Shown: piece after piece, positions 1-54,201 of the stretch
Position numbering within the stretch: position 1 is the first letter of the stretch
Layout of the letters: each line of letters opens with the position of its first letter
Virus record (IMG/VR): IMGVR_UViG_3300049442_000069
Source: a virus
Reading direction: 5' to 3' (one strand)
DNA: 54,201 nt
The notes under the pieces: generated by a model
The model's input: the letters and a program-made list of their open reading frames with translations, nothing else
Databases searched by the model: none
What the model was told of the DNA's origin: nothing
Made by a program: the position numbers and the translations under genes

Positions 1-127
1 AAAACGACTGCGGCCTGCCAGCTCTTTGCTGGAAAAAAGCCTGCGCTTCTTTGAATCGCCTCATTTCCGAGTCGTCTCTCAGGTTGACGAATTGCTCCCA
101 TTCCCTGGGAGAAAGCGGAGGGCCGGA
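1..127. repeat. Left copy of an exact 127-bp terminal direct repeat (overlap of a circular or circularly permuted genome)
   Basis: Bases 1-127 (aaaacgactgcggcctgcc...gagggccgga) are identical to 54075-54201. The repeat lies inside a coding frame. Confidence 0.95.
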
Positions 128-3100
128 AGCATTTTCAAACTTGGTGTGCTTCTGCTGTAATTTCCGATACATCGCCTCATCGTGTTCGGCCTTAGTGATG
201 TCACCATTATCCAGTGAGCCTTTCAGTCCGGCGTCACTCATGGTTGATAGCTCCTGCATCCGGGTTTCGGGATCTACAACCAGCGGTATTTCGCGTGCGG
301 TTTTCGGCGGAGTAACCTTGTGCGCGGTGAGTTGATCTCGATCCGGTTTCTTAATCCCGATGCCTTGCTTCTCCAGGTATGCGGCACGATCCCTGAGAAC
401 CTGTTCCACCTCGGGCGGGACCAGTGGCATGGCGTTGATCTTTGCGATCGCTGCATCGGCCTGGGCCTGGCTGTAGGTCTTCGGACCAACATCTTTCTGC
501 CAGCCGTCGATCATTCTTTTGCGGCTCGCCAGTGCTTCTTCCTTGAATTGCTGCGCCAGCTTGTAGGCCTTGTTGAAATCGCCCATCGCCTTGGCGTTTA
601 TCATCTCCCTCAGTGGAGACACCGGAGGAGGCGCGGCTTTGCCGCCAGCTCTTGGCGGAACGAATGGAATTATGTCGCCGCCAGCGGTCTGGCTACCCTG
701 TTGCTGCGGCTGTTGCTGCGGGATGGACGAAAGATGCTTTGCGATCCCTGGGACCGGCGGTTGCGGAGGAGGTTTAGGCTTCTGGAACTCCAGCCCCCCC
801 GGGGGAATTGGAACTTCCCGCTCCGGCCTTGTCGGTTCTGCGGATTTTTGCGTCCAGTCCAGCTTGGTGCTTCTGCTGCTCGGATCGAATGTAGTCCCGC
901 TCGACTGCGCTTGGCTCCCAGGTGTCCCATCCTTCTCCCCAGACTCCAGATCCGCTTCGTGGGGTTTCATCCCCTTCATCAACTTCAGCTCCTCGTCGAT
1001 CTGGTGAATCTCCGCTTCGCTGACTTTCCATTCCGGCAATTTACCCGTCTGTCGGAAATGTCCAATCTCATCCTGAATGGTGAGGCCGATGGCGGTCGCG
1101 TCTCCTTCAGCCAGATCAATACGATAGCCTTTGGTTTCCCCGGGGATAGGCGCACGCACATCGCCTCCCACAAACACGCCTGGCATTTTCGTTCTACGGC
1201 TTCCGTCACCAAGGGTTTCCACGAACCCTCCCTTTTTCCCCACCTTAACCAAAGTGATACCCTTCGGGAGCCATGCCGTGTTATTCTCACCGCCCAGGAA
1301 ATTCTCAACGTGGGCAACTTTGAAGGTGTAGTCAGCCCTGGGGTTATCCTCGGAAGGACCGACATGAACTGTTCTGCTTCCATCGGGATTTGCGGTAACA
1401 TGATCTATGGTCCCGGTTACCAGTTCGACATTGCCTTTGCTGACATGATCCAGAATGCGTCGATCCTGATTGATGCTGGCCTCCGGGCCGAATTTGTGCC
1501 GGGTAACCACGGTCACTTTTTTGGTTCCCAGGTCCAATGACCCTAGGACAGCCTGCGTCACGGCATTGCTGCCGCCATACACCATGCCTTCTTTTCCGTT
1601 GGTCAGATTCTTGAACCGCTCAGTGCTTGCCCAGCCGGTATATTGAGACCCGGGGTAAGGTCTGATTGCTGGTTTTGTCCCAGGAAAAAGGGCCACCCTG
1701 CTTGCGGGAATGGTCTTTATGTTTACGAGAGCATTACCCCTTCTCTCACCGGTAATAACATGAACACTGCCATCCGGTTGGTCGATGATGTTTACGACTT
1801 CCGTGTTGGTCCGGATTTCCGCGCCACCATTTCTGGCGGTCTCGATTTTTGCGTTAAAGTAGTCTCGTCCTGTTGAACCCCGCGCTCCCCTTCCGACATT
1901 AAACAGCTCCAGGGATTCCTTTGCAGCACCACCAGCCCTGGCTCCAGCCTCTATGCCAAGAACCCTGAGTCCCTCGTAAGGAAGATGACCGAGCATCTTA
2001 GATCCGGCTGCTCCAATCCCGACTACAACAACATCGTAATTTTGCCCGGACTTCTCCCAGAGTTTGTGCTGCTCCCTGAAATTATCCCATAGAGCCTGCT
2101 GCTTATCGCCCCAGTCCTGCCTTTCCTCCCTGGTTATTCTCCTGGATTCAGACAGTTTCTCGTAGCGAAGCACCGCATTCTGCAAACCGGCTGCGTCATC
2201 CTCCAGTTGATGGAGTTGAACCTGTTCTTCAGGTTGAAGTTTGGTAGGCTCGGTTGTTTTAATTATCTTACCCGAGGCGTCCCTGCCTTCCCGCCGTTCA
2301 CCGGACAGGAGGCGTCCCAGCTCATGCGTTTTTTCCACCGGGATAGGAAGCGGGTCTTCACCACGGGCAATCCGCGCGGTGTTCTCTATTCTAAGGTCGT
2401 GCAGTTCGTCATCGAGCTGTTTGGCGCGAAGTTGCTCCGGGGTTGATGGTCCTCCTTCGGCCTTGGCCTTGTCCTCGATCGCCTTAACCAGAGCGTCTCT
2501 TTCCTGGGTCTTTAGGATCGACGGTCTTTCTCCGCGTTTGTAGATGTCGGAGATTTCCTTCTGGAGTGCCTTGAGACGGACAACATCCGTGTCGGCTTCC
2601 TTGGCTTGCTGCGGTGCGCCCTTGGCTGCTTCCTCTGCCACCTTCTTCGCTATTTTGTAAATACGATCGTCGTGAGTCAGTTGGTATTCCTGGCTTACCG
2701 CATTGGGGTCACCTTCCGGCCTGACCAGAACACCTCCGGGAACTTTCGTCATTGGCCGGTCAACAACATAGCGTCCCCCATGTGGTGCTTCAATGATGTC
2801 TCCCGGCTGCAACTGGGATGCCGCATATTCAACCTGCTGCCTGCGTTCAGTTATCGCCCTTTCGCGTTCTGGACCGATTTTGGTCTGATTGAAAATATCC
2901 TCATCCGTTGGGAATGTGATCGGAGCAGGCTCATGCCTTGGAGCAGTCCCCATGTTCTGGTCCAGTATTCTCTGCTGCTCCTCCGGGGTTTTGGCGGCAT
3001 ACATTTCCCCGATGCGTTTCTCTACGCCACCCTTGGACGATGCAGGCAGTGGCGGTAAAGCGTCAGGAGGCAGATCTCCAGCGATCTGCTTGTTGAGGTG

Positions 3101-4198
3101 ATCTATCTCTGCCTGCCGCTCCTGAATCCTTTCAGGCGGCATGTCCGGGACGTTTTTCAGCAGATCAATTTCATGCTGTGCTTCCTTAACTCGTCTTTCC
3201 CATCCGCCTATTTGCCCTGGTGTCGCTTTTGGTGCCTCGGATACCACGGGCGCGGCGTTGGGGACGGGTTCTGTGCGTGGTAGCTGCCCCCCTGCTGCCG
3301 CTCCTTGCGGCGTTCCGACAACATAATCGCTATCGCCTGGGATCGGGATTGAACCATCGGGCCGTGCTTGCTGCCCGAGTGCAGTTCCCCCGCCTTGAAC
3401 TTGTGCATCACCTGGTTGCTTGGCATAAGGTTGGACTCCTGGTATTTCCTGCGTTTGGATTGGCGGCTTCGCCAATGGCTCTGTCCCCGGCCCCGGAATT
3501 GGTGGGCCTGGAATCGGCTCCTGAAATTTTACTTCCCCGACACTGCTCTCAAAATCCGCCGGGTTAAAGATACCGGGAGGAGGCGGAACGGCTCCTGGTT
3601 TTGGAATCCCCGGTCGAGCTACGTCACCCATGGCCTTGAGTCCCGCGAGCTGCGCCAGGTCAAGAACGGTTCCTATGCCAACGTCATATCTTTCCTGGGA
3701 GCCAGCCGGAGTCTGGTCTGCTTCGTGGATCTGTTGGGCACGGTTGATAACCTGCTCCGGGAAATCCATCGACTGTCGCAATGGCGGGAACCACAGGCCC
3801 ATCCATTGCTTTATTCCTTCAGGGGTAGTAGGAGCCTGAGTTGGGATACCAGCGGATCGCGCCCACTGCTCTCCGGTCTGCGGCACCATGTTTGAGATAT
3901 ATTTCCCAACCGCCGAAGCGGTCTTCCCGAATGGCGCGGGGTAGTTACTCCAGTCCACTGGCTTGTATTGTTCCGCCGCGTTCTTCTGAGTGAACGCCAT
4001 ATATCTCTGGAACATCCCCATGGCACCATCGGTGGCGGGAGTGGAAGAAACAGGAGCGGATGGTTGAGGCTGCGCTGTTGCGGCAGGCTTGTTGCCGCCA
4101 GTGACCTGCTCCCAGGATAACGCCCCGGAACTGTCAGGCTGCTGCGGTGGAGGAGAAGACCCTCCTACCACCTCCTCGTATGAAAGACCGTCTGCCAT
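1..4198 (-). CDS. Giant multidomain virion-associated (polyvalent-type / internal) protein, N-terminal 1,399 codons. Continues across the junction into 52339..54201 (1,977 aa in total).
   Basis: Hand translation of the minus strand, with codon first bases at positions = 1 mod 3. The ATG at 4198-4196 lies 2 nt after the TAA (4203-4201) of the upstream gene, and there is no stop codon down to base 1. Base 64, which equals the Met of track ORF 52339..54138 via the repeat, is in the same frame. The ORF is absent from the track because it has no stop inside the left edge. N-terminus: MADGLSYEEVVGGSSPPPQQPDSS. Confidence 0.85.
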   Translation of the reverse strand, partial: MADGLSYEEVVGGSSPPPQQPDSSGALSWEQVTGGNKPAATAQPQPSAPVSSTPATDGAMGMFQRYMAFTQKNAAEQYKPVDWSNYPAPFGKTASAVGKYISNMVPQTGEQWARSAGIPTQAPTTPEGIKQWMGLWFPPLRQSMDFPEQVINRAQQIHEADQTPAGSQERYDVGIGTVLDLAQLAGLKAMGDVARPGIPKPGAVPPPPGIFNPADFESSVGEVKFQEPIPGPPIPGPGTEPLAKPPIQTQEIPGVQPYAKQPGDAQVQGGGTALGQQARPDGSIPIPGDSDYVVGTPQGAAAGGQLPRTEPVPNAAPVVSEAPKATPGQIGGWERRVKEAQHEIDLLKNVPDMPPERIQERQAEIDHLNKQIAGDLPPDALPPLPASSKGGVEKRIGEMYAAKTPEEQQRILDQNMGTAPRHEPAPITFPTDEDIFNQTKIGPERERAITERRQQVEYAASQLQPGDIIEAPHGGRYVVDRPMTKVPGGVLVRPEGDPNAVSQEYQLTHDDRIYKIAKKVAEEAAKGAPQQAKEADTDVVRLKALQKEISDIYKRGERPSILKTQERDALVKAIEDKAKAEGGPSTPEQLRAKQLDDELHDLRIENTARIARGEDPLPIPVEKTHELGRLLSGERREGRDASGKIIKTTEPTKLQPEEQVQLHQLEDDAAGLQNAVLRYEKLSESRRITREERQDWGDKQQALWDNFREQHKLWEKSGQNYDVVVVGIGAAGSKMLGHLPYEGLRVLGIEAGARAGGAAKESLELFNVGRGARGSTGRDYFNAKIETARNGGAEIRTNTEVVNIIDQPDGSVHVITGERRGNALVNIKTIPASRVALFPGTKPAIRPYPGSQYTGWASTERFKNLTNGKEGMVYGGSNAVTQAVLGSLDLGTKKVTVVTRHKFGPEASINQDRRILDHVSKGNVELVTGTIDHVTANPDGSRTVHVGPSEDNPRADYTFKVAHVENFLGGENNTAWLPKGITLVKVGKKGGFVETLGDGSRRTKMPGVFVGGDVRAPIPGETKGYRIDLAEGDATAIGLTIQDEIGHFRQTGKLPEWKVSEAEIHQIDEELKLMKGMKPHEADLESGEKDGTPGSQAQSSGTTFDPSSRSTKLDWTQKSAEPTRPEREVPIPPGGLEFQKPKPPPQPPVPGIAKHLSSIPQQQPQQQGSQTAGGDIIPFVPPRAGGKAAPPPVSPLREMINAKAMGDFNKAYKLAQQFKEEALASRKRMIDGWQKDVGPKTYSQAQADAAIAKINAMPLVPPEVEQVLRDRAAYLEKQGIGIKKPDRDQLTAHKVTPPKTAREIPLVVDPETRMQELSTMSDAGLKGSLDNGDITKAEHDEAMYRKLQQKHTKFENASGPPLSPREWEQFVNLRDDSEMRRFKEAQAFFQQRAGRPQSF
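1049..2044 (-). other. FAD/NAD(P)-binding pyridine-nucleotide oxidoreductase domain (thioredoxin-reductase-like, no CxxC) inside the giant ORF
   Basis: Hand-translated motifs, in order: NYDVVVVGIGAAGSKMLG (GxGxxG), VLGIEAGARAGG, MVYGGSNAVTQAVLGSLDLGTKKVTVVTR (second dinucleotide-binding motif) and TKMPGVFVGGDV (GD motif). This is the order seen in two-Rossmann TrxR-type flavoproteins. There is no cysteine in the domain. Confidence 0.7.
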
Positions 4199-4200
4199 TT

Positions 4201-5181
4201 TTACGGTGGGACAAATTGTGTTCCCGTCCAGCGCAGATCACCCTGGTCCGTTTGATAAACCACACCGGCCTGCATCTGCTGCTTCGTCGTTGGCAGCGGT
4301 TGCGTTTGGTAGGTTCCCTTATCCACCGATGGCAGGGACGATACTCTGTCCTGGATTTGCTGGTATCTCCTGGCCTGATCGGTCAGCCATTGCGAGGAAA
4401 TTATTCGCGGCTTCCCAACGGGCTTGCCGTTCACATACTGCTGGATTTGCTTCATCCCCGTGGATGGTGCTTCCGGCTTGGGGTAACCAGGCACTCCCAG
4501 TCTCTGTTGCCAGGTCAGACCTGCCTTCTGCTCGTCTGTCAGTTCCCCGGGAACATCCGGGTATAATTCCGGATGCAGCACAGGGTTGGTGTCAGTGTTC
4601 TGAATGTTGCCCCAAAGCTGGCTGCTAACACCATGCTGCCAGGCCTTGGTGTCGGACTCGATTCCTCTCCTGGCATTGATAACAGCGTTCTGTTGCAGCC
4701 GCGCCTTGTTATTCCTGGCCTGAGTGTAGAACGAAGGCGGAGCATACTGGTAATCAGGGTTTCCGAGGATGTTGTCGATCTTCGACATGTAATCAGGGTC
4801 GAGTGGATTCGCGTCGAGGCTGGCGAAGTCCCTGGAAATTCCAGAAACGCTGTCCTGCATCTTTTTTCTGTCACCCACTTTTTCATCGAAGATGTCCTGC
4901 TTTAACTGGAGCGCACCTTCCCTCAAGCCCACGCCTTGCTGCATCCCATAAAGCTTCATCTCGTTCAGCTTGTCCTTCATCGCGCTGTCTGCTTCGATCT
5001 GGGCGTTCTTCTGCTGCAACGCCTGCATTTTGCCTTCAAACTCCTGCTGCTTCAGCTTGAGTCCGGTGGACAAAGCCCATGCATTAAGGAACGTCTCCGC
5101 CGGATTCCCGAGGGCGATGTTCTTGTAGGGGATCTGATTGGCGTCAGCCTGTGCTGCTGTTAGTCCTGATGCGTCTGCCAT
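4201..5181 (-). CDS. Hypothetical virion protein (candidate internal/ejection protein), cysteine-free, Q-rich
   Basis: Track ORF of 326 aa. It is tightly packed between minus-strand structural genes and is followed 2 nt later by the giant ORF start. No recognisable motif. Confidence 0.7.
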   Translation of the reverse strand: MADASGLTAAQADANQIPYKNIALGNPAETFLNAWALSTGLKLKQQEFEGKMQALQQKNAQIEADSAMKDKLNEMKLYGMQQGVGLREGALQLKQDIFDEKVGDRKKMQDSVSGISRDFASLDANPLDPDYMSKIDNILGNPDYQYAPPSFYTQARNNKARLQQNAVINARRGIESDTKAWQHGVSSQLWGNIQNTDTNPVLHPELYPDVPGELTDEQKAGLTWQQRLGVPGYPKPEAPSTGMKQIQQYVNGKPVGKPRIISSQWLTDQARRYQQIQDRVSSLPSVDKGTYQTQPLPTTKQQMQAGVVYQTDQGDLRWTGTQFVPP

Positions 5182-5186
5182 AATGT

Positions 5187-6113
5187 TTATCCTTGGTTGA
5201 AGTGCAGGTTGCCTCCGAGGAGATTAGAGAACGACCCTATCAGGCCCGGGTATTGCGATGAAGGATTAACTGCCGGGCCGTAACCACCAGCGGGAATCGC
5301 TGCGGGATAACCGCTCTCTCCATAGACAGGCCGTGATGCTCCAGCGGCTGCGTAGTTCGCGCTGAGTGCGCCCATGTCGGAACCCGAGGGACCGCCCTGC
5401 GCTGAAGAAGCGAAGTAGTTTGGCGCGACTCCGCCGCCACCACCGCCTTTCCCTGCACCAAGGTAGGCACCAATCAGATTGATGATGGTGTCACTGATTC
5501 CTTTTGCCACGGGGTTGGGAGCAGCTCTTTGGTTTTCCGCGCGTTGCTCAGTCTGCTGCCTGTAAAGATTGTTCTGCATGGTCATGGCAGCCTGCTCCTG
5601 TGGCGAGATAAAGAACGACGCAGGATTCATGTTCAACTGACTGGCCATCGACGCCCATGTCTGTGCAGCGTTCTGCCCGGCCTGACCGGTTGCTATTCCC
5701 TTGTTAATCATGTCCAGGGATGTGAGACCGAGATTCCTCGCCTGGTTCGCGGTCCCCATCGCGCCACCCCACAAACCGGAACCGAGATTCTGGAACGCAG
5801 TGCTTCTGGTAACCTGGTCAACGACATCCTGCGGGATTTGTCCGGCCAGCTCCTCGGCGGAAAGGCTCTGCAACGTCTTGGTGAGATCGCCGCCACGCGC
5901 GAGAATATCGCTAAACCCGGGGATGGAGCGGTTCATCATCCCCAGCATGTAATCGTAATACTCGCCACCCAGAGACTTGATCCACGGCATTGCCGCCAGA
6001 TCTTCCTTGAGAGCCTTTATCTGCTCATCACCAAGGTTGGTTGGAGTGTAGGGAATGATGTCCGGGGTTGATCCGAACACCTCTGAAAGAACCGGTATGT
6101 TGTCTGATGGCAT
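5187..6113 (-). CDS. Hypothetical virion protein with a Gly-rich C-terminal half (GKGGGGGG), cysteine-free
   Basis: Track ORF of 308 aa, with 5-nt and 3-nt gaps to its neighbours in the same operon. Confidence 0.7.
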   Translation of the reverse strand: MPSDNIPVLSEVFGSTPDIIPYTPTNLGDEQIKALKEDLAAMPWIKSLGGEYYDYMLGMMNRSIPGFSDILARGGDLTKTLQSLSAEELAGQIPQDVVDQVTRSTAFQNLGSGLWGGAMGTANQARNLGLTSLDMINKGIATGQAGQNAAQTWASMASQLNMNPASFFISPQEQAAMTMQNNLYRQQTEQRAENQRAAPNPVAKGISDTIINLIGAYLGAGKGGGGGGVAPNYFASSAQGGPSGSDMGALSANYAAAGASRPVYGESGYPAAIPAGGYGPAVNPSSQYPGLIGSFSNLLGGNLHFNQG

Positions 6114-6116
6114 GGT

Positions 6117-7520
6117 TTATAGGCTCCCGAATGTGCCCACATCTCCAAGGCTGAATCCCTCAGTCTGGATGTGAACAGTGTGACGGATTCCTCCGAGGTA
6201 AGCCCGGAGTTCTTTATCCAGTATGTCGAGTGCTGCCTGCTGGTTGACCGACGCATTCTGCCAGTCTTCCTTCTCCTCCAGGAACTTGGCGGTCACCATC
6301 AGTCGAATGGCCTCGTAATTCTTGATCGTCATTATGTCGCTGGGTTCCTTCAAGATCCATCTGATCTTCACCGCGAGCGTGATAGTTGACCCATTGCAGC
6401 AGTCGGCAATCAACCTGTATTTCCGGCGCGGATGGCTGAACCCAGGCTGGAGTTTGTCGCCCTGGTCGATCAGCATCGAGCCGCAAGGAGAACACCCCGG
6501 GCCATTGTCCAGATGCTGGAAGAACTGACTCCGGATCGGAATGGGGCGACCGTTCAAATTGATTCCCAGGACCGCTTCGACACTCAGCGGCATATAGATG
6601 ACGCCGCCCACCACGGTAGCCTGGATTGTTTGCACGCAATCTTTCCAGATTCCGCGCTCCATCAGCCTTCGTTCTGACTGTTGAACGTGCCATGTGAGAT
6701 CTCTCTTGGCGGTGTGCAACGCCTGCGGGAGATCCAATGCGATCTGCGCCCTCATCCAGCCGAGGGAATCCTGCGGGAATTTCTGGATGTCGAGAAGGTA
6801 ATTGCTTTTCCGCAGCGCGAAGTTGCGCGGGTCGAGCATGTGCTTCTTCACTTCCTGCTGCAACATCTCCAGTCCGGTCTGGCGGTATTGCTGGCCATCG
6901 GCCACCGCGTTGTTCTCGTAACGCTCGATCGACAGAATGATGCACTTGATGGCTTCGACGTTCTGAACAATGAGGTAGTCCTCATCGTTGGTGACGGGGA
7001 GGTAACGCCGCGCTCCGGCGCAGTTCACGGTGGCGTTCCCAGGCTCAAGCCCGGGGTAATAATAGACCCTTCTCAGATCCGATGCGTCGTTGGGATTGGC
7101 GACCAAGCCGAGATCAATCAGTGGGTTGTCCATCTGTTGCTCCGGCTCCAGGTAAGTCGAGCTGCTGGTGATTTCATACCAGCTCTGAGTGACGTCCTTG
7201 CTGCCATACACCTTGACGTCAGCCGAGGCTGCGGGATGCGCCTCAATGATGTTCTCCATCTGCGGCGGCAGAATGAGAAACTTCGGGAACTCAGTGATCG
7301 GAGTGATGTTGGCCGCAATCATTCCTCCCACGGGGATCATGGCATCGAGAATAATCTTGGTGGCCTCGTTGAGACGCACCATCACCCGTGGATCGTCAGC
7401 GCAGACACCATTGTCCACTACGCCGCAGATCATGGGAGCAACGTCTTTGAATTGCAGGCCGCCAACGATCACCGGGGGAGGAGGAAAGGTGATGTCCGAA
7501 ATGTCAGGGATGTCGATCAT
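6117..7520 (-). CDS. Hypothetical tail/adaptor-type structural protein
   Basis: Track ORF 6117..7550 begins with TTG. The in-frame ATG at 7520 forms an ATGA overlap with the stop (7519-7517) of the upstream gene, so that start is preferred. Cys-rich, unlike its downstream neighbours. Confidence 0.65.
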   Translation of the reverse strand: MIDIPDISDITFPPPPVIVGGLQFKDVAPMICGVVDNGVCADDPRVMVRLNEATKIILDAMIPVGGMIAANITPITEFPKFLILPPQMENIIEAHPAASADVKVYGSKDVTQSWYEITSSSTYLEPEQQMDNPLIDLGLVANPNDASDLRRVYYYPGLEPGNATVNCAGARRYLPVTNDEDYLIVQNVEAIKCIILSIERYENNAVADGQQYRQTGLEMLQQEVKKHMLDPRNFALRKSNYLLDIQKFPQDSLGWMRAQIALDLPQALHTAKRDLTWHVQQSERRLMERGIWKDCVQTIQATVVGGVIYMPLSVEAVLGINLNGRPIPIRSQFFQHLDNGPGCSPCGSMLIDQGDKLQPGFSHPRRKYRLIADCCNGSTITLAVKIRWILKEPSDIMTIKNYEAIRLMVTAKFLEEKEDWQNASVNQQAALDILDKELRAYLGGIRHTVHIQTEGFSLGDVGTFGSL

Positions 7521-8350
7521 GCTGTGCTGTATCCTACGAAGATTATCCAACCAAGGGCGATGAAAGGAGGCAGTGTGGTCACTGCTTCGATGGGAGGATC
7601 TGTGTCCGGGGTTCTCCCCTTGTCAGCCGGAATCAACAGGTGATTTGGCGGGTCGTTAGGCTCCGGAGTTCCCGAGTCCGGCCCGGTGACAATTTTCTTG
7701 GGAAGCCCATACATCTGGCCCTGGTCATCCCGCGCGTTGGCATTCGCGGTCCATCGCCCCACCCACAGATCACTGCTGGGATTACGAAACGTGTTGGCCT
7801 CAGTCGCGGTCACTTCAAACTTCCCACCGGTCTTCTGGTCGGTTGGGTTCTTCGCGGTGTCGATGAACGCCTGCCAGCCGTTGTCGTAGTCGGTGTGGCT
7901 GTTGGATTTGTTCATGTGTGCGCCCATGAGAAACTTGTCGGAATAGTCCGGCCTTCCGTCTTTTCCGTTGCACAGTCCCCAGCCGTCGTAGTTGCCGGTC
8001 ACATTCCCCAGGCCCGTGGAGTCGAAGTCAGAGTGAGGATCGTTGTCGTGATACCCCGGGGCACCGGAGTAACCTCGGATCTCTCCCAGCATTCCGTTGT
8101 AAACTCTGCGCCATTTGTTGTGGTAGAACACCTTGATGTTCACAGGGCGTCCCTGGGCGTCCTTCTCAAACCACACCTTGTCCTGATCCTGGACGTCCGG
8201 GGTTCCATTGCGAAGAACGACACTCAGGTAGGAGTCCTGGATCGTGGAGCTGACCAGTCGATTAGCCAGCGCGAAAAGTTGCTGAAGATTCAGTGGCGAT
8301 TCGCCCGGATCGGGCATCGCAAATTCAGTGAGAATGTCTGGCGGATTCAT
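7517..8350 (-). CDS. Phage tail-collar-domain fibre/spike protein
   Basis: Track ORF 7517..8383 has a TTG start. The ATG at 8350 (MNPPDILTEF) is preferred. Motifs MLGEIRGYSG and GWGLCNGKDGRPDYSDKFLMG resemble the tail-collar signature (GEIR...GW.lCdG..GtPDlrgrF). Confidence 0.55.
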   Translation of the reverse strand: MNPPDILTEFAMPDPGESPLNLQQLFALANRLVSSTIQDSYLSVVLRNGTPDVQDQDKVWFEKDAQGRPVNIKVFYHNKWRRVYNGMLGEIRGYSGAPGYHDNDPHSDFDSTGLGNVTGNYDGWGLCNGKDGRPDYSDKFLMGAHMNKSNSHTDYDNGWQAFIDTAKNPTDQKTGGKFEVTATEANTFRNPSSDLWVGRWTANANARDDQGQMYGLPKKIVTGPDSGTPEPNDPPNHLLIPADKGRTPDTDPPIEAVTTLPPFIALGWIIFVGYSTA

Positions 8351-8357
8351 AGGCAGT

Positions 8358-8672
8358 CTAACATTTTGATGTGCTTTTCTCAACGATCTTCTGGGCGTGC
8401 AAACGGAACCTGTCGATCACCACATGTCCGGTGCCAGTCATCTTGATCTGGAAATCGTAACCCCGGCGTAGTTGCCTGCCAGTGGTGGCATCGCAGTCGT
8501 TGGCGGGTTTGCCCAGGGGAACCCGTGGCGCGAACCCGGCGCGTGCCGATGGAAGCCCGGCCATGTCGATTGCCCCGGCCTCTCCGATCATGTCGAACTT
8601 CTGGGTGAACTCCCGCCACAGAATCCACGAAGGATACTGATCTGGCCGGTAGTAGATTCGCATGGTGTGCAT
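8358..8672 (-). CDS. Hypothetical small structural protein
   Basis: Track ORF 8358..8696 has a GTG start. The ATG at 8672 overlaps the upstream TAA (TAATG) and is preferred. Confidence 0.5.
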   Translation of the reverse strand: MHTMRIYYRPDQYPSWILWREFTQKFDMIGEAGAIDMAGLPSARAGFAPRVPLGKPANDCDATTGRQLRRGYDFQIKMTGTGHVVIDRFRLHAQKIVEKSTSKC

Positions 8673-10327
8673 TATTCGACGATCTCCCTTAGCCACATGT
8701 CGCCATCATACACCTCGTTCTCCGTGAAAGGAGTCGATTCCTGAGAGGCCTGAAAGTCGAGCGTCCTGGACACGAATTCCCACGGGATTCTTTCATTAAC
8801 GAAATCGTCCTTGTCGTCCTTTGAAATTTCGTAAAGCTGGTTTTGCTCATTCTCATCCAGTCCAAAACAAAATGCCCGGGTCTTCCCGTCGAACGTGCCG
8901 GTAAGTAGCTGGAGTGGGCGAAACCGATCGCATTTCCACTGGCCTTCCCACGCTGGCTTTGCGGTCTGCGGGGCTTGTGGGCTTCCGGCAAAGGAACTGA
9001 TGACGTCAAAGTCCACCGACACTACCCCGGTGTGATACGGCCTGCCGTTGTTCCACGCGGGAGATGTGGTGAAAATGATCCGGTTGTCGAAGTAGATCGA
9101 GGAGGCGTATTTCAGGAGGAAGTCACTGTCGTTCTCCAGGAATTGCCTCACGTTGGTCGAGAGCGGAACGTGCGCCCATCCGCTGGGTTCGCTTCGGGCC
9201 TGGCGATATGAGCGCACGCCATCGTCACTCCGAAACCAGAGATCTTCATTCACCACTGAGATGCTGCGGTGGCCGCGCATGCCCGTGGTTAAAAGGGACA
9301 GCACCTGGAACGCGCTGGTCTTCCACTGCTCGCGCGGAATGGACAGGAAGAAGCTGGCCGAGCCTCGCTCCGCAAACGCCATAAGCTGGCCGTTGCCCGT
9401 TGAGGTGTCCAACTGGGCGAAAAATGACAGTCCTGTTACTTTTCCCTGCTGGAAGGGAATCGCCGCGTCAAAGCCTTCCGCCAGGAAGTTCCGCTCCGTG
9501 AAAAGGACCAGAGAATCCGCTGGATCAGACAGATCGTGGCTGCCATAAAGATCACCAAAAGCGATGTCTCGGTCATTGACGACCACAACCAGGCGACCCA
9601 TACCGTAGGCCATAATTGTGCCAACCGGGATTTCAGTCTGCTCCGCTGTTCCCGTGGTCTTGGCTCTCCTGGCTTTATTGGAGTCATAAATGATCGCTCC
9701 GCCGGTTCCGTCCTGCGCGATCAGAAATTTGTCAGCCTGGCACATGTAGGCAATCTTCCGGTTCCTCATGTTGCGAACACTTCTGGGGTCGTCTTCGATC
9801 TTGATCTCGATCGCCTTCGCTGTCTTTATCCCCGGGGTGATCTTGAACAGGCGTCCACCGATCATCGCCATGATGCAATCGTCTCCGTTGTGAGGCGAGT
9901 AGCATTGGGCGCACTGGAAAATTCCATTCCTGTAAACGTAGTCTGAGTTTTCGTTATTCAGGTTCGCTGGCACAAAGAAGTAAGGCGGGTCCGGCAAAGG
10001 AACAGCAGGGACGCCTTCCTTGTCAGGATCGGCGTATTCGCCTTCAATCCTGTCCACGAACTGGGAATGGAACCTGGTGTTGTAACACCAAAGCTGCCTG
10101 TCAGTGTGAATAGTCCTGTCCGGGAAGTTGGGATGGTCCACCATTGGAGGAAACGACTCATCTATTCTACGGAACCCCGGGCGAGTGGTAATGCTCCCGC
10201 CACGGAAAGTCATATTGATCGCGCTCTGGACCTGGTTTGGATCGAGCAGGTTCGGCTGACGACCGGCGTCCACGCCGCCTTCCAGCGTGCGCCATCCGTC
10301 AAAAATCCTGTTTTTATCAACGATCAT
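8672..10327 (-). CDS. Hypothetical large tail protein (candidate tail tubular/nozzle-type protein)
   Basis: Track ORF of 551 aa with an ATGA overlap to the upstream gene. The call rests on position in the tail module. No specific motif recognised. Confidence 0.6.
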   Translation of the reverse strand: MIVDKNRIFDGWRTLEGGVDAGRQPNLLDPNQVQSAINMTFRGGSITTRPGFRRIDESFPPMVDHPNFPDRTIHTDRQLWCYNTRFHSQFVDRIEGEYADPDKEGVPAVPLPDPPYFFVPANLNNENSDYVYRNGIFQCAQCYSPHNGDDCIMAMIGGRLFKITPGIKTAKAIEIKIEDDPRSVRNMRNRKIAYMCQADKFLIAQDGTGGAIIYDSNKARRAKTTGTAEQTEIPVGTIMAYGMGRLVVVVNDRDIAFGDLYGSHDLSDPADSLVLFTERNFLAEGFDAAIPFQQGKVTGLSFFAQLDTSTGNGQLMAFAERGSASFFLSIPREQWKTSAFQVLSLLTTGMRGHRSISVVNEDLWFRSDDGVRSYRQARSEPSGWAHVPLSTNVRQFLENDSDFLLKYASSIYFDNRIIFTTSPAWNNGRPYHTGVVSVDFDVISSFAGSPQAPQTAKPAWEGQWKCDRFRPLQLLTGTFDGKTRAFCFGLDENEQNQLYEISKDDKDDFVNERIPWEFVSRTLDFQASQESTPFTENEVYDGDMWLREIVE

Positions 10328-12231
10328 TTCGGAGAGTATTTTCCACTTGTTGCGTGCATCATTTGCGAAGTCGGCACGGCGGCTGCCGGTTGCTCGCTGC
10401 CGCCACGAAATCTATCCACGATTGACTGGTAAAAACCTGGTTCATTTACCAACCTGTTATGAAAATCAACCTGCCCTCCATGGTAAGCGTTCCAGTTCCA
10501 GCCCGGATTCATTGTGCTTCCAAGCGGCTGGCTGGCCCAGGGACTCGGCATGGCGTGTTTCATCAGTCCAAAGTTCTGTGGCGTGGTGTAAATACCCTTA
10601 CGCATCTGGGTTAGCCAATGCAGTGCTTCGCCGTTTCCCCTGCCCCATAGTGCGGCGGCACTCGTCGGCCCATACATAGGAGGACCACCACCTCCCTGCG
10701 GTGCTGGAACACTGGAACTTCCAACCTGTCCGACCCCAAAGGGATTCGTCGGTGAGTTGATGTCAGGATTAAAGTTAGTCTGAGAACCAAAGAAGCCGCC
10801 CCTTCCACTGGGGTCACTGCCCAGTCGCTCAAGGCCGCTCTGAGTGTTGGGGCCGGTCTGGACAGGACCAAACGCGCCTTCGGCGGCCAGCTTGCCCATG
10901 TCTCCCCCGGTGTCAGCGTTCCAATATGGTCCACCGGGAACATTGGTGTTGTATCCGCTCGGTGTAACACCAGCCAGTCTTTGCGCGAATGTCTTGGCAG
11001 CATCACCGGCAGCGGCAACAATCTTTCCAGCACCATCAATGATGTTGCCAGCCGTGTCAGTAAAGAACTGGCCTACGCCTCCACCGCCAGGGAATTGCGT
11101 CATGTTAAAGGCGTTGGCGTTGCCTTCTGGCGAAACTGCTGTTCCGGGAATGACGTTGCCATTTGCATCTAGCATTCCTTGAGTTGGAGGAGCGTAATTA
11201 AACCCGGGCGCGTTGGGCAACAATCCGGGGTCAGCACCACCAACCGGATTTGGTCCGGATGGGCTGTAGTAACCTGTCGGCGGAGTCCCGGCAGCACCTC
11301 CGGCGAATCCACCACCTCCGCCCGAAGTGTCGTCCGGTGGAGCAACTGCTCCTCCTCCTGGGAATTGGTCAACAAAGAATGGCCACTGGAAATCACCTCC
11401 TGTCGTGTCGGCCCCGGTCGCCACAGTGGAAGGCTGCTGGTAGCCGGACATGTCGGGAAGGTTGTCGAAATCTCCAAGGTCAGTCGGAGGTGCCATTCCG
11501 GTCCCGGCACTTAGATTACCACTCCAGTCCGGAGTAGGGGGCGGCGGGAACAATTCATTATAGATCCCGGCGTAGGGATTGTCCGGGGGATTCGGAGCGT
11601 TGGCGTTCAGATGCACCGTGTCAGTGCCAAACGGGTTCTCCGGAATGCCTGAAGGCTGCCCAAAGGGATCGACCGGCAGATCCATGAATGGCGGATAAAC
11701 TCCAGGAGGCACATCCATGCCCTCATGTGGCATTCCGCCGACCGGAATTGGTGTTGGCTCGATGCTGGGATCGCCAAACTGCATACCAGGACGACTGTCG
11801 GGAGGCAGTGCTTGCAGTCCGGCAGGATTACCGAGATCTCCTTCCCTGATGGCGCGTTGAGTCATCCGCGTGAACAAATCAGTGTCCATGGCGTGATACT
11901 CCATCTGTAACGCCGTGTTTGATCCCGGCCCTTCATAATTCACCGGGGTTGTAGCTGGCTGCGCTGGCTCATTCGGAAAGGTTGGAACCTGTCCGGTGCC
12001 GACAGGAAAAGGCCTGGCTGACGGGAAGGAAGGATCATCCAGCCAGACATTCGGGTCAGTGCTGGCGCGGAAAATGTTCGGATTCGGAGACAGTTGATTC
12101 GGAGACAGCGGTTGCCCGGAGATAAAAGGATCAACGCCCTGACGGAACTGGGGATAACTTCCAGCCGAAGGCGATGACGATCCACCTCCGCCGTAGAGCT
12201 GCATCAGGTATTGAAACTGTTGATCGGTCAT
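10324..12231 (-). CDS. Pro/Gly-rich low-complexity virion protein, cysteine-free
   Basis: Track ORF 10324..12249 has a TTG start. The ATG at 12231 (MTDQQFQYL) makes an ATGA overlap with the upstream stop. Long PG-rich tracts. Confidence 0.6.
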   Translation of the reverse strand: MTDQQFQYLMQLYGGGGSSSPSAGSYPQFRQGVDPFISGQPLSPNQLSPNPNIFRASTDPNVWLDDPSFPSARPFPVGTGQVPTFPNEPAQPATTPVNYEGPGSNTALQMEYHAMDTDLFTRMTQRAIREGDLGNPAGLQALPPDSRPGMQFGDPSIEPTPIPVGGMPHEGMDVPPGVYPPFMDLPVDPFGQPSGIPENPFGTDTVHLNANAPNPPDNPYAGIYNELFPPPPTPDWSGNLSAGTGMAPPTDLGDFDNLPDMSGYQQPSTVATGADTTGGDFQWPFFVDQFPGGGAVAPPDDTSGGGGGFAGGAAGTPPTGYYSPSGPNPVGGADPGLLPNAPGFNYAPPTQGMLDANGNVIPGTAVSPEGNANAFNMTQFPGGGGVGQFFTDTAGNIIDGAGKIVAAAGDAAKTFAQRLAGVTPSGYNTNVPGGPYWNADTGGDMGKLAAEGAFGPVQTGPNTQSGLERLGSDPSGRGGFFGSQTNFNPDINSPTNPFGVGQVGSSSVPAPQGGGGPPMYGPTSAAALWGRGNGEALHWLTQMRKGIYTTPQNFGLMKHAMPSPWASQPLGSTMNPGWNWNAYHGGQVDFHNRLVNEPGFYQSIVDRFRGGSEQPAAAVPTSQMMHATSGKYSPK

Positions 12232-13568
12232 GGGAGTTCGTAAGCGCAAACCGACACCGCGCCAATGTTGGCAGTTCCGATTCCTCCATTGGTGGCAAGC
12301 TGGACATCAATCCAGATTGGGACACCCAACGACAAGCCTCCGATAACGAAACTCATCGAGAATGGAACAAGCGCGTTGGCTGCCAGCCTTGTGCATCCAG
12401 CGTAACCTCCGATTGGCGCACTGCCAGCCGGTGGATTGTCGCCATTGTGAGGAGCTGCCCCGGTGCCGATTCTGATCTGGGCGATCGCGCTGCCTGCGGC
12501 GTTGTTATTCCACATCCAGCCGTGAATGGTGGCAGTGACTTTGCCGCTGGTGAGAAGCGTTATCACCGCGTTAAGGCCCATCATCTTAAAAGCTGCGGAT
12601 GTCGTTCCTGTAACCGTGTCCTGCTTGACGGTCTGGACGGCGGCGTAATTAGGAACGGTGATTCCGGGAACGGCGACCCATTTGGTATCGTAATCGTCTG
12701 GGGAATTCTTGACCAAAACATCAGAGGTTGCGCCTCCTGCCGGAACCCCGGGGCCGGGAGGACCAGGATCTCCACCCGCGCCGATGACCGCAAAGAGAAT
12801 CCATGACTTTGGATCTCCATTGGCAGCTTGCGGTGAGACCTGAACCCAACTCGTCCCTCCGTTGGCGTTGCCTTCCCGCACTGTGCAGTAGGCGCGGTTC
12901 ACCTCATCGAAGGTGTCCATGTCCGGGGCAACCGTCCATGGACCAGTCTGGGCGATCCAGATCGTGTTCTCGGATTCCCTTCCCGGGGCTTGATCCTTGA
13001 GTAGAATTCTGTCACCAGCCCTTGGAGTCACTCCGTCGATGGGATGCAGTCCCACTCGGGAAGCGTTAGTCGTGCTGGCCAGCCTGACTGCTGTCTTGGG
13101 ATTGAGTCCTTGGAGCAGCATGTCCATGAACGACTTGGTGACCGCATCCTGCGCGTTGATCGGGTTGGCTAGGTTGATGATTCTCTTGCTGGCCAGATTG
13201 ACGTCTGCCCCAGGCTGCCGGATCTGATCGAGTTTCGCCAGATACGTCCCGGAGATGATTCCTCCCTGCCACGTTCCTACAGCAATCGTTCCCAGTTCGG
13301 TGATGTGACGCTGCTGTCCATTCACACCAGCAGTGAGCTGTCCGGCCAGATCCACAAAGCCAGGCTGCTTCACGGTCCATACATGCGTGGGATTGTCCCA
13401 GCCTTGCAGCCACTGGTTGCCCGGGGGATGAATGGTTGGAGGTGCGCCCAGCTCCTGAAGGTTGGATGTGTCGAGGTTCAGCAGCTTGTGGTGCTGCATG
13501 TCCACATCGTTCTGCGCCAGCGCGTGCCACAGCAAACTGTGTCCGGTTCCTGCTACTTCGATTGCCAT
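12228..13568 (-). CDS. Tail fibre protein (cassette 2, gene B) with the shared C-terminal ...E(L/I)P module
   Basis: Track ORF of 446 aa. Its C-terminal ~125 aa align by eye with the C-termini of 14659..15246 and 17597..19060 (SGKV..., RIGTGAAP / RWGTGSAP / RWGTGSKP, ending YELP / TEIP / AEIP). Confidence 0.7.
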   Translation of the reverse strand: MAIEVAGTGHSLLWHALAQNDVDMQHHKLLNLDTSNLQELGAPPTIHPPGNQWLQGWDNPTHVWTVKQPGFVDLAGQLTAGVNGQQRHITELGTIAVGTWQGGIISGTYLAKLDQIRQPGADVNLASKRIINLANPINAQDAVTKSFMDMLLQGLNPKTAVRLASTTNASRVGLHPIDGVTPRAGDRILLKDQAPGRESENTIWIAQTGPWTVAPDMDTFDEVNRAYCTVREGNANGGTSWVQVSPQAANGDPKSWILFAVIGAGGDPGPPGPGVPAGGATSDVLVKNSPDDYDTKWVAVPGITVPNYAAVQTVKQDTVTGTTSAAFKMMGLNAVITLLTSGKVTATIHGWMWNNNAAGSAIAQIRIGTGAAPHNGDNPPAGSAPIGGYAGCTRLAANALVPFSMSFVIGGLSLGVPIWIDVQLATNGGIGTANIGAVSVCAYELP

Positions 13569-13570
13569 AG

Positions 13571-14662
13571 TTATGCCTCGGTTATGATGTCGATGATCTC
13601 CGGCAGCGGCACTGTGTAAGAAGCGATGTCGCTGTTGTTGAATCCCTGCTTTGCCGCGTAAGCCTCCACCAGCGCACCACGGAGAGCGGTGATTGTGATG
13701 TGAACGTCAGGTCCGGAAGGAGGTGCTTCCCTGAAGGTTGGTCTTCCGGCGCGGTAGAAAAGGACCGATCCTGAAACAGCCCGGATGGTCACGGTGGCCG
13801 TGGTTTCGTGAAGCTCGACCAGTGTAATGGTGGGCTTGTTTAGCTGCGGCTGATAAGGAGGACCGGAAGTGAAGTGGTGATACAGCATGTCGCGTCCCAG
13901 ATATTCATAGGGATCACCCTGAAGCCCGGGGTCAGGCACCATTCCTGAATGATGATCTTCACCGAACTCTGCTATCGGCAGAACTTCAGGATCAAATTGC
14001 CCAGTGGTAAACTTGGAAGCGTCCAGAGGAGGAATGAAAGGAATCGGAAGTTGTTCCGTGTGGAACTGCGGGTCCATGACTGGACCTGTCCCTGGACCCA
14101 TTCCAATTCCCAGTCCATGCTGCCCGAAGACGCCAAACCAGGAGTTGTTAGGCGCAGGCACCCACGCCACGTTGCAGGTCTGTGAACTGGTCCCCACTCC
14201 AGAAACAGAGAACTGATCCGGAAAGCTGAACAGCACTTCCGACACTGTTCCCAGCCCTGCGCCCGGGGTCACATTGGCTGGAAGAAGCCGAAGGTTGGAA
14301 TCGACCGCAGCGTATCCATTCGGTGCGCCCTTTCGTGACATCAGTTCCGCCAGATCTCCCCGCGCGGCCCACGCGGGAGGAGCCGGAGCGTCGATCTCGT
14401 CGGTGGGGGGAAGTGGAGGAGAAAACCATGCTGGTGGGATGACGCCATTCAGATTGAGTTTGCTCTGAACGATCGCTGCGTGCTGCGAAACGCTCTCATT
14501 GATGACTGAGCCATCGAGCATCGGTCTTGGATCGGAAAGCCTGGGATCGGTCAACTGCACCAACCCCGGTGGAGTGGGGTAAAAGTGCAGAACCTTGAGC
14601 AGATCATTGAACTGGCAGTCCAGATCAGTGCTAAGAGAAGCGTTTTCTACAATCGGAATCAT
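13571..14662 (-). CDS. Tail fibre-associated protein (cassette 2, gene A), paralog of 15249..16385
   Basis: Track ORF of 363 aa. N-terminus MIPIVENASLSTDLDCQFNDLLKV...PTPPGLV...DPRLSDPR...IVQSKLNLNGVIPPAW parallels MTPIIEDAILSTDLNCDFHDLLNV...PTPPGLV...DPRLTDAR...IVQSKLALNGQIPASW. Confidence 0.7.
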   Translation of the reverse strand: MIPIVENASLSTDLDCQFNDLLKVLHFYPTPPGLVQLTDPRLSDPRPMLDGSVINESVSQHAAIVQSKLNLNGVIPPAWFSPPLPPTDEIDAPAPPAWAARGDLAELMSRKGAPNGYAAVDSNLRLLPANVTPGAGLGTVSEVLFSFPDQFSVSGVGTSSQTCNVAWVPAPNNSWFGVFGQHGLGIGMGPGTGPVMDPQFHTEQLPIPFIPPLDASKFTTGQFDPEVLPIAEFGEDHHSGMVPDPGLQGDPYEYLGRDMLYHHFTSGPPYQPQLNKPTITLVELHETTATVTIRAVSGSVLFYRAGRPTFREAPPSGPDVHITITALRGALVEAYAAKQGFNNSDIASYTVPLPEIIDIITEA

Positions 14663-15246
14663 GGAATTTCTGTGATGGTCGCGGTCAGCCAGAAAAATCC
14701 GGCAGATCCTCCTGCTACCGTCCCAAGCACCAGATCGAACCAGATCGGTTGCCCGATCACTGCGTTAAGGACAACGGCACTCAGGGAAAACGGAGCAGAC
14801 CAGGCATCGGGATCGTTCCCACCAGCCATGGCTCCGACAGGTGTGCCAATGGGAGCCGCGCCGTATGCCGGAGCAGATCCGGTTCCCCAGCGCATCTGCG
14901 CCGTGGTGCCGTGAGCCGCCGTGTTTGATAGCGTCCCGGCTATGGTGACAAGAATCTTCCCGCTGACAGTGGGCGTAATCACTGCGCCCATTCCGGCCAT
15001 GACGCCCGTTACACTGGTGATCGCAGCAGGGCTGTATTGCGCGGTCTGGACTGCGGCATAGGCTCCATTCAAACGCTTCCAGGTTGGAGTCGCGCTGAGA
15101 AGACGCCAGTAATCCCCGGTGTCGGTTTGGTAGCCGATCCTTCCAACATCGGCGGCAACATAGCTTCCGGCGGCGTTCCGGGCTGCGGCGTTCGCAAACA
15201 CCCAGCTTTCCAGCCGGTGATTGATTGTGGCGTCTTGGTGTCTCAT
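14659..15246 (-). CDS. Short tail fibre/receptor-binding protein (cassette 1, gene B) with the shared C-terminal module
   Basis: Track ORF of 195 aa with an ATGA overlap to the downstream paralog. The C-terminal module is shared with 12228..13568 and 17597..19060. Confidence 0.7.
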   Translation of the reverse strand: MRHQDATINHRLESWVFANAAARNAAGSYVAADVGRIGYQTDTGDYWRLLSATPTWKRLNGAYAAVQTAQYSPAAITSVTGVMAGMGAVITPTVSGKILVTIAGTLSNTAAHGTTAQMRWGTGSAPAYGAAPIGTPVGAMAGGNDPDAWSAPFSLSAVVLNAVIGQPIWFDLVLGTVAGGSAGFFWLTATITEIP

Positions 15247-15248
15247 AA

Positions 15249-16385
15249 TTATGGTCCTACGGTTATCGGCGTAATGCCGTCATCTCCGAGAATTGGTTCG
15301 GTCGGATCGAGCGGATCTCCTGTCACAATAACTTCCCCGGGAGGCGCGTAAGGAGCTGGCATCACCACAATTCCCGAGTTGGTGTAGCCGACCTTTGAGC
15401 AGTAAGCGTAAACAGATTGCCCGGAGTTGATCTGAACCTGGCCTCCGCTGGTGATTGGCGTGAACCCCACAGTGGGATCATCCACGGAGTAGAAAAGCGA
15501 TGCCCCGTTAAGCCCTGAAGTCACGGTCACGAAGTAAGGCGGCCCACTTCCAATGGCGAGAAGTGGAGCAGGGCACACCGGCTGGTAAACAGGCCCGATG
15601 AGAGGAAGCGGCTTGTAAGTCATGTCCCGCGCGAGGTAGTCACTGAGTTGGACCGCGTTGGGATCTGGTCCACCACCAGGAAGCGGAGAATCACCCGGGG
15701 GAATTACCGCTCCCCCGGGGTCAGGAACTGCGCCAGGGGCATGACCCGGACCCAGACCGACAGCAATAGGAATGCGTGCCGGAGCGAGCATGCCGCTGGC
15801 GACTATCGAAGCATCCAGATCCGGAATGAGAGCCATCGGAAATGGAGTGTTGTAAAACTTGGGCGGCCCCGCTGCGCCTTCCATGTTGCCGAACCATGAA
15901 AGGTCAGCAGCGGTAGCCCAAACTGCGGAAAGTGTTCCGGACTGAGTGACTGGACTTCCGCTCACCACAAACTGCGGCGGCATCGCCAGTCCAACTGATG
16001 TCACTGTTCCCGTCCCAACCGTCCCAGGGAGCTGCGCGGCAGGAACCTTCGCACCTCCATCTAGGCCACAGTAACCAAGCGGTTGATTCTTGTGGGTGAG
16101 ATACTCAGCCAGATTCCCCGGTGCTGCCGTTGTAGCAGTGGTCCCTAACCATGACGCGGGGATCTGGCCATTGAGAGCCAGCTTCGACTGAACGATCCCA
16201 GCATTGGCAGCGCATGACGCATCGACGACGCTTCCCGGGAGCGGTGCCCGGGCATCCGTAAGCCGTGGATCATCACTTCCTACCAGACCCGGAGGAGTAG
16301 GAATGAGATTCCGGACATTCAACAGATCGTGAAAATCACAGTTCAGATCTGTCGAAAGGATTGCGTCTTCGATGATTGGCGTCAT
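15249..16385 (-). CDS. Tail fibre-associated protein (cassette 1, gene A), paralog of 13571..14662
   Basis: Track ORF of 378 aa. The N-terminal ~80 aa are conserved with 13571..14662. Confidence 0.7.
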   Translation of the reverse strand: MTPIIEDAILSTDLNCDFHDLLNVRNLIPTPPGLVGSDDPRLTDARAPLPGSVVDASCAANAGIVQSKLALNGQIPASWLGTTATTAAPGNLAEYLTHKNQPLGYCGLDGGAKVPAAQLPGTVGTGTVTSVGLAMPPQFVVSGSPVTQSGTLSAVWATAADLSWFGNMEGAAGPPKFYNTPFPMALIPDLDASIVASGMLAPARIPIAVGLGPGHAPGAVPDPGGAVIPPGDSPLPGGGPDPNAVQLSDYLARDMTYKPLPLIGPVYQPVCPAPLLAIGSGPPYFVTVTSGLNGASLFYSVDDPTVGFTPITSGGQVQINSGQSVYAYCSKVGYTNSGIVVMPAPYAPPGEVIVTGDPLDPTEPILGDDGITPITVGP

Positions 16386-16993
16386 GGCGTTCTGACTCTG
16401 AGGAAATAAAACTCGGTTGGTGGCCGTGGGTTAATGGCGATGGAGAATCCGCTGATCGTCTTGTGGACGACCTGGACATGAATCACTGCCTGGACACTGT
16501 GATCTTCAGTCAGGTTTTCCACTCTCAGTTCAGTGAATCCGTAGTTGGTTCCGCTGCGCGGCTGACGGAATGCGATGACCTGAATGTTGGCATGAGGCGT
16601 TAGCTGGACGTTGAGATCCTCCGGCGCATCAATCAGGACCAGGGAAGTTGGCCGGTGAATGACCACCCTCCAGTGCATGACGTAGCCGGGGCCGATCGGC
16701 GCACCGGCAAAGACCACGGCGAAACCTTCTATCGCTCTTACCGTGGGGACGATCTGGACTGCTCCAGGTTCGACATTGCCCATGGCATCGACGTAGAGGT
16801 ATTCAAAGCTGTATTGGGCATTCAGCTTCAACACATCAAAGAGGACCACGGCGTTGATCTGACCATCGACCAACTCCAGTGATCCGCGTTCGTCCATGTC
16901 ATTGGTAGTGCCAGCGGAATCGACCAACAGGTCGTCCTTCGGCTCAATGATTTGAACCGTGTCGCACTCGATTACGTCAGGGCCGCAGCTCAT
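16382..16993 (-). CDS. Hypothetical structural protein with an internal two-fold repeat
   Basis: Track ORF of 203 aa with ATGA overlaps at both ends. The two halves look similar by eye (...IEGFAVVFAG...WRVV / ...ISGFSIAINP...LRVR). Confidence 0.6.
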   Translation of the reverse strand: MSCGPDVIECDTVQIIEPKDDLLVDSAGTTNDMDERGSLELVDGQINAVVLFDVLKLNAQYSFEYLYVDAMGNVEPGAVQIVPTVRAIEGFAVVFAGAPIGPGYVMHWRVVIHRPTSLVLIDAPEDLNVQLTPHANIQVIAFRQPRSGTNYGFTELRVENLTEDHSVQAVIHVQVVHKTISGFSIAINPRPPTEFYFLRVRTP

Positions 16994-17154
16994 TGATGTC
17001 CCTGGATTGCGTGAATTGCTCCGCCTCCCATTAAGAATGCCAACAGCCCTGTCCAGAACATGATCCGTCCGACTTCAACGATCTTGGGATTGCTCGACAG
17101 GACATACATCAACAGTCCGATTATGGAGACTAGGAGTGGTAGGTAGATTATCAT
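16990..17154 (-). CDS. Small two-TM membrane protein (holin-like), 54 aa, below the track cutoff
   Basis: Hand translation: MIIYLPLLVSIIGLLMYVLSSNPKIVEVGRIMFWTGLLAFLMGGGAIHAIQGHQ. Its TGA (16992-16990) overlaps the ATG (16993-16991) of the next gene. Two hydrophobic stretches. Confidence 0.5.
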   Translation of the reverse strand: MIIYLPLLVSIIGLLMYVLSSNPKIVEVGRIMFWTGLLAFLMGGGAIHAIQGHQ

Positions 17155-17368
17155 GGTTATTGTTGGTTGGTTGTGGTAGCAGCTTTTGTAACTCGGCTAT
17201 TGCGCCTGTTAGTTGTGCATACCGGGTTTGGTTTTCTGTTGCTTTCTGCTGGAAGTCCTGGTTGGCTTTCTGGTTGGCCCGATACTCAGCGTTGTGCTGC
17301 GTCTCGATGGCATTCCTTTCAAGAATCAGGGCTTGGATTCGTTCTTTTATGATGTTTTCCATTTCCAT
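17075..17368 (-). CDS. Coiled-coil protein, 97 aa
   Basis: In-frame ATG within track ORF 17075..17434 ([47 protein letters not shown]...), preceded by a purine-rich AAAGAGAGAA. It overlaps the upstream ORF by 50 nt and the downstream small ORF by 80 nt, in different frames. Confidence 0.5.
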   Translation of the reverse strand: MEMENIIKERIQALILERNAIETQHNAEYRANQKANQDFQQKATENQTRYAQLTGAIAELQKLLPQPTNNNHDNLPTTPSLHNRTVDVCPVEQSQDR

Positions 17369-17600
17369 TTCTCTCTTTAACAACTTCCCAGGTTCGGAGG
17401 CCAGACAATCCGAACACCAGCACGGCCAGGGCACGTTGAAATTCGTAGAGGTATTTGAACTCGTTCTGCGGCAGGGCTTCTTTCAGCCAGCCCGGATAAG
17501 CCAAAGCAAAAAGCTGAATCACCATGATGAGAATTGGCATGAACAGGAACATCAGCACCGCTCCCCAGTTGAGAAAATGTTTCCATGGTTCTTCCTTCAT
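17319..17600 (-). CDS. Two-TM membrane protein (holin-like), 93 aa
   Basis: In-frame ATG at 17600 within track ORF 17319..17738 ([35 protein letters not shown]...[12 protein letters not shown]). It forms an ATGA overlap with the stop of the collagen-like gene. Confidence 0.55.
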
Positions 17601-19060
17601 GGTATTTCCGCAGCGCACATGGCGACGGAACTCAGCTTCCCTATTCCGCTTCCACCAGCATTGCCGTATCCCGCGCTGAACCAGTAACGAGTTCCGACCA
17701 CTAATCCGGTGACGATGGCAACCAGTCCTATCGGGCAAGGCAAATTAGCGATGGCAGAACCCGACAAAGCAAGTCCACCCGCAACGGTTCCGGCGACCGA
17801 CGATCCCGGATTAGGTTTACTTCCTGTTCCCCACCGGAGCTGCGCTGATGCGCCCTGGTTCACCGAGTTGTTACTCATGTAACCAGACAAGCTGAACATG
17901 ACCTTTCCACTGAAACTCGGAGTGAGGTAGTCGCCCAATCCGGTCATTACTTCGCCCTGGGTTGTTCCGGCCAGTGTTGACTGTGCGGTCTGGAAAAAAG
18001 CGAATGTTCCAGTCGGTCCTACTTCGCCCTGAATTCCCTGCGCTCCCTGAAGTCCCTGCGGCCCCGCTGGGCCTGCTGGTCCCTGGATTCCCTGTGCGCC
18101 GGTTGCTCCGGTCGCTCCAGTGTTTCCTTTTGCTCCGGTCGCTCCTGCTGGTCCGGTTGGTCCTGTCGGGCCAGTTGGCCCGGGGATGCCCTGAATTCCC
18201 TGAGATCCTGCTGTTCCCTGGTCTCCTTTTGCTCCTTGGGGACCAGTCAGTCCCGTGGCTCCGGTTTGTCCTACTAAACCGGGATCTCCCTTCACGCCCT
18301 GTGGACCTGTGGCTCCAGCCGGGCCTTGTGCGCCTGTCGCGCCGGGAGTGCCGGGTGCGCCTGCCGGTCCCTGGATCGGGCCAACATCACTCCATTGCCC
18401 GGGCAAACCCCAAACCCAGCCGTGGCTCGTATCCAGAGTGATCCACAAATCTCCCGGAGTTGCCGAGGCCGGGAGGCTGGCGTGCGTTGCAACCGATCCC
18501 TTGATGACGACACTCGTTCCGTCAGCTCCCTTCGGACCTGTCGGGCCTGCCGCGCCTTGAATTCCCTGTGGACCTGGTGCGCCCTGTGCGCCCTGGGTTC
18601 CAGTTGCTCCTGTTGCCCCGGGGTTACCTTGTGGCCCCTGAGATCCGACATCTCCTTTGTTTCCTTGCGGCCCCTGCGCTCCGGTTGCTCCCGGCGCACC
18701 GGCAGCTCCTGTTGCGCCAGTTGCTCCAGTGGCTCCAGGAGGACCAGTTGGGCCGGGGATAGTTGAATCTGCTCCGGCGGCTCCCGGCGGCCCTTGTGGT
18801 CCCGTGGCTCCGGGAACACCCTGCGGTCCCTGCGCTCCAGTCGCTCCCTGCGGCCCGGTTCCTGGCGGTCCTTGTGGACCCGTTGGGCCAGTTGGACCTG
18901 CTGGACCTTCCGGTCCTACAGCGGCTGGAATCTGAATCTGGACAGGCGAACCATCGCCAGCGTCGAATACCTGAACACCACCGAATGGTGGTGTCAGCGG
19001 CTCAATCACCTCGACCTGAAGGAGAGATGGAGCTGTTTGTAAATCGTCCAGTGTAGTCAC
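17597..19060 (-). CDS. Collagen-like (G-X-Y repeat) tail fibre with the shared C-terminal module (C1q/BclA-like architecture)
   Basis: Track ORF of 487 aa. Two long G-X-Y blocks ([19 protein letters not shown]... and [19 protein letters not shown]...) are separated by a non-collagen insert ([21 protein letters not shown]). The C-terminal ~120 aa are homologous to the other two fibre C-termini. Confidence 0.85.
18020..18919 (-). repeat. Nucleotide-level triplet-periodic repeats encoding the two G-X-Y blocks
   Basis: Runs of GGN-CCN/ACN/GCN codons. They generate many spurious overlapping ORFs on both strands in the track (17962..18935). Confidence 0.8.
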
Positions 19061-19485
19061 GATGGAAGGGAAAAAATTGGAGGTGCTTCGACGAGTTCAG
19101 GCGGCTCATCGTCACTTGGAAGGTTGGGGATCAATGGATCAATGCCTGCCTTGGTAACAGGATCTTTGATCTGGACCTTGCCTGCCAGGAAAGGCGGAAA
19201 GCGGTAGTCAACAATGCCGTGATGGTCAACATGCTCCCAGATCCAGTCCCATGATTCGACACCGAGTTTGAACAGAGCAGTCTCACCTCTTGAAAGGGAC
19301 AAGGTTGTGACTCCATGAGCTGATTCTGTTATGGCAGCACCTAGAAAAATGTTGAGGGATTGCGCCCTGCACTGCCAGCCAGCCAGGTTGACTCCAATAC
19401 CATCCTTGTCTTTCCATTTAAGGGTAACCGGCCCCCAGTCGCAGCCGCGCCAGATTGTTGGTAGATCGAGTTTGGCTGGTTTCAT
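19057..19485 (-). CDS. Hypothetical small tail/fibre-associated protein
   Basis: Track ORF of 142 aa with ATGA overlaps on both sides. Confidence 0.6.
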
Positions 19486-21686
19486 TCTGTTGGAGGTTCT
19501 GGGCCGGGCATCACGCCGACTAACAGGCCGCGTTTAAGAAGTTCCTTTTTGACCTTATCCTCTGCTGCTTCGCGCAGTATTCCGGCAATGGTCAGTCCGA
19601 ATTTTGTGGCGAGGTAGCTCTCGGCAGCCTTTCGGTCTGTGTCGCTAAGGACATGATCGAAATACAGGGTTTCGTGAATCCCGCCAACGCCCCATTGCTG
19701 TGCGGTTCCGTAATCACTCCCAATCCCCGTGAAATCACAATTCTGCGATGATCCTGCTCCAGCCGGTGTGAGGGGAGTTATCGCTACTCCATCCCTCCAA
19801 CACTTTATGCTGCTGTCTCCTGAGTAGATGTGCCAGTTTCCCCAATCCCCAAGGTTGGCACTGTCATACCTGTTGTTATTTGCCTGGATCAGAATGCCTA
19901 TGGCAGCATGAATTCGCAATGCCGTGCCGTTGAAGCCAGCCGTTCCGGTCAGAGCATATAGCTGTGAACCAGTGAACATCAGTGAGATAATTGTCCAGGG
20001 TTGACCGGCGGCAGCAGGAATTGGAGTAGTCAGACCCAGGGCGCGGGGGCCACCATCAAAACTAACGAACGGGTATCCGTTCAGGCCTACACCGTAAGTC
20101 CCCTGATTGGCCGGTGTTGGCTGGGTCAAGTGATTTTTCATGCCACTACTCTCAGGCCAGGTGGCTACCAGACCACTGACTGGACTTATCGACTCAGGCT
20201 TCCACCATCCCTTCAGTCCTGGAATGTCCAGTGGTGAAGGATCGTTCGGCTTGACGACTTTAATCGAGAAAGGTGAATGGTTGCTTGCCTGCCATCCTGT
20301 TGGTGTCAGGGTTGCCCCTACTCCTCCGGCATAACCATTAGTGGTGTCCAGTGGAAACAGAATCCCGTCAGTGCCCGGAAATTCAAAGGAGATGAAATAG
20401 TCCCGTCCAGCAATCAGGAAATACGGATTGGGGAAATTGAAGTTAAAGACATGAGCGGCGTTCTTGGGCAGTGGAGTCGTGTCTATGGGAGTGGCTGTAG
20501 CCAGTAGTGTTCCAGGAATCGCCCCGTTGCGGGTATAAAGTTTGGAGTAAGCATTGCCGGTCGCTCCACTGAACAGATATGGATATTTGTAAACAGCAGT
20601 CGCCAGCCTGCCACCAGTGGACACAAAGGACATCGCCATCCCCTGACGCGAGTAGGTGCCAAACATGTTATCGTTGGTGTTGTAGAGATCGTATTCCTTG
20701 TCCAACACGGCAATGCCAGCGTAATTACCTGCTGGCGGCACCGGCAGGGCATACTTGGTTCCCAGCCATTCCGATACCTGCATTCTCTCAAGATCGGTGA
20801 GAATCCTGTTGTAGTGCAGCACCGCAGCCAGCCAGCCCTGGGTAGTTCCGTAGCTGTAGCCATAGGATGATCCCAGTCCACCGTATGGACTCCCGTCACC
20901 GTTGGCACCTGCTACCGAAACTGCCAATGGTTGCCCGTTCCCGAATAACTTGTCGGGATAAACTGCTGTAGCGATGCACCACACAGCAGGCTGGAAAATA
21001 TCGCCCGTGTAATAAAGGTTGTAGCCATCTGTCCGTTGCCTCAGACTGGTTGGCCCACTTGGGCTGTATAGCATCGGGCCAAGACCGCCGTAGTCTCTTG
21101 GGGTAATCCCGGCCATCTGGTAATAGATATTATTCCTCATCACGGAGAAGCTGGTGCATGGCCCTGCCGGGATGGTGTCAGTCAGGTTCATCCAGTTGCC
21201 ACCGCCATAAAGGACGGCTGGTTTGTTCACCAGCATCTGCTCGGGCACATCTTCCAGTGTTATGACGTTATCAGGCAGCGTGTTGATGATGTCCTGATCT
21301 TCCGGCGTGGCATGGCCTTCAGCTCTACGCAGCAGGGCTTCTTTGACTCTCTCTAGCTGGTTTGAGTAATAAAGTGGGCCAACGGTGGATGTTCCGTTGT
21401 TCTTAGCCGAACTCTTGTCCGGCCATGTGTTTGCCGGTTGTCCATCGGTCAATCCGGTTATGGCGTCTGCTTCCCACCACCCTACCAGACCGGCTACCTG
21501 CGTGGGATCAAACGGCGGAGGGCCAACCGGCCCCTGGGAAGGCATTCCCAGCCAGCGGTCGGGAAGCCACCTGTCGCCTGTCCGGTGAAAGCCGTAGCTG
21601 CGATCGAGGATTTCCCGATCGCCGCCGACTAAGCCTCTGTCACCATTGCGTCTCATTAGGCATTTGTAGTTATCGACCAGCACCAC
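19482..21686 (-). CDS. Large fibre/spike-like protein with two LamG/concanavalin-like lectin-type modules
   Basis: Track ORF of 734 aa. Two copies of the pattern typical of LamG-domain proteins: GLVGWWEADAITGLTDGQPANTWPDKSSAKNNG and GLKGWWKPESISPVSGLVATWPESSGMKNHL...GLNGYPFVSFDG. Confidence 0.6.
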   Translation of the reverse strand: MVLVDNYKCLMRRNGDRGLVGGDREILDRSYGFHRTGDRWLPDRWLGMPSQGPVGPPPFDPTQVAGLVGWWEADAITGLTDGQPANTWPDKSSAKNNGTSTVGPLYYSNQLERVKEALLRRAEGHATPEDQDIINTLPDNVITLEDVPEQMLVNKPAVLYGGGNWMNLTDTIPAGPCTSFSVMRNNIYYQMAGITPRDYGGLGPMLYSPSGPTSLRQRTDGYNLYYTGDIFQPAVWCIATAVYPDKLFGNGQPLAVSVAGANGDGSPYGGLGSSYGYSYGTTQGWLAAVLHYNRILTDLERMQVSEWLGTKYALPVPPAGNYAGIAVLDKEYDLYNTNDNMFGTYSRQGMAMSFVSTGGRLATAVYKYPYLFSGATGNAYSKLYTRNGAIPGTLLATATPIDTTPLPKNAAHVFNFNFPNPYFLIAGRDYFISFEFPGTDGILFPLDTTNGYAGGVGATLTPTGWQASNHSPFSIKVVKPNDPSPLDIPGLKGWWKPESISPVSGLVATWPESSGMKNHLTQPTPANQGTYGVGLNGYPFVSFDGGPRALGLTTPIPAAAGQPWTIISLMFTGSQLYALTGTAGFNGTALRIHAAIGILIQANNNRYDSANLGDWGNWHIYSGDSSIKCWRDGVAITPLTPAGAGSSQNCDFTGIGSDYGTAQQWGVGGIHETLYFDHVLSDTDRKAAESYLATKFGLTIAGILREAAEDKVKKELLKRGLLVGVMPGPEPPTE

Positions 21687-21718
21687 GATGGGCGTAATGC
21701 TGGCGCATAACTACACTC

Positions 21719-22930
21719 TTATGAGTAGCAACTTGTGTGCGGCACTCGGAGCGGTGGGCAGTTCAAGTGAGCGATCGCGTAGCCCAGGTAGGTTTGGCCC
21801 GGCTGAGACGCACTCGCATAGAGCGCATCGAAGAAGCCGAGTTCACCGCGCGGGTTACAAGCCTTGTCGGTGATGACAAGGAACTGGAACTCGCCCATGT
21901 GGGAAGCGTAATCGAACTTGATACCTCCGCCCGGGGCGGTGCTTGGTCGCTCCATCAGACAGGTGTAAACCGTGGGGATGAAGACGAAGCTGATGCCGTA
22001 TGGCGCATAAATATACGCCGGGTTAATCAGCCGTTTCCAGCCTTTGGTGGTTGTCTGTGGCGCGAGATACGGGTAAACCCTGGTCCCGCCTGAGTCGTAA
22101 CGCGGCGGGAATTTCAGCCAGACATGCTTAAAGCCGTTGTAGCTATAAGGCGTGCCCAGTGTGTTGATGAGTTTATCCGGATCAGCATACCGGAAATCCA
22201 TCCGCAACTCAGGATCTTGACGGATAAGATCGCGCGACGTAACCGCATCGGTGAACAGCGCGAAGATCGGTTGATCGTTCGCACCCTTTCCGATTGCGCC
22301 TGCCGTGGCGACCGCGCCGTCAAGGACGAGCTGCGTGTAGATTTGCTCAAGCGTCCCCTGGACCAGACGACTGGTTGGCGTATTGCCCAGCGTCTGCGGC
22401 GTGAACCGCGTAGCTGCATCGGCAATAGCTCCAGATCCGGTCTCTACGATGTGGTGACCGGCCAGACTGAGATACTCATTCTGGTAACGGTTGCTCCATA
22501 CCCACTCGGTTACGGTCTCAAGCTGATCCATCACGTTGCTCAAGACCTGCGCGATCATAAAATCGTTTTGCAGATCGTTGATGCAGAAGTTCTCCGTCTG
22601 GATATTTCTGCGTGCCATCGTGAATGGCGTCAGCGTTTGACCGAACTTCAGGATTTCGGGTGTAGGAAGACAGTTATTGTTGTCAATGACCGCTCCCTCG
22701 ACTCCACTGGTGCTTGAAGGCACCGCAGGAATCCACTCTGATCCGTTTTCGTGGTCTGTAAGCGTCCGTTCCAGCATCATCGAGTTGATGGTGAAACCCA
22801 TGCCGGTGGGCCATTCGCCCTTTTCGACATAAGCAACCCACGGATCGTTGATGCTGATCCGATTATACAAACGTGGCGACACTTGCCCTGTGAGAGCGTA
22901 GAAAGCGTTTTTGATGTTTTCGCAAGCCAT
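21719..22930 (-). CDS. Major capsid protein candidate
   Basis: Track ORF 21719..22993. The ATG at 22930 (MACENIKNAF) is preferred because AAAGGA lies 7 nt upstream. An alternative ATG is at 22993. The call rests on position after the portal and scaffold-like genes, the ~400 aa size and the long upstream leader. Confidence 0.55.
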   Translation of the reverse strand: MACENIKNAFYALTGQVSPRLYNRISINDPWVAYVEKGEWPTGMGFTINSMMLERTLTDHENGSEWIPAVPSSTSGVEGAVIDNNNCLPTPEILKFGQTLTPFTMARRNIQTENFCINDLQNDFMIAQVLSNVMDQLETVTEWVWSNRYQNEYLSLAGHHIVETGSGAIADAATRFTPQTLGNTPTSRLVQGTLEQIYTQLVLDGAVATAGAIGKGANDQPIFALFTDAVTSRDLIRQDPELRMDFRYADPDKLINTLGTPYSYNGFKHVWLKFPPRYDSGGTRVYPYLAPQTTTKGWKRLINPAYIYAPYGISFVFIPTVYTCLMERPSTAPGGGIKFDYASHMGEFQFLVITDKACNPRGELGFFDALYASASQPGQTYLGYAIAHLNCPPLRVPHTSCYS

Positions 22931-22971
22931 TAAAAAGTCCTTTCTCTCAAACAGTTGAGCTGGATGATGTC

Positions 22972-22990
22972 CCTCCTCCAAAGGAGGAGG
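22972..22990 (-). promoter_or_regulatory. Perfect 8-bp GC-rich hairpin (CCTCCTCC-TTT-GGAGGAGG on the mRNA strand) 42 nt upstream of the capsid ATG
   Basis: Read directly: plus strand CCTCCTCC AAA GGAGGAGG. It pairs an SD-like with an anti-SD-like sequence. Confidence 0.5.
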
Positions 22991-23187
22991 CATTCAGCTT
23001 TTTCCGGGTGGCTGGCTTCCGGTATTCAGCCGTCTGTTTGAGAACGGGACTATTTCTCGACCGCGTTACGCCCTGCGGTGGATGAGGCCGCTAATTGTCA
23101 TCCGTAGGACGTTCTACTACCCCGGGGTAACGGGGTCAACATGATTTTTCTTTACAACTGAAAGAAAACGGCGCACGAATCACGTTT

Positions 23188-23367
23188 ATGGACAAAGCAA
23201 CTCATCACACGACCGGACAGACCAAGGAAGGCGAGGAATACAAGGACTCTCTCGGCCAGGCGAACCCCGCGCAGGATCTTCAGAAGAAAACCATCACTGA
23301 AGTAGGCGAGATCAACAAAAAAGCCGAGAAGGATGCCGAAAAAGGGCCAGAACCCAAAAAGAATTAA
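23188..23367 (+). CDS. Possible opposite-strand small charged protein (59 aa) inside the capsid-gene leader
   Basis: Hand translation: MDKATHHTTGQTKEGEEYKDSLGQANPAQDLQKKTITEVGEINKKAEKDAEKGPEPKKN. One residue below the track cutoff. No clear SD or promoter. Confidence 0.25.
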   Translation: MDKATHHTTGQTKEGEEYKDSLGQANPAQDLQKKTITEVGEINKKAEKDAEKGPEPKKN

Positions 23368-23573
23368 GCGTCTTCTCCGGAGGAAGAAGCGGAAAGTTCA
23401 CAAGAAACCTGTGGGGGCGGGATACTGACGTCAGTCGGTATCAATGTCGCCACTGTCTTCCAATAATCGAGTCTTTTACGCAACACCGGGGCACACATGG
23501 TCACTTCTCCGTCCCGGACAACGAACGCGGCACAGATTTGGTTCTTCTGAACCATGTAAAGGCCGTCACTCAT
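23364..23573 (-). CDS. Hypothetical small protein
   Basis: Track ORF of 69 aa with an ATGA overlap to the scaffold-like gene. Confidence 0.55.
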   Translation of the reverse strand: MSDGLYMVQKNQICAAFVVRDGEVTMCAPVLRKRLDYWKTVATLIPTDVSIPPPQVSCELSASSSGEDA

Positions 23574-24799
23574 CGGTTTCGGGCCTGTGACTTGTGAAAT
23601 TCCCTCAAAAACACATCCGCGAAAGGCTTTTTCAGGTCGTCCTTCATCTGTGACTCGGCGGTGAAGGAACTTCCCGCGCTTTCTGACAGGTTTGGCTCTC
23701 CACCGAGCCTGTCATTGATGATTTTTTGGAGATCTCCCACCTTTTTCTGAGCGGTTAGGAACAATTTCCGGTAAGTGTCTGCTGCCGGAGCCAAAAGGCA
23801 AGCCAAAGCGACACGATCCAGGTCAGTGTTCTCCAGAAACAGGCTCCTTCCCTGCGCGATTAGCTGGTCACTCTGGTCATTCCACCATTTTCCCTCGGGA
23901 TCATTGGTCCTTTGGAACACTTCCACCTTCGCTTCATCCCGCAGACGCGCCACGGCGCGTTCAAACATGTTGCCCATCTCCTGCCGCTGGGCGGTCATCT
24001 CCTGATACTGCCTCTGGTTCTCACGGTCCCTGATCTTTTCCAGTGTTTTCGGGGCATCAGCCACAGCCCTTCTCCGGAGATCCTCGTAACGTCGGTAGGA
24101 CCGGAGCGCGTCATGCGCTTCCATCTTGGCTGACTCGGGCATTCCCTCAAAAAGCTGGTCGAGGCCTTCAAACTGGGCCTTCCCTGAGAGCGACATCACC
24201 TTGGCCAGCTCCTGGGGATCTCCCCCGGAGTCGCGCACGATCCGCGCGGCCTCATTCCAACTCTGCGTCAGAGGCTGAATGATGTTCTGATGAAATTCCG
24301 CAGACTGCTCGACGCCGACGCGGGAAAGCATTTCCGCCATGGCCTGGTTATTCTTTTCCAGCCACTGCATCCGGGCCTGTTCCTGCGGGTCGCGCTGCGG
24401 CTGCGCCCGTAGAGCATCGGCTTCCGCTTTGACCTTCTTATACGCCTCACGCAAGCCTTTGATGCGGCTCTGCTTCTGCTCCGGGGGAAGGTCATCCGGG
24501 AACTCCGCGTCAGGCTCCGGTGCGCCCGGTGCCGGGGTAGCGTCCGGCTTGAGCGCGTCCTGAAGAAAGGAAGGAATCTTCAGTTCATCCGGAGCCTTCG
24601 GCGGGGCGTCAGGAGGAGGCATTCCTGGAATTGGAGCGGTAGGAACTTCCGGAGCTGCCGGAGCTGCCGTCTTTGCCCTGACATCCGGATAAGCAGTGTC
24701 GAATGCTCGCTGGACAGCATCCATGCCCGGGGAATTATCAACTCCGGGAGGCGGCTGGGTGATTGTCGGTGTTGGTGGGACGATGACTGGTTCTGCCAT
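23570..24799 (-). CDS. Scaffolding-protein candidate
   Basis: Track ORF of 409 aa. Pro-rich N-terminus, then long charged helical/coiled-coil-looking sequence. Lies between the portal-like and capsid-like genes. Confidence 0.5.
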   Translation of the reverse strand: MAEPVIVPPTPTITQPPPGVDNSPGMDAVQRAFDTAYPDVRAKTAAPAAPEVPTAPIPGMPPPDAPPKAPDELKIPSFLQDALKPDATPAPGAPEPDAEFPDDLPPEQKQSRIKGLREAYKKVKAEADALRAQPQRDPQEQARMQWLEKNNQAMAEMLSRVGVEQSAEFHQNIIQPLTQSWNEAARIVRDSGGDPQELAKVMSLSGKAQFEGLDQLFEGMPESAKMEAHDALRSYRRYEDLRRRAVADAPKTLEKIRDRENQRQYQEMTAQRQEMGNMFERAVARLRDEAKVEVFQRTNDPEGKWWNDQSDQLIAQGRSLFLENTDLDRVALACLLAPAADTYRKLFLTAQKKVGDLQKIINDRLGGEPNLSESAGSSFTAESQMKDDLKKPFADVFLREFHKSQARNR

Positions 24800-24807
24800 A
24801 ACTTTGG

Positions 24808-25110
24808 TTACGTTTTCTGTTCGTTTTGTTCCGGTTCGTAAGTTGGATCTCCTACTGCTTCAGCCGACCGCAGAGGCGTGGCGAGGAGACGAAGTGTGTC
24901 GCCGTATTTGCTATAACCCCGGGTAAGCCCGAGTTCAATGGCTGCCCGTGTTGGTGAGACATCCTCGTCCTTGTCTCCCCTGATGGCGTAACGCGCGGGG
25001 TGATTGTCCTCCATGAGCCGGATAACGGCTTGCAGGATTCCATTGGTTTGCAGTTCCCTGGCCCACTGGCTGGCCAGGAATTTGTGTTTCCGAAATTCTT
25101 CAATGGTCAC
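24808..25110 (-). CDS. Hypothetical protein
   Basis: Track ORF of 100 aa with an ATGA overlap to the portal-like gene. Confidence 0.55.
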   Translation of the reverse strand: MTIEEFRKHKFLASQWARELQTNGILQAVIRLMEDNHPARYAIRGDKDEDVSPTRAAIELGLTRGYSKYGDTLRLLATPLRSAEAVGDPTYEPEQNEQKT

Positions 25111-27773
25111 TCGGATGCAGGTTTCTTATTGGCCTGCCTTGCTGCTGCGTCTGCCTTCTTTGCGGCGAGTCGCGCGGCGTGCGCGGCCTTGCGCTCCGCC
25201 AGCGACATTCCATGGTGAGCCTTGGTGCGCTCGACTGCCATTCCCTGACCGGCCTTGGCCCGTTCAAGATCCAGTTTCTGCTGAGTAGTGGCTTGCGCCA
25301 GAGACATTCCGTGAGCTGTTTCCTGGTCCTGGAGTTCCATGGCGGCCTGCGCCTTCGCTGCTTCACCGGCTGTCTTCTGAGTGTCGCGCTGCATGCCGAA
25401 AGCTGTTTTCTTGTCGGCCATTTGCTCATTGAAATCCTGCTTACGAACCTTCAGGCCGTGGTCCAGGTTCATCTTCTGGGATTTGACGGCAAGGTCGCCG
25501 TGGACCTTTGCCATTTTGGGAATAAGGTCGGATGCCATTCCCATCGCCGCTTCATCGCCCACTGGCGCGGCACCGTTGCCGTTTTGTCCCTGCGCTCCCA
25601 TGGCTTCCTGGACCTGCTGCTGTAGCTGGTCTGTTTTCTTGCCGAGATCATCAAGCTTCTTCTGCTTGTCCTTGACTTCATTCTTCCTGGTCGGATCTCC
25701 CTGAAGAAGCAGTAAATGCTGCGCCATGTGCGGCCCAACTTGATGAAGGTGCATGAGGAGATCCGCCTGCTTTTGTAGATCCTGCGGCTGCATTTGTTCT
25801 GGCTGTGGCTGAACCGGACCTGGAGCAACCTGCGGCAGAGGAGCCTGCGGAGGAGCCTGTCCGTTCTGAACGGCATTGGAACTGATCTCCATGTAGTGCT
25901 GCAAGGCGTCCTGGTAATGGGTGTCAAAATGAATGGACTGGTTTTGGGAAGGCTCGACCATCGCCTTGCCGCCGGGCTGACGCAGCGCGTTGTTTTCCAG
26001 GACCGCCATGGACATGTTCGCGTTGGGAACGCCCTGCTTCTCGATCGGAGGGAAGAAGGAATCCACCGAATGCATTCCAACCCCGGGCAAAGCCGCTGCA
26101 CGGGCGCGAAGGGCGTGGTTCCTGGAAACCTCATCCATGTAAGGAATCATGGCGACCAGCTCGCGCGTAGTCGTGTCGCGCACCACCGGGGAACCGAACC
26201 CGATTGAGCGCGTGGCCAGGACTCGCTTCACGTTTTTGAAAGTCAGAACCTCAGGAGGAATTCCCCTCGCCAGGCATCGAGCCTTGAATTCCATCGCCTC
26301 CTGTCCCCCGGGGATAGCCGCGCTCTGGGCCGGATCGAGTAACCTCCGGACAGTTTCGCGGTGCCATTTGTCGAGGTTGTTGTAGTAGCGATTGGTTGAC
26401 CCCGTGGTTAGCATTCCCTGCTGCTGCTGCACAAGCTGGGCCTGCCCGAGAGTTGGCTCCGGCCTTCCTTCATCGGTTCGCTGACGGTAGCTGCCGGTGT
26501 TGGCTTGCAGAGTTCCATGCAGTTCCCGGCGCATCGCCATCGCACCATCCAACGCCTCCGCAATCCGTGTCTGGACTACCTTGTAGCCCGGACTAACAAC
26601 GGCAGCACCACCAACAAGAGCGATCTGAGTTTCTTCGATGGAGTTGGCGTCCTGCGCTTCCAGCGTGATGCCGGAACCAATGACCGCGCCATCGAGCATC
26701 TGGCAGAAAGTGCGGTTACTGATGTCGCAAAAATCGTAGATCTTCGGCCCCAGCCCTTTGATAGCATGCCAGGTTCCATCAGGACCGGAGTCGAAGAAGA
26801 ACGGGCAAAACACCTGGGAAAAATTGTCGAACTTCCGACGCCGCTTGAACAGGTAGCCGGTTTCCTCGGAAGTGTTTTCATAGGCCTCATTCATGTGACC
26901 CATGTTCTGGTCGGTCACCATGTAGTGCGATACCTTGCCTCCGAATTCCTTAACGAATAGAGAAGCCACGAAAATGCGATCAGAACGATGAATCCCGTGG
27001 AATAAATCACCAGTGCGTATCGCCCTTTGGTAGAGATCATAGTTTTCAGCTCCGAATGTTTGGCGCATCTCGCGCATTGAACTGTCGATGATGGCCTGCT
27101 GGCAAAGAGGAATGTTCCAGCCTTCTCCAGCCGGATCGTAGGTTCCACCGCGCGACATAAACTGCTCCAGCTCGTCGGCGCGGTAGGAGTGCAGGACCGC
27201 GCACATTTCCAACTGCGAGATGTTGGCCCTGGTCTCCATCGGCACCAGGATCTTGCGGCACTTGACCGCTTCTGAATGCCAGCCGATGAAATGCGGCCAG
27301 AACATGGGGCCAACTCCGTTGACCACCATCTGCCACTGCTGAAGCTGAATTTCGTGATCGAAACCATCCCAGCCGTTGAGAGTGTCGGTGTATTCCTCGG
27401 TGGCGATGTCGTCCCACTGGTCAACGATGTGCGGCTCCGCGCCCTGCACGCCGAAGTTGATCTGCGCGAAGAAGGGAACCTCAAAAACCAGATCGTAGTA
27501 GGGTGTCTTGGCGGCTTCGACGATGCCTTCGCTTTCCCGCAGGTTGAAGTTGGCCCGGTGTCCCTGGCCTATGTCAACCAGCTTCTGGTGAACCCAGGGC
27601 GGGTTACCATCCATGAGACCCTGGATCTTGGTGTAACGATACATCCGCGTCTCGTCCTCATACTTGAGACGCTGGACTAACGAGCGAGCGTTGCTGGCGT
27701 TACCTATTCGGGAAGATGGCCGTTCTGTTGTCTCGGGATCGAGAGAGGCCAGTCCCTGGTAAATATCCAGCAT
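25107..27773 (-). CDS. Portal protein candidate with a long helical C-terminal extension
   Basis: Track ORF of 888 aa. It is the largest head-module protein and lies downstream of terL and upstream of the scaffold-like and capsid-like genes. The C-terminal ~250 aa are K/A/Q-rich with a repeated GM motif. Confidence 0.6.
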   Translation of the reverse strand: MLDIYQGLASLDPETTERPSSRIGNASNARSLVQRLKYEDETRMYRYTKIQGLMDGNPPWVHQKLVDIGQGHRANFNLRESEGIVEAAKTPYYDLVFEVPFFAQINFGVQGAEPHIVDQWDDIATEEYTDTLNGWDGFDHEIQLQQWQMVVNGVGPMFWPHFIGWHSEAVKCRKILVPMETRANISQLEMCAVLHSYRADELEQFMSRGGTYDPAGEGWNIPLCQQAIIDSSMREMRQTFGAENYDLYQRAIRTGDLFHGIHRSDRIFVASLFVKEFGGKVSHYMVTDQNMGHMNEAYENTSEETGYLFKRRRKFDNFSQVFCPFFFDSGPDGTWHAIKGLGPKIYDFCDISNRTFCQMLDGAVIGSGITLEAQDANSIEETQIALVGGAAVVSPGYKVVQTRIAEALDGAMAMRRELHGTLQANTGSYRQRTDEGRPEPTLGQAQLVQQQQGMLTTGSTNRYYNNLDKWHRETVRRLLDPAQSAAIPGGQEAMEFKARCLARGIPPEVLTFKNVKRVLATRSIGFGSPVVRDTTTRELVAMIPYMDEVSRNHALRARAAALPGVGMHSVDSFFPPIEKQGVPNANMSMAVLENNALRQPGGKAMVEPSQNQSIHFDTHYQDALQHYMEISSNAVQNGQAPPQAPLPQVAPGPVQPQPEQMQPQDLQKQADLLMHLHQVGPHMAQHLLLLQGDPTRKNEVKDKQKKLDDLGKKTDQLQQQVQEAMGAQGQNGNGAAPVGDEAAMGMASDLIPKMAKVHGDLAVKSQKMNLDHGLKVRKQDFNEQMADKKTAFGMQRDTQKTAGEAAKAQAAMELQDQETAHGMSLAQATTQQKLDLERAKAGQGMAVERTKAHHGMSLAERKAAHAARLAAKKADAAARQANKKPASE

Positions 27774-27776
27774 GTG

Positions 27777-27977
27777 TTAGTCCTTGAAATTCTCGATGCG
27801 TTCTCCCAGGACCATTGAGTATTGCACCATAATTTTTTGCTGCCTGCTCATGCGCTCCCATTCGTCGGGAGGAACTATCTGCACGGAGTTGTCATCATCG
27901 AGAAAGGCGGATAGCGCGGCGGTCTTCCTGTCGAGTTCCTTCTTCTCATCGACCACGCGCTGCTGGTAATCTTTCAT
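27777..27977 (-). CDS. Hypothetical small helical protein
   Basis: Track ORF of 66 aa (MKDYQQRVVDEKKELDRKTAALSAFL...). Confidence 0.55.
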   Translation of the reverse strand: MKDYQQRVVDEKKELDRKTAALSAFLDDDNSVQIVPPDEWERMSRQQKIMVQYSMVLGERIENFKD

Positions 27978-28246
27978 AGTTTCAGGTTGTCAGCGGTTGG
28001 TTCAACAACAGGAGAGGAAGGATCGTAGCTGTGAGGATAGGGATTAGGGGTTCCCAGTCGCTTCAAATCCATGCCCATCCACATGATTGCCTCCTGCACC
28101 TTTGTTATGGCCAGTGCGCGTTCGCGGCTGCCGGGAAGCCGCTTCATTCCCTGAAGAATGCTGTCCAGTCCGTGCCGGACAATTTTATCCTCCTTGATTT
28201 CATCGAAGGGCATGTCGGTGTCCGGGTGTGTTGCTTCGTCGCTCAT
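27974..28246 (-). CDS. Hypothetical small helical protein
   Basis: Track ORF of 90 aa with an ATGA overlap. Motif GSRERALAITKVQEAIMWMG. Confidence 0.55.
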   Translation of the reverse strand: MSDEATHPDTDMPFDEIKEDKIVRHGLDSILQGMKRLPGSRERALAITKVQEAIMWMGMDLKRLGTPNPYPHSYDPSSPVVEPTADNLKL

Positions 28247-28248
28247 AA

Positions 28249-28494
28249 TTAGAATCCGTTGGGTGTGATGATCCTGCTTGGTTCGCCCGAGGAGCGTTCA
28301 TGCTCCAGGGGAAATTGTTTTCGCTTCTGCATCTCCTCGTTAATCACGTTGCGAAGGCGGGAAGTGATCTGCTCGATGGAGTTGCCCCGGATACCTTTCA
28401 TGCGCTGGTTTTGAAGATCCAGGACAGAGGCGGCGTAGCCGCGCTCGGGATCGAATCCAACGTCAACGCGGAACAGAAGAATAGGGTGAGCCAT
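28249..28494 (-). CDS. Hypothetical small protein
   Basis: Track ORF of 81 aa. Confidence 0.5.
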   Translation of the reverse strand: MAHPILLFRVDVGFDPERGYAASVLDLQNQRMKGIRGNSIEQITSRLRNVINEEMQKRKQFPLEHERSSGEPSRIITPNGF

Positions 28495-28503
28495 CGGGAA
28501 CCT

Positions 28504-29160
28504 TCAGGCTTTTTCCTCCTTTACCCCGGGCTTGTCAAGAGGAAGAAAATTCTCTCCGTCTTTTTTGAGCCAGCAAAAGTCGGGATACATATCTTGATGA
28601 GCGTCGGAATCGCTGCTAAGAGTTGCCATCGGAAAATGAACCTTCGCCTTGAGGAAACACTTGCAGACAGCGCAGGAACGGAGGGCAAAGTCGTAGCGAG
28701 ACTTCTTATCCCCGATCACTTCCTTAACAGCCTGGGCGCAGCCAGCGCACCCCTGAACGTCAACATTCAGATAACACTTTGCACAGATGCTGGCCCTCCT
28801 GTCAGCCTCGGCCTGCGTCACATATTTCATCCCGGAAGCTATCCAGCGAGCGAACGTCTTGAGTCCGGCGGTGACGTCGCTGAAGTAAACGATCGGTGAT
28901 GGACGCCTCCGGTTTGGATCGTCGTAAAGGCACCAGCCCGGAGGAAGCGTTTTGCAGATCTGTTCCTGCATGTCAGCTTCAAGCGTGGCAGGAATTTCTC
29001 GATTATTTGCGTAAAGGTGACGTCTCTCAACGTCTAGCCAGTCGGTGTAAGTCCAGGCGTGAGCTACAAAGCCGGATACGGGATCGACATAGCGGTAGCC
29101 CTCGGGAGGGCAGTCGCCCATCGTGTTAATAAGGCACAGACGAGTATTCGGGGCTGACAT
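28504..29160 (-). CDS. Cys-rich (zinc-ribbon-like) protein
   Basis: Track ORF of 218 aa. Cysteine clusters ICAKCYLNVDVQGCAGC and SCAVCKCFLKAK. Overlaps the terL 3' end by 35 nt. An alternative ATG is at 29121. Confidence 0.55.
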   Translation of the reverse strand: MSAPNTRLCLINTMGDCPPEGYRYVDPVSGFVAHAWTYTDWLDVERRHLYANNREIPATLEADMQEQICKTLPPGWCLYDDPNRRRPSPIVYFSDVTAGLKTFARWIASGMKYVTQAEADRRASICAKCYLNVDVQGCAGCAQAVKEVIGDKKSRYDFALRSCAVCKCFLKAKVHFPMATLSSDSDAHQDMYPDFCWLKKDGENFLPLDKPGVKEEKA

Positions 29161-30793
29161 TGCGTTTTTTGAGGAAGCGTTTCCATGGGGAATCGGGCCG
29201 ATCCTCGCTGGTGGAAATATCGTTGGGTGAAAGATGGCACCGCGCGGCTGCCACCTGCGCCGTCACCACATCGGCATCGGCCAGGTCCGGGGAATGGCGT
29301 GTCCGGTCTTTCATCTTGGCCTTGGTCTCCAGGGAAATGTAATTGCCGCGCATGGTCCACCAGCGGCGGCAGAACTCCATGGCACTTTCAGGATCGAGAC
29401 CCCGGATTTGCTCGTTGAGGAGGATCAGCCGGAAGAAGAACCACAGCTCGGTGACTCGGCGGTCATATTCTTCATCCGCTCTTTTAGGGTTCGTGTTAGA
29501 GACAGGATTGCGGGATGGTCTGCCGCCAAATTCAACGCATAAAATTTCTCGACTCCATTCTCGTTGAAAGATACTAGCAAGTCCACCTCCTTCCCCGGTT
29601 GAATCAAGACCGAAATAGTAAGGTGTAACTCCTTCATTCTTGCATGCCTCCTTTACCTGCCGCACAATCTGGTAATGCGCTGGATCGTCAGGTTTGACCT
29701 TGGTCTTGACGAATACCTTGCGTTCAAGCCGGAGCGTCATCTTGCCCGATACCTTGCCGCATTTCCCAAAGCGAAGGACGCACCGGTCATCTCCTTCAAA
29801 GGCCGGGTCAAGACCCGCGACGGGGATTACCTCCTGGTCGAAGGAACAGTCCGAAAAGGCGTCGGAACGAACGATCATGGGCATGGTTAGGACAGTCTTA
29901 ACAACGCCTTCCGGTGCCCAGTAACCGCGCCTCATCTGCCAGAATTGCGGCGAATCGACGCCATAAACAGCCGCAGTGGTGTCAATGTCGGCCTGAGTCA
30001 GCAATCCCGGGTAATTTGCCGCCTTATTGGTGATATTCGGGCTTTTCAGGCCGTCCAGGTGGATGCAGACGCCTCTTTTGGTCTTCCAGGAGCTGGATTC
30101 GACATCCACGCTGTCCCAGCCGTTAATTGGCTCCGACATGCGCCCGTGCGGGTCAAGCATGTCGTCTGCGTTGCCTAATCCGATGAACTGGAAGGATTTT
30201 GCTCCTGTTTCAAGGTTGACGCAGGCTTCCACGATGGCTTCAGGCGTGTAAGGCATTTCATCAACGATGACCACCATGTTTGGAGCGTGGAACCCGATGA
30301 TTTTCCCGATTGCCTTGTCAATTTCACCTTTATCGGTGGCAAGTCCGAAGATTCCCGCATCATCGTGGCCTTTGCGGTATTGAATGCAGTTTCTAGACTG
30401 GACCATGTGACCAAATAAGGGTCGAAGTCGATGGAAATGACTGATCTCCTTCCAGACTCGTCGGCGGAGACCGTCCAGCGTGGTGGAGGTGACGATGACA
30501 ACGGTGTCCTTGGGCGAGGAATAGAATCTAGCCAGTCCAAAAAGGCCTGCGGAAGTCGTTTTCCAGGAGGCAGCGGGACCAGTGACGGTTGACCAGGGAT
30601 TTTCGGCAAAGGTTCGCTGCATCCAGTCCGACCAGTCGTTCCAGATGTAGGTGTTGGGGTGGTATTTGTTCCAGGTGAGATCAATGGCGTTCTTAAAATG
30701 CTGATATTTGCCCAGCCCAAGCGGAGGATCGTTGTGGAAACACCACAGCTCAATCGCCGCCTGGTCTTGAGTCGGAAAGTTCAGGCCATACAT
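29126..30793 (-). CDS. terL: Terminase large subunit
   Basis: Track ORF of 555 aa. P-loop-like TGPAASWKTTS, Walker-B-like MVVIVDEMPY, an acidic C-terminal nuclease-like half, and position next to the terS candidate. Confidence 0.7.
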   Translation of the reverse strand: MYGLNFPTQDQAAIELWCFHNDPPLGLGKYQHFKNAIDLTWNKYHPNTYIWNDWSDWMQRTFAENPWSTVTGPAASWKTTSAGLFGLARFYSSPKDTVVIVTSTTLDGLRRRVWKEISHFHRLRPLFGHMVQSRNCIQYRKGHDDAGIFGLATDKGEIDKAIGKIIGFHAPNMVVIVDEMPYTPEAIVEACVNLETGAKSFQFIGLGNADDMLDPHGRMSEPINGWDSVDVESSSWKTKRGVCIHLDGLKSPNITNKAANYPGLLTQADIDTTAAVYGVDSPQFWQMRRGYWAPEGVVKTVLTMPMIVRSDAFSDCSFDQEVIPVAGLDPAFEGDDRCVLRFGKCGKVSGKMTLRLERKVFVKTKVKPDDPAHYQIVRQVKEACKNEGVTPYYFGLDSTGEGGGLASIFQREWSREILCVEFGGRPSRNPVSNTNPKRADEEYDRRVTELWFFFRLILLNEQIRGLDPESAMEFCRRWWTMRGNYISLETKAKMKDRTRHSPDLADADVVTAQVAAARCHLSPNDISTSEDRPDSPWKRFLKKRNVSPEYSSVPY

Positions 30794-31259
30794 CGTTTGG
30801 GACTTCTTTGGCGCGTGCAGCTACTTCCTCGGCATTGACTGTCACCTTAGCCGCTCCGATCAGGATTTCACCTTCAATCAGGCCGCCATCATCCTCTCGC
30901 GGGAAGATAATCTGATGAATTCCAGCAACATCACGCACTTTCCGGGCAACTTCCAGAGGATCTGTGCTGGCAGCAGCTTTCTTGGCCGCCTTGTCCACAT
31001 ACTTCGCCAGATTGAGCGTAGAATCGTTCCTGTGCCGCTCCAGTGACTCCCGAATGACATCGGCAGCATCCTTGCCAGCCAGAGGATGACCGCTCGGTGG
31101 AGCGAAACCAGTAGCCTTCTTCCACTTATACTTGAAACACATGGAACTCACTGTTCCGAAAGGAATCCCGGCTACTCTGGCTGCTTCCCTGGGACCATGC
31201 AGCGTCACCAATGCCTTCAATGCAGCTTTCTCCGGCTCCAGGTGAATCTTCTTACTCAC
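30750..31259 (-). CDS. terS: Terminase small subunit candidate (HTH-like N-terminus)
   Basis: Track ORF of 169 aa with a GTG start. AARVAGIPFGTVSSMCFKYKW looks HTH-like. It is the first gene of the late operon, directly upstream of terL. Start codon uncertain. Confidence 0.45.
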   Translation of the reverse strand: MSKKIHLEPEKAALKALVTLHGPREAARVAGIPFGTVSSMCFKYKWKKATGFAPPSGHPLAGKDAADVIRESLERHRNDSTLNLAKYVDKAAKKAAASTDPLEVARKVRDVAGIHQIIFPREDDGGLIEGEILIGAAKVTVNAEEVAARAKEVPNDVWPELSDSRPGGD

Positions 31260-31386
31260 TTCCCCGGTGTTGTAACGCGCGGGGATCTTAAATGCAAATA
31301 AGAATCCCTTCGGGTTTTTATCATATTGAGAATTTCTTACAGGTAACCGGGCTTTTGCACCTATGCATTTCTGTCTGGGTAACTAG

Positions 31387-31404
31387 CCCCCCCCTACCCC
31401 CCCC
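31387..31404. repeat. Twin homopolymer tracts C8-TA-C8 (G8-TA-G8 on the transcribed strand)
   Basis: Read directly (agCCCCCCCCTACCCCCCCCgg). Lies ~130-145 nt upstream of the terS start. Confidence 0.9.
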
Positions 31405-31530
31405 GGCGAAAAAGAAAAGAGATTCCTTGCCACGGGTAAGGGGCTGCCACCCTTCGACTTATGCATGCCCCTTGAAGCATGCTTGGCCCGTAAGTTACAC
31501 GCACCTCCGGGTATGGTTCGCGCGGAACAA

Positions 31531-31600
31531 GTGCGTTACGTTACAGACATGTGCGTTGCGTGCTTCAATGGTGCGTTACCATCACTGATGGTGCGCCTAT
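31531..31600 (+). repeat. Four GTGCG(T/C)(T/C) iterons at exact 20-bp phasing
   Basis: GTGCGTTACG at 31531, GTGCGTTGCG at 31551, GTGCGTTACC at 31571 and GTGCGCCTAT at 31591. Confidence 0.85.
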
Positions 31601-31634
31601 TACTCCGGGGTAATGCATTACTGTGATGCATTCC

Positions 31635-31777
31635 GGCCTCTGTCCCCGGTGATACATTCACGCAATGAATGCGCGTTGAATGCTCGGCCTTGCAATCCTG
31701 GCCTCTGATGCCAAGCAAAAAGCCGGGATGATTAGTCCCGGCCTCTGCTCTCCTGTTAATGTTTCGGCTCGGCCTCT
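31635..31777 (+). repeat. Four dispersed GGCCTCT repeats among short ATGCAT/GAATGC palindromes
   Basis: GGCCTCT at 31635, 31700, 31740 and 31771. Neighbouring palindromic ATGCAT/GCATGC and CATTCA/TGAATG pairs lie in 31460-31680. Confidence 0.75.
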
Positions 31778-31796
31778 CGACCTACACCGGATTATG

Positions 31797-32027
31797 TCAT
31801 TGTTTCACGCATGATTGCCAAGCTCCCTCTTTGGTGTGCGTGTGAATATACCACTGCTCCACTCCACATTTGCAGGTGTGCGCGGGTTTGTCGTTCACGC
31901 ATGAATCCTCATGGCTCCAGACATTGCCGCAAGCTGTGCATTTGTGCGAGTGTTCCCCGGTTCCGTCCATCTCGCGCAACAGTGCCACCAATGCCGCGAG
32001 CGGGTTTTGTTCTTTGGTCGTTCTCAA
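31797..32027 (-). CDS. Small zinc-ribbon-like protein
   Basis: Track ORF of 76 aa. Motifs HKCTACG and HTCKCG. ATGA-type overlap with the vWA gene. Confidence 0.55.
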   Translation of the reverse strand: MRTTKEQNPLAALVALLREMDGTGEHSHKCTACGNVWSHEDSCVNDKPAHTCKCGVEQWYIHTHTKEGAWQSCVKQ

Positions 32028-33544
32028 TTCTTCAACGGGCCTTTCCCCCCGAATGCTTCGTATGCTTCATCTAACGAGCGATAGACTTTCAAGTTTCCGT
32101 TGCGTGTCTCGCGTTCAACGATCGCCTTCGCCACATCTTCCGAACCCAAGACGCCACCGCAGAATTTCAAGTCGGAGACCAGAACCCACGGTTTCGGGAA
32201 ACGCATCATCCAACGAATGGCGGGTAAATCTACGGCGTTTCCACCGTGCAACGTCCCCTCCGGCAGTTCGTCGGCAAAGCGCATTCCCTTATTGGCGTAA
32301 ACGCAAAGTTCCCCTTTGCCGTATCCACTCCCGGAGTAGTAGGCAACGACAGCTTGCGGAACAAGCTTGCAAAGCGCAGACAAGTTCTCCCGGCTTGCGC
32401 CCATGCTCCCGGATGCGTCAATGAGAACGCAACCCCCCGGCTTTTGTCTGACTCGTTTGCTAAACAGTCCGTTTGCATCGCCTGACACAATCGCGGCGAC
32501 GTAGCGCGACGGGTTTATGATTACACCGTTGGGCGTCTTTCGCATGCTGATTGACTTTTCCTTGGCGCAATAAACGCTTTTCGGTTTCAAGTCGGTAATC
32601 TGCATGTGTCCATCAAGTGCGTCTCCGTCCTGCTCCGGCAACAGAATATCTCCGTCACCCTTCGGGCCTTCTTCGCCTTCTTCGATTTCCGGGTTGGGTT
32701 CCGATTCCATTAACGCCAGCAACATCGAAATTGCCTTTGCCCGTTTGCGGCGGCTGATTGCCATTGTCGCAATTCTGGAAACAGCATTTAGCATCCTGTG
32801 TCCGATTGCGTCCCGGATCTTTTTTAGTCCCCGGTCTTTAACGTGCATTCCGGCATAGTCCCCGTTGTTGAAGTCCGGTTGTCCGTAGTGCTTCAACATG
32901 GCAATCGTTCTGACTGAATGGATTAACTGTCCGTTGCGAAGCGGCACGGCGTCCGGGATGATTCCGGCCTTAACTTTTCGGGCCGTGTTCTTAATGACGC
33001 GAACCCCTTTCATTGCCGTTGTTAGGTGCGCTCGCTTGTAAGGTTTGAGCAGTCCCGGCGATACTTGCGGAAGGTCGGTTGATTCAATGTTTACATCATC
33101 AACGACTTGGCCAATTAAGGCCTCCAATTCCGAAACGGGTTTTTTCCGTGTCGGAGTGTGCCGTGTTGCGTGTCGGGTTTCGTGTCCCCGGATTGTGATT
33201 CCTTCGGCTGAATCGTCCAAAGGTGCGCCAAGCTTTACAACGTCCCGGCGGTTTTTCTGATCGTATTCGGTGAAGCCACCAATCGGAGAACCCGCAAGCT
33301 GTGCGCGTTCCGCCAAGATGATTTTGGCCTTCCTTAGCTTGCCACCGGGAACACTGCCCCGGATTGCAGCGCGAACCGTTTTACGGCTCGGCTTTGCTCG
33401 CTTCGGCAGCATCGCCCCGACAGCTTTGGCGATTTGCTCAACCCCGGCCTTGCCCGGAGCGATTGGTATCGCCCCGGCAATTTCGGCGGCGGTTAAACCC
33501 GCGCCCGTTCCTATTCGTGGGATTCCTCCCGGCCCAATTACCAT
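32024..33544 (-). CDS. vWA-domain protein with an N-terminal HExxH motif (metallopeptidase-like + vWA, MoxR partner type)
   Basis: Track ORF of 506 aa. GHETRHATRH (HExxH at aa 121-125) and the MIDAS-type CVLIDASGSMG (DxSxS at aa 376-380). Confidence 0.65.
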   Translation of the reverse strand: MVIGPGGIPRIGTGAGLTAAEIAGAIPIAPGKAGVEQIAKAVGAMLPKRAKPSRKTVRAAIRGSVPGGKLRKAKIILAERAQLAGSPIGGFTEYDQKNRRDVVKLGAPLDDSAEGITIRGHETRHATRHTPTRKKPVSELEALIGQVVDDVNIESTDLPQVSPGLLKPYKRAHLTTAMKGVRVIKNTARKVKAGIIPDAVPLRNGQLIHSVRTIAMLKHYGQPDFNNGDYAGMHVKDRGLKKIRDAIGHRMLNAVSRIATMAISRRKRAKAISMLLALMESEPNPEIEEGEEGPKGDGDILLPEQDGDALDGHMQITDLKPKSVYCAKEKSISMRKTPNGVIINPSRYVAAIVSGDANGLFSKRVRQKPGGCVLIDASGSMGASRENLSALCKLVPQAVVAYYSGSGYGKGELCVYANKGMRFADELPEGTLHGGNAVDLPAIRWMMRFPKPWVLVSDLKFCGGVLGSEDVAKAIVERETRNGNLKVYRSLDEAYEAFGGKGPLKN

Positions 33545-33545
33545 A

Positions 33546-34292
33546 TTATTTGCTCCTTATGTTGTTTCTCGCAGCGTCCACCAAAGCCATGAGAATTGTT
33601 TTTCCTTGCGCCTCACCGAACACAATGTCGGCGGCTAATTCATCCGAGACGCCTTGCGCCCGGAAATTTTCCCACGCGAGAAACTTTCGCGGCGACGGTG
33701 TTGGAACCCATTCGTCATGGTCTGGCGCATTCGCCATTTGATTAACGATGAATGCCGCAGCCTCCGGCGACAGTCGGCGCAATAGGCCTTCGTGCGGTGT
33801 GTTGCATTTAATGATGCAATCAAAACGGTCTTGCCATGTGTCCGGCAACTGATCGGGTGAACCGTTCATTGTGGCAATTACTCTGTAACCGTCTTTTGGA
33901 ACGATCACTTCGCCATTGTCCAGACTGAAACGGGCAACGGTTGAATCGTCCAGAACGCTATTCATTGCAGAATCTAATTCTGAAGATGCTTTGTGGATTT
34001 CGTTCACGATCAACGGGCAGCCTTTGAGAGCGGCCCTAGATGCCGTGCCGTGCGCCCAATGTGTCGAACCGTCTTTGAGTAGAAACTTACCAAACAGAAC
34101 ATCGGGAAACTGTCCCGGCGTAAGGGTAATGTCCTCAAATTCGGCAACGAGTGATTGCGCGTATGTTGTTTTCCCGGTTCCCGGAGGCCCATAGTAAAGT
34201 TGGCGTCTCGGCGGGTTGGGTAGTGAGTTAATCAAAGCGGCGACTTTCGGCCAATCTTTGATTGCGATTCCTTCTTTGTTACTTGTTGACAT
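33546..34292 (-). CDS. MoxR/AAA_5-like AAA+ ATPase
   Basis: Track ORF of 248 aa. Walker A YYGPPGTGKTT. Walker-B region PLIVNEIHKA, with Asn where Asp is usual. Then SAMNSVLDD...FSLDNGEVIVPKDGYRVIATMNG, the pattern of MoxR/CobS-type ATPases. Confidence 0.7.
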   Translation of the reverse strand: MSTSNKEGIAIKDWPKVAALINSLPNPPRRQLYYGPPGTGKTTYAQSLVAEFEDITLTPGQFPDVLFGKFLLKDGSTHWAHGTASRAALKGCPLIVNEIHKASSELDSAMNSVLDDSTVARFSLDNGEVIVPKDGYRVIATMNGSPDQLPDTWQDRFDCIIKCNTPHEGLLRRLSPEAAAFIVNQMANAPDHDEWVPTPSPRKFLAWENFRAQGVSDELAADIVFGEAQGKTILMALVDAARNNIRSK

Positions 34293-34449
34293 ATATCGGT
34301 GTTACTTCTTTGCTGCTTTCTGACAGCTTGTTGGTTATGATTGTTATTGCCGATTGCGTGAACTCGCAGAGCATGATTTTTAGATCAGTTTCGCTTGTTC
34401 CTTTGTAGCCTTCGGCGGCTTCGTCTATTAACTGGCTGAGTGTTTGCAT
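34279..34449 (-). CDS. Hypothetical small protein (56 aa)
   Basis: Track ORF 34279..34491. The ATG at 34449 (MQTLSQLIDEAAEGYK) starts 2 nt after the stop of the upstream ORF and avoids a 40-nt overlap. Confidence 0.45.
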   Translation of the reverse strand: MQTLSQLIDEAAEGYKGTSETDLKIMLCEFTQSAITIITNKLSESSKEVTPIYVNK

Positions 34450-34451
34450 TG

Positions 34452-34640
34452 TTATATTTTGCCTCCGTCGCAGATGAAACAAGGTTGGCATCCGGTCTCG
34501 CTACGACCAGTCCCCCCGCATTCCACGCAGAACCCGCCAAGATTCGTCCACCTGTCCGGCAGACTGACTCTCGGCAATGGCGACTTGCCCAAGTTGGGCA
34601 ATTCTTCGACTTCGGTTTCGTTCATCTTTTCTGTTATCAT
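34452..34640 (-). CDS. DnaJ-type zinc-finger miniprotein (two CxxCxGxG-like repeats)
   Basis: Track ORF of 62 aa. Motifs CVECGGTG and CFICDGGK. It is the first gene of the leftward operon. Confidence 0.55.
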   Translation of the reverse strand: MITEKMNETEVEELPNLGKSPLPRVSLPDRWTNLGGFCVECGGTGRSETGCQPCFICDGGKI

Positions 34641-34722
34641 TTGTTACTGATTTAGACAGCATCCCAACCCGTTCGTTCAATCTATGGCAATCTTTTTTTC
34701 GGCTCGGCATCTATTCAAGGTT

Positions 34723-34740
34723 CCCCCCTATAGTCCCCCC
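34723..34740. repeat. Twin homopolymer tracts C6-TATAGT-C6 (G6-ACTATA-G6 on the transcribed strand)
   Basis: Read directly. Lies ~85-100 nt upstream of the 34640 start. Same architecture as 31387-31404. Confidence 0.9.
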
Positions 34741-34799
34741 GTTGCCAAGCTTTTCGGAAACTTTTCCCCGGTTTGCGAGCGGGTTGGTATGCTTCCTGC

Positions 34800-35030
34800 T
34801 CCATAAGACAGTATGACACGACAGAGACACGACGCAGCGCGACAGATCGCCGCGCATTTCGCGGCACTGGGCCGCGCCTCCGGGCAGCGTCGCCGGGAGA
34901 TCGCCGCCGCGCGACGCCGTGCCGGTGCGCCCCCACCCGGCCCGACCGCGACGCGGCCTAGCACAACTCAACCTTTGCCAACCCCGGACAAGGACACCCC
35001 GGACTTGTCGCGGCGTGGCACAACTTGACC
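34800..35030. other. Visibly G+C-rich island in the divergent control region. Contains a doubtful ORF (34813..35028, plus strand).
   Basis: Runs of GCGC/CCGC. The track shows six mutually overlapping ORFs on both strands, which is typical of high-GC non-coding or foreign DNA. The plus-strand ORF reads ...HFAALGRASGQRRREIAAARRRAG... Confidence 0.5.
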
Positions 35031-35046
35031 TTTGGCCGAACCAGGG
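34961..35046 (+). repeat. Direct repeat GCACAACT(C/T)(A/G)ACCTTTG(G)CC(A/G)AACC, two copies ~57 bp apart
   Basis: GCACAACTCAACCTTTGCCAACCCCGG at 34961 and GCACAACTTGACCTTTGGCCGAACCAGGG at 35018. Confidence 0.75.
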
Positions 35047-35085
35047 ATTGCATATTTTTACAACCCGATTGCAAATTTTCACAAT
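35046..35085 (+). promoter_or_regulatory. Tandem operator-like sites GATTGC-N9-CAAY (two copies, 21-bp spacing)
   Basis: GATTGCATATTTTTACAAC at 35046 and GATTGCAAATTTTCACAAT at 35067. Same motif as 43348-43386. A partial inverted copy (TGGCAATC) is at 34685-34692. Confidence 0.55.
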
Positions 35086-35106
35086 CATGCGAAGTTACTT
35101 GGTATT

Positions 35107-35274
35107 ATGACAACAGCAGCATCAGCAACAGCAGTCAAAGACTATTTACGGAAGATCGGCTCCAAAGGCGGAAAGAAAAGCGCACAGCATCCTGACCGCC
35201 CCCGGCTAAATCGAGAGGCAGCAATAGCCCGTTGGAGAGGCCACATGCCCAAACCAAAAGAAATTCCAAAATAA
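35107..35274 (+). CDS. Small basic protein with a GSKGGKK motif (55 aa)
   Basis: In-frame ATG within track ORF 35032..35274, whose listed start is TTG. Sequence: MTTAASATAVKDYLRKIGSKGGKKSAQHPDRPRLNREAAIARWRG... Confidence 0.5.
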   Translation: MTTAASATAVKDYLRKIGSKGGKKSAQHPDRPRLNREAAIARWRGHMPKPKEIPK

Positions 35275-35277
35275 TAC

Positions 35278-35307
35278 TTGCACCTGCCAAGTCGCATGGC
35301 ATATTAA
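35278..35307 (+). promoter_or_regulatory. Sigma70-like promoter (TTGCAC-N16-CATATT) ending 5 nt before the ATG at 35311
   Basis: Read directly. No SD is possible between the -10 box and the ATG. Confidence 0.45.
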
Positions 35308-35310
35308 GGC

Positions 35311-35514
35311 ATGCCAAAAACACCGATTAAGATAACGATTCAGAAATACACTTCGACACTCGCAGGGGATGCTGATTATCGCATCACCCGCATTTGTCGC
35401 GCCATTACCGTTGATGCCGACAGGCGCAACGTCCGTGTTGGCGATCTACTCACCAGCAAAGAGGCCGAGCAGCTAAATCGTTGCCGCGCCTATGAAGTCA
35501 CCGTTGTAGCATGA
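35311..35514 (+). CDS. Hypothetical small protein
   Basis: Track ORF of 67 aa. Confidence 0.55.
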   Translation: MPKTPIKITIQKYTSTLAGDADYRITRICRAITVDADRRNVRVGDLLTSKEAEQLNRCRAYEVTVVA

Positions 35515-35693
35515 GACGCTCACGCGGCCCCAAAATACGGCTCCCCGCATCGTCCTATGAGGAACGGTGCGCGGCGAGAGACAAGGCGACAGGAACACTG
35601 GAACCCTGCAAGCACTCCAACATCTACTGGATTAAGCGAGGCAATTTCCGGTGTCTGGATTGCGGCTTTCAATACTTCGCTAAAGATGAATAA
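35511..35693 (+). CDS. Small zinc-ribbon-like protein
   Basis: Track ORF of 60 aa with an ATGA overlap. Cysteines in ERCAARD...EPCKH...FRCLDCG. Confidence 0.5.
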   Translation: MRRSRGPKIRLPASSYEERCAARDKATGTLEPCKHSNIYWIKRGNFRCLDCGFQYFAKDE

Positions 35694-35828
35694 GCCACAG
35701 GAAACCATTGCAGACTTCAAGCACCGCATCGCGCTTATGATGCGGAAACAAGGAAGGTGGCAAGGTCTATTCCATCATTGGAGCAGCTAGGCCGCACCCT
35801 TGCACAATTCGCAAAACAACAAAACCAC

Positions 35829-35856
35829 TTGACAATACCAACCCGGATGGTATATT
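35829..35856 (+). promoter_or_regulatory. Sigma70-like promoter TTGACA-N16-TATATT, 6 nt before the ATG at 35863
   Basis: Consensus -35 box and near-consensus -10 box, read directly. Confidence 0.65.
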
Positions 35857-35862
35857 AGCAGC

Positions 35863-36102
35863 ATGACAAAGAAACACTTTATTGCACTGGCAGACGCCAT
35901 TCGATGCACGAAGCCGGAACACACCGGAGAATATGACGACGGAACAACCGTTGGCATGATGGAAGAACGCTCCCGGCAGTGGGAGCATGACGTTCGTAGC
36001 TTGGCGGCTTTCTGTGAGTCGCAAAACCCGCGCTTTAATCGCGCAAGATGGATGGGCTACATCAAAGGAACCAACGGCCCGAACGGGGGAACACCGAAAT
36101 GA
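35863..36102 (+). CDS. Hypothetical small protein
   Basis: Track ORF of 79 aa. Confidence 0.6.
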   Translation: MTKKHFIALADAIRCTKPEHTGEYDDGTTVGMMEERSRQWEHDVRSLAAFCESQNPRFNRARWMGYIKGTNGPNGGTPK

Positions 36103-36869
36103 ACATTTTAACAAAAAACCGAATCTTACAGAAAGGCGACGAATACCGCAACAACGGTGAGTGGAAACCAGTCCCGAAGGATAACTACGGGTTGCAGATT
36201 CAATTCACCACCTACAAGGAAGTCCGTCGCCCATCCGAAAAACCAATCTCGCCGGACAGTGAAACGCCAAGGCCGAAAGCGGCGGAAATAGTAACTGCAA
36301 AGGCAGAGAGTGACGAATCTCCCGTAGCTAGTCACTCGGCTACGGGAGACGCCTCTTACTTGCCCACCGTGGTAAGCAAGAAAGCGCACAAGCGTCCATT
36401 CTTAAAGCTTGGCACTCCACAGGACGAACAATTCGGGCTACCACCCGAAGAACGTCCAGTGGATGCACCTACTTATGACCCGACAGGGCCAGCACCATTT
36501 CCACACTTGGAAGTTAAAGCCATACTCGTTCCAATGACACCGGAGCAGCTTAAAATTCAAAAAGGCCCAATCGAGAAAGCCGCCGACAAGGTGGCAGCGG
36601 TTGGCGCGGCATACAACGCCAAAAACGGTCTTGTGAAAATCACGTTCCCGAAGCCTGACCCGACCAATCTGATCGAAATGGAAACCCAACCGATCTGGAC
36701 AGGCAGGAACGGGACGTTCACAGGCTACGGACTGGAAGCAATGCGCGTAAATAACAATGTGATGTTTTCACCGATTGGGAAGCGTGGAGTGGGTAACTGC
36801 GCTATTCAAGTCCCGCTCGCCAGCATCGACGAATTGATTGAGTGGCTCAAAAAGCAAACACCGAAATGA
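36099..36869 (+). CDS. Hypothetical protein (256 aa)
   Basis: In-frame ATG at 36099 within track ORF 36048..36869. It forms an ATGA overlap with the upstream stop (MNILTKNRILQKGDEYR...). Confidence 0.6.
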   Translation: MNILTKNRILQKGDEYRNNGEWKPVPKDNYGLQIQFTTYKEVRRPSEKPISPDSETPRPKAAEIVTAKAESDESPVASHSATGDASYLPTVVSKKAHKRPFLKLGTPQDEQFGLPPEERPVDAPTYDPTGPAPFPHLEVKAILVPMTPEQLKIQKGPIEKAADKVAAVGAAYNAKNGLVKITFPKPDPTNLIEMETQPIWTGRNGTFTGYGLEAMRVNNNVMFSPIGKRGVGNCAIQVPLASIDELIEWLKKQTPK

Positions 36870-37009
36870 GATACTTTGTTTACGTCACACCAGTAAGCGG
36901 CGGCGAGCTACGGACACCGATTGGATTCCGTAGCCGCAAACGTGCCAGACTATACGCGGCGGCTTGCCGTTCAATAGGCCAGAGGGCCAGAATTACACGA
37001 CGAGCATGA
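36866..37009 (+). CDS. Hypothetical miniprotein (47 aa)
   Basis: Hand translation: MRYFVYVTPVSGGELRTPIGFRSRKRARLYAAACRSIGQRARITRRA. ATGA overlaps at both ends. Confidence 0.4.
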   Translation: MRYFVYVTPVSGGELRTPIGFRSRKRARLYAAACRSIGQRARITRRA

Positions 37010-37179
37010 GCGTCACCAGCACCGAGAAACATTTAATCGCCAGAGGATGGAAGAAACTCACCACCCAACAGGCAAAGCGTCTCGTTAAACACGACGACCG
37101 CATTGCGCTGAAGGTGGTGGGTAGCTTGCTTTACGAGTTATACACCCTCAACGGCAGCACCTACATCAGAAGATTATGA
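37006..37179 (+). CDS. Hypothetical small protein (57 aa)
   Basis: In-frame ATG within track ORF 36964..37179, forming an ATGA overlap (MSVTSTEKHLIARGWKK...). Confidence 0.5.
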   Translation: MSVTSTEKHLIARGWKKLTTQQAKRLVKHDDRIALKVVGSLLYELYTLNGSTYIRRL

Positions 37180-37595
37180 CAACCAAAAACACCGAACAAC
37201 AACATCACCCCAGTTGCACAGAGAACGATAAATCTCTAGTGCAGCATTGCAGTCAGTGCGGAATGAACGAACCAGTGGGCGATCAGGTTGTTTGTGCGAT
37301 CTGCAATGAGCGCACCGACAATCTCATGCGTCCCGGAGACGCGGCGAACCTTGTGTTGCACAATGCAAGGCTCAACAAGGAATTGCCCGAAATGCGGAAA
37401 GAGAATCTGCGTCTCATGGCATTCCTACAGGATGCCGCAGCGTTCGTCCGTGTCGCCAACAGTGGCAAGGGAACATGGAACAGCAACATGGTCCTCTCCA
37501 CGCTAATCCACGACATCAACGGTCTGGCCAATGACGAGAAATGTTTCAGCCCCCGCGTCACTGGCTACGCTCAACGGGAGAGGGACGACCAATGA
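37176..37595 (+). CDS. Hypothetical Cys-containing protein
   Basis: Track ORF of 139 aa. Motif CSQCG...CAIC. Confidence 0.55.
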   Translation: MTTKNTEQQHHPSCTENDKSLVQHCSQCGMNEPVGDQVVCAICNERTDNLMRPGDAANLVLHNARLNKELPEMRKENLRLMAFLQDAAAFVRVANSGKGTWNSNMVLSTLIHDINGLANDEKCFSPRVTGYAQRERDDQ

Positions 37596-37786
37596 CCGCG
37601 ATCTACAAAGGCAAGGTTTACAAGACCTACGACGACAATTCATGGGGAGTGAAACTGGAAAGCTTGGAAGCTGGCTCCGATGAACGGATTGCCGTTCCCT
37701 ACACTTCCCCGGACTTAATTCTCGACCCCACTGACGACGAGATCAACAACATCTGCCCCGATTACGAGAACCAGGAACGAGCATGA
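37592..37786 (+). CDS. Hypothetical small protein (64 aa)
   Basis: In-frame ATG within track ORF 37541..37786, forming an ATGA overlap (MTAIYKGKVYKTYDD...). Confidence 0.5.
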   Translation: MTAIYKGKVYKTYDDNSWGVKLESLEAGSDERIAVPYTSPDLILDPTDDEINNICPDYENQERA

Positions 37787-38043
37787 ACACGACAACCGAA
37801 GAACCAGGGATTTACATTCCTAACGAGGATGCCGAAACAGAACGTCCTAGCACAACGCGAGTTTCGCGCGTTATCAACCGAGATTACGTCAAACGGTGGG
37901 CCTTGGATTATGCCCGGACAAACCGATCTCACCCCTTCACCCGCGTTTCAGAGCAGTTTCTGAACGCAATCGAAGCAGCAACCAAAGCGGCAATCCGTGA
38001 CAAGATCGACCGCGCACCATCCAAAGGAAAGACATTACAATGA
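37783..38043 (+). CDS. Small protein with a histone-fold-like (DUF1931-type) C-terminal half
   Basis: Track ORF of 86 aa. FTRVSEQFLNAIEAATKAAIRDKIDRAPSKGKTL resembles the RVS...(helix)...GRKT signature of archaeal histones and bacterial histone-fold proteins. Confidence 0.4.
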   Translation: MNTTTEEPGIYIPNEDAETERPSTTRVSRVINRDYVKRWALDYARTNRSHPFTRVSEQFLNAIEAATKAAIRDKIDRAPSKGKTLQ

Positions 38044-38681
38044 CACCCGATAAAACCGATACAGTAACAGAGATCTCTGAGGCAGCAGCAAAAGAGGCCA
38101 TGCCTTGGAAGTGCCCGAAATGCACGAAGCGTTTCACCAGCAAGGCGGGACTATTCATGCACAACGGCAGAGTCCACGCGAAAAACATCGTGGCGGCTGG
38201 CCAGAAGGGATTCAAACCGAACCCCGACAACAAAAAGAGGAAGCAAAATTATCCATCCGATTCCTCTGCCGTCAAGCGACGGAAATATCAGGCAATGCGG
38301 GACAAGTTTCATGCCATGGGGCTTGATGCCAAAGGTCGCCCCTTCAAGACCGAATACGGCAGGAGAACATCACTAGCCATGCGCGGGAAAGGGCCACAGG
38401 CATGGACGCCGGAACGCAGAGCCAAATTCAAAGCCACTTGGAGAAGGAAAGAGCGGGAGAAAGCAGGAGCGCAACTTCCGGGCGGCAAACTGCACCCTAA
38501 CAGTCTCAGCGCGAAGAAGCGCATTCAATTTGTTTACCCCACCCCCGGCACACCACCGACCATTGAGGAAGCTATCGCTAACACTTGGCCGGAAGACAAA
38601 CCAACCAACATCCGCAAGGTGCGTTACTGCCCCTTCTGCGGAGAACACATCGAAAAACACCTATATGATGAAACACCGTAA
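38040..38681 (+). CDS. Basic protein with a classical C2H2 zinc-finger motif
   Basis: Track ORF of 213 aa. WKCPKCTKRFTSKAGLFMHNGRVH (C-x2-C-x12-H-x5-H) and a C-terminal CPFCGEHIEKH. Confidence 0.6.
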   Translation: MTPDKTDTVTEISEAAAKEAMPWKCPKCTKRFTSKAGLFMHNGRVHAKNIVAAGQKGFKPNPDNKKRKQNYPSDSSAVKRRKYQAMRDKFHAMGLDAKGRPFKTEYGRRTSLAMRGKGPQAWTPERRAKFKATWRRKEREKAGAQLPGGKLHPNSLSAKKRIQFVYPTPGTPPTIEEAIANTWPEDKPTNIRKVRYCPFCGEHIEKHLYDETP

Positions 38682-39153
38682 GAAAAGAGGAAACGGCGGT
38701 TCCCTTGGGATGATACGCAAGTATTTTCCCCAAGTGGAATTCGTCAAGGATGCAACCAAAACCGAGATCGTTGAAGTCACCGTTGCCGACAATGATAACT
38801 CGGAAGTCAAAAGTCACAGAACCTGTGCGCTGGCATTAGCCTGTAAGCGGTTCTTCAAGGCGGATGGAGTCATTATCGGCCTCACAACGTCATGGATTAT
38901 CCGTGGCAAGGTCGCTACTCGATTCCTCAACGCTGCCACAGTCAGCAGGGAGATTACGTCATTCGATCGCAAGGCCGGATTCGACGCTGGTCGCTACCTA
39001 CTCACCCCGGTTCCAGAGACCAGCAGACTCGGAAGGCAGAAAGCTTATGACCCTCACCGCAAGGGAACACGGTCAGGCATCCGGAAATTCCGGCACTACA
39101 CGCGGGGAGTGAGAACCAGTCTCCACGCGCACAACGAACCAGCAGCAGCATGA
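38665..39153 (+). CDS. Hypothetical protein (162 aa)
   Basis: In-frame ATG (MMKHRKKRGNGG...) within track ORF 38530..39153. Overlaps the upstream gene by 17 nt. Confidence 0.5.
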   Translation: MMKHRKKRGNGGSLGMIRKYFPQVEFVKDATKTEIVEVTVADNDNSEVKSHRTCALALACKRFFKADGVIIGLTTSWIIRGKVATRFLNAATVSREITSFDRKAGFDAGRYLLTPVPETSRLGRQKAYDPHRKGTRSGIRKFRHYTRGVRTSLHAHNEPAAA

Positions 39154-39503
39154 ACCACTGTGATGCAGGGCCACCTTCTCCGAGTGCGGAGAGGTTGGCT
39201 AAAAAACTACACGACGACATGAGCGACTCAACACGCATACCACCGGGGGAATGCCCCGAATGCGGCTACCATATTGATTCCACCAGCGCGGCCTACAATT
39301 ACGGTGGGCAGAAGCCTAGCCCCGGGGATATTTCCATGTGCCTTTCCTGCGGCTATGCCTCCATCTTCGCTGCCGATCTCTCGCGGCGAAGGCCGAACAA
39401 AGAGGAATCAGAAGCGATAATGCGTAGCCCGGAAGTGAAAAAGGCTCAACGCGCAAGGGCCGTGGTCGTGGGAAACAAAATCAGGAAGCGCGACAACCTG
39501 TGA
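39150..39503 (+). CDS. Zinc-ribbon protein
   Basis: Track ORF of 117 aa. Motifs CPECG...CLSCG. Confidence 0.55.
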   Translation: MNHCDAGPPSPSAERLAKKLHDDMSDSTRIPPGECPECGYHIDSTSAAYNYGGQKPSPGDISMCLSCGYASIFAADLSRRRPNKEESEAIMRSPEVKKAQRARAVVVGNKIRKRDNL

Positions 39504-39748
39504 ACGCGCTCAAGACATCCTGGGGATGCCTGTTCATCGCCTGTGCCTTGAATGCGGCATTCACTTTCGGGCAGACCCTTGTCCCACAACCCGAAGTCCA
39601 ATTCCAAGAACCACCGTGGCTACAGATGAACGTCCATAATCCGGCCAGAAACCAAAGATTGAAGCCGGAGTGGACTGTCATTGTGACTTCCATCAAACCT
39701 TCGATCAAACAGATCGACGTCAACCATTGGGAGATCTCTTTCAAATGA
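39500..39748 (+). CDS. Small protein with an N-terminal signal-peptide-like segment
   Basis: Track ORF of 82 aa with a GTG start overlapping the upstream TGA. N-terminus: MNALKTSWGCLFIACALNAAFTFGQ. Confidence 0.45.
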   Translation: MNALKTSWGCLFIACALNAAFTFGQTLVPQPEVQFQEPPWLQMNVHNPARNQRLKPEWTVIVTSIKPSIKQIDVNHWEISFK

Positions 39749-40041
39749 AGATCAACAAAACCAAATGCGCCACCTGTCCATGGCGAGAGGATAGTCCCTA
39801 CGCTTACCTTCGCGGCGAATTAACAACGTCTGCCCTTAGTCGCAATTCCCGCATCTGCCACAGCACCGGGAAGGATAACGCCATTCACAAACGCACTGGC
39901 AAGCCGGAGCGGATATGCCGTGGGGCGCGGGACGAGCAGCTACAAATGCTTTCCCGCATTGGATTCCTTGAGGGAGCCACCGATGAAGCGTGGGCCAAAA
40001 AGTGCAAAGAAATGGGAATTATTCCTGACAAATCCTCTTGA
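39745..40041 (+). CDS. Hypothetical Cys-containing protein (98 aa)
   Basis: In-frame ATG within track ORF 39670..40041, forming an ATGA overlap (MKINKTKCATCPWRED...). Confidence 0.5.
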   Translation: MKINKTKCATCPWREDSPYAYLRGELTTSALSRNSRICHSTGKDNAIHKRTGKPERICRGARDEQLQMLSRIGFLEGATDEAWAKKCKEMGIIPDKSS

Positions 40042-40065
40042 CAATGCCAAGCGGTATCGTATCTT
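40038..40065 (+). promoter_or_regulatory. Sigma70-like promoter TTGACA-N16-TATCTT, 7 nt before the ATG at 40073
   Basis: Read directly. It overlaps the 3' end of the upstream gene. Confidence 0.55.
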
Positions 40066-40072
40066 ACCAGTA

Positions 40073-40297
40073 ATGAGAACAAACTACACACTATGGCGAG
40101 CGCAAAACGGCTGGCTGCTTGTGCCGGAAGGAAATTCCGACAAGGCGATCAGCGCGAAAGACGTTGCGGAATGCGTCGTCTTTAAGACGCTCGATGAATT
40201 TGCGAAATTCTCCCCCAAGAGGGTTCGCAAAAGCAGAGCAACACCGAAAACCAAACCAGTAACAACGAAAGAACCCGAACATGCCAATATCACTTAA
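40073..40297 (+). CDS. Hypothetical small protein (74 aa)
   Basis: In-frame ATG (MRTNYTLWRAQNGW...) within track ORF 39920..40297, directly downstream of the promoter. Confidence 0.5.
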   Translation: MRTNYTLWRAQNGWLLVPEGNSDKAISAKDVAECVVFKTLDEFAKFSPKRVRKSRATPKTKPVTTKEPEHANIT

Positions 40298-40538
40298 CGT
40301 CAACGTCGATAAGGTCGATAAAAAGCGATTCTTTGAAGGAAAGAAAGGTCGCTATCTCGATCTCGTCCTTTTTGAAACCCCGGACTCCGAGTATGGAGAC
40401 TACATGGTCAAACAGAGGGGCGACAAAGGGGAGAAGATGCCCATTCTCGGCAACGGCAAATACTTCAAGCCGAAGGATGGAGCCGGAAAGAAATCAACCA
40501 GTGCCGAAGGCGGCGGAGAGAAGGAAGATGCCTGGTAA
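40281..40538 (+). CDS. Hypothetical small basic protein
   Basis: Track ORF of 85 aa. Confidence 0.55.
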   Translation: MPISLNVNVDKVDKKRFFEGKKGRYLDLVLFETPDSEYGDYMVKQRGDKGEKMPILGNGKYFKPKDGAGKKSTSAEGGGEKEDAW

Positions 40539-40782
40539 CATACCAATCGAACAACAGGACAAGCTATGCCGCGAGGCTGGCTTTCCTACCATCACCGAGC
40601 AGCAGGAATACTGGAACAACAAAGAGGCGGCTGACCGTGAAAAGGCAAACCTTCTCCGCGCCGTGGATGCCATGGCCGTGTTCCTCGATGAAATGAACAA
40701 GTCCACCGCGAAGCTGCGGATGGAATTTGAGAAATTAGCCCGGACATACCAACCGAAAGACGAAGATCTTTCACCAGCTTAA
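40528..40782 (+). CDS. Hypothetical small protein (84 aa)
   Basis: In-frame ATG within track ORF 40333..40782, preceded by GGAGAGAAGGAAG (MPGNIPIEQQDKLCREAGF...). Confidence 0.5.
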   Translation: MPGNIPIEQQDKLCREAGFPTITEQQEYWNNKEAADREKANLLRAVDAMAVFLDEMNKSTAKLRMEFEKLARTYQPKDEDLSPA

Positions 40783-40788
40783 ACAATT

Positions 40789-40908
40789 TGAGAGAGACCG
40801 CATTGAAACTGCACAGTCATGCGGCTGGTCAGCGTAAGGCGCAGACGCCCATGGTAGTATTAGCTAGCGGAGAACCCATGGAAACGCAGGTGCTGATGGT
40901 CTCTCTCA
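40789..40908 (+). repeat. 11-bp perfect inverted repeat (TGAGAGAGACC / GGTCTCTCTCA) closing a 98-nt intergenic segment: candidate structured RNA or MITE-like insert
   Basis: Read directly. The interior holds further small palindromes (GGCG-caga-CGCC, two CCATGG, GCTAGC). Confidence 0.4.
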
Positions 40909-40918
40909 TTCCCCTTTT

Positions 40919-41098
40919 ATGAAATACCGACTCGTTAAGGAAACCAACGCCAGTGGCAACATCTATTGGAAGGTCGAAAAGAAAATCCTGTGGTGGTGGG
41001 AGAACGTAAACCTTTTTTGCGACGAGGATAAAGCCCTCTACCTACTGGCACAGCTTCGTGCCGGAGTGCCGGAGAAAACACTGGAAGTAATCGGATGA
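40919..41098 (+). CDS. Hypothetical small protein (59 aa)
   Basis: Hand translation: MKYRLVKETNASGNIYWKVEKKILWWWENVNLFCDEDKALYLLAQLRAGVPEKTLEVIG. ATGA overlap with the next gene. One residue below the track cutoff. Confidence 0.45.
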   Translation: MKYRLVKETNASGNIYWKVEKKILWWWENVNLFCDEDKALYLLAQLRAGVPEKTLEVIG

Positions 41099-41475
41099 AT
41101 CCCTGCGGCAGATACATTCTCGACGACTCCGGCAATCCAAAGCCGGAGCCTGACCTGTTTAAGTGGGGGAAGTGGTTTGAGAAACGAGACCGCATCGTCA
41201 AGCAGGAGCAGGTTGGGGACGTATGGGTCTCCACTGTGTTCCTTGGCCTTGACCACGACTTTACCGGAAAGGGTCCACCCATCCTTTGGGAGACCATGAC
41301 CTTTCGCGGCGACCGAAGCAAAAAGAAAACCATTGAGATCATGGGCCGAAAACTTGTGACCACCGATGGGAATTGGGAAGAATGCGAGCGGTGCGCCGGA
41401 AACAGAGAACAAGCAGAGGCCATGCATAAAGACATGGTGGAACGTGTGGAAGCACTTCAGTTACTAACAGTATGA
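41095..41475 (+). CDS. Hypothetical protein
   Basis: Track ORF of 126 aa. Confidence 0.6.
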   Translation: MNPCGRYILDDSGNPKPEPDLFKWGKWFEKRDRIVKQEQVGDVWVSTVFLGLDHDFTGKGPPILWETMTFRGDRSKKKTIEIMGRKLVTTDGNWEECERCAGNREQAEAMHKDMVERVEALQLLTV

Positions 41476-42395
41476 AACTAACAAACCGATTTAATCTGCC
41501 GGAGCCTTTCGTGGCTGCGGTCAGCAGTGACGACTACGAACGCGGTGATGCCGAATACACGGCCACCGAGTTAATCAAACCGAGCCGCATTGTGGCCTAC
41601 TCGCGGAAGTTTGATTCCGTGATGTCAGAGGATGCCTCTGAACGGGTATGGCGTTTCCAGGGCCAGACCAAACATATCGTTCTTGAGCGCATCGCCAAAG
41701 CCAACCCTGCCCGATACCTTGTGGAGCAGCGACTTGAAACTGTCATGCCGGACACTGGCGCAAAAATCAGTGCCAAGTTTGATCTGTTCGACAAAGCCGA
41801 CAGGACTCTTTACGACTGGAAGGAAACTTCAGTCTGGAAATTTATGATGGGAGACACTGAAGAATGGGAGCAACAGGCTAACATCAACCTTTACCTGATG
41901 CGACTGAACACCTTTCAGGTAGATCGTCTGGTCAACATCGCCATTCTCAAAGACTGGAAGGCGCGACAGGCGCGGTTCAGCCGTGACCCCGAATACCCGA
42001 AGTGCGCCGTTCATGTCATGCCTCTCCCGATGTGGAGCGTGGGACAGGCGCAGGATTACATCAACAAACGTGTGGAGAAGCACAGGGCGGAGGCGGCTAA
42101 CCCTCCAGTGTGCAACAAAAAGGAACGCTGGCAGCGAGACGCAAGTTTCGCTGTCATGCGAACCGATCGCAAACGCGCACTGCGTCTCTATCAGAACAGG
42201 GACCAGGCCGAGGCCGCGATGATTCAAGCCGCCAAGATCGCTCCCCCGGGGGACGCCAAAAAGTTTTACATCGAGGAACGCGCAGCGGAGCCGGTTCGCT
42301 GTCTGGACTTTTGCGGAGTGCAGCTAGAATGCGACTTTGGCCTTGAAGCCGAAAAGAAATGGAAGGAAAAACATGCGTCTAAAACTGAGGATTAA
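41472..42395 (+). CDS. PD-(D/E)XK-superfamily nuclease (Cas4/RecB-like exonuclease type)
   Basis: Track ORF of 307 aa. AKFDLFDKADRTLYDWKETS gives a D...D-x-K core. C-terminal cysteines in PVCNKK and CLDFCGVQLEC. Confidence 0.6.
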   Translation: MKLTNRFNLPEPFVAAVSSDDYERGDAEYTATELIKPSRIVAYSRKFDSVMSEDASERVWRFQGQTKHIVLERIAKANPARYLVEQRLETVMPDTGAKISAKFDLFDKADRTLYDWKETSVWKFMMGDTEEWEQQANINLYLMRLNTFQVDRLVNIAILKDWKARQARFSRDPEYPKCAVHVMPLPMWSVGQAQDYINKRVEKHRAEAANPPVCNKKERWQRDASFAVMRTDRKRALRLYQNRDQAEAAMIQAAKIAPPGDAKKFYIEERAAEPVRCLDFCGVQLECDFGLEAEKKWKEKHASKTED

Positions 42396-42567
42396 ACTTC
42401 TCTGGCACTGCCTCTGGCACTTTCACCGGCCAGCCTACGACTCCCTTTACCCTGACAAGTCCTTTTGTTGGGACTGTGACTATATGCCGAAATGAACACT
42501 CACACCGCTTACACTGGGGTTAGAGACCCCATCTACTGCCAAACCTTACTAACAGAAATCCACGACA

Positions 42568-42921
42568 ATGATCGAAGACGAGCAGATAAAAAACATCGAA
42601 GAAAAAATGCAGGAAAGCGTAGCGGCCATGCGAAAAATGACCGCACTGGTCGGCGCAGCGCGGCAGATCAAAGAGTTTAGCGGAGACCAGCGCAAGAACG
42701 CACTCGCTGCCGAGCAGATCAAATTCATCGCTCGCGGGGAATCCGTGTCGGCGGCTGAGAACCTTGCCCGTTCCAGCCCGATCTACCTTGAGAAATTCAA
42801 GGCACTGGAGGCATCCTACGCTGAAGCCTGTGGCACCATTGCTGAATGGGAGGCTATCTTCGCTCGCTTTGAAGCTTGCCGCAGCATGCTGGCCATGGCG
42901 CGGCAGACCCTGGGGCTATGA
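42568..42921 (+). CDS. Hypothetical coiled-coil-looking protein
   Basis: Track ORF of 117 aa. Confidence 0.55.
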   Translation: MIEDEQIKNIEEKMQESVAAMRKMTALVGAARQIKEFSGDQRKNALAAEQIKFIARGESVSAAENLARSSPIYLEKFKALEASYAEACGTIAEWEAIFARFEACRSMLAMARQTLGL

Positions 42922-43004
42922 ACGACGCCACTGCTTGCTGTGTGAGTATCGTAGCCATTTGTGTGCTGATTGGGTGGATTTTCTACTTGGGTTCAAGGGT
43001 ATGA
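42918..43004 (+). CDS. 28-aa single-TM micro-ORF coupled on both sides
   Basis: Hand translation: MNDATACCVSIVAICVLIGWIFYLGSRV. ATGA overlaps with both the upstream stop and the downstream start. Confidence 0.4.
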   Translation: MNDATACCVSIVAICVLIGWIFYLGSRV

Positions 43005-43282
43005 AGCTGTCACACCGAGAGCGATGGGCCTTAGAGATCATCACCGAGAACCCCGGAATCACCATGATTGGAATCGCGGCGGCGTTCAACGTGCCGCACC
43101 CGATCTACGGGAAGCAACGTGCGGCCTCCACCGTGATAGCACGGTTGCGAAAACTGAAACTGGTTGAGGATTGCCCTCGCTGCCCTGTTTGTCACCGCGC
43201 ATTGTCGCGGTCACGGAGGAATGTTCCACTGTATGCTACAGGAGCGGGGCCAGCGGGTAGAGAGCCTGACTTCTTCAGGTAA
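43001..43282 (+). CDS. Winged-helix (MarR-like) DNA-binding protein with a C-terminal CxxC pair
   Basis: In-frame ATG within track ORF 42764..43282. Sequence: MKLSHRERWALEIITENPGITMIGIAAAFNV...VIARLRKLKLVEDCPRCPVCH. Confidence 0.5.
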   Translation: MKLSHRERWALEIITENPGITMIGIAAAFNVPHPIYGKQRAASTVIARLRKLKLVEDCPRCPVCHRALSRSRRNVPLYATGAGPAGREPDFFR

Positions 43283-43294
43283 TTTCGCGCGAAA

Positions 43295-43348
43295 CCTGCC
43301 GTGGTGGGAGGCATAACCCTTCAGCGTGGTGCAAACGCACACGGCAGG
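43295..43348 (+). repeat. 9-bp inverted repeat CCTGCCGTG / CACGGCAGG enclosing 36 nt, just after the wHTH gene
   Basis: Read directly. It is preceded by the palindrome TTTCGCGCGAAA. No U-tract follows. Confidence 0.5.
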
Positions 43349-43386
43349 ATTGCCAAAAACAGCAACCGATTGCCAAAAATGGCAAC
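43348..43386 (+). promoter_or_regulatory. Tandem operator-like sites GATTGC-N9-CAAC (two copies, 20-bp spacing) abutting a -35 box
   Basis: GATTGCCAAAAACAGCAAC at 43348 and GATTGCCAAAAATGGCAAC at 43368, followed immediately by TTGACA. Confidence 0.55.
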
Positions 43387-43416
43387 TTGACAACCCCGGG
43401 GAAAGGGGAGTTAATC
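43387..43416 (+). promoter_or_regulatory. Sigma70-like promoter TTGACA-N18-TTAATC, 7 nt before the ATG at 43424
   Basis: Read directly. Confidence 0.45.
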
Positions 43417-43423
43417 AGAAGCG

Positions 43424-43612
43424 ATGAAGACTACATCGCAGAAAAACAGCTTGGGCGGAGGCTATGGAATCAACCGTGGATTGGGAGCGGCATCACATCT
43501 GACAGCAGCGACACCGGCAATGAAGAACGTCACCGTTCGTCCCGGTCTCGGGAAGCAGTTGCCGGGAAGTCACAAGACCGGCAGACATTTCCAGGGAGCG
43601 AAGATCAGATAA
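43424..43612 (+). CDS. Hypothetical small basic protein (62 aa)
   Basis: Track ORF. Its ATG sits at the leaderless position relative to the promoter. It competes with the overlapping 43387..43779 frame. Confidence 0.35.
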   Translation: MKTTSQKNSLGGGYGINRGLGAASHLTAATPAMKNVTVRPGLGKQLPGSHKTGRHFQGAKIR

Positions 43613-43779
43613 TGGCCTTCCCGAAATTACCGGGATTCCCAAAATCCCCAATGCCGAAGCCATCGAAGGGGCAGCTCATGCTCAAGGCAGCGGGGAAAAA
43701 GGCAGTTGGCTCAAACCTGAAGCAATTCACGATCACCGGACCAAAACGGAAAATGAAGGGCTTCCCGCAACCATTCTAA
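43612..43779 (+). CDS. Hypothetical small basic protein (55 aa)
   Basis: In-frame ATG (MAFPKLPGFPKSPMPKPSKG...) of track ORF 43387..43779. TAATG overlap with the preceding ORF. Confidence 0.3.
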   Translation: MAFPKLPGFPKSPMPKPSKGQLMLKAAGKKAVGSNLKQFTITGPKRKMKGFPQPF

Positions 43780-43828
43780 TGGCTAAGAAAAAGAAAAAAG
43801 GCGGCAAGCCACCAATCGGTTACTGACC

Positions 43829-44650
43829 ATGACCTTTGAGGATTACTGGAGTGCGGTTGATAGCCAGCCGACCCATATCCCAGGCACGGTCCCGCCCCCC
43901 GGAGTAACACCCACACGCACCGACCTTCTCAGTAGTTACTCCAGCCAGATCAAAGGCTTTCCTACTAACAAGAATCAGCGAACTGACTTGTTAAAGAGTT
44001 ATTCCGACAACATTAACTCCGGTCCTTCGCTCCGTGAACGGATGCGAGACCTGCTTCTTGGCAGAGGGCCAATTCCACCGGTAGGTGCATACGAGATTCC
44101 GCCGAGACCGTCTGCAACTCCTGGTCCTAGCTCCACTCCTTCAGCTCGACGCGCTTACCCCGGGGCTGGTTCCCTTGTGGGTGTGCCCTTTATGAGCATG
44201 GCTTCCACGCTGCCGCCGGAAGCTTACGCACAGGCTAGTCCCGCAGCTACTCCAATTCAGGAAGATCTCAATCCGGGCATCAATGCAGACTTGGCGCGAT
44301 TCGGCAGAGGCGTTGCAAACTTTGCCGGTCCACGTTCCACCACGAATCCTTCCTTTCAGCCGATGCGAGGAGAACAGCTCGCGCTTCAGATGCCCGGACT
44401 AACAGACTGGTGGAATCGTGGTGCATACCAGGAGCCACCGAACTTCAGGTCGATGCCGACCATGAATTATGGTCCGGAAGCGACACCATATCCTGCCCCT
44501 CCGTGGCTGAATCTCCGGAACTGGATGGATACCGGCGAGCGAGGACCGCTCCCATTGCAGTGGTATAGTCCCGGTGGTTATCCATCTCCAGCCAACACAC
44601 CAATGCCGGAAGCGTATGACGCGCTGACCAGCGGCGGTGCGCTCGGGTAA
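43829..44650 (+). CDS. Pro-rich hypothetical protein
   Basis: Track ORF of 273 aa. Confidence 0.55.
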   Translation: MTFEDYWSAVDSQPTHIPGTVPPPGVTPTRTDLLSSYSSQIKGFPTNKNQRTDLLKSYSDNINSGPSLRERMRDLLLGRGPIPPVGAYEIPPRPSATPGPSSTPSARRAYPGAGSLVGVPFMSMASTLPPEAYAQASPAATPIQEDLNPGINADLARFGRGVANFAGPRSTTNPSFQPMRGEQLALQMPGLTDWWNRGAYQEPPNFRSMPTMNYGPEATPYPAPPWLNLRNWMDTGERGPLPLQWYSPGGYPSPANTPMPEAYDALTSGGALG

Positions 44651-44659
44651 AAGACAAAA

Positions 44660-44697
44660 GCGGCCAGGCACACCGATGAGCCTGACCGCCCTTTTTG
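44660..44697 (+). terminator. Rho-independent terminator (possibly bidirectional)
   Basis: GCGGCCAGGC-acaccgatga-GCCTGACCGC (one mismatch), followed by CCTTTTTGTCT and preceded by AGACAAAAG. Lies 10 nt after the stop at 44650. Confidence 0.65.
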
Positions 44698-44755
44698 TCT
44701 CACTTCACCTCGATAACAGATGGAACGAAGTCTTAAAATAATTCCGAAAAAAACC

Positions 44756-44785
44756 TTGTCAACAAATCCGTCGATGTGCTTTATT
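44756..44785 (+). promoter_or_regulatory. Sigma70-like promoter TTGTCA-N18-TTTATT, 7 nt before an ATG at 44793
   Basis: Read directly. Confidence 0.4.
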
Positions 44786-44792
44786 GCGTTTC

Positions 44793-44906
44793 ATGCGAGT
44801 AGAAAGCGTCCAATCTTCCAGTGGGTGCTTCGTGTGTTCATTGGGCATAACGCCTGATCTACTCGCAAAGCACGGGGCATCCACTGGAGGGTTGTCGCAT
44901 GCGTGA
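44793..44906 (+). CDS. Possible 37-aa leaderless upstream ORF overlapping the start of 44899..45222
   Basis: Hand translation: MRVESVQSSSGCFVCSLGITPDLLAKHGASTGGLSHA. Its stop overlaps the next ATG (ATGCGTGA). Confidence 0.25.
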   Translation: MRVESVQSSSGCFVCSLGITPDLLAKHGASTGGLSHA

Positions 44907-45222
44907 GCAATCCGATTTTCAATTCGGAGACTGTCCTCACCCACACAAAATCGTAGTTGCCGAGAAGCGCGGCCCACATCACGCCAAAATAATCTGCAAG
45001 GATTGTAAGAAATTCTTCAGTTGGGTGCCGAAGCCGCAGAACGTCGCGCAGAAGCGTGAGAACGATGAAATCCTCACCGCCCTCTCAAAGCTGAAAGACC
45101 TGCCATCATGGGAGCGGCAGTTTGTCCGGCAGCTATCCACTCTCAGACACCTTAGCCCGAGGCAGCAGGAGAAATTGCTGCAACTTCGGGACTTATACCT
45201 GAAGAAAGAGGCCAGCCTATGA
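44899..45222 (+). CDS. Zinc-ribbon protein upstream of the primase-helicase
   Basis: Track ORF of 107 aa. Motifs CPHPH...CKDC. Confidence 0.6.
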   Translation: MREQSDFQFGDCPHPHKIVVAEKRGPHHAKIICKDCKKFFSWVPKPQNVAQKRENDEILTALSKLKDLPSWERQFVRQLSTLRHLSPRQQEKLLQLRDLYLKKEASL

Positions 45223-47138
45223 CGGTCTCCATGGTAAAACGCTGTCACCAGACAGAGACTCATCCCATCACCTTCGATGAAATCTGGCTCGCCATACGCA
45301 CTGGGGAGCATGGCCTCAAAGAGAAGATCGTTCGCATCCGTAACCGCTACGAGGCCGAGAAAGATATAACCGGGGACACCGACAAGGCCAAGAAAGCCAT
45401 TGCAGAGCTGAAACTGGAGCTGCCCGGGTTCCTGCCGTCAGGGACGTTTTCAAAGCGCGAGAGCAGCAGCCTCGTTGAATACTCCGGGGTTCTGTGCGCC
45501 GATCTGGATTCACTGGGCGATCGAATTCCGGAGATCCGGGAACTGATGAAGTCTCTGCCCTTTGTCCGGGCTGTCGCGCTGTCGCCATCGGGCGATGGGC
45601 TTAAAGTTTTCTTTAATGTAGTTAATGATTCTCTTAGGCACGAAGATTCGTTTCGCGCGATCCGCGACAATGTGCGCGACCTGGGAATAGAGATCGACGA
45701 GAAGTGCAAAGATCCATGCCGCATCTGCTTCTTTACCTACGATCCTGATTTATGGCTCCGGGAAGATGGGAACGAGATCCTGCCCCCGTCAGAGCCATTA
45801 CCCCGGGGTAAGACATCCGCAGTCCCACCGTCCGGCGGCCCGACGTCAGCCGACGTCAGAAACGGCCAATCCCGCGAGATGATTGCATTCAGGCTTTTGG
45901 GTGAATTACGCCCGGCACCGGAGAAGGGCGGCTTCTTCGTGGATTGCCCCGGGGTTAGCTTCCACACGGCCAAGAGCGCAGGGAAGCACACCATTCTGTT
46001 TCTTGAGAATGTGCCCACTTTGTTCTGCCAGCACCAGAGTTGTGCCCATGTTGTTGAGGCCTTCAACAAGGTGCTTCGCTCGGAGATCGGCAAGGCTGAA
46101 TTCACGCCGCCGCCGCCGCGCAGTCCATTTGGAGCGAACGGCGACATTCCCGTTGAGGACGCCAAAGTGGTGGATGAATGGGCCGAAGCCCTTGGGAAAT
46201 CCTTCGTTTCCAGCAGAGAGCTGGAAGGGCTGACCATCGTCCCGAGGAAAAAGATCATGTCCGACTGGTTCAGGGAAGGCGACCTTGGCTACATCTTCGG
46301 ATTCCGTGGTGTAGCCAAAACCTGGTTCGCTCTCGGACTCAGCACCGCACTCGCAACGGGCGGCAAAATAGGCGAATGGCAGGCGAATGGGGAGTTTCAG
46401 GTTGCCTATCTGGACAGCGAAATGCCAGCCGAAGACATTCGCTCCCGCGTCATTGGGATGGGGCTGACCCTGAATGACAATTTCCACCTTCTCAACCATG
46501 AGTTGCTGTTTGAACGCACCGGCAAAGTGGTGAACGTCAACAATTTAACCATCCAGAAGGCAATCACGCGCTACTGCGTGGCGAACAAGATTCAGGTCTT
46601 CGTTGTTGATAACCTTTCCACGGCGGCCTACGGCATGCGTGAGAACGAGGCCGACAGTTGGGAGCAGATGAATCGCTGGCTTCTGGAACTGCGCCGGGAG
46701 AAGATCTCGGTCGTAATCATTCACCACGCGGGGCGTTCCGGGAACATGCGTGGCACCAGCAAGCGCGAGGATGCAGCCTTTTGGGTGATACAGCTCGACG
46801 ACGCCAAAAAGGATTCTGACGACCGTAATGGGGCGCGGTTCATCAGCCGATTCACCAAATCCAGCCGGAACACGCAGTTGGACGTTCCATCCTACGAGTG
46901 GCACTTCCTCACCGACTTCGCCACCAATGAAGTCCACATCACTTGCAAGTTGAGCGAAGGATTGGCCGTGTTCCATGCCGTGATTGATTCCGGCGTCACC
47001 AAACCGAGCGAGATCGCCAAGGTCATGGGGATTCAGGATTATCAGGTCTCCCGGTTCGCCAAGAAAGCCATAGACCAGGGGTGGCTGGAAAGAGCCAGCC
47101 GGGGCGAGTATCGGCTGGTGACCATTGACCCGAAATGA
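45219..47138 (+). CDS. Primase (VirE-N/BT4734-like) fused to a RecA/DnaB-type replicative helicase
   Basis: Track ORF of 639 aa. N-terminal motifs LPGFLPSGTF...GVLCADLDSL...ALSPSGDGLKVFF...CRICFFTYDP. A Cys/His cluster (CPGVSFH...CQHQSCAH). P-loop-like GFRGVAKTW and Walker B VFVVDNLS. Confidence 0.7.
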   Translation: MTVSMVKRCHQTETHPITFDEIWLAIRTGEHGLKEKIVRIRNRYEAEKDITGDTDKAKKAIAELKLELPGFLPSGTFSKRESSSLVEYSGVLCADLDSLGDRIPEIRELMKSLPFVRAVALSPSGDGLKVFFNVVNDSLRHEDSFRAIRDNVRDLGIEIDEKCKDPCRICFFTYDPDLWLREDGNEILPPSEPLPRGKTSAVPPSGGPTSADVRNGQSREMIAFRLLGELRPAPEKGGFFVDCPGVSFHTAKSAGKHTILFLENVPTLFCQHQSCAHVVEAFNKVLRSEIGKAEFTPPPPRSPFGANGDIPVEDAKVVDEWAEALGKSFVSSRELEGLTIVPRKKIMSDWFREGDLGYIFGFRGVAKTWFALGLSTALATGGKIGEWQANGEFQVAYLDSEMPAEDIRSRVIGMGLTLNDNFHLLNHELLFERTGKVVNVNNLTIQKAITRYCVANKIQVFVVDNLSTAAYGMRENEADSWEQMNRWLLELRREKISVVIIHHAGRSGNMRGTSKREDAAFWVIQLDDAKKDSDDRNGARFISRFTKSSRNTQLDVPSYEWHFLTDFATNEVHITCKLSEGLAVFHAVIDSGVTKPSEIAKVMGIQDYQVSRFAKKAIDQGWLERASRGEYRLVTIDPK

Positions 47139-47142
47139 CCAC

Positions 47143-47282
47143 TCTTGCATTATCTCTTGCACTCACTCTTGCACTTAATCCGATCCCAAATGGAGTTCTT
47201 GCACATAAAAGCCTATAGATGTTTGCAAGTGCAAGAGTGCTTTTCGCCATTCCTGGGCCTAGTTCTTGCACTTTCTCTTGCA
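47143..47282 (+). repeat. Iteron array: six direct and at least one inverted TCTTGCA(C) copies (candidate replication origin)
   Basis: TCTTGCA at 47143, 47155, 47167, 47197, 47264 and 47276. An inverted TGCAAGA is at 47230. The first three are 12 bp apart. An A+T-rich stretch follows (47285-47330). Confidence 0.6.
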
Positions 47283-47356
47283 GCTACGCTTAAAACGTAA
47301 AAATGTGACAAACCAAATTCCTACCGAAATACACCCCCACCCCTTTTCCTGACAAA

Positions 47357-47587
47357 ATGGCCAAACGAAAACCCGATTCCTACCATGCCGCCAAGAAGAA
47401 AATGAAGATGGAGCGGCTGGTCGAGCGATACTACGGCAAGAAAGATCTGCTGGCCGCGTGGAGTGAGCATTCCAATCCTGACCCTGAATACATTCGGGAC
47501 TTGAAAGCCCGACTGCGAACCCATAAAAACGATCTGATCTACAGAGGCAGAGACGTAGAGGCAGAACTGAGTGAACAACCAACATAG
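47357..47587 (+). CDS. Hypothetical small basic protein
   Basis: Track ORF of 76 aa. Confidence 0.55.
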   Translation: MAKRKPDSYHAAKKKMKMERLVERYYGKKDLLAAWSEHSNPDPEYIRDLKARLRTHKNDLIYRGRDVEAELSEQPT

Positions 47588-47602
47588 AAAGACCCACATA
47601 AT

Positions 47603-47803
47603 ATGCTGTATGAAGTAGCGATCCTGGAGAAGCCCACCAAAAAAGAGGTGGAGGAGAGCGGAGCGACCGAGAAACTGGTGTTCGGCCCCAAGGCCGTGGT
47701 CGCCAACGACCCGCAAAGCGCGGCCATTGCCGCAGTGCTGGACGGAGAGAAGATCGTAGTCGATCGAGCGCGGATGATGGTGCTTGTGCGCCCTTTTGCG
47801 TAA
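47603..47803 (+). CDS. Hypothetical small protein
   Basis: Track ORF of 66 aa. Confidence 0.55.
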   Translation: MLYEVAILEKPTKKEVEESGATEKLVFGPKAVVANDPQSAAIAAVLDGEKIVVDRARMMVLVRPFA

Positions 47804-47862
47804 CTCCGGTGCCGTGTGAGCCAGCTCGGAGGCGCGATGAAGCCAAGCCACGGCCTGACATC

Positions 47863-48033
47863 ATGGCGCACCTGAGGGGCATCGGAGAACAATCCTGGCA
47901 GGAGAAATTCGGAATGCCCACGCATGAAATTGGGGTTGCTGGCCCACCGGGGCCGGTGGGGATGTCCTACATGATGGCCTCCGCTCCGGCGGGTGGACAG
48001 ACCTACACCGCGCAGAACCTGGGAATCAAATAA
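47863..48033 (+). CDS. Hypothetical small protein (56 aa), start uncertain
   Basis: First ATG within track ORF 47809..48033, whose listed start is GTG. Confidence 0.35.
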   Translation: MAHLRGIGEQSWQEKFGMPTHEIGVAGPPGPVGMSYMMASAPAGGQTYTAQNLGIK

Positions 48034-48503
48034 TGGCGTTGCTCAATTACACCACCACGGTTCCCGCCGAGCGCACCATTGCGGAGATTCAGACGAAACT
48101 GGCCAGAGCTGGTGCGCGGCAGATCATGCACGGCTACGATGAGAAAGGGAACTGCACCGAGCTGGCATTCAAGATCAATACCAAATGGGGCGAGGTGGCA
48201 TTCCTGCTGCCAGCCAACATCAATGCGGTTGACGCCATTCTGCGTAAGCAGATGAAACGCATCCGCAACTACGACGCCCTGCGCGAGCAAGCAACTCGCG
48301 TGGGGTGGCGCATTCTGAAGGACTGGGTGGAGGCGCAGATCGCACTCATTGAGACCGGCATGGTCTCAGTCGAGCAGGTGTTTCTGCCCTTCGCACAGGA
48401 CGACAAGGGTGTGACCGTTTATGAATTTTTTGAGAAGCAGAAGTTCAAAGGTCTTGCCCTGATGGAGAAAACTAATGTAGTCGAAATGAAGGAAGCCAAA
48501 TGA
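48033..48503 (+). CDS. Hypothetical protein
   Basis: Track ORF of 156 aa with a TAATG overlap upstream and an ATGA overlap downstream. Confidence 0.6.
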   Translation: MALLNYTTTVPAERTIAEIQTKLARAGARQIMHGYDEKGNCTELAFKINTKWGEVAFLLPANINAVDAILRKQMKRIRNYDALREQATRVGWRILKDWVEAQIALIETGMVSVEQVFLPFAQDDKGVTVYEFFEKQKFKGLALMEKTNVVEMKEAK

Positions 48504-50209
48504 TTGCTGTTTACCCATTCTGCACACGCGATGAAGACCAGGCGTTTAAGAACGCGCGTTGGTTCAACGAACTCGGAGGCTGTCAGGGCCATGAAGTTGT
48601 CTGCTGCTACGATCCCCGGTGTGACGCGCAGCTCGTAGAGAAGATCGGCCTTGAGTTGCTCAAGGCTTTCACGAAGGTTTACCGTCTCCCGGCGCAAGCC
48701 GAGATTGACGGCTGGCCACAGGGCGCGAATTACCTGTTCCGGTATGCCGCCACATGGTTACAGGCCAAGCCGCAATACGATCACTACCTCTGGCTTGAGC
48801 CGGATGCCATCCCAATAACCCCGGGGTGGATGGACGCGCTGGAGGCAGAATACAAACGCGGCAAGAAGCCTTTCATGGGCGAGCGCGTGGATCTCGGAAC
48901 CGCGCGGCCTGATGTGCCAGTCCACATGTCCGGGATAGGCATCTATCAGAACCCGATCTACCTGCTGGCCGGTGAGTGCTACCGCGCCAACGATGTTGCG
49001 TGGGACATCGCCGCCAAGGACCAGATCATTCCACATGCCCATTTCACCAGCATGATTCAGCACTACTGGAAGCACGGCACTTTCACCCATGCCATGGAAG
49101 TCAGGCCGGAGACTGTGATCTTCCATTCCTCAAAAGATGGAAGCCTGATCGACGTTCTGCGGAAAAAGGCTGCGCCGGACCTTAATACAAACTCCGTGGA
49201 GACGGAACCGACGAGTGGGCAACCCTCGCGTGAAGAAATCGGGACTCTCCCGGCGCAGCCCATCCGGAAACTTCGTGGTGACATTTGGGTGCTGGAGGGT
49301 GATAAGATCATCAGCGAACAGGTGGTGCAGCATGGACGCCTTGATTTTGATACCCTCATTCCTTACGTCACATCACTCATCAGACCCGGTGATACCGTGG
49401 TTGATGTTGGTGCTTTTATTGGGGATCATACTGTTGCGTATTCTCACGCGGTAGGCAAAGCCGGGAAGGTGATGGCCTACGAGCCTAACCCCAATGCGTT
49501 CAAGTGCCTCGTTCACAACACAAATGGCATGTCGAATGTCTTTGGGTTTTGTCACGCATTGGGAGCGTCGGATGGCATAGCAGGACTGGTAGGAGAACAT
49601 GCCTCAAGCTACATCTCTCATAACAACGAGGAACGAGGCCCGATCATTCAGGTCAGGCGACTCGACATTGACGCTTCTCTATTCGGGCAACTCGATCTCA
49701 TTAAGATGGACGTTGAGGGCTATGAACTGAACGCTCTCAAAGGTATGGAGCTGCTCATCGAGAAGTTTCATCCGAAGATGGTAATTGAGATCAACGAAAT
49801 TGCTCTCAAGCGGCAGAACACTACGGCGGAAGATCTTATTAGTTGGATTGTTCGCCATGGATATGATGTCAGTGTCCTGCACCGCCATGGTCCAGACGTT
49901 CCATTCTATGATATTTTGGCCCTCGCCAAACAACCACCGGAGATTTCCAGCGGCGTCGGGGTTGCCCACACTGACGAATCGCTCGCCGTCGCGCCTCCGG
50001 TGGCTGCCCCTTTTAAGCCCACCCTAAAGGAAGAAATCGAATGGCACGTTGGAGTGCTAAAACAACTCTGTGAATCCGCGCCTCAAACGAAAGCTGTGGT
50101 TATGCAAAAGCTGGTGTATGCTGGTCTTAGACTACCTAACAAGAAAACCAAACATGCAAAATCCAAGACTCATAAGTCAACCAACGGGAGCGGTGGGGCC
50201 GCTGCTTAA
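48500..50209 (+). CDS. Two-domain enzyme: N-terminal GT-A-like (putative glycosyltransferase) domain + C-terminal FkbM-family SAM methyltransferase
   Basis: Track ORF of 569 aa. FkbM-type motifs are VVDVGAFIGDHTVAY and LIKMDVEGYELNALKG. The N-terminal half has YLWLEPDAIP (ExD-like) and VHMSGIGIY. Confidence 0.6.
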   Translation: MIAVYPFCTRDEDQAFKNARWFNELGGCQGHEVVCCYDPRCDAQLVEKIGLELLKAFTKVYRLPAQAEIDGWPQGANYLFRYAATWLQAKPQYDHYLWLEPDAIPITPGWMDALEAEYKRGKKPFMGERVDLGTARPDVPVHMSGIGIYQNPIYLLAGECYRANDVAWDIAAKDQIIPHAHFTSMIQHYWKHGTFTHAMEVRPETVIFHSSKDGSLIDVLRKKAAPDLNTNSVETEPTSGQPSREEIGTLPAQPIRKLRGDIWVLEGDKIISEQVVQHGRLDFDTLIPYVTSLIRPGDTVVDVGAFIGDHTVAYSHAVGKAGKVMAYEPNPNAFKCLVHNTNGMSNVFGFCHALGASDGIAGLVGEHASSYISHNNEERGPIIQVRRLDIDASLFGQLDLIKMDVEGYELNALKGMELLIEKFHPKMVIEINEIALKRQNTTAEDLISWIVRHGYDVSVLHRHGPDVPFYDILALAKQPPEISSGVGVAHTDESLAVAPPVAAPFKPTLKEEIEWHVGVLKQLCESAPQTKAVVMQKLVYAGLRLPNKKTKHAKSKTHKSTNGSGGAAA

Positions 50210-50246
50210 AAACGCCAAGCCTGACGGAACCTGGGACTACAAGCCT

Positions 50247-50726
50247 TTACCCCGCAGGTTCAAGCTTGTAAGTCTTCCCGTCAACAACGGCGGGAACGTC
50301 CGGCCATAGCTCGTAGAGATAGATTCGATTAGTATCCCCGGAGTTGTGGGTTGTCTTCGGGTTGAGTATCTGCGACAGGCAGTAGGCAGTTTCGCCTGTC
50401 TTGTCGTCGGGACCGATCTCTCCAATCACACCCATGCTCATCACGCCGGTCAGCAGATTGGTGGCGCGGCCCTGGCAGCCCATAACCACTCCAGGCACCA
50501 TCGCCCTGATCTGAGGCGGAATAACGATGTATTTATCCACATCGGCGTTGAGAAATTTTCCCCCGTTGTAGTAAGCTGTCTGCGACTGGTGAAACTGGTC
50601 GTCGTAGTCGGGGCCGCTTCCGTCATTGCAAACATCAAGGTCGCTCCGGAACCAGAGGTAACGGCCACAGGCAAATTCGTAGATGGTGACTGGTGGGATG
50701 ATGAGCAGTTCATTGAAGTGGTCCAT
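50247..50726 (-). CDS. GH75-like (chitosanase-family) glycoside hydrolase: candidate lysin or depolymerase
   Basis: Track ORF of 159 aa. The motif order is LDVCNDGSGPDYDD, QSQTAY, LNADVDKYIVIP, VIGEIGPDDKTGE. This matches the order in fungal GH75 enzymes (DIDCDG...QSQT...LNA..PYVV...GD...GE). Confidence 0.55.
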   Translation of the reverse strand: MDHFNELLIIPPVTIYEFACGRYLWFRSDLDVCNDGSGPDYDDQFHQSQTAYYNGGKFLNADVDKYIVIPPQIRAMVPGVVMGCQGRATNLLTGVMSMGVIGEIGPDDKTGETAYCLSQILNPKTTHNSGDTNRIYLYELWPDVPAVVDGKTYKLEPAG

Positions 50727-50731
50727 GGTGT

Positions 50732-52339
50732 TTATCCTGAGTAAACGGGACGTTTCCCTTTCCCGCGTGAACCTTTCGGTTCGGTGCTTGGCTTGTAGTA
50801 ATGCGCTCCGAGCATTGCTGGAATCATAACAAAGACAGCATTCCTGAGTGACCTTAGCACCTTGGCGTTGAACTCCTCTGGAACCCCGGTCTGATCGGCC
50901 ATGCTCTTGGAGAATTCATGGATGCCTTCCTCTGTGAAGATTGGGCCGAGTTCAGCGGTAACAAACTCCGCCCAGTGATAGAAGTCATTGGGTGCGTTCC
51001 CGAATGGAGCCGGAACATCGGTGCCTCCAAAGCCATAACCTTTCATCATTGTGCCCACGAAGTTGATGAACGGATGCACTTTCCCCAGGGCATAGTTTCC
51101 AAAGATGGTGGGAGCCTGCTTTGGATTCATTGCCATTCTCACCACGGTTCGGATCATCGACGTCTCGCCGCCGGTAGGATTGAGGATGCTTCCGTCCGGT
51201 GCTTTGATAGATGCCCAGTCCGGGGAATCGAAATCACCCACGTTCACGTTCTCGTCGCTGCCAAAGAAGTGCTTGAGCAACATCTGATTCAATAACAGGA
51301 TGGAACTTCCCACTGCGGCTATGCGAATCCACTGCCGGACATTGTAACCCGCGATGTAACGCGCCTCCGGGCTGGCATCCGACCACACCTTTCTGAGTGT
51401 GTCGCCAATCACGGGCAACTTATTCAGGTTATGTCGGGCCAGGATCTGAGATGACTGAAGCAGATCGACAGGCCGCATCACACGCGCGACATCCAGGGAG
51501 GGAGCGAACTCAATACCCCGGGCAGCCTTGCCGAATTTTCCAGAGAGAGCCAGTGCCGCAGAAGGACCAGGCGCACCAGTCATGTGATTCACATAAGTTG
51601 ACGCCCTTTTCCGCAGCTCATCCGTCTTCAGATGCTCCGGTGCGCCATCCATGACAGCATCCCAGCCGAAACCCCGGAGTTCTTTCAGCCCCAGGAAGCT
51701 GTGACTGAGCATTCGTCCTATCTTCCCGAAGAATCCTGCCCGGTGCTGAACGTCATCGTAGATCTTGCGCGGATCGGCAGCCAGACCGCTGGTGATTTTC
51801 TCGTCAAACCTGGGGTCGAGCATGATGCGCTGACCAATGGCGCGAGCCTGGGATTCACTCATCGACTTGATGGAGTCCACCCATGTCTTCCCGAAGCCCT
51901 TCCACATCACAGGGTCGAAAGCATACGGCCATGCGTGAGTGCCGTGCAGTGCCGTGGAGTGACCGAAGACCTTGAGGGAATACGGAGCCTGGTAAGCACC
52001 AGTGAAGAATCTGTTGAGTGGCGACTTCTCGGTGCCTGCCACGAAATCCCTGGCCTGACGCAGCATCTGCTGCCTGTTGCGGTCAGCCAGTAGAAGGTTT
52101 TTACTCCGGGGTTTCACCGCCTTTGGTGTCGCCAGCACCTTTGCCACCTCCTCCGGGACCATGCGAACCCCGGTCCTTTTGTAGATGTCATCCGAAAGCC
52201 TGGTGGTTAGCTCCTTGAAATCCGGGTAGCCATATCTTCCCGGCTGCTTCAGGTATTTCTCCTTGGCGTAATCCCAGAGTTCCTTGGCATCCCTGATGGT
52301 ATAACAAGGCGAGACTGAGATGCTTGGGACGGTAGGCAT
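50732..52339 (-). CDS. Hypothetical large virion protein (candidate internal protein)
   Basis: Track ORF of 535 aa. Its ATG overlaps the TAA of the giant ORF (TAATG). Confidence 0.65.
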   Translation of the reverse strand: MPTVPSISVSPCYTIRDAKELWDYAKEKYLKQPGRYGYPDFKELTTRLSDDIYKRTGVRMVPEEVAKVLATPKAVKPRSKNLLLADRNRQQMLRQARDFVAGTEKSPLNRFFTGAYQAPYSLKVFGHSTALHGTHAWPYAFDPVMWKGFGKTWVDSIKSMSESQARAIGQRIMLDPRFDEKITSGLAADPRKIYDDVQHRAGFFGKIGRMLSHSFLGLKELRGFGWDAVMDGAPEHLKTDELRKRASTYVNHMTGAPGPSAALALSGKFGKAARGIEFAPSLDVARVMRPVDLLQSSQILARHNLNKLPVIGDTLRKVWSDASPEARYIAGYNVRQWIRIAAVGSSILLLNQMLLKHFFGSDENVNVGDFDSPDWASIKAPDGSILNPTGGETSMIRTVVRMAMNPKQAPTIFGNYALGKVHPFINFVGTMMKGYGFGGTDVPAPFGNAPNDFYHWAEFVTAELGPIFTEEGIHEFSKSMADQTGVPEEFNAKVLRSLRNAVFVMIPAMLGAHYYKPSTEPKGSRGKGKRPVYSG

Positions 52340-54201
52340 TAGCAGGGCTTTCTCTTTTTGCTGATTCCCTTGGTGGCAGTGTCGATGGTGGCCGGACCCT
52401 TGCGGTCAGTCTTAATCCTGCCCAGCTCATTGTCGATCGAATTATACAGCTCGGCGGTATCCTTCATGTATTGCGACTGGGCCTTGGTGGTCTTATCGGC
52501 AATCTGCCTGGCTTCAGCTTCTTCAGGCACCATTGATTCCCGGCCTCTTATCTCCCTGAATCGACGCATAAGCCCGGTGAAGGATGACGCCGTGCGCGGG
52601 TCAATGGGTGCAGATCCATCGAGAGTCTTCAGGGTGTCCCGGGCCACGGCATCCATGGGACGATAAGCATTGGTGAAATCCTCCTCTGCTCTCTGAGCTG
52701 CGTTGAATTTCCTTTCCAGATCCGCATCATGCGGGTGCTTCATCAGCGCATCACCGGCCTCATTAGTGGCTGCCTGTAGGTCGTCCAGATGTGCCCGGGC
52801 CTTCCCCATGTCAGCGGCAGTCACCTTCCCGGTCTTGTGAAAATTATCGACCACACCCTTGATGTCGCCTCCTGCGGCCAGCCATTCCCTGCCTTGGGTC
52901 AGGGATTCGTGCCACCCGATTGGTGGACGTCGCGGCTCAGTTTCCACGGTGGGAACCGGCTCTTTGGCAGCAACAGCTCTGGTGGTTGGCGACAGAGCCT
53001 CGACCATACGCGAAGGAGTCATGTCTCCTTTGAGGATCATGTCGCGCATCTGAGGGTCCATGTCCCAATGCTTTGCACGATCCGCCAGGCTGCGGAGTTC
53101 AGCCAGCTTATGGGCTACATCGGCCTGATTTTCGACATTGACTCCTAATGCCCGGGCTTTTTCCGGGTGCCGTGCCGCGCCAGCCACGGAACTGATGTGC
53201 TGGTTCAACTCTCTCTGAAGTGCGCTGGCTCTTTTCCCCGCGTCGGCCATGGCTTGCATGGCTGTGTCATCGGATGACAGCAGATCGAGCTGATGTGAGT
53301 GCGGATGACCGCCCAGATTAGCCCGGACACCCCGGATCAAATTGCCGACTGACTGGCCGCTTTCTCCACCAAGGGCGGCCTTTATCCCAACGCGCTGAAG
53401 CCCTTCATTGCCTGGGGCTGCTTCTGCGATCGCTTGAGCCTGCGCGTCGGATATGCGGCCAGACTGGTGTAGTCCAAAGAGCGATTCGCCGCTTCCTCGC
53501 GCGATTGAGAATCCGGCTTTGCCAGTTCCCCGCGCCAGAAGTCCTCTGGACTCGGCTGCTTGCTGCGTGATCCCTGAATTCCTGAAGTAGTTTGCATAAT
53601 CTGCTACGCTCCCCTGGTTGTCTCTGATGTTTAGTTCCGCGTCAAGCCGCGCTGCCTGCCGCGCGTCGAATCCGTTCACCTCGCGGTGGATCTGCGAAGG
53701 GATGGTTTTCTCTCCGGTGCGCTTTGCCAGATCGAACCTGTGCCGTCCGGAAATCAGCTCCAGCTTTCCATTGCGACGCTCCCAGAGCTGCACGGGAGGA
53801 GTTCCAACTCTCTCGTATTTTCCAGCCAGTGGTTCCACCACGCCCTGCTCGTTTGCCCCGGACTTAAACTGGGGCACATCCTTGCTCAAGGAGATCTTGT
53901 TCAGGGGAACCTCTGAGATCGGATAGCCGGTGGCGTGAGTGGCAGTGTCCGGCGGAGCTGGAAGTGCCAGCCGTGGTTTCAGTTTAATGAACTCGCCCTC
54001 GATGTCCGGGGGATTAAGATCCCTGCCAGGAAAAGGATGACCGCGATTCGCTTCATCGAGCATGTCCGGAACTGAAAACGACTGCGGCCTGCCAGCTCTT
54101 TGCTGGAAAAAAGCCTGCGCTTCTTTGAATCGCCTCATTTCCGAGTCGTCTCTCAGGTTGACGAATTGCTCCCATTCCCTGGGAGAAAGCGGAGGGCCGG
54201 A
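52339..54201 (-). CDS. C-terminal part of the 1,977-aa giant ORF (the last 127 nt duplicate 1-127)
   Basis: Track ORF 52339..54138 (599 aa). The frame stays open above the listed Met up to 54201 and continues at base 4198 downwards on the circle. Confidence 0.85.
   Translation of the reverse strand, partial: SGPPLSPREWEQFVNLRDDSEMRRFKEAQAFFQQRAGRPQSFSVPDMLDEANRGHPFPGRDLNPPDIEGEFIKLKPRLALPAPPDTATHATGYPISEVPLNKISLSKDVPQFKSGANEQGVVEPLAGKYERVGTPPVQLWERRNGKLELISGRHRFDLAKRTGEKTIPSQIHREVNGFDARQAARLDAELNIRDNQGSVADYANYFRNSGITQQAAESRGLLARGTGKAGFSIARGSGESLFGLHQSGRISDAQAQAIAEAAPGNEGLQRVGIKAALGGESGQSVGNLIRGVRANLGGHPHSHQLDLLSSDDTAMQAMADAGKRASALQRELNQHISSVAGAARHPEKARALGVNVENQADVAHKLAELRSLADRAKHWDMDPQMRDMILKGDMTPSRMVEALSPTTRAVAAKEPVPTVETEPRRPPIGWHESLTQGREWLAAGGDIKGVVDNFHKTGKVTAADMGKARAHLDDLQAATNEAGDALMKHPHDADLERKFNAAQRAEEDFTNAYRPMDAVARDTLKTLDGSAPIDPRTASSFTGLMRRFREIRGRESMVPEEAEARQIADKTTKAQSQYMKDTAELYNSIDNELGRIKTDRKGPATIDTATKGISKKRKPC
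53614..53922 (-). other. ParB/sulfiredoxin-like (ParBc) domain inside the giant ORF
   Basis: YPISEVPLNKISLSKDVPQFKSG...PPVQLWERRNGKLELISGRHRFDLAKRTGEKTIPSQIH. This is the ParB N-terminal-domain pattern, with a GxxR/ISGRHR box followed by a helix. Confidence 0.6.
54075..54201. repeat. Right copy of the exact 127-bp terminal direct repeat
   Basis: Identical to 1-127, read directly from the sequence. Unique genome length is therefore 54,074 bp. Confidence 0.95.

Follow-up and report, generated by a model that had tools for sequence, protein, structure and literature searches.

Introduction

Polyvalent proteins of phages that are encoded beside virion genes can contain ParB-superfamily domains, and their packaging has been predicted (Iyer et al. 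2017, J Bacteriol, PMC5512222). The head of phage P1 contains the large antirestriction proteins DdrB and DarB, which are delivered along with the genome; DdrB includes a domain of the ParB superfamily (PMC5512222). The window analyzed here is the whole stretch of 54,201 nucleotides in the IMG/VR record IMGVR_UViG_3300049442_000069, and its largest gene encodes a giant protein of 1,977 amino acids. Like the phage-type polyvalent proteins (PMC5512222), this protein is a giant multi-domain polypeptide encoded beside virion genes in a phage of the portal–terminase packaging kind.

Reading Frame of the Giant Gene

The window carries an exact 127-bp terminal direct repeat (1–127 = 54075–54201), a length that is a common largest k-mer of assemblers. 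The second copy (54075..54201) is where the ends of a circular assembly overlap, and it lies inside coding sequence; counted once, it leaves a unique circle of 54,074 bp. On the minus strand, to which all genes and domains described below belong, a frame opens at an ATG (4198–4196) located 2 nt past the TAA of the upstream gene (4201–5181) and reaches base 1 through 1,399 sense codons without a stop, with 1 nt over. The 13 sense codons that precede this ATG in frame include no alternative start codon. Joined through the repeat, the frame ends at the stop 52339–52341, before which no in-frame stop was found on the rotated sequence. The gene consists of a 5′ part (1..4198; codons 1–1399 and the first base of codon 1400) and a 3′ part (52339..54074; the remainder of codon 1400, all further codons up to 1977, and the stop), together 5,934 nt. 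The single circular ORF of the original prediction was hence reproduced by translation and on the joined sequence with every number matching, and no other gene approaches it in size, as had been claimed; the second largest, a putative portal, has 888 aa.

The same prediction described the ORF as hidden. The gene is real, but its absence is a bookkeeping effect of linearization and not hidden biology. The ORF list gives only the 3′ piece (52339..54138, 599 aa), which begins at an internal Met at base 64 of the repeat, and is empty for the gene at 1–4198 because the listing tool omits ORFs running off an end. In IMG, the gene is already annotated as P0001, a 1,911-aa “thioredoxin reductase” whose start is placed 66 codons too late. 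The giant gene is one genuine ORF, and its apparent split arises from a circular assembly written linearly and cut inside the gene.

The junction is contiguous in two other contigs, both of which carry the gene uninterrupted and break at other points than the window. In the JGI contig Ga0495614_0000017 (54,325 bp), the gene is located mid-contig, and a 25.7-kb stretch matches the rotated window at 100% identity, junction included. In the strain variant UViG_3300046461_000068 (IMG/VR, 96–98% nucleotide identity), it is unbroken from the same ATG and encodes 2,015 aa. Differing codons between the window and this variant are synonymous in 80 cases and non-synonymous in 3 over residues 541–1977, 15 and 0 within 600 nt on each side of the junction, and 5 and 0 in the first 66 codons. 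These counts show that the frame is under purifying selection between the two strains. In addition, the homologs P0002 and P0003 each align as one protein with both sides of the junction.

Genomic Neighborhood

Genes for a collagen-like fibre and virion-structural proteins (PHROG matches) precede the giant gene in the minus-strand operon. Upstream are two genes of 326 and 308 aa (4201..6113); both lack cysteine and any database match, and their synteny is conserved in a relative. The two downstream genes, of 535 aa (1 Cys) and 159 aa (50247..52339), are the last of the operon, and the start of the former overlaps the stop of the giant gene. The position originally assigned to the gene, at the distal end of the virion operon after the fibre genes, agrees with this arrangement to within these two genes. 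A relative at about 50% amino-acid identity preserves the gene order around the giant gene. A tblastn search with the terminase gave only three weak matches (23–28% identity over 21–58% of the query), one to a phage contig from a fecal sample and the others to two Curtobacterium phages. The premise of a short-tailed phage was not supported, since none of the putative portal, capsid, tail, and terminase proteins matched a PHROG, Pfam, or PDB sequence that would indicate a morphotype.

Domain Organization

The giant protein comprises a rare N-module, Pro-rich linkers, a thioredoxin reductase (TrxR)-fold domain, a ParB-fold module, and a conserved C-module. The N-terminal region (residues 1–200; 3599..4198) contains the twin motifs LSYEEVVGG and LSWEQVTGG, followed by the N-module (approximately residues 87–200) with the motif TPAGSQERYDxGIGTVLDLxQLA. 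This module is common to P0002, P0003, and P0005. It sets the protein apart from other polyvalent proteins by its rarity: a search of 1.84 billion proteins yielded only 20 representatives, of 110–2,223 aa, and in each of them the module is located near the N-terminus. A Pro/Gly-rich linker (approximately residues 201–330; 3209..3598) with 32–45% Pro+Gly per 40-residue block follows, and a Pro/Gln-rich linker is located at approximately residues 1085–1195 (614..946). The C-module (residues 1765–1977; 52342..52980, coordinates checked) ends in the sole cysteine of the protein, shares 53–60% identity with the C-termini of P0002 and P0003, and was also detected in L008, L010, and L071.

Between the two linkers lies a variable cassette (approximately residues 430–520; 2639..2911), which in the 96–98% identical strain has an unrelated replacement that is 38 aa longer. 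Other relatives insert a GHKL ATPase and an HExxH cassette. Modules are thus shuffled between relatives, as the GHKL/HExxH cassette and the strain swap show, and polyvalent proteins are alike in this respect.

ParB-Fold Module

The Pfam searches and structure prediction proposed in the original prediction yielded a Pyr_redox_2 match and, in an AF2 model, a ParB fold. Residues 1442–1750 (53023..53949, coordinates checked) are predicted to form a ParB N-domain with a helical domain after it, and the model (pLDDT 89.3) shows the ParB fold. Foldseek matched it to ParB, Noc, and KorB, the CTP-dependent DNA clamps of chromosomes and plasmids: residues 1442–1650 correspond to the N-domain and the next helical domain, with E values of 4e-6 to 1e-4 and a target-normalized TM-score of up to 0.63. 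The motifs ISGRHRFDLA and AELNIRD contain the conserved GxRHR arginine motif and the E-x-N-x-R motif, which probably sit where ParB has boxes II and III, and an alignment of homologs (A1) shows invariant G, H, R, and N. However, the identity to these clamps is only 14–18%, the module is embedded in a 1,977-aa protein, and no ParA-like partner was found among the genes examined. Pfam ParB_N is matched weakly by 12 of 20 homologs of the module, whereas neither ParB_N nor DdrB-ParB directly matches the giant protein itself. Several of the top BFVD matches are named [quoted passage not shown].

The module was found in 157 IMG/VR stretches, and of the best 80 loci, 76 have it in an ORF of 1,000 aa or more (median, 2,449 aa). 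Among the sampled giant ORFs, L007 also contains ART-PolyVal and RadC, L024 contains LPD38, and P0004 contains ART-PolyVal and LPD3; HExxH occurs in 53 of the best 80 ORFs, against 0.02 expected per protein. Because it is found in giant ORFs with ART-PolyVal, RadC, LPD38, and HExxH, the ParB module marks phage-type polyvalent proteins (PMC5512222). The giant protein itself differs from them in having no match to the LPD, ART, and MPTase Pfam models and no HExxH, so its class membership rests on one shared module, the architecture, and the context.

TrxR-Fold Domain

Residues 721–1050 (1049..2038, coordinates checked) adopt the fold of an FAD/NAD(P)H-dependent TrxR from which the CxxC has been lost. 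The Pfam Pyr_redox_2 match has an E value of 4e-10, and PDB sequence matches are thioredoxin reductases at 2e-5. The two-dinucleotide-binding fold is held in common with TrxB and the TrxR-like ferredoxin-NADP+ reductases (FNRs), and the motifs GxGxxG (GIGAAG), GGSNAV, and GVFVGGDV of TrxB are kept. In contrast, the CATC of TrxB is replaced by ASTE, the whole domain is cysteine-free, and the score against the TrxB equivalog TIGR01292 is 21.8 bits, compared with a cut-off of 343 bits. The nearest cellular matches are receiver-domain fusions that also have A-x-T-E, and the identity to any cellular relative is about 20–28%. The 50 best Foldseek matches of the model are nearly all low-molecular-weight TrxRs, TrxR-like FNRs, or close relatives. 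TrxR-like FNRs have no redox disulfide, and the domain resembles them in this. The AF2 model of this domain has a low pLDDT of 53, so the case for cofactor binding is made from the motifs only.

Cysteine Avoidance

A single Cys occurs in the 1,977 aa of the giant protein, whereas Cys makes up 0.99% of the remaining proteins of the window (P about 6e-8), and the four consecutive genes of 308, 326, 1,977, and 535 aa contain 2 Cys in all. In the 80 best ParB-module giants, Cys accounts for 0.04% of residues versus 0.47% in neighboring ORFs, although neighboring virion-module ORFs are also Cys-poor (median 0% per ORF), which makes cysteine avoidance weaker as a specific signature.

Proposed Role

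We consider it probable that the giant gene is a late gene of an uncultured 54-kb tailed phage, and that its product is a phage-type polyvalent protein that is packaged in the virion, delivered together with the DNA, and active early in infection. The protein would be synthesized alongside the virion proteins and built into the particle, probably via the conserved N- and/or C-terminal modules. It would then enter the host with the DNA, for which an extended cysteine-free state may suit the tail channel and the oxidizing periplasm, and its modules would act early. For the ParB-fold module, nucleotide-dependent binding or nicking of DNA is proposed. The TrxR-fold module, with FAD and NAD(P)H motifs and no redox disulfide, may be an NAD(P)H-dependent flavoenzyme acting on a non-thioredoxin acceptor or a mere nucleotide-binding module. 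The proposed logic, an effector entering with the genome, is that of DdrB and DarB of P1, although for the giant protein we infer packaging, and it has no Pfam DdrB-ParB match, methylase, or helicase. A cofactor-bound flavoprotein would be an awkward cargo for a narrow channel, which counts against packaging.

The original prediction pointed to an internal or ejected protein. Packaging and injection are still the best reading, but on the basis of the polyvalent class and cysteine avoidance instead of podovirus gene order, and homology of the T7 or P22 type is absent. A structural role in the ejectosome or internal core of a short-tailed phage, like that of T7 gp16, in which the protein would mainly build a conduit for DNA delivery and its enzymatic domains would be secondary, seems unlikely. 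The late position in the virion operon and the run of four nearly cysteine-free genes are consistent with such a role, and podoviruses have large internal proteins of comparable size. T7 gp14/gp15/gp16 and the N4 virion RNA polymerase likewise share with the giant protein a very large size, a place in the virion module, and presumed translocation with the DNA. However, searches of PHROG, Pfam, and PDB revealed no similarity to gp14, gp15, gp16, or P22 ejection proteins, and no homology to the N4 enzyme was detected; the giant protein contains no lytic transglycosylase domain, RNA polymerase, or transmembrane(-like) segment; and the structural proteins do not point to a morphotype. Moreover, the ParB module accompanies effector domains (ART, RadC, GHKL), not conduit proteins.

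Considerably less probable is an intracellular, non-virion protein that merely adjoins the virion genes, e.g., a ParB-type factor for DNA organization or partition to which a metabolic redox enzyme is fused. The ParB fold, the TrxR-like fold, and the IMG name would fit this view, but the gene is co-transcribed and tightly coupled with virion genes at both ends, it has no ParA-like partner among the genes examined, and the missing CxxC and the TrxB score argue against a metabolic reductase. In addition, the ParB module is almost always within giant multidomain ORFs of viral contigs, and cysteine avoidance would be left without explanation. An artefact, i.e., two unrelated ORFs fused by false circularization or misassembly or a frame open by chance, finds a footing in that the join depends on reading the 127-bp repeat as overlap, and is already refuted by the two contigs cut elsewhere, one of them a distinct strain, the codon differences near the junction, and the P0002 and P0003 alignments.

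The virion-packaged polyvalent protein proposed here is of a known type and is unusual for its cysteine-free TrxR-like domain. The survey of 2017 nowhere uses the words thioredoxin, FAD, or oxidoreductase (PMC5512222), and a flavoprotein domain in a polyvalent protein is a new point. The near-total avoidance of cysteine across the class of giants with the ParB module is likewise new.

Reading frame, genome junction and start codon

The giant gene lies on the minus strand and is divided between the two ends of the linear record. Window positions 1–127 are identical to 54075–54201, which leaves 54,074 bp of unique sequence; therefore, the window represents a 54,074-bp circle. From the ATG at 4198, the minus-strand frame is open down to base 1 over 1,399 codons plus one base. 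Joined through the repeat, it continues to the stop at 52339–52341 with no earlier in-frame stop, and the recomputed sizes (5,934 nt and 1,977 aa) agree exactly with the original prediction of one ORF on the circle. The same prediction called this gene hidden. The ORF is real, but it seemed hidden only through the way in which ORFs are listed on a linear record; public annotation already contains the gene, shortened and misnamed. The list contains nothing convincing on the minus strand in 1–4198 and holds the 3′ fragment alone (52339..54138, 599 aa), whose first codon is an internal Met corresponding to base 64; the 5′ part is missing because the tool omits ORFs running off an end. ORF callers applied to linearised circular phage contigs can drop or shorten the largest gene.

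The sequence is contiguous across the junction, as several observations show. IMG contains a 100% identical copy of the protein (P0001; 1,911 aa), to which JGI gave the name “thioredoxin reductase”; its gene is located in the middle of a 54,325-bp contig, and 25.7 kb of this contig matches the rotated window at 100% identity, junction included. In the strain variant UViG_3300046461_000068 (96–98% nucleotide identity), the gene is unbroken, has the same ATG and encodes 2,015 aa. When the window is compared with this variant, the differing codons of residues 541–1977 comprise 80 synonymous versus 3 non-synonymous changes, and those within ≤600 nt on each side of the junction comprise 15 versus 0. 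In the homologs P0002 and P0003, both flanks of the junction align within one protein. The explanation that the giant ORF was created by misassembly is exceedingly improbable and can be dismissed. The 127-bp repeat is not a biological terminal repeat but an assembly overlap, produced from a genome that is circular or circularly permuted: it lies inside coding sequence, contigs of the same phage are broken at other places, and its length, 127, is a common maximal assembler k-mer.

The proposed start at ATG 4198 is preferable to the JGI start, Met67, which is 66 codons late and leaves a 200-nt gap; elsewhere in the operon, starts come 2–8 nt past the preceding stop or overlap the preceding gene. 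ATG 4198 lies 2 nt past the upstream TAA, and the 13 sense codons upstream hold no other start codon. The leader omitted from the IMG call is evidently under purifying selection, with 5 synonymous and 0 non-synonymous differences between the window and the strain variant over codons 1–66 (window 4001–4198). It contains a twin motif, LSYEEVVGG / LSWEQVTGG, with counterparts in two relatives: P0002 has PDFSGIGG / PDFSRIGG, and P0005, a protein sharing the N-module, contains three copies of WPGxxV. The gap, the codon counts and the leader motifs all favour the upstream start.

Across the operon as a whole (4201–27773, minus strand), a Shine–Dalgarno-like motif is absent upstream of every gene start examined. 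About half of the listed starts are an ATG 2–8 nt after the TAA of the preceding gene, and other gene pairs overlap. This spacing and the missing motif suggest coupled translation in a host making little use of Shine–Dalgarno sequences.

Domain organization

The giant protein is a large multi-domain single polypeptide, in which a thioredoxin reductase (TrxR) fold, a ParB fold and conserved N- and C-modules are carried on Pro-rich linkers. The leader with the twin motif (residues 1–66) is followed by the N-module (residues ~87–200), characterized by TPAGSQERYDxGIGTVLDLxQLA and common to P0002, P0003 and P0005, and by a Pro/Gly-rich linker (residues ~200–330). A small exchangeable cassette, recognized by strain comparison, occupies residues ~430–520 (window 2639–2911, minus strand) and precedes a charged region (residues ~520–715) that is probably helical, judging from its composition. 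The TrxR-fold domain (residues 721–1050) is followed by a Pro/Gln-rich linker (residues ~1085–1195) and an uncharacterised region (residues ~1195–1440). The ParB-fold module (residues 1442–1750) and the C-terminal module (residues 1765–1977) complete the chain; the latter is conserved in P0002, P0003 and the loci L008, L010 and L071.

The modules are shuffled among relatives. The N-module is exceedingly rare: among 1.84 billion representatives, searched exhaustively with a profile, 20 proteins of 110–2,223 aa contain it, always near the N-terminus. At the position of the cassette (residues ~430–520), the strain variant (L006 4772–5243) has an unrelated sequence, 38 aa longer, between nearly identical flanks, and this swapped segment looks like a cassette exchange within the giant gene.

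P0002, P0003 and the relative L008 (4884–11693), at ~50% identity, contain a GHKL-type ATPase (HATPase_c) and an HExxH region between the ParB and C-terminal modules; this cassette is absent from the window protein. No transmembrane segment was found at a Kyte–Doolittle mean of at least 1.6 in the giant protein or in its 535-aa neighbour. In P0005-type relatives, which also have the N-module, an N-terminal peptidoglycan-hydrolase domain (3D/MltA-like) was considered and dropped, since it gained no support from Pfam or the PDB.

The thioredoxin reductase-like domain

The domain at residues 721–1050 has the two-dinucleotide-binding FAD/NAD(P)H fold, as judged from a Pfam Pyr_redox_2 match (4e-10, above the gathering score) and from matches to PDB thioredoxin reductases (down to 2e-5). 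It carries the motifs GxGxxG (GIGAAG), GGSNAV and GVFVGGDV. The redox CATC of E. coli TrxB aligns with ASTE in the window domain, and P0002 and P0003 carry AITE or AIAE at this position; the CxxC has thus been lost, and the domain contains zero cysteines. Against the TrxB equivalog TIGR01292, it scores 21.8 bits versus an NCBIfam cut-off of 343.45 bits. With no CxxC and a score far under the cut-off, the domain is therefore not a thioredoxin reductase. The IMG name “thioredoxin reductase” is misleading. The AF2 model of this domain was derived from a 5-sequence alignment and is poor (pLDDT 53), so the Foldseek result serves as corroboration only: nearly all of the 50 best matches are low-molecular-weight TrxR, TrxR-like ferredoxin-NADP+ reductases or proteins closely related to these.

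The cellular matches obtained in a word-indexed search are exclusively receiver-domain fusions, with 26–27% identity, and these also have A-x-T-E at the CxxC position. Among 80 related giant ORFs, the TrxR-like domain is present in the strain variant and in L008 only. A literature search for thioredoxin reductase among virion or internal proteins gave no relevant result.

P0030 and P0031, the closest cellular proteins to this domain, are response-regulator receiver fusions of 550–577 aa in which A-x-T-E replaces CxxC; they suggest an uncharacterised cysteine-less TrxR-like family as the source of the phage domain. The sole PHROG match of the giant protein, on residues 721–1045 (1064–2038, minus strand), is phrog_6397, ‘ribonucleotide reductase large subunit’ (3e-13), an annotation that looks unreliable for this region.

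The ParB-fold module and the polyvalent class

Searches of PDB sequences with the ParB module, by single sequence and by profile, gave nothing significant, and for this reason recognition of the fold needed structure prediction. The AF2 model is confident (pLDDT 89.3, pTM 0.82) and retrieved ParB, Noc, KorB, PadC and sulfiredoxin in Foldseek, pointing to a predicted ParB N-domain fold. The matches to ParB, Noc and KorB extend over ~200 columns, covering the N-domain and the next helical domain, with E-values down to 4e-6 and TM-scores, normalised to the target, of up to 0.63. Several of the best matches among the predicted viral structures of BFVD are named as large polyvalent protein-associated. 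The module has 24 sequence homologs, mostly fragments on short contigs. In a well-conserved alignment of 20 homologs, ISGRHRF has invariant G68, H70 and R71 and a nearly invariant R69, conserving the active-site arginine motif of the ParB/Srx superfamily, whose arginines are R1510 and R1512 of the giant protein; ELNIRD has an invariant N107, with nearly invariant R109 and D110. Pfam ParB_N (PF02195) weakly matched 12 of the 20 close homologs (best 6e-4) and gave no match to the window sequence at E up to 1. The Pfam family model DdrB-ParB matched neither the protein nor any of the 20 homologs of the module (E up to 1); very weak matches could be lost to HMMER filtering. The mentions of ParB in PMC13190303 relate to a microscopy tool.

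A scan of IMG/VR with the ParB-module alignment yielded 157 confirmed stretches. Of the best 80 loci, 76 have the module within an ORF no shorter than 1,000 aa (median 2,449 aa, maximum >3,800 aa). At 31–67% identity, it occurs in giant ORFs that, where sampled, carry polyvalent hallmark domains, namely ART-PolyVal and RadC in L007, LPD38 in L024, and ART-PolyVal and LPD3 in P0004. LPD38 is specific to phage-type polyvalent proteins, and ParB-superfamily domains have been described in such proteins beside virion genes, with packaging and injection predicted by reference to P1 DdrB (Iyer et al. 2017, PMC5512222). HExxH is found in 53 of the 80 giants, versus 0.02 expected per protein by composition. 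It is absent from the window protein and the strain variant and present in P0002, P0003 and L008; the HExxH metallopeptidase is frequent in the polyvalent class and not obligatory.

The giant gene is the third from last in the minus-strand virion operon, and the synteny is kept in the relative L002, whose version of the protein has the additional GHKL-ATPase and HExxH cassette. It is assigned to the polyvalent class because of its architecture, the shared ParB module and this genomic context, although the protein has no metallopeptidase, ART or LPD match of its own. It is a new variant within an already known class of phage proteins. It also has a flavoprotein domain, and the words thioredoxin, FAD and oxidoreductase are absent from the 2017 survey (PMC5512222). 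The polyvalent repertoire is widened by a flavoprotein module without catalytic cysteines; current views are not overturned, the class being known already. The leads that are modestly novel are this flavoprotein module, a lone C-terminal cysteine and a class-wide avoidance of cysteine.

Cysteine content

The single cysteine of the giant protein is the residue at its C-terminal end (…KKRKPC; codon 1977, window 52342–52344). In P0002, P0003 and L008, the lone cysteine is penultimate (…REVCG or …KEVCG). Its conservation at the C-terminus hints at covalent or disulfide attachment. The rest of the window’s proteins contain 0.99% Cys, and the chance of ≤1 Cys in 1,977 aa is ~6e-8. The 308-, 326-, 1,977- and 535-aa proteins of consecutive genes together comprise 3,146 residues with 2 Cys in all. 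Among the 80 giants (915–3,891 aa), 69 have ≤2 Cys; pooled, the 80 contain 77 Cys in 193,193 residues (0.04%), whereas 349 neighbouring ORFs with a length of ≥200 aa contain 0.47%. Since the neighbours also contain little cysteine (median 0% per ORF), the difference is genuine without being exclusive to the giants. Cysteine is not mentioned in the 2017 polyvalent survey (PMC5512222).

The genes flanking the giant gene (4201–6113 and 50732–52339; 326, 308 and 535 aa) encode proteins with 0, 0 and 1 Cys and no library match, which could be co-delivered. Proteins exported unfolded via narrow channels, such as autotransporter passengers, offer an analogy for such scarcity. By this analogy, the scarcity would fit translocation through the tail and periplasm, and this constraint may be the reason for recruiting a cysteine-less TrxR-like lineage.

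Virion operon and phage lineage

The window also encodes terminase-like, portal-like and fibre genes, and the operon of the giant gene includes a collagen-like tail fibre (phrog_819, 1.5e-60) and virion-structural matches. Neither tblastn of the giant protein nor megablast of the 24-kb virion module (4000–28000) matched any cultured phage among 50,697 phage records, and the terminase gave three weak matches only. Neither the putative portal protein nor the putative capsid protein matched any PDB sequence. Because the virion module has no nucleotide match to 50,697 deposited phage genomes, the phage appears to belong to a deeply divergent lineage. The window contains no tRNA genes, no Rfam family above the gathering score and no tandem repeat with a bearing on the giant gene.

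The fibre gene (17597–19060, minus strand) encodes Gly-X-Y repeats and includes a tandem repeat at 18099–18175. Judged from the translations, the 195-aa and 446-aa neighbours have a similar C-terminal region (…GTGSAP…), which suggests several fibre paralogues. Within the tail-gene block, 10324–12249 (minus strand) encodes a 641-aa cysteine-free protein with an exceptionally high content of Gly, Pro and Asn and no database match. The 535-aa downstream gene was considered as a split-off counterpart of the LPD38-type C-terminal region of other giants; phmmer and an iterated profile derived from 39 giants gave no match, and the idea was rejected at that sensitivity.

The original prediction noted that the gene lies behind the fibre and tail genes, where short-tailed phages place internal or ejected proteins. 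On this view, the product would be a structural component of a podovirus ejectosome. When PHROG, Pfam, NCBIfam and PADLOC were applied to the four genes around it and to most virion genes, no usable match emerged and no morphotype was indicated; the PHROG, Pfam, NCBIfam and PDB matches of the giant protein include no homology to T7-like gp14, gp15 or gp16 and no lytic transglycosylase. This explanation is unlikely. An intracellular protein that never enters the virion, for which the TrxR-like and ParB folds might be invoked, is very improbable in view of the gene position and the avoidance of cysteine, both of which indirectly favour packaging in the virion.

Functional implications

As a polyvalent protein, the giant protein would be incorporated into the particle and delivered with the DNA into the host. 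There, the ParB module would perform nucleotide-dependent DNA binding or nicking, and the TrxR-like domain would carry out NAD(P)H–flavin chemistry on a non-thioredoxin acceptor or might have a binding role alone. We put forward, as a tentative possibility, that a polyvalent effector, one part of which is a cysteine-free flavoenzyme dependent on NAD(P)H, is injected by the phage together with the DNA, and that the class-wide scarcity of cysteine is a signature of threading.

If this is true, the domain would be the first redox-enzyme module in the polyvalent class, and host pyridine-nucleotide or redox state might change, or a phage or host substrate might be reduced, at entry. The near-absence of cysteine would then mark proteins that thread unfolded through the tail channel and periplasm, and the signature would be usable to predict injected phage proteins generally. 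Were packaging and injection confirmed, injected phage proteins could be recognized by a sequence criterion open to testing, and early-acting effectors would gain a new candidate chemistry.

What the first reader, a model, noticed from the sequence alone, without database searches (positions are those of the whole stretch)
1049..2044. TrxR-like FAD/NAD(P) oxidoreductase domain without CxxC embedded in a giant virion protein
Residues ~719-1050 of the giant ORF carry four motifs in the canonical order: NYDVVVVGIGAAG (GxGxxG), VLGIEAGARAGG, a second nucleotide-binding motif MVYGGSNAVTQAVLGSLDLGTKKVTVVTR, and TKMPGVFVGGDV. This is the layout of thioredoxin-reductase-type two-Rossmann flavoproteins. 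The domain contains no cysteine, so it cannot be a disulfide reductase. It resembles the CxxC-less TrxR-like ferredoxin/flavodoxin-NADP reductases or a flavin oxidase. I know of no described role for a redox flavoenzyme fused inside a presumed packaged or ejected phage protein. If it is delivered with the DNA, it could act on host NAD(P)(H) pools, on signalling or defence nucleotides, or on envelope redox chemistry. All of that is speculation.
Basis: partly seen in the sequence, partly recalled or inferred. Interest (0 to 1): 0.85.

Follow-up and report, generated by a model that had tools for sequence, protein, structure and literature searches.

The report
Flavoenzyme domain inside giant phage protein
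A soil-type phage carries, in the middle of a 1,977-residue multi-domain protein that is probably packed in the virus particle and shot into the host with the DNA, a genuine thioredoxin-reductase-fold flavoprotein domain that has lost its catalytic cysteines; redox enzymes have not been described as cargo of such proteins.

Summary
Window 1019-2086 (- strand, residues ~705-1060) encodes a low-Mr thioredoxin-reductase-fold, two-Rossmann flavoprotein domain. It scores 45 bits against Pfam Pyr_redox_2 (cut-off 26.1). A family profile hits solved TrxRs at E 1e-13. The AlphaFold model (pLDDT 89.5) matches TrxRs in Foldseek at E 8e-23, TM up to 0.75. All FAD motifs are intact. The CxxC is replaced by W...T, and the NAD(P)H motif is only semi-canonical (GGSNAV).

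The window is a complete 54,074-bp genome with a 127-bp terminal repeat, and the ORF wraps around it (1,977 aa). It lies at the end of the late operon and reads as modules on Pro-rich linkers: TrxR-like, a ~310-aa ParB/Srx-like module, then a C-terminal module. Hundreds of 1,000-4,800-aa giants share the ParB-like module. One relative carries LPD38 above Pfam's cut-off; others have sub-threshold ART-PolyVal, or precomputed RadC and GGDEF hits. These are Iyer-Aravind "polyvalent protein" domains.

About a dozen related metagenomic giants carry the TrxR-like domain, and it is under purifying selection. Cysteine loss is protein-wide: one Cys, the last residue. Packaging, FAD binding and the electron acceptor are all inferred. 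I classify it as a new cargo domain in a known kind of protein.

The parts
1..4198 (-). Giant ORF, first part (aa 1-1399). ATG at 4198-4196, 2 nt after the stop of the upstream gene. It runs off the left end of the window.
   Evidence: Translation; start context; wrap-around shown.
52339..54201 (-). Giant ORF, second part (aa 1358-1977 plus stop at 52339-52341). The first 127 nt duplicate window 1-127.
   Evidence: The contiguous ORF is seen in the near-identical IMG/VR contig (L001/L002).
1..127 (.). Direct terminal repeat, identical to 54075-54201. It marks a complete 54,074-bp genome that is circularly permuted or terminally redundant.
1019..2086 (-). TrxR-fold flavoprotein domain (aa 705-1060).
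   Evidence: Pfam Pyr_redox_2 45 bits; AF2 pLDDT 89.5; Foldseek TrxR E 8e-23; 22 synonymous versus 1 non-synonymous codon differences to the sister genome.
2003..2041 (-). FAD-binding beta-alpha-beta with GxGxxG (NYDVVVVGIGAAG, aa 720-732).
   Evidence: Both Gly (G23, G25) are invariant across the family.
1931..1966 (-). End of beta2 (acidic E749) and the GG pyrophosphate-contact motif (RVLGIEAGARAG, aa 745-756; the second Gly, G757, lies just past this stretch).
   Evidence: The GG is conserved in phage and cellular members.
1601..1642 (-). Helix that carries the CxxC in TrxR. Here it reads YTGWASTERFKNLT (aa 853-866): Trp856 aligns with E. coli Cys135 and Thr859 with Cys138. 'AGW' is conserved in the type-A relatives (the window itself has TGW).
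   Evidence: HMMER alignment to 1tdf; family alignments; AF2 helix at model residues 155-162.
1499..1585 (-). Second Rossmann beta-alpha-beta (MVYGGSNAVTQAVLGSLDLGTKKVTVVTR, aa 872-900). The glycine motif is GGSNAV where relatives have GAGNSA or GGANSV. An invariant Arg900 follows beta2.
   Evidence: AF2 strands and helix E166-170 / H174-185 / E190-195 at pLDDT 89-96.
1295..1318 (-). Family-specific motif VAHVENFL (aa 961-968), in the position of TrxR 'FVAIGH..PNT'.
   Evidence: It was used as a specific probe that recovered only giant-ORF relatives.
1157..1192 (-). C-terminal FAD motif TKMPGVFVGGDV (aa 1003-1014), with the conserved GD Asp.
1028..1039 (-). Conserved LPEW (aa 1054-1057) after the long C-terminal helix of the domain. 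The Trp is present in every giant-borne copy, including the divergent type-B ones.
599..838 (-). Pro/Gln-rich linker (aa 1121-1200) between the TrxR-like domain and the downstream modules.
3239..3601 (-). Pro-rich linker (aa 200-320) in the N-terminal part. The N-terminal ~100-600 aa are hypervariable between sister genomes.
52993..53973 (-). Conserved ~310-aa module (aa 1434-1760) with a ParB/Srx-like core (...ELISGRHRFDLAKRTGEKTIP...). It is shared with hundreds of giant proteins.
   Evidence: 603 hits at E<=1e-30; conservation; ParB_N hits in 8 of 16 members, best E 1.2e-3; precomputed PF02195 in two relatives; phrog_3264 E 0.008.
52342..52920 (-). C-terminal helical module (aa 1785-1977), shared with P0001, P0004, P0007, P0031 and the L006 giant. 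It ends in the protein's only Cys (codon 52342-52344).
4204..7550 (-). Three syntenic upstream genes (477, 308 and 326 aa), conserved in front of the giant in relatives. The two nearest also have zero Cys. They are candidate co-ejected proteins (inference).
   Evidence: Synteny in L003, L004 and L006; Cys counts; no family hits.
50735..52405 (-). Downstream 557-aa gene, the last of the minus-strand late block. A 538-aa counterpart follows the giant in L006.
   Evidence: no family hits.

Best explanation
The segment encodes a real, selectively maintained flavoprotein domain with the low-Mr thioredoxin-reductase fold. It has an FAD-binding Rossmann domain interrupted by a second, NAD(P)H-type Rossmann domain.

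The domain is one module of a 1,977-aa phage-type polyvalent protein built as globular modules on Pro-rich linkers: a variable N-terminal region, the TrxR-like domain, a ParB/Srx-like module, and a C-terminal helical module ending in the single Cys. The gene closes the late/structural operon of a complete ~54-kb phage genome.

The most likely mechanism has three steps:
1. The protein is packed into the capsid and threaded into the host with the DNA.
2. The TrxR-like module carries FAD and takes a hydride from NAD(P)H.
3. The internal dithiol relay of TrxR is gone (Cys135 to Trp, Cys138 to Thr). The reduced flavin therefore passes electrons directly to an external acceptor, such as a small redox protein, a quinone, metal or flavin, O2, or a low-molecular-weight disulfide.

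On this reading it acts as a catalytic early-infection effector rather than as a thioredoxin reductase.

Shown here: the fold, the motif content, purifying selection, recurrence of the fusion, and the family and gene context of the giant. Inferred: FAD occupancy, NAD(P)H use, packaging and ejection, and the acceptor.
For: Fold and family:
- Pfam Pyr_redox_2 above the gathering cut-off, full length, and independently in relatives P0090, the L006 giant, P0007 and P0031.
- Profile against PDB: E 1.3e-13.
- AF2 pLDDT 89.5. Foldseek hits to TrxRs at E 8e-23. TM is 0.72-0.75 to FR-state TrxRs (5mh4, labelled 'FR conformation'; 1f6m) against 0.52 to 5mjk, labelled 'FO conformation'. That is the state in which the nicotinamide site faces the flavin.

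Cofactor motifs:
- GxGxxG, GG, the Asn of 'ENxPG', xTG and GGD are all retained in the window protein and its type-A relatives.
- The second beta-alpha-beta is predicted with high confidence, and the Arg after its beta2 is invariant.

Selection: 22 synonymous versus 1 non-synonymous codon differences to the sister genome across the domain.

Recurrence: the same domain is embedded in giants P0004, P0007, P0010, P0031 and P0090, in the L006 giant and in L087-L089. Divergent versions occur in P0001 and P0003.

Polyvalent/ejected context:
- The ~310-aa module is shared with more than 600 giants. Relative P0009 carries LPD38 (115.6 bits, cut-off 27). P0008 has an ART-PolyVal hit below the cut-off (28.3 against 31.2). 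P0003 carries a GHKL ATPase. P0184 and P0196 carry precomputed RadC and GGDEF hits.
- LPD38 is listed as phage-type-only in PMC5512222.
- Modules shuffle among giants.
- The gene lies at the end of a block with a TerL-like gene and tail fibres.
- In cultured Vibrio phage 1.211.A the homologous giant sits between head-completion and tailspike genes.
- Cys depletion is extreme: 1 in 1,977 against 1.0% in the rest of the proteome, Poisson P ~5e-8. Most of the 150 relatives have zero Cys.
Against: - No experimental evidence exists for FAD binding, catalysis or virion location. No cultured relative carries the TrxR-like domain.
- The NAD(P)H glycine motif in this protein is degenerate (G-G-S-N-A-V instead of GxGxxA/G). 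Of the TrxR HRRxxxR 2'-phosphate triad only one Arg is kept, so the electron donor is uncertain. The best profile match in PDB, T. acidophilum TrxR (3cty), is from memory a poor NAD(P)H user.
- Sister giants P0001 and P0003 carry a type-B version in which the GD Asp is Thr or Ser. In part of the family cofactor binding may therefore be dispensable.
- None of the Pfam signature domains of polyvalent proteins is found in this protein itself.
- A few enzyme copies per infected cell could not shift bulk NAD(P)H pools (my estimate), so a specific target is needed and none is identified.
Confidence: 0.55

Rival explanations
1. Cofactor-binding but non-catalytic module. The TrxR fold is kept as a stable globular 'bead', a redox or NAD(P)H sensor, or a plug or spacer in the ejection apparatus. 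It has no electron-transfer role.
For: - Loss of CxxC, a degenerate second glycine motif and loss of most 2'-phosphate ligands.
- Type-B copies in P0001 and P0003 have lost the GD Asp yet keep the domain at the same position.
- The neighbouring non-enzymatic linker and C-terminal regions show equally low non-synonymous change. Purifying selection is therefore not specific to catalysis.
Against: - Every FAD-contact motif is retained over 39-51% identical type-A relatives. That is unusual for a pure scaffold.
- Family-specific invariant polar motifs (VAHVENFL, AEGDA, E..S..Q after the second Rossmann) suggest a conserved site.
- Other modules recruited into such giants are overwhelmingly enzymes (PMC5512222 abstract).
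Confidence: 0.2
2. The giant protein is not packaged or ejected. It acts inside the infected cell late in infection, for example in assembly, anti-defence or redox support of phage metabolism. The flavoenzyme works there.
For: - Virion location is inferred only from gene order and family resemblance.
- The protein has no MuF, portal-binding or peptidoglycan-hydrolase domain and no Pfam polyvalent signature of its own.
Against: - Extreme Cys avoidance is shared by hundreds of relatives and by the two adjacent small genes. That is hard to explain for a purely cytoplasmic enzyme.
- The gene has a conserved position at the distal end of the structural block in four relatives and in cultured podophages.
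- One relative carries LPD38, described as exclusive to phage polyvalent proteins, and another has a sub-threshold ART-PolyVal hit.
Confidence: 0.12
3. It is still a thiol/disulfide enzyme. Either it uses the single, conserved C-terminal Cys (...RKPC; ...EVCG in relatives) as a mobile redox partner, like the C-terminal tail of high-Mr TrxR or the single Cys of CoA-disulfide reductase. Or it reduces a disulfide directly at the flavin, as proposed for YpdA/Bdr. A possible use is to release a disulfide tether formed in the virion, or to reduce a host target.
For: - The only Cys in 1,977 residues is the last one.
- A near-terminal single Cys is found in P0001, P0003, P0004, P0007, P0031 and the L006 giant, all of them TrxR-bearing. 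It occurs in only about 1 of 142 non-TrxR giants.
- YpdA/Bdr gives a precedent for a TrxR-fold disulfide reductase with no Cys near FAD.
Against: - The correlation is confounded by descent, because the Cys belongs to a C-terminal module that these proteins share.
- TrxR-bearing P0010 and P0090 have a different C-terminus and no Cys at all.
- The Cys is about 900 residues from the domain.
- No geometry was tested.
Confidence: 0.1
4. Chance motif resemblance or an annotation artefact: not a real domain, or not a real ORF.
For: None found.
Against: - Significant profile, structure and fold matches.
- The ORF is conserved in length and order in independent contigs.
- Codon-level purifying selection.
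Confidence: 0.01

Closest known systems
Low-Mr thioredoxin reductase (E. coli TrxB 1tde/1f6m; T. acidophilum 3cty; S. aureus 4gcm)
   Same: Same fold and domain order, with an FAD domain split by an NAD(P)H domain. It has the same FAD motifs (GxGxxG, GG, GD). These are the best sequence, profile and fold matches. The model resembles the FR state.
   Different: - No CxxC: W and T sit on the same helix.
- Only one Arg of HRRxxxR is kept.
- NCBIfam TRX_reduct scores 28.7 bits against a cut-off of 343.
- About 20% identity.
- Extra family motifs (AGW, VAHVENFL, LPxW).
- It is embedded in a 1,977-aa protein instead of being a free ~320-aa homodimer.
TrxR-like ferredoxin/flavodoxin-NADP+ reductases (B. 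subtilis YumC 3lzw, C. tepidum 3ab1, B. cereus FNR1/2, R. palustris 5ygq) and IruO (5twb)
   Same: TrxR fold without the redox-active disulfide, where the flavin passes electrons to an external acceptor. All appear among the Foldseek hits at E ~1e-19.
   Different: - Lower TM (0.46-0.55) and weaker, partly partial profile matches (E ~1e-8) than true TrxRs.
- Whether the conserved C-terminal LPxW plays the role of the flavin-stacking C-terminal aromatic residue of these FNRs could not be checked, because no coordinates were available.
CxxC-less TrxR-like proteins fused to a response-regulator receiver domain (P0151-P0153, uncharacterised, metagenomic)
   Same: These are the best cellular matches to the family profile (E 4e-15). 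They also lack CxxC and share the GGANSA-type second glycine motif.
   Different: They are cellular, ~550 aa, with a receiver domain. Identity is 27-29%. Their function is unknown, so they give no mechanistic lead.
YpdA/Bdr bacillithiol-disulfide reductase
   Same: A TrxR-related FAD/NADPH enzyme reported to work without a redox-active Cys at the flavin. It shows that Cys-less members can still reduce disulfides.
   Different: It is a separate clade and a tetramer. It was not among the top matches here, and bacillithiol is restricted to some phyla.
Phage-type polyvalent proteins (Iyer et al. 2017, PMC5512222), e.g. P1 DarB/DdrB; the 2,715-aa 'N-6 adenine methylase' of Vibrio phage 1.211.A
   Same: - Giant multi-module proteins in late or virion gene blocks, with shuffled enzymatic modules on linkers and a ParB/Srx-type module.
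- Relatives of the window protein include one with LPD38 above the Pfam cut-off, one with a sub-threshold ART-PolyVal hit, one with a GHKL ATPase, and two with precomputed RadC and GGDEF hits.
   Different: - The 2017 paper (131 domains by its abstract) never mentions thioredoxin, FAD, flavin or oxidoreductase.
- This protein has no Pfam DdrB-ParB, MPTase, methylase or helicase hit of its own.
- The ParB-like assignment of its module is sub-threshold.
Ejected giant enzymes of podophages (N4 vRNAP; T7 gp16 transglycosylase)
   Same: A very large protein encoded next to two smaller candidate ejection proteins, carrying an enzyme into the host. This is my own knowledge plus the abstracts listed.
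   Different: No sequence relationship was found. The enzymatic activities (RNA polymerase, muramidase) have obvious early-infection roles, whereas a flavin oxidoreductase has none described.
Stand-alone TrxR-fold proteins of Lactococcus phages 949/WRP3 (phrog_6397, mislabelled 'RNR alpha subunit')
   Same: These are the only viral proteins in BFVD with this fold (E 3e-19). The PHROG profile hits the window domain at E 1.8e-13.
   Different: They are free-standing 300-500-aa proteins in nucleotide-metabolism contexts, not part of a giant late protein.

Membership tests
Two-dinucleotide-binding-domain flavoproteins, low-Mr TrxR-like branch (Pfam PF07992 Pyr_redox_2) | Full-length match to the family profile above the curated cut-off | tested here: met
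   45.2 bits against GA 26.1, profile positions 1-281 of 291. Relatives score 26-66 bits.
Two-dinucleotide-binding-domain flavoproteins, low-Mr TrxR-like branch (Pfam PF07992 Pyr_redox_2) | N-terminal FAD beta-alpha-beta with GxGxxG, the GG motif and the C-terminal GD motif | tested here: met
   GIGAAG, AGG and GGD are all present and conserved in type-A relatives.
Two-dinucleotide-binding-domain flavoproteins, low-Mr TrxR-like branch (Pfam PF07992 Pyr_redox_2) | Second Rossmann domain with a GxGxxG/A NAD(P)H motif | tested here: inconclusive
   The fold is present at high pLDDT. The motif is GGSNAV here, GAGNSA in P0010, P0090, P0031 and the L006 giant, and GGANSV in P0004 and P0007.
Two-dinucleotide-binding-domain flavoproteins, low-Mr TrxR-like branch (Pfam PF07992 Pyr_redox_2) | Three-dimensional fold | tested here: met
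   AF2 pLDDT 89.5, pTM 0.86. Foldseek E 8e-23, TM up to 0.75 (query-normalised) and 0.85 (target-normalised) to TrxRs.
Two-dinucleotide-binding-domain flavoproteins, low-Mr TrxR-like branch (Pfam PF07992 Pyr_redox_2) | Bound FAD and NAD(P)H-dependent flavin reduction | not testable with these tools
   Needs purified protein.
Thioredoxin-disulfide reductase proper (EC 1.8.1.9; NCBIfam TIGR01292) | Redox-active CxxC in the NADPH domain | tested here: not met
   Cys135 and Cys138 align to Trp856 and Thr859. There is no Cys in the domain.
Thioredoxin-disulfide reductase proper (EC 1.8.1.9; NCBIfam TIGR01292) | Equivalog-level profile score | tested here: not met
   28.7 bits against a cut-off of 343.45.
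Thioredoxin-disulfide reductase proper (EC 1.8.1.9; NCBIfam TIGR01292) | HRRxxxR NADPH 2'-phosphate motif | tested here: not met
   TRHKFGP aligns to HRRDGFR, and only the first Arg is kept.
TrxR-like ferredoxin/flavodoxin-NADP+ reductase (YumC type) | TrxR fold lacking the CxxC | tested here: met
TrxR-like ferredoxin/flavodoxin-NADP+ reductase (YumC type) | C-terminal extension with an aromatic residue stacking on the flavin | tested here: inconclusive
   A conserved C-terminal helix plus LPxW is present in all copies.
TrxR-like ferredoxin/flavodoxin-NADP+ reductase (YumC type) | Closer to FNR-type members than to TrxRs | tested here: not met
   FNRs score TM 0.46-0.55 and profile E ~1e-8 (partial). 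TrxRs score TM 0.72-0.75 and E 1e-13.
Phage-type polyvalent proteins (Iyer et al. 2017) | Large protein combining two or more unrelated globular or enzymatic domains | tested here: met
   TrxR-like domain, ~310-aa ParB/Srx-like module and C-terminal module, separated by Pro-rich linkers. The sister giant adds a GHKL ATPase and an HExxH motif.
Phage-type polyvalent proteins (Iyer et al. 2017) | Encoded among late or virion structural genes | tested here: met
   It is on the same strand as, and downstream of, a TerL-like gene, virion-protein-like genes and tail fibres. Synteny is conserved. A cultured-phage analogue lies in the structural block.
Phage-type polyvalent proteins (Iyer et al. 2017) | Carries signature domains of the class (LPDs, ART-PolyVal, DdrB-ParB, MPTase, methylase-helicase) | tested here: inconclusive
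   None is detected in this protein itself. Among relatives sharing its conserved module, LPD38 scores 115.6 bits (above cut-off) and ART-PolyVal 28.3 bits (below the 31.2 cut-off). RadC and GGDEF appear as precomputed hits.
Phage-type polyvalent proteins (Iyer et al. 2017) | Packaged in the virion and delivered to the host with the DNA | not testable with these tools
   Only indirect evidence: the context and the extreme Cys avoidance.
ParB/Srx superfamily (for the aa 1434-1760 module) | Significant match to ParB_N or a solved ParB/Srx structure, with the conserved Arg motif | tested here: inconclusive
   - The GRHR motif is invariant.
- ParB_N: E 0.17 for this protein. It hits 8 of 16 relatives, best E 1.2e-3.
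- PF02195 is precomputed in two relatives.
- PDB Noc and sulfiredoxin: only E 0.25-0.6.

The most novel reading that the evidence does not exclude
A clade of ~54-kb phages injects a working flavin oxidoreductase into the host as part of its ejected giant protein. This would be the first redox 'warhead' among virion-delivered effectors. In the boldest version it teams with the protein's single C-terminal cysteine, a mobile tail analogous to the C-terminal redox centre of high-Mr TrxR. It then performs a specific thiol or redox reaction at the moment of entry. Examples are releasing a disulfide tether of the ejectosome, or switching off a redox- or NAD(P)-dependent host defence.
Probability: 0.12. 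Interest if true: 0.85.

Novelty: new variant of a known kind. Interest (0 to 1): 0.62.

Why it matters
Virion-delivered giant (polyvalent) proteins are thought to carry the first enzymatic activities a phage deploys in a cell. The catalogued activities act on proteins, nucleic acids, nucleotides or the cell wall.

A conserved, selectively maintained FAD/NAD(P)H-type oxidoreductase module would add redox chemistry to that repertoire. It would point to an unrecognised early-infection step, such as a redox-sensitive defence, a redox protein partner, or the chemistry of ejectosome release.

It is directly testable, because the domain is a compact ~360-aa unit with a confident model and about a dozen natural variants.

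The protein-wide avoidance of cysteine in hundreds of these giants is a simple, general sequence signature. It may help to recognise ejected proteins in uncultured phages.

If the domain proves inactive, it is instead an example of an enzyme fold being reused as a structural bead.

Tried and rejected
- Word-indexed homology search with the domain alone found nothing. The exhaustive HMMER search was needed.
- Single-sequence AlphaFold failed (pLDDT 35). The alignment-based run succeeded.
- GenBank phages: there was no DNA or protein match to the first 1,399 aa or to the first 25 kb. The 889-aa late protein also had no match.
- The GTDB genome scan with the family profile returned only ordinary cellular TrxRs at 23-32% identity over near-full-length matches, plus a few short fragment hits at ~40%. 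There is no prophage copy, so no host assignment.
- PADLOC defence models: no hit for the giant or its neighbours.
- Pfam and PHROGs gave nothing for most late genes, including the three syntenic upstream genes. I could not name a portal or major capsid gene. The terminase assignment rests on one weak tblastn hit.
- No tRNAs. The promoter and terminator scans were at background.
- The Pfam DdrB-ParB family was expected for the conserved module but was not hit. Only ParB_N appeared, at sub-threshold scores.
- I considered bulk NAD(P)H depletion as the function and rejected it on stoichiometry: a few copies per cell against a large, rapidly regenerated pool. This is my estimate, not computed.
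- I considered a simple circular junction placing the 620-aa right-end ORF in another frame. The 127-bp terminal repeat resolved this.
- Model coordinates are not exposed. Distances from Trp856 and Trp1057 to the flavin site could not be measured.

Full report
**What is at the coordinates**

On the minus strand an open frame starts at ATG 4198, two bases after the stop of the upstream gene, and runs without a stop to position 2. The four quoted motifs are present in the stated order, and I verified their coordinates. The domain contains no cysteine.

**Is it more than a motif resemblance?**

Yes, on every test.
- Pfam Pyr_redox_2 matches over profile positions 1-281 of 291 at 45.2 bits, against a gathering cut-off of 26.1.
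- phmmer against all PDB sequences ranks low-Mr thioredoxin reductases first.
- I aligned the domain with five homologues found later (alignment A1). A profile of that alignment hits T. acidophilum TrxR (3cty) at E 1.3e-13 over its full length, followed by dozens of TrxRs, AhpF and TrxR-like FNRs.
- Against 5.8 billion proteins the same profile's best hits are proteins named 'thioredoxin reductase (NADPH)', at E 4e-15.
- Single-sequence AlphaFold failed. With a 12-sequence alignment the model reached pLDDT 89.5 and pTM 0.86.
- Foldseek against PDB gave only TrxR-family structures at the top (E 7.9e-23).
- TM-scores split cleanly by conformation. They are 0.72-0.75 to FR-state TrxRs (5mh4, labelled FR; 1f6m) and ~0.52-0.55 to FO-state ones (5mjk, labelled FO). 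The model is therefore in the state where the pyridine-nucleotide site faces the flavin.
- In the viral structure library only two stand-alone lactococcal phage proteins share the fold.

**Anatomy of the domain**

The FAD motifs are intact and conserved in relatives:
- GxGxxG (GIGAAG)
- the acidic end of beta2
- GG
- the Asn of 'ENxPG'
- xTG
- GGD

The helix that carries Cys135-x-x-Cys138 in E. coli TrxR is retained (AF2 helix at model residues 155-162). It reads W-A-S-T, and the motif AGW is conserved in the relatives (the window has TGW).

The second Rossmann unit is confidently folded. Its glycine motif is GGSNAV here, GAGNSA in four relatives and GGANSV in two. Of the TrxR HRRxxxR 2'-phosphate motif only one Arg, which is invariant, is kept.

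Family-specific invariant motifs are VAHVENFL..NT, P.E...RI..AEGDA and a terminal G.LP.W.

It therefore fails the defining tests for a true thioredoxin reductase. It has no CxxC, and it scores 28.7 bits against TIGR01292, whose cut-off is 343. It is nonetheless a bona fide member of the TrxR-like flavoprotein fold.

The window begins and ends with the same 127 bases. It is therefore a complete 54,074-bp genome, circularly permuted or terminally redundant. The giant ORF runs through position 1 and continues from 54074 down to a stop at 52339-52341, giving 1,977 aa in total.

A near-identical IMG/VR genome (IMGVR_UViG_3300046461_000068, 54.5 kb) carries the ORF contiguously, at 2,015 aa. Comparing the two:
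- The TrxR-like codons differ at 22 synonymous and 1 non-synonymous positions.
- Residues 331-704 differ at 44 synonymous and 88 non-synonymous positions, plus indels.

The flavoprotein module is under purifying selection, while the N-terminal part is hypervariable.

**What the giant protein is**

An exhaustive HMMER search of 1.84 billion cluster representatives with residues 690-1889 gave 1,276 hits, 603 of them at E<=1e-30. They fall into two classes.

*Class 1: the conserved module.* Residues ~1434-1760 form a highly conserved ~310-aa module (LS.DVPQFK...EvISGRHR.DLA.R.GE.TIP...DAELNIRD). It is present in hundreds of proteins of 1,000-4,800 aa.
- The module looks ParB/Srx-like, but only at sub-threshold level.
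- Relatives that carry it include one with LPD38 at 115.6 bits, one with ART-PolyVal at 28.3 bits (just under its cut-off), one with a GHKL ATPase, and two with precomputed RadC and GGDEF hits. Apart from the GHKL ATPase, these are domains discussed for 'polyvalent proteins' by Iyer et al. 2017 (PMC5512222). That paper lists LPD38 and DdrB-ParB as phage-type only.
- Modules shuffle between giants.
- In cultured phages the module occurs in Vibrio phages 1.211.A/B, 1.183.O and D478 and in Shewanella podophage X14. In 1.211.A it lies in a 2,715-aa 'N-6 adenine methylase' encoded between head-completion genes and tailspikes.

*Class 2: the TrxR-like domain itself.* With its flanks it recurs at 39-51% identity in giants P0004, P0007, P0010, P0031 and P0090. 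It also occurs in a second 54.8-kb IMG/VR genome (L006), where the giant is 2,254 aa. That giant has the order TrxR-like, ParB-like, GHKL ATPase, HExxH motif, C-terminal module. Three further metagenome contigs carry the domain as well. P0001 and P0003, otherwise the closest overall relatives, carry a very divergent 'type B' TrxR-like domain at the same place, in which the GD Asp is Thr or Ser.

The gene order of three upstream genes (~480, ~310 and ~330 aa), the giant and then a ~550-aa gene is conserved.

In the window the giant ends the minus-strand late block. That block contains a weak TerL-like gene, virion-protein-like genes and collagen-like tail fibres.

**Cysteine avoidance**

The giant has a single Cys in 1,977 residues, and it is the last residue. 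The rest of the phage's predicted proteome has 1.0% Cys, so the Poisson probability is ~5e-8. The two genes immediately upstream also have none. Most of the 150 best relatives have zero Cys.

The Cys-less state of the TrxR-like module is thus part of a protein-wide constraint. I interpret this as fitting a protein that is stored in the virion and threaded through the envelope. That interpretation is an inference, by analogy with other translocated proteins, and was not tested.

The best cellular matches (receiver-domain-fused TrxR-likes P0151-153) also lack the CxxC. The domain may therefore have been captured already Cys-less.

A near-terminal single Cys (..EVCG..KPC) is found in six TrxR-bearing giants and in almost no others. 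It belongs to a shared C-terminal module, so descent confounds the correlation.

**Mechanism**

Best-supported reading (confidence ~0.55): an FAD-loaded, NAD(P)H-type oxidoreductase module of a virion-delivered polyvalent protein. It passes electrons from the flavin directly to an external acceptor. The acceptor is unknown.

A few copies per cell could not shift bulk pyridine-nucleotide pools (my estimate), so a specific target is more likely.

Rivals:
- a non-catalytic bead or sensor (0.2)
- a late cytoplasmic protein that is not ejected (0.12)
- a thiol/disulfide enzyme using the terminal Cys, or direct flavin-to-disulfide transfer as proposed for YpdA/Bdr (0.1)
- an artefact (0.01 or less)

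**Novelty**

The 2017 polyvalent-protein paper never mentions thioredoxin, FAD, flavin or oxidoreductase. The later NAD+/ADPr survey by the same group does not mention thioredoxin reductase. Full-text searches pairing polyvalent or ejected phage proteins with TrxR or FAD oxidoreductases found nothing.

The container (a polyvalent giant protein) is a known kind. The redox cargo appears to be new. No cultured phage and no bacterial genome in the scanned collections carries the fusion, so everything functional remains inference.

**Verdict**

I classify it as a new variant of a known kind, with interest 0.62.

Noticed in passing
window 1-127 and 54075-54201: Exact 127-bp direct terminal repeat. 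The window is a complete ~54,074-bp phage genome. The 'giant ORF' at the left end and the 620-aa ORF at the right end are one 1,977-aa gene.
   Followed up: yes
giant ORF (window 1-4198 and 52342-54201, - strand); relatives P0001-P0150: Extreme cysteine avoidance. The window giant has 1 Cys in 1,977 aa, against 1.0% in the rest of the proteome. Most of the 150 relatives (up to 4,800 aa) have zero Cys. The two genes just upstream (4204-5181, 5190-6113) and the gene at 10327-12249 also have none.
   Followed up: partly
window 52342-52344 (last codon of the giant): The only Cys is the C-terminal residue (...KKRKPC). TrxR-bearing relatives end in ...REVCG, ...KEVCG, ...KEICGV or ...KEVC. It could be a redox tail or a covalent tether, but the pattern is confounded by shared ancestry of the C-terminal module.
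   Followed up: partly
window 52993-53973 (- strand), aa 1434-1760: Very conserved ~310-aa module with an invariant GRHR, weakly ParB/Srx-like. It is shared by more than 600 giant proteins, including 'DNA methylase' giants of cultured Vibrio and Shewanella podophages. It appears to be an undescribed or poorly modelled family, with no Pfam hit above threshold.
   Followed up: partly
window ~2100-3900 (- strand), aa ~100-700 of the giant, compared with L001: The N-terminal third is hypervariable between two otherwise 97-99% identical genomes: 57-87% nucleotide identity, indels, and 88 non-synonymous versus 44 synonymous codon changes in aa 331-704. This suggests diversifying selection or recombination.
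   Followed up: partly
P0001 aa ~640-1056; P0003 aa ~467-870: Sister giants carry a second, very divergent 'type B' TrxR-like domain at the same position. It has large insertions and the GD Asp replaced by Thr or Ser. It may be a decaying or repurposed copy.
   Followed up: partly
L006 8375-15139 (IMGVR_UViG_3300045119_000359): A related 2,254-aa giant adds a GHKL (HATPase_c) ATPase at aa ~1400-1540 and an HEITH zincin-like motif at aa ~1900, between the ParB-like module and the C-terminal module.
   Followed up: partly
window 17600-19096 (- strand): A 499-aa tail-fibre protein with collagen-like repeats (many PHROG tail-fibre hits, best E 2e-60). ORF 12231-13706 has a weak T7 tail-fibre N-terminal hit and a 'head decoration' PHROG hit.
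   Followed up: no
window 33549-34301 (- strand) and 34300-36000: An AAA_5/MoxR-like ATPase opens the minus-strand block. Transcription diverges around 34.3-36 kb toward a plus-strand replication block (exonuclease 41430-42392, primase/helicase 45156-47135, methyltransferase 48476-50206). AT skew flips sign there.
   Followed up: no
whole window: Most late proteins (for example the 889-aa ORF at 25110-27776 and the 641-aa ORF at 10327-12249) have no Pfam, PHROG or GenBank-phage match. There are no tRNAs. The phage lineage is essentially undescribed, and its host is unknown.
   Followed up: partly
phrog_6397; BFVD E0YIZ6, A0A0D3MT87: The PHROG family and the lactococcal phage proteins annotated 'ribonucleotide reductase large/alpha subunit' have a TrxR fold. 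The label looks like a mis-annotation.
   Followed up: no

Follow-up and report, generated by a model that had tools for sequence, protein, structure and literature searches.

Results

Organization of the locus

The window analyzed here, a stretch of 54,201 nt of viral DNA (IMG/VR record IMGVR_UViG_3300049442_000069), carries five closely spaced minus-strand genes at positions 31797 to 34640, all confirmed as open reading frames (ORFs), which either abut, with 2 nt and 1 nt between neighbors, or overlap, by 14 nt and 4 nt (Table 1). An initial reading of this DNA, made from the sequence only, had described five leftward genes with a series of protein motifs, flanked on both sides by repeat-bearing intergenic regions, and this description holds: every ORF and motif was found, the 537-bp downstream gap contains three exact copies of CAGAGGCCRG, which occurs nowhere else in the window, and the upstream intergenic region contains a 37-nt direct repeat (34941-34977 and 34998-35034) as well as an 18-nt inverted repeat. 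AT skew changes sign at ∼35 kb, the same place at which ORF orientation switches, and we presume that the upstream intergenic region is the control region between the five-gene unit and the rightward arm; σ70-like matches near 35057-35113, on both strands, are weak and at chance level. Directly 3′ of the last gene lies a terminator-like hairpin (dG, −23 kcal/mol; z, −4.2), whose stability was reached by none of 200 shuffled sequences and which, judged from the RNA fold, probably marks the end of the transcription unit, although it was not among the hits of a consensus terminator scan. Together with a G-rich element that is conserved in the clade, this hairpin stands between the five-gene unit and terS.

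Table 1. Features of the five-gene unit and its flanks (positions in the 54,201-nt window)
Feature	Position	Strand	Basis
62-aa miniprotein gene	34452..34640	-	ORF; two CxxCxG(x)G motifs
56-aa ORF	34279..34449	-	GGAGG 12 nt 5′ of ATG at 34449
248-aa AAA_5/MoxR-class ATPase, putative motor	33546..34292	-	Pfam AAA_5, PHROG and PDB profile matches
Walker A GPPGTGKT, ATPase residues 35-42	34167..34190	-	Motif; Lys conserved
Walker B LIVNE, Asn97-Glu98 of ATPase	33999..34004	-	Motif; family alignment
506-aa CobT-like adaptor	32024..33544	-	AlphaFold, Foldseek, motifs
HExxH of adaptor, H121 E122 T R H125	33170..33184	-	Alignment and AlphaFold model
Acidic disordered linker, adaptor residues 286-309	32618..32689	-	pLDDT <50; alignment
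MIDAS DxSGS, D376 A S378 G S380	32405..32419	-	Alignment
76-aa Zn-ribbon-like miniprotein gene	31797..32027	-	ORF; cysteine pattern; homologues
Terminator-like hairpin, core stem 31721-31743, then U-run	31713..31750	-	RNA fold
Divergent intergenic region, 391 bp	34641..35031	.	Repeats; AT-skew change

The ATPase

The 248-aa protein matches the Pfam family AAA_5 (E value of 8.4e-13; 48.9 bits against a cut-off of 22), as expected from its earlier assignment to the MoxR/AAA_5 type of AAA+ ATPases, and two PHROG families, namely, phrog_16448 (ATPase; 1.7e-20) and phrog_249 (“porphyrin biosynthesis”; 1.9e-17), the latter being the family label under which phage cobS genes get annotated. When the profile of the ATPase family was compared with the PDB, the top solved relatives were midasin, NorQ (4e-21), CbbQ (5e-15), and CobS (2e-8), each of which has a vWA/MIDAS partner. 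The catalytic motifs of the window protein read GPPGTGKT, LIVNE, ATMNGS, and DRF, and among the 154 family members the Walker A lysine is conserved in 146, the sensor-1 asparagine in 153, and the arginine finger in 152, with the Walker B glutamate found in 152 of 152. On these matches and motifs, we classify the protein as an AAA_5/MoxR-class ATPase with all of its catalytic residues in place. The asparagine that takes the place of aspartate in Walker B, already pointed out in the sequence-only reading, is real and shared by 59 of the 154 relatives (aspartate in 89, glutamate in 4); in light of the alignment, it appears to be a frequent family variant rather than a defect.

The adaptor and its HExxH domain

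The 506-aa protein, referred to here as the adaptor, has no Pfam match (none reached an E value of 0.1) and falls into phrog_33218, a family of unknown function (4e-10). Its AlphaFold model (mean pLDDT of 82.6, and 89 for the N-terminal domain modeled alone) runs from a helix and a three-stranded sheet through a HExxH-bearing helical domain and an acidic linker to a vWA domain. The HExxH motif attributed to this protein beforehand (GHETRH, residues 120 to 125) sits on the first helix beyond the sheet (residues 113 to 128), and the next helix (residues 139 to 154) carries D150, which is invariant, and E154, which is conserved to at least 90%. Across 35 close homologues, down to 26% identity, R119, H121, E122, H125, A126, and D150 do not vary, and HExxH is present in 171 of the 185 full-length family members (92%). 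The modeled topology of the N-terminal domain, with a backing helix, a three-stranded sheet, an active-site helix, and the next helix, fits a zincin; its best PDB fold matches, SPRTN structures 6mdw and 6mdx, are nonsignificant (E values of 0.44 to 0.47). In several subfamilies, including marine ones, the motif has decayed (KQIAH, HQLGR, LIAYVD) with the rest of the protein retained, and catalysis thus seems dispensable to the adaptor family as a whole.

The linker is rich in glutamate and aspartate and varies in length across the alignment. Beyond it, the C-terminal domain alternates strands and helices (pLDDT of ∼85 to 92) and contains DASGS (residues 376 to 380), with N436 and D458 completing the MIDAS; D376, S378, S380, M381, N436, D439, and D458 are the same in all of 36 highly divergent adaptor sequences. 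Foldseek searches of BFVD matched the adaptor to VWFA and CobT-like phage proteins (1e-10 to 4e-7), the matches for the vWA fold lying between 2.7e-7 and 4.5e-7, and the best PDB fold match, NorD, is weak (E value of 0.05). Pfam VWA models did not match the window adaptor and gave a weak VWA_2 match (E value of 0.14) in only 2 of the 35 homologues. Motif and fold together nevertheless support the assignment made in the initial reading, namely, that of a putative vWA domain with an intact MIDAS. The segment just before this domain (residues ∼313 to 371, including GLFxRRxRxKPGG) is highly conserved, as is the C-terminal tail.

The small proteins

Like the ATPase and the adaptor, both zinc-finger proteins of the unit have homologues in which their motifs are conserved. 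The 62-aa protein carries CVECGGTG and CFICDGGK, whose cysteines are kept in its homologues (loci L001, L005, L006, L015, and L019), in line with the CxxCxGxG miniprotein announced for this position; since it matches nothing in Pfam (nor in PHROG or NCBIfam), the DnaJ-type label denotes motif resemblance only. The 76-aa protein, whose TTG start overlaps the adaptor stop, shows the CxxC...CxC cysteines of the anticipated zinc ribbon (HKCxxC...HTCxC), and its homologues occupy varying positions relative to the two core genes, namely, 5′ of them, between them, or 3′ of them (L001, L006, L010-L012, L020, and L021). In L015 and L019, the DnaJ-type finger and the zinc-ribbon protein are fused. Roughly half the close relatives, and none of the distant ones, have zinc-finger miniproteins, a distribution at odds with the idea that they are dedicated partners of the pair; we regard them as real but accessory components. 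The 56-aa ORF, whose last 14 nt overlap the start of the ATPase gene and whose mechanical ORF reaches 34491 (70 aa), is an orphan with a sole homologue in the near-identical contig L005.

Distribution and gene context

In every one of the 73 IMG/VR-derived loci in which both genes were detected, the ATPase gene lies directly 5′ of the adaptor gene, and in the window the two are 1 nt apart; in the loci outside these 73, the sequence breaks off inside the adaptor gene (L078) or no more than ∼150 nt from its start. The adaptor family comprises ∼1,331 clusters at 50% identity, and among 185,579 species genomes of cells only 10 distant matches were found, all in MAGs, so that by this census the family appears essentially viral. 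A tblastn search yielded no link from the window pair to any cultured phage. In the clade of the window, the leftward arm begins with the ATPase-adaptor pair, and terS/terL and the structural genes come immediately after it. In other subfamilies, it is found among DNA-metabolism genes, for example, with ParB, an exonuclease, and SSAP in L059 or with a primase-helicase in L024, and in cyanophages it lies near gp46/47 and gp45. Gene position, on which this timing is based, suggests that the pair acts in the infected cell in the early or middle phase, a role that the gene context favors over virion assembly; the pair is probably neither a virion component nor a cobalamin enzyme.

Discussion

The sequence-only reading presented a MoxR-like ATPase with a HExxH-vWA partner and zinc-finger proteins as a candidate for an uncharacterized module, but the architecture is not new: a MoxR plus metallopeptidase-vWA pair was described in group 2.2 jumbo phages in 2021 (Iyer et al. 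2021, PMC7824862), and a core cyanophage pair of “peptidase” and cobS (T4-GC146 and T4-GC150) has been interpreted as viral cobST (Liu et al. 2021, PMC8651126). On architecture and motifs, we regard the window pair as a divergent copy of this gene pair known from many phages, often labeled cobS plus “peptidase” or cobT. As in the window, the AAA_5 ATPase gene adjoins the adaptor gene in jumbo phages and kyanoviruses, and the adaptors share a signature, seen in RsoM2USA_445/446 and in five kyanoviruses, including Pelagibacter phage Mosig, that consists of HExxHA, hh(E/D)(D/E)xxIE ∼25 residues on, an acidic linker, DxSGSM, and (S/T)D(G/L). Comparison of N-terminal domains by hhalign gave a probability of 60.6% for A3 against A5 (E value of 8.3e-5 over 69 columns); the E value for A1 against A5 was 0.019. 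The window family differs in being more compact, with an ATPase of 248 aa compared to 351 to 411 aa and an adaptor of ∼450 to 500 aa compared to 635 to 770 aa, and in its gene order, in which the ATPase comes first, whereas the adaptor does so in kyanoviruses; in the window clade, the pair also lies before terS and comes with zinc-finger miniproteins.

Among cellular systems, CobT shares the layout of the adaptor. In solved CobT, an N-terminal domain resembling an M48C peptidase is followed by a ∼90-residue linker, a shaft, and then a vWA domain whose MIDAS is formed by D422, S424, S426, N518, and D546 (9UKA-9UKL; bioRxiv 10.64898/2026.07.21.739949). Compared by published description, both proteins proceed from a helix, a three-stranded sheet, and helices through a disordered linker to the vWA domain, and the residue types of their MIDAS are identical (D-S-S-N-D). 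The CobT N-terminal domain binds the small subdomain of CobS as well as CobN, and zinc and HExxH go unmentioned in that preprint (bioRxiv 10.64898/2026.07.21.739949); phage adaptors keep the motif. CobS shares the AAA_5 motor class with the window ATPase but is longer (328 aa), and the ATPase profile is nearer to NorQ and CbbQ, its closest solved sequence relatives. The suggestion of a CobS/CobT-like pair therefore stands as to the CobT layout and the kinship with phage cobS and “peptidase” genes but not as to family membership as curated, since the CobS, CobT, and CobT_C models of NCBIfam and Pfam matched neither protein. The initial reading had allowed that the adaptor might prove to be of the CobT type and lack a conserved HExxH; it is CobT-like, yet the motif is conserved.

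NorD, the weak best fold match of the adaptor, likewise combines an N-terminal domain, a long linker, and a C-terminal vWA domain. Its MIDAS, however, is of the canonical DxSxS-T-D form, unlike that of the window adaptor, and its vWA domain contains an inserted finger; HExxH is unreported for NorD or CbbO. The clients of NorQ/NorD and CbbQ/CbbO are respiratory or carbon-fixing enzymes from adjoining genes. A virus-encoded pair is also found in the archaeal Acidianus two-tailed virus, in which p618 (MoxR) and p892 (vWA) have a chaperone role in extracellular tail development; this pair, compared by description, is without a peptidase-like domain. The vWA-MoxR ternary conflict systems of cells, of the VMAP, iSTAND, FtsH, and beta-propeller types, whose vWA component rarely carries a metallopeptidase effector (Kaur et al. 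2020, PMC7159879), share the MoxR-vWA core with the window pair but are defined by an additional, third component that is conserved and by C-terminal arrays of effectors; nothing of that kind occurs in the window unit, where the remaining three genes encode proteins of 56 to 76 aa without ternary-system domains.

We consider it fairly probable that the core of the unit is a two-protein, ATP-driven remodeling machine of the MoxR/vWA type, like CobS/CobT and NorQ/NorD. [quoted passage not shown] By analogy with solved NorQD and CobST, the ATPase would assemble as a hexamer whose pore and face are contacted by the conserved pre-vWA segment and the C-terminal tail of the adaptor. The N-terminal domain of the adaptor would dock onto a single ATPase subunit at its small helical subdomain, and the MIDAS metal would bind an acidic residue on a client protein; ATP-driven rotation would then stretch the linker and remodel the client, caught between the two domains of the adaptor. 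More tentatively, the HExxH site in the window clade might bind a metal and might cut either the client or the adaptor that bears it. The two zinc-finger miniproteins could conceivably serve as optional client-binding or co-chaperone accessories, acting jointly because they are fused in some loci and shuffled within the module in others.

It is possible, though on balance doubtful, that the HExxH domain serves for docking only and bears a structural metal site or a relic that cleaves nothing, as in cellular CobT, whose peptidase-like domain is reported just to bind CobS and CobN (bioRxiv 10.64898/2026.07.21.739949). The decay of the motif in several subfamilies and the want of a significant match between the N-terminal domain and an active zincin fit this view. 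Against it speak the invariance of H121, E122, H125, and D150 within the clade, the retention of the HExxH...EDxxIE signature in cyanophage and RsoM2USA proteins, and the persistence in most family members of the catalytic glutamate, a residue that a site with a structural role only could do without.

A chaperone and protease for virion assembly, which would remodel and trim a structural protein as heads or tails are built, has been proposed for the jumbo-phage pair (Iyer et al. 2021, PMC7824862), and such a role has been shown for the pair of the Acidianus two-tailed virus. In the window clade, the pair opens the leftward arm, with terS/terL and the structural genes right behind it, and no prohead protease was recognized among the structural genes scanned, although the missing protease means little, with most structural genes of this phage unmatched. 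We nonetheless regard this role as unlikely: other subfamilies place the pair among replication and recombination genes, away from structural genes, some have lost HExxH, and in the window itself the terminator-like hairpin and the conserved element part the pair from terS.

The initial reading favored a host-takeover or counter-defense module. Such a module would be a protease: a host protein captured by the adaptor through its MIDAS would be unfolded by the motor and cut at the HExxH site. The unit does adjoin a divergent control region, insulated from the late genes, HExxH, D150, and E154 are conserved within the clade, and the family is essentially viral. Nothing that we found favors such a module, however, and it appears rather improbable, given that PADLOC returned P-loop noise only, with no similarity to known defense or anti-defense families, that the recognizable anti-defense genes of the phage are located elsewhere, and that HExxH is lost in some lineages.

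Finally, it is highly improbable that the pair is an auxiliary metabolic CobS/CobT that commandeers host CobN to boost cobalamin production, a role put forward for viral cobST clusters (Liu et al. 2021, PMC8651126): the CobT-like layout and MIDAS residue types and the phrog_249 match are in keeping with this, but the curated models are unmatched, the ATPase is much shorter than CobS and its profile far nearer to NorQ/CbbQ, a chelatase adaptor offers no reason for HExxH in 92% of members, and a CobN-sized ORF is absent from the window, whose largest ORF encodes 888 aa.

The five-gene unit and its flanking DNA

The sequence-only reading had presented the minus-strand unit as a candidate for an uncharacterised module. 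The combination of a MoxR ATPase with a metallopeptidase-vWA protein has already been described in phages, and the window locus is therefore a compact and divergent representative of an established phage module, with optional zinc-finger accessories. All five open reading frames (ORFs) that had been read as an operon lie on the minus strand at the positions assigned to them (see table) and are tightly packed, two junctions leaving only 2 nt and 1 nt between genes and the other two overlapping by 14 nt and 4 nt. The repeats that had been remarked on either side are present in both gaps flanking the unit, and at ~35 kb both the AT skew and the ORF orientation of the window switch. Directly 3′ of the last gene stands a hairpin with a U-run (dG −23 kcal/mol, z −4.2), which was missed by a scan for consensus promoters and terminators that found sites no more often than chance.

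The gap between the module and the terminase gene terS holds exact and degenerate copies of CAGAGGCCRG, one of which overlaps the terminator-like hairpin; outside 31633-31747, the window contains no exact copy. On the other side, the divergent control region carries a direct and an inverted repeat that may act as operator or origin-like elements. A conserved, non-coding element, G7-8 TA G7-8 CTAGTTACC, lies ~100-150 bp upstream of terS and is kept in nearly all phages of the clade despite only 50-65% protein identity; it may serve as a late promoter, as a packaging site, or as a signal that forms a G-quadruplex. The presence of the hairpin and of this element before terS suggests that the pair of ATPase and adaptor genes stands apart from the late genes as a unit of its own.

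Coordinates of the module genes and of the flanking elements (window positions unless a related viral locus, L001 to L020, is named)
Feature	Position	Strand	Remarks
62-aa protein (DnaJ-type finger)	34452-34640	minus	CVECGGTG and CFICDGGK
56-aa protein	ATG at 34449	minus	GGAGG 12 nt upstream; mechanical ORF reaches 34491
248-aa protein (ATPase)	33546-34292	minus	GPPGTGKT and LIVNE
506-aa protein (adaptor)	32024-33544	minus	GHETRH and DASGS
76-aa protein (Zn-ribbon)	31797-32027	minus	CxxC...CxC
CAGAGGCCRG, exact copies	31633-31642, 31698-31707, 31738-31747	minus	gap between module and terS
Direct repeat, 37 nt	34941-34977 and 34998-35034		76% identity, 57-nt spacing; divergent control region
Inverted repeat, 18 nt	34658-34675 and 34776-34793		divergent control region
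G7-8 TA G7-8 CTAGTTACC element	31375-31404	minus	
Same element, related loci	L001 7906, L006 8215, L008 7618, L009 8738, L011 2667, L014 8809, L015 4902, L016 8819, L018 7673, L020 1427		

The ATPase and its adaptor

The 248-aa ATPase matches Pfam AAA_5 well above threshold and also phrog_249 ("porphyrin biosynthesis"), the PHROG to which phage cobS genes are assigned. Compared with solved structures, its family profile, built from 23 homologues, placed midasin at the top, followed by NorQ (4e-21), CbbQ (5e-15), and CobS (2e-8), each of them a motor partnered with a vWA/MIDAS protein. Across 154 family members, the Walker A lysine, the Walker B glutamate, the sensor-1 asparagine, and the arginine finger are nearly invariant, and the first Walker B residue is aspartate in 89, asparagine in 59, and glutamate in 4. 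The asparagine that had been pointed out in the window's Walker B motif (LIVNE) is indeed there and is, given its frequency, a normal variant of the family and no sign of decay; the idea that Asn97 makes the ATPase inactive was rejected on this ground. A PADLOC search with the ATPase returned P-loop noise only.

The 506-aa adaptor matches no model in Pfam, NCBIfam, or PADLOC, its homologues match none in Pfam, and the one family that it does match, through its C-terminus, is a PHROG of unknown function. Close relatives number 87, all of them metagenomic and many on contigs of 50-56 kb, and an exhaustive search at E < 0.001 expanded the family to 1331 clusters. A protein search with a broadened alignment recovered the same family only, with no links to Pfam; tblastn with the adaptor or with a marine relative found no match in 50,697 phage records, and adaptor-family profiles gave no meaningful matches among PDB sequences, only low-complexity ones. 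The AlphaFold model (pLDDT 82.6; 89 for residues 48-200 alone) begins with a helix, a three-stranded sheet, the HExxH helix, a helix bearing D150 and E154, and more helices, followed by an acidic disordered stretch (286-309), a small beta-rich segment, and an alpha/beta domain that starts at the DxSGS strand. Searched against viral models, this fold retrieved VWFA and "CobT-like" phage proteins (1e-10 to 4e-7), and its best PDB match was the vWA domain of NorD, at an E value of only 0.05. R119, H121, E122, H125, A126, D150, and DxSGSM are invariant in 35 sequences, down to 26% identity, and so are the MIDAS residues D376, S378, S380, N436, and D458 in 36 very divergent members. Motif conservation, the AAA_5 match, and the fold matches thus bear out the domain calls of the sequence-only reading (AAA_5/MoxR, HExxH, and vWA/MIDAS).

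The model of the N-terminal domain had no significant match in the PDB, with the HExxH protease SPRTN taking two of the top three places at E ~0.45; the predicted topology is consistent with a zincin fold, which therefore stays putative. HExxH is present upstream of the MIDAS in 171 of the 185 full-length family members, and in several marine subfamilies its position reads KQIAH, HQLGR, LQLGH, or LIAYVD with the remaining protein kept. This pattern indicates strong selection on the motif in most lineages, including that of the window, and a family that as a whole does not depend on it. In the window clade, the site probably binds a metal.

The small proteins

About half of the close relatives carry homologues of the DnaJ-type finger and of the Zn-ribbon protein, which distant subfamilies lack. 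Their placement varies: both stand upstream of the ATPase gene in L001, one on each side in L006, as in the window, and between the ATPase and adaptor genes in L010-L012. In L015 and L019 the two are fused into one ORF of ~110-120 aa, which argues that they cooperate and belong to the module. The zinc-finger miniproteins proposed earlier as dedicated partners are thus real and linked to the module, but they are accessory, not constant. The 56-aa ORF has a homologue only in a near-identical contig, and none of the three small proteins has a match in Pfam, NCBIfam, or PADLOC. In a distant relative (L003, 4357-4932), a 191-aa cysteine-rich ORF with 15 cysteines and four CxxC motifs stands upstream of the ATPase gene in place of the small zinc fingers.

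Linkage and genomic context

Both genes were detected in 73 viral loci, and in every one of these the adaptor gene directly follows that of the ATPase; the remaining loci are truncated no more than ~150 nt from the adaptor start, except L078, which breaks off within the adaptor gene. In the window clade, terS and terL come after the pair, across an intergenic region; in a marine subfamily the pair lies among ParB-like, exonuclease, and single-strand-annealing genes, and in L024 it sits between a primase-helicase gene and terL. Replication and accessory genes are the usual neighbours of the module. A scan of 185,579 species genomes gave only 10 distant matches to the family, all in metagenome-assembled genomes, which makes the adaptor family essentially viral; the same scan did not reveal a host.

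Relatives in other phages and in cells

A MoxR ATPase adjoining a vWA protein whose N-terminal part is a metallopeptidase domain was described in group 2.2 jumbo phages by Iyer et al. 2021 (PMC7824862), who proposed a role in virion assembly with proteolytic processing. Our search with the window ATPase matched the Ralstonia jumbo phage RsoM2USA, whose genes 445 and 446 form such a pair: the gene after the AAA_5 gene encodes a protein of 635 aa that carries HEVGHA...IVEDGYIE, then an acidic linker, DWSGSM, and TDGG. In hundreds of T4-like cyanophages and in Pelagibacter phage Mosig, the gene annotated as "peptidase" encodes a homologue of this protein. Kyanoviruses P-RSM4 and S-RIM14 are among the carriers of "peptidase" plus cobS. 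The distance between the "peptidase" gene and cobS is one gene or one small ORF in each of the five kyanovirus records inspected, an AAA-family gene standing in for cobS in Mosig; in three of the five, gp46/47 and gp45 flank the pair on opposite sides. Profile-profile comparison of the window family with the RsoM2USA and kyanovirus proteins gave an E value of 8e-5 and a probability of 61% over the HExxH domain.

The viral pair was named cobST by Liu et al. 2021 (PMC8651126), who regarded cyanophage cobT as "mistakenly annotated as a peptidase" and proposed that viral cobST hijacks host CobN. The strong conservation of HExxH argues against the "peptidase" label being a simple annotation error. 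A 2026 preprint on cellular CobSTN (bioRxiv 10.64898/2026.07.21.739949) describes the N-terminal domain of CobT as M48C-peptidase-like (a helix, a three-stranded sheet, and eight helices), followed by a linker of ~90 residues, a shaft entering the CobS ring, and a vWA domain with a D-S-S-N-D MIDAS; the predicted window adaptor shares this layout and the MIDAS residue types. NorQD works similarly: a finger enters the pore, the N-terminal domain sits on the small subdomain of the ATPase, and the linker is stretched. A plasmid search for cellular CobT gave one match, an unrelated "VWA domain-containing protein" of Methylobacter sp. YRD-M1 (NZ_CP091425.1, 326783-327094, a 349-kb plasmid). Its similarity (E 5e-4) is to the HExxH region of the "peptidase" of cyanophages, so cellular HExxH-vWA relatives do exist.

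Possible roles of the pair

Since the mid-2000s, phage cobS has figured among the core "metabolic" genes of cyanophages; to our knowledge, its function has never been tested. Published readings of the pair conflict, one seeing a B12 chelatase that uses host CobN and the other an assembly chaperone with a peptidase. It is mainly because the function of the cobS/"peptidase" pair is a long-standing question that the window locus is of interest, and moderately so. It extends the module into a very large viral family outside Pfam, in small phages of 35-55 kb; since the phage is uncultivated, it offers breadth and constraints and no test system.

By analogy to CobST and NorQD, the ATPase would assemble as a hexamer whose ring is contacted by the strongly conserved pre-vWA segment and the conserved C-terminal tail of the adaptor, with the adaptor's N-terminal domain docking onto the lid of an ATPase subunit. 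The MIDAS site would grip an acidic residue of a client, and ATP turnover would twist the adaptor and so remodel that client. Because replication and accessory genes accompany the pair across the family, we favour, with moderate confidence, a role inside the cell in the early or middle phase rather than one in virion assembly. A further reading, which we consider unlikely, is a split AAA+ protease, in which the MIDAS would capture a specific host protein with the zinc fingers aiding recruitment, the motor would unfold or twist it, and the HExxH site would cut it. If so, the core "cobS" of marine phages would be part of a host-takeover or counter-defence protease and not a vitamin B12 gene; the counter-defence role suggested from sequence alone gained no supporting finding here. 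Least likely is that the pair is a genuine CobS/CobT chelatase, which we reject since the curated CobS and CobT models have no match and the window holds no CobN-sized ORF; moreover, the ATPase is nearer to NorQ and CbbQ than to CobS, and a chelatase adaptor would leave the conserved catalytic glutamate unexplained. A VMAP-type conflict system is rejected because its third component is absent.

The phage and its other genes

The window is nearly identical to a 54.5-kb IMG/VR contig (UViG_3300046461_000068), and terminase-like, tail-fibre, and structural genes further left are the basis for calling it a phage. The terminase-like gene (29126-30793, minus strand) and nearly all large structural genes (most of 4200-29000) are without a Pfam or PHROG match, and tblastn with the terminase gave only three weak matches among 50,697 phage records. 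Judged from these sequences, the clade is remote from all cultured phages. At 17597-19060 (minus strand), a locally GC-rich stretch (0.65 versus ~0.55) encodes a collagen-like tail-fibre protein of 487 aa. Two small genes (27974-28246 and 27777-27977, both on the minus strand) lie between the terminase gene and an 888-aa portal-sized gene, with homologues at the same position in L001. One matches the Acb2/Tad1 hairpin domain of Pfam (E 1.5e-6; 28.7 bits, cut-off 27) and the other PF21825, crAss001_48-related and called "Sequestin" in newer Pfam (E 2e-18); their products are likely anti-defence proteins, for example, sponges for signalling nucleotides.
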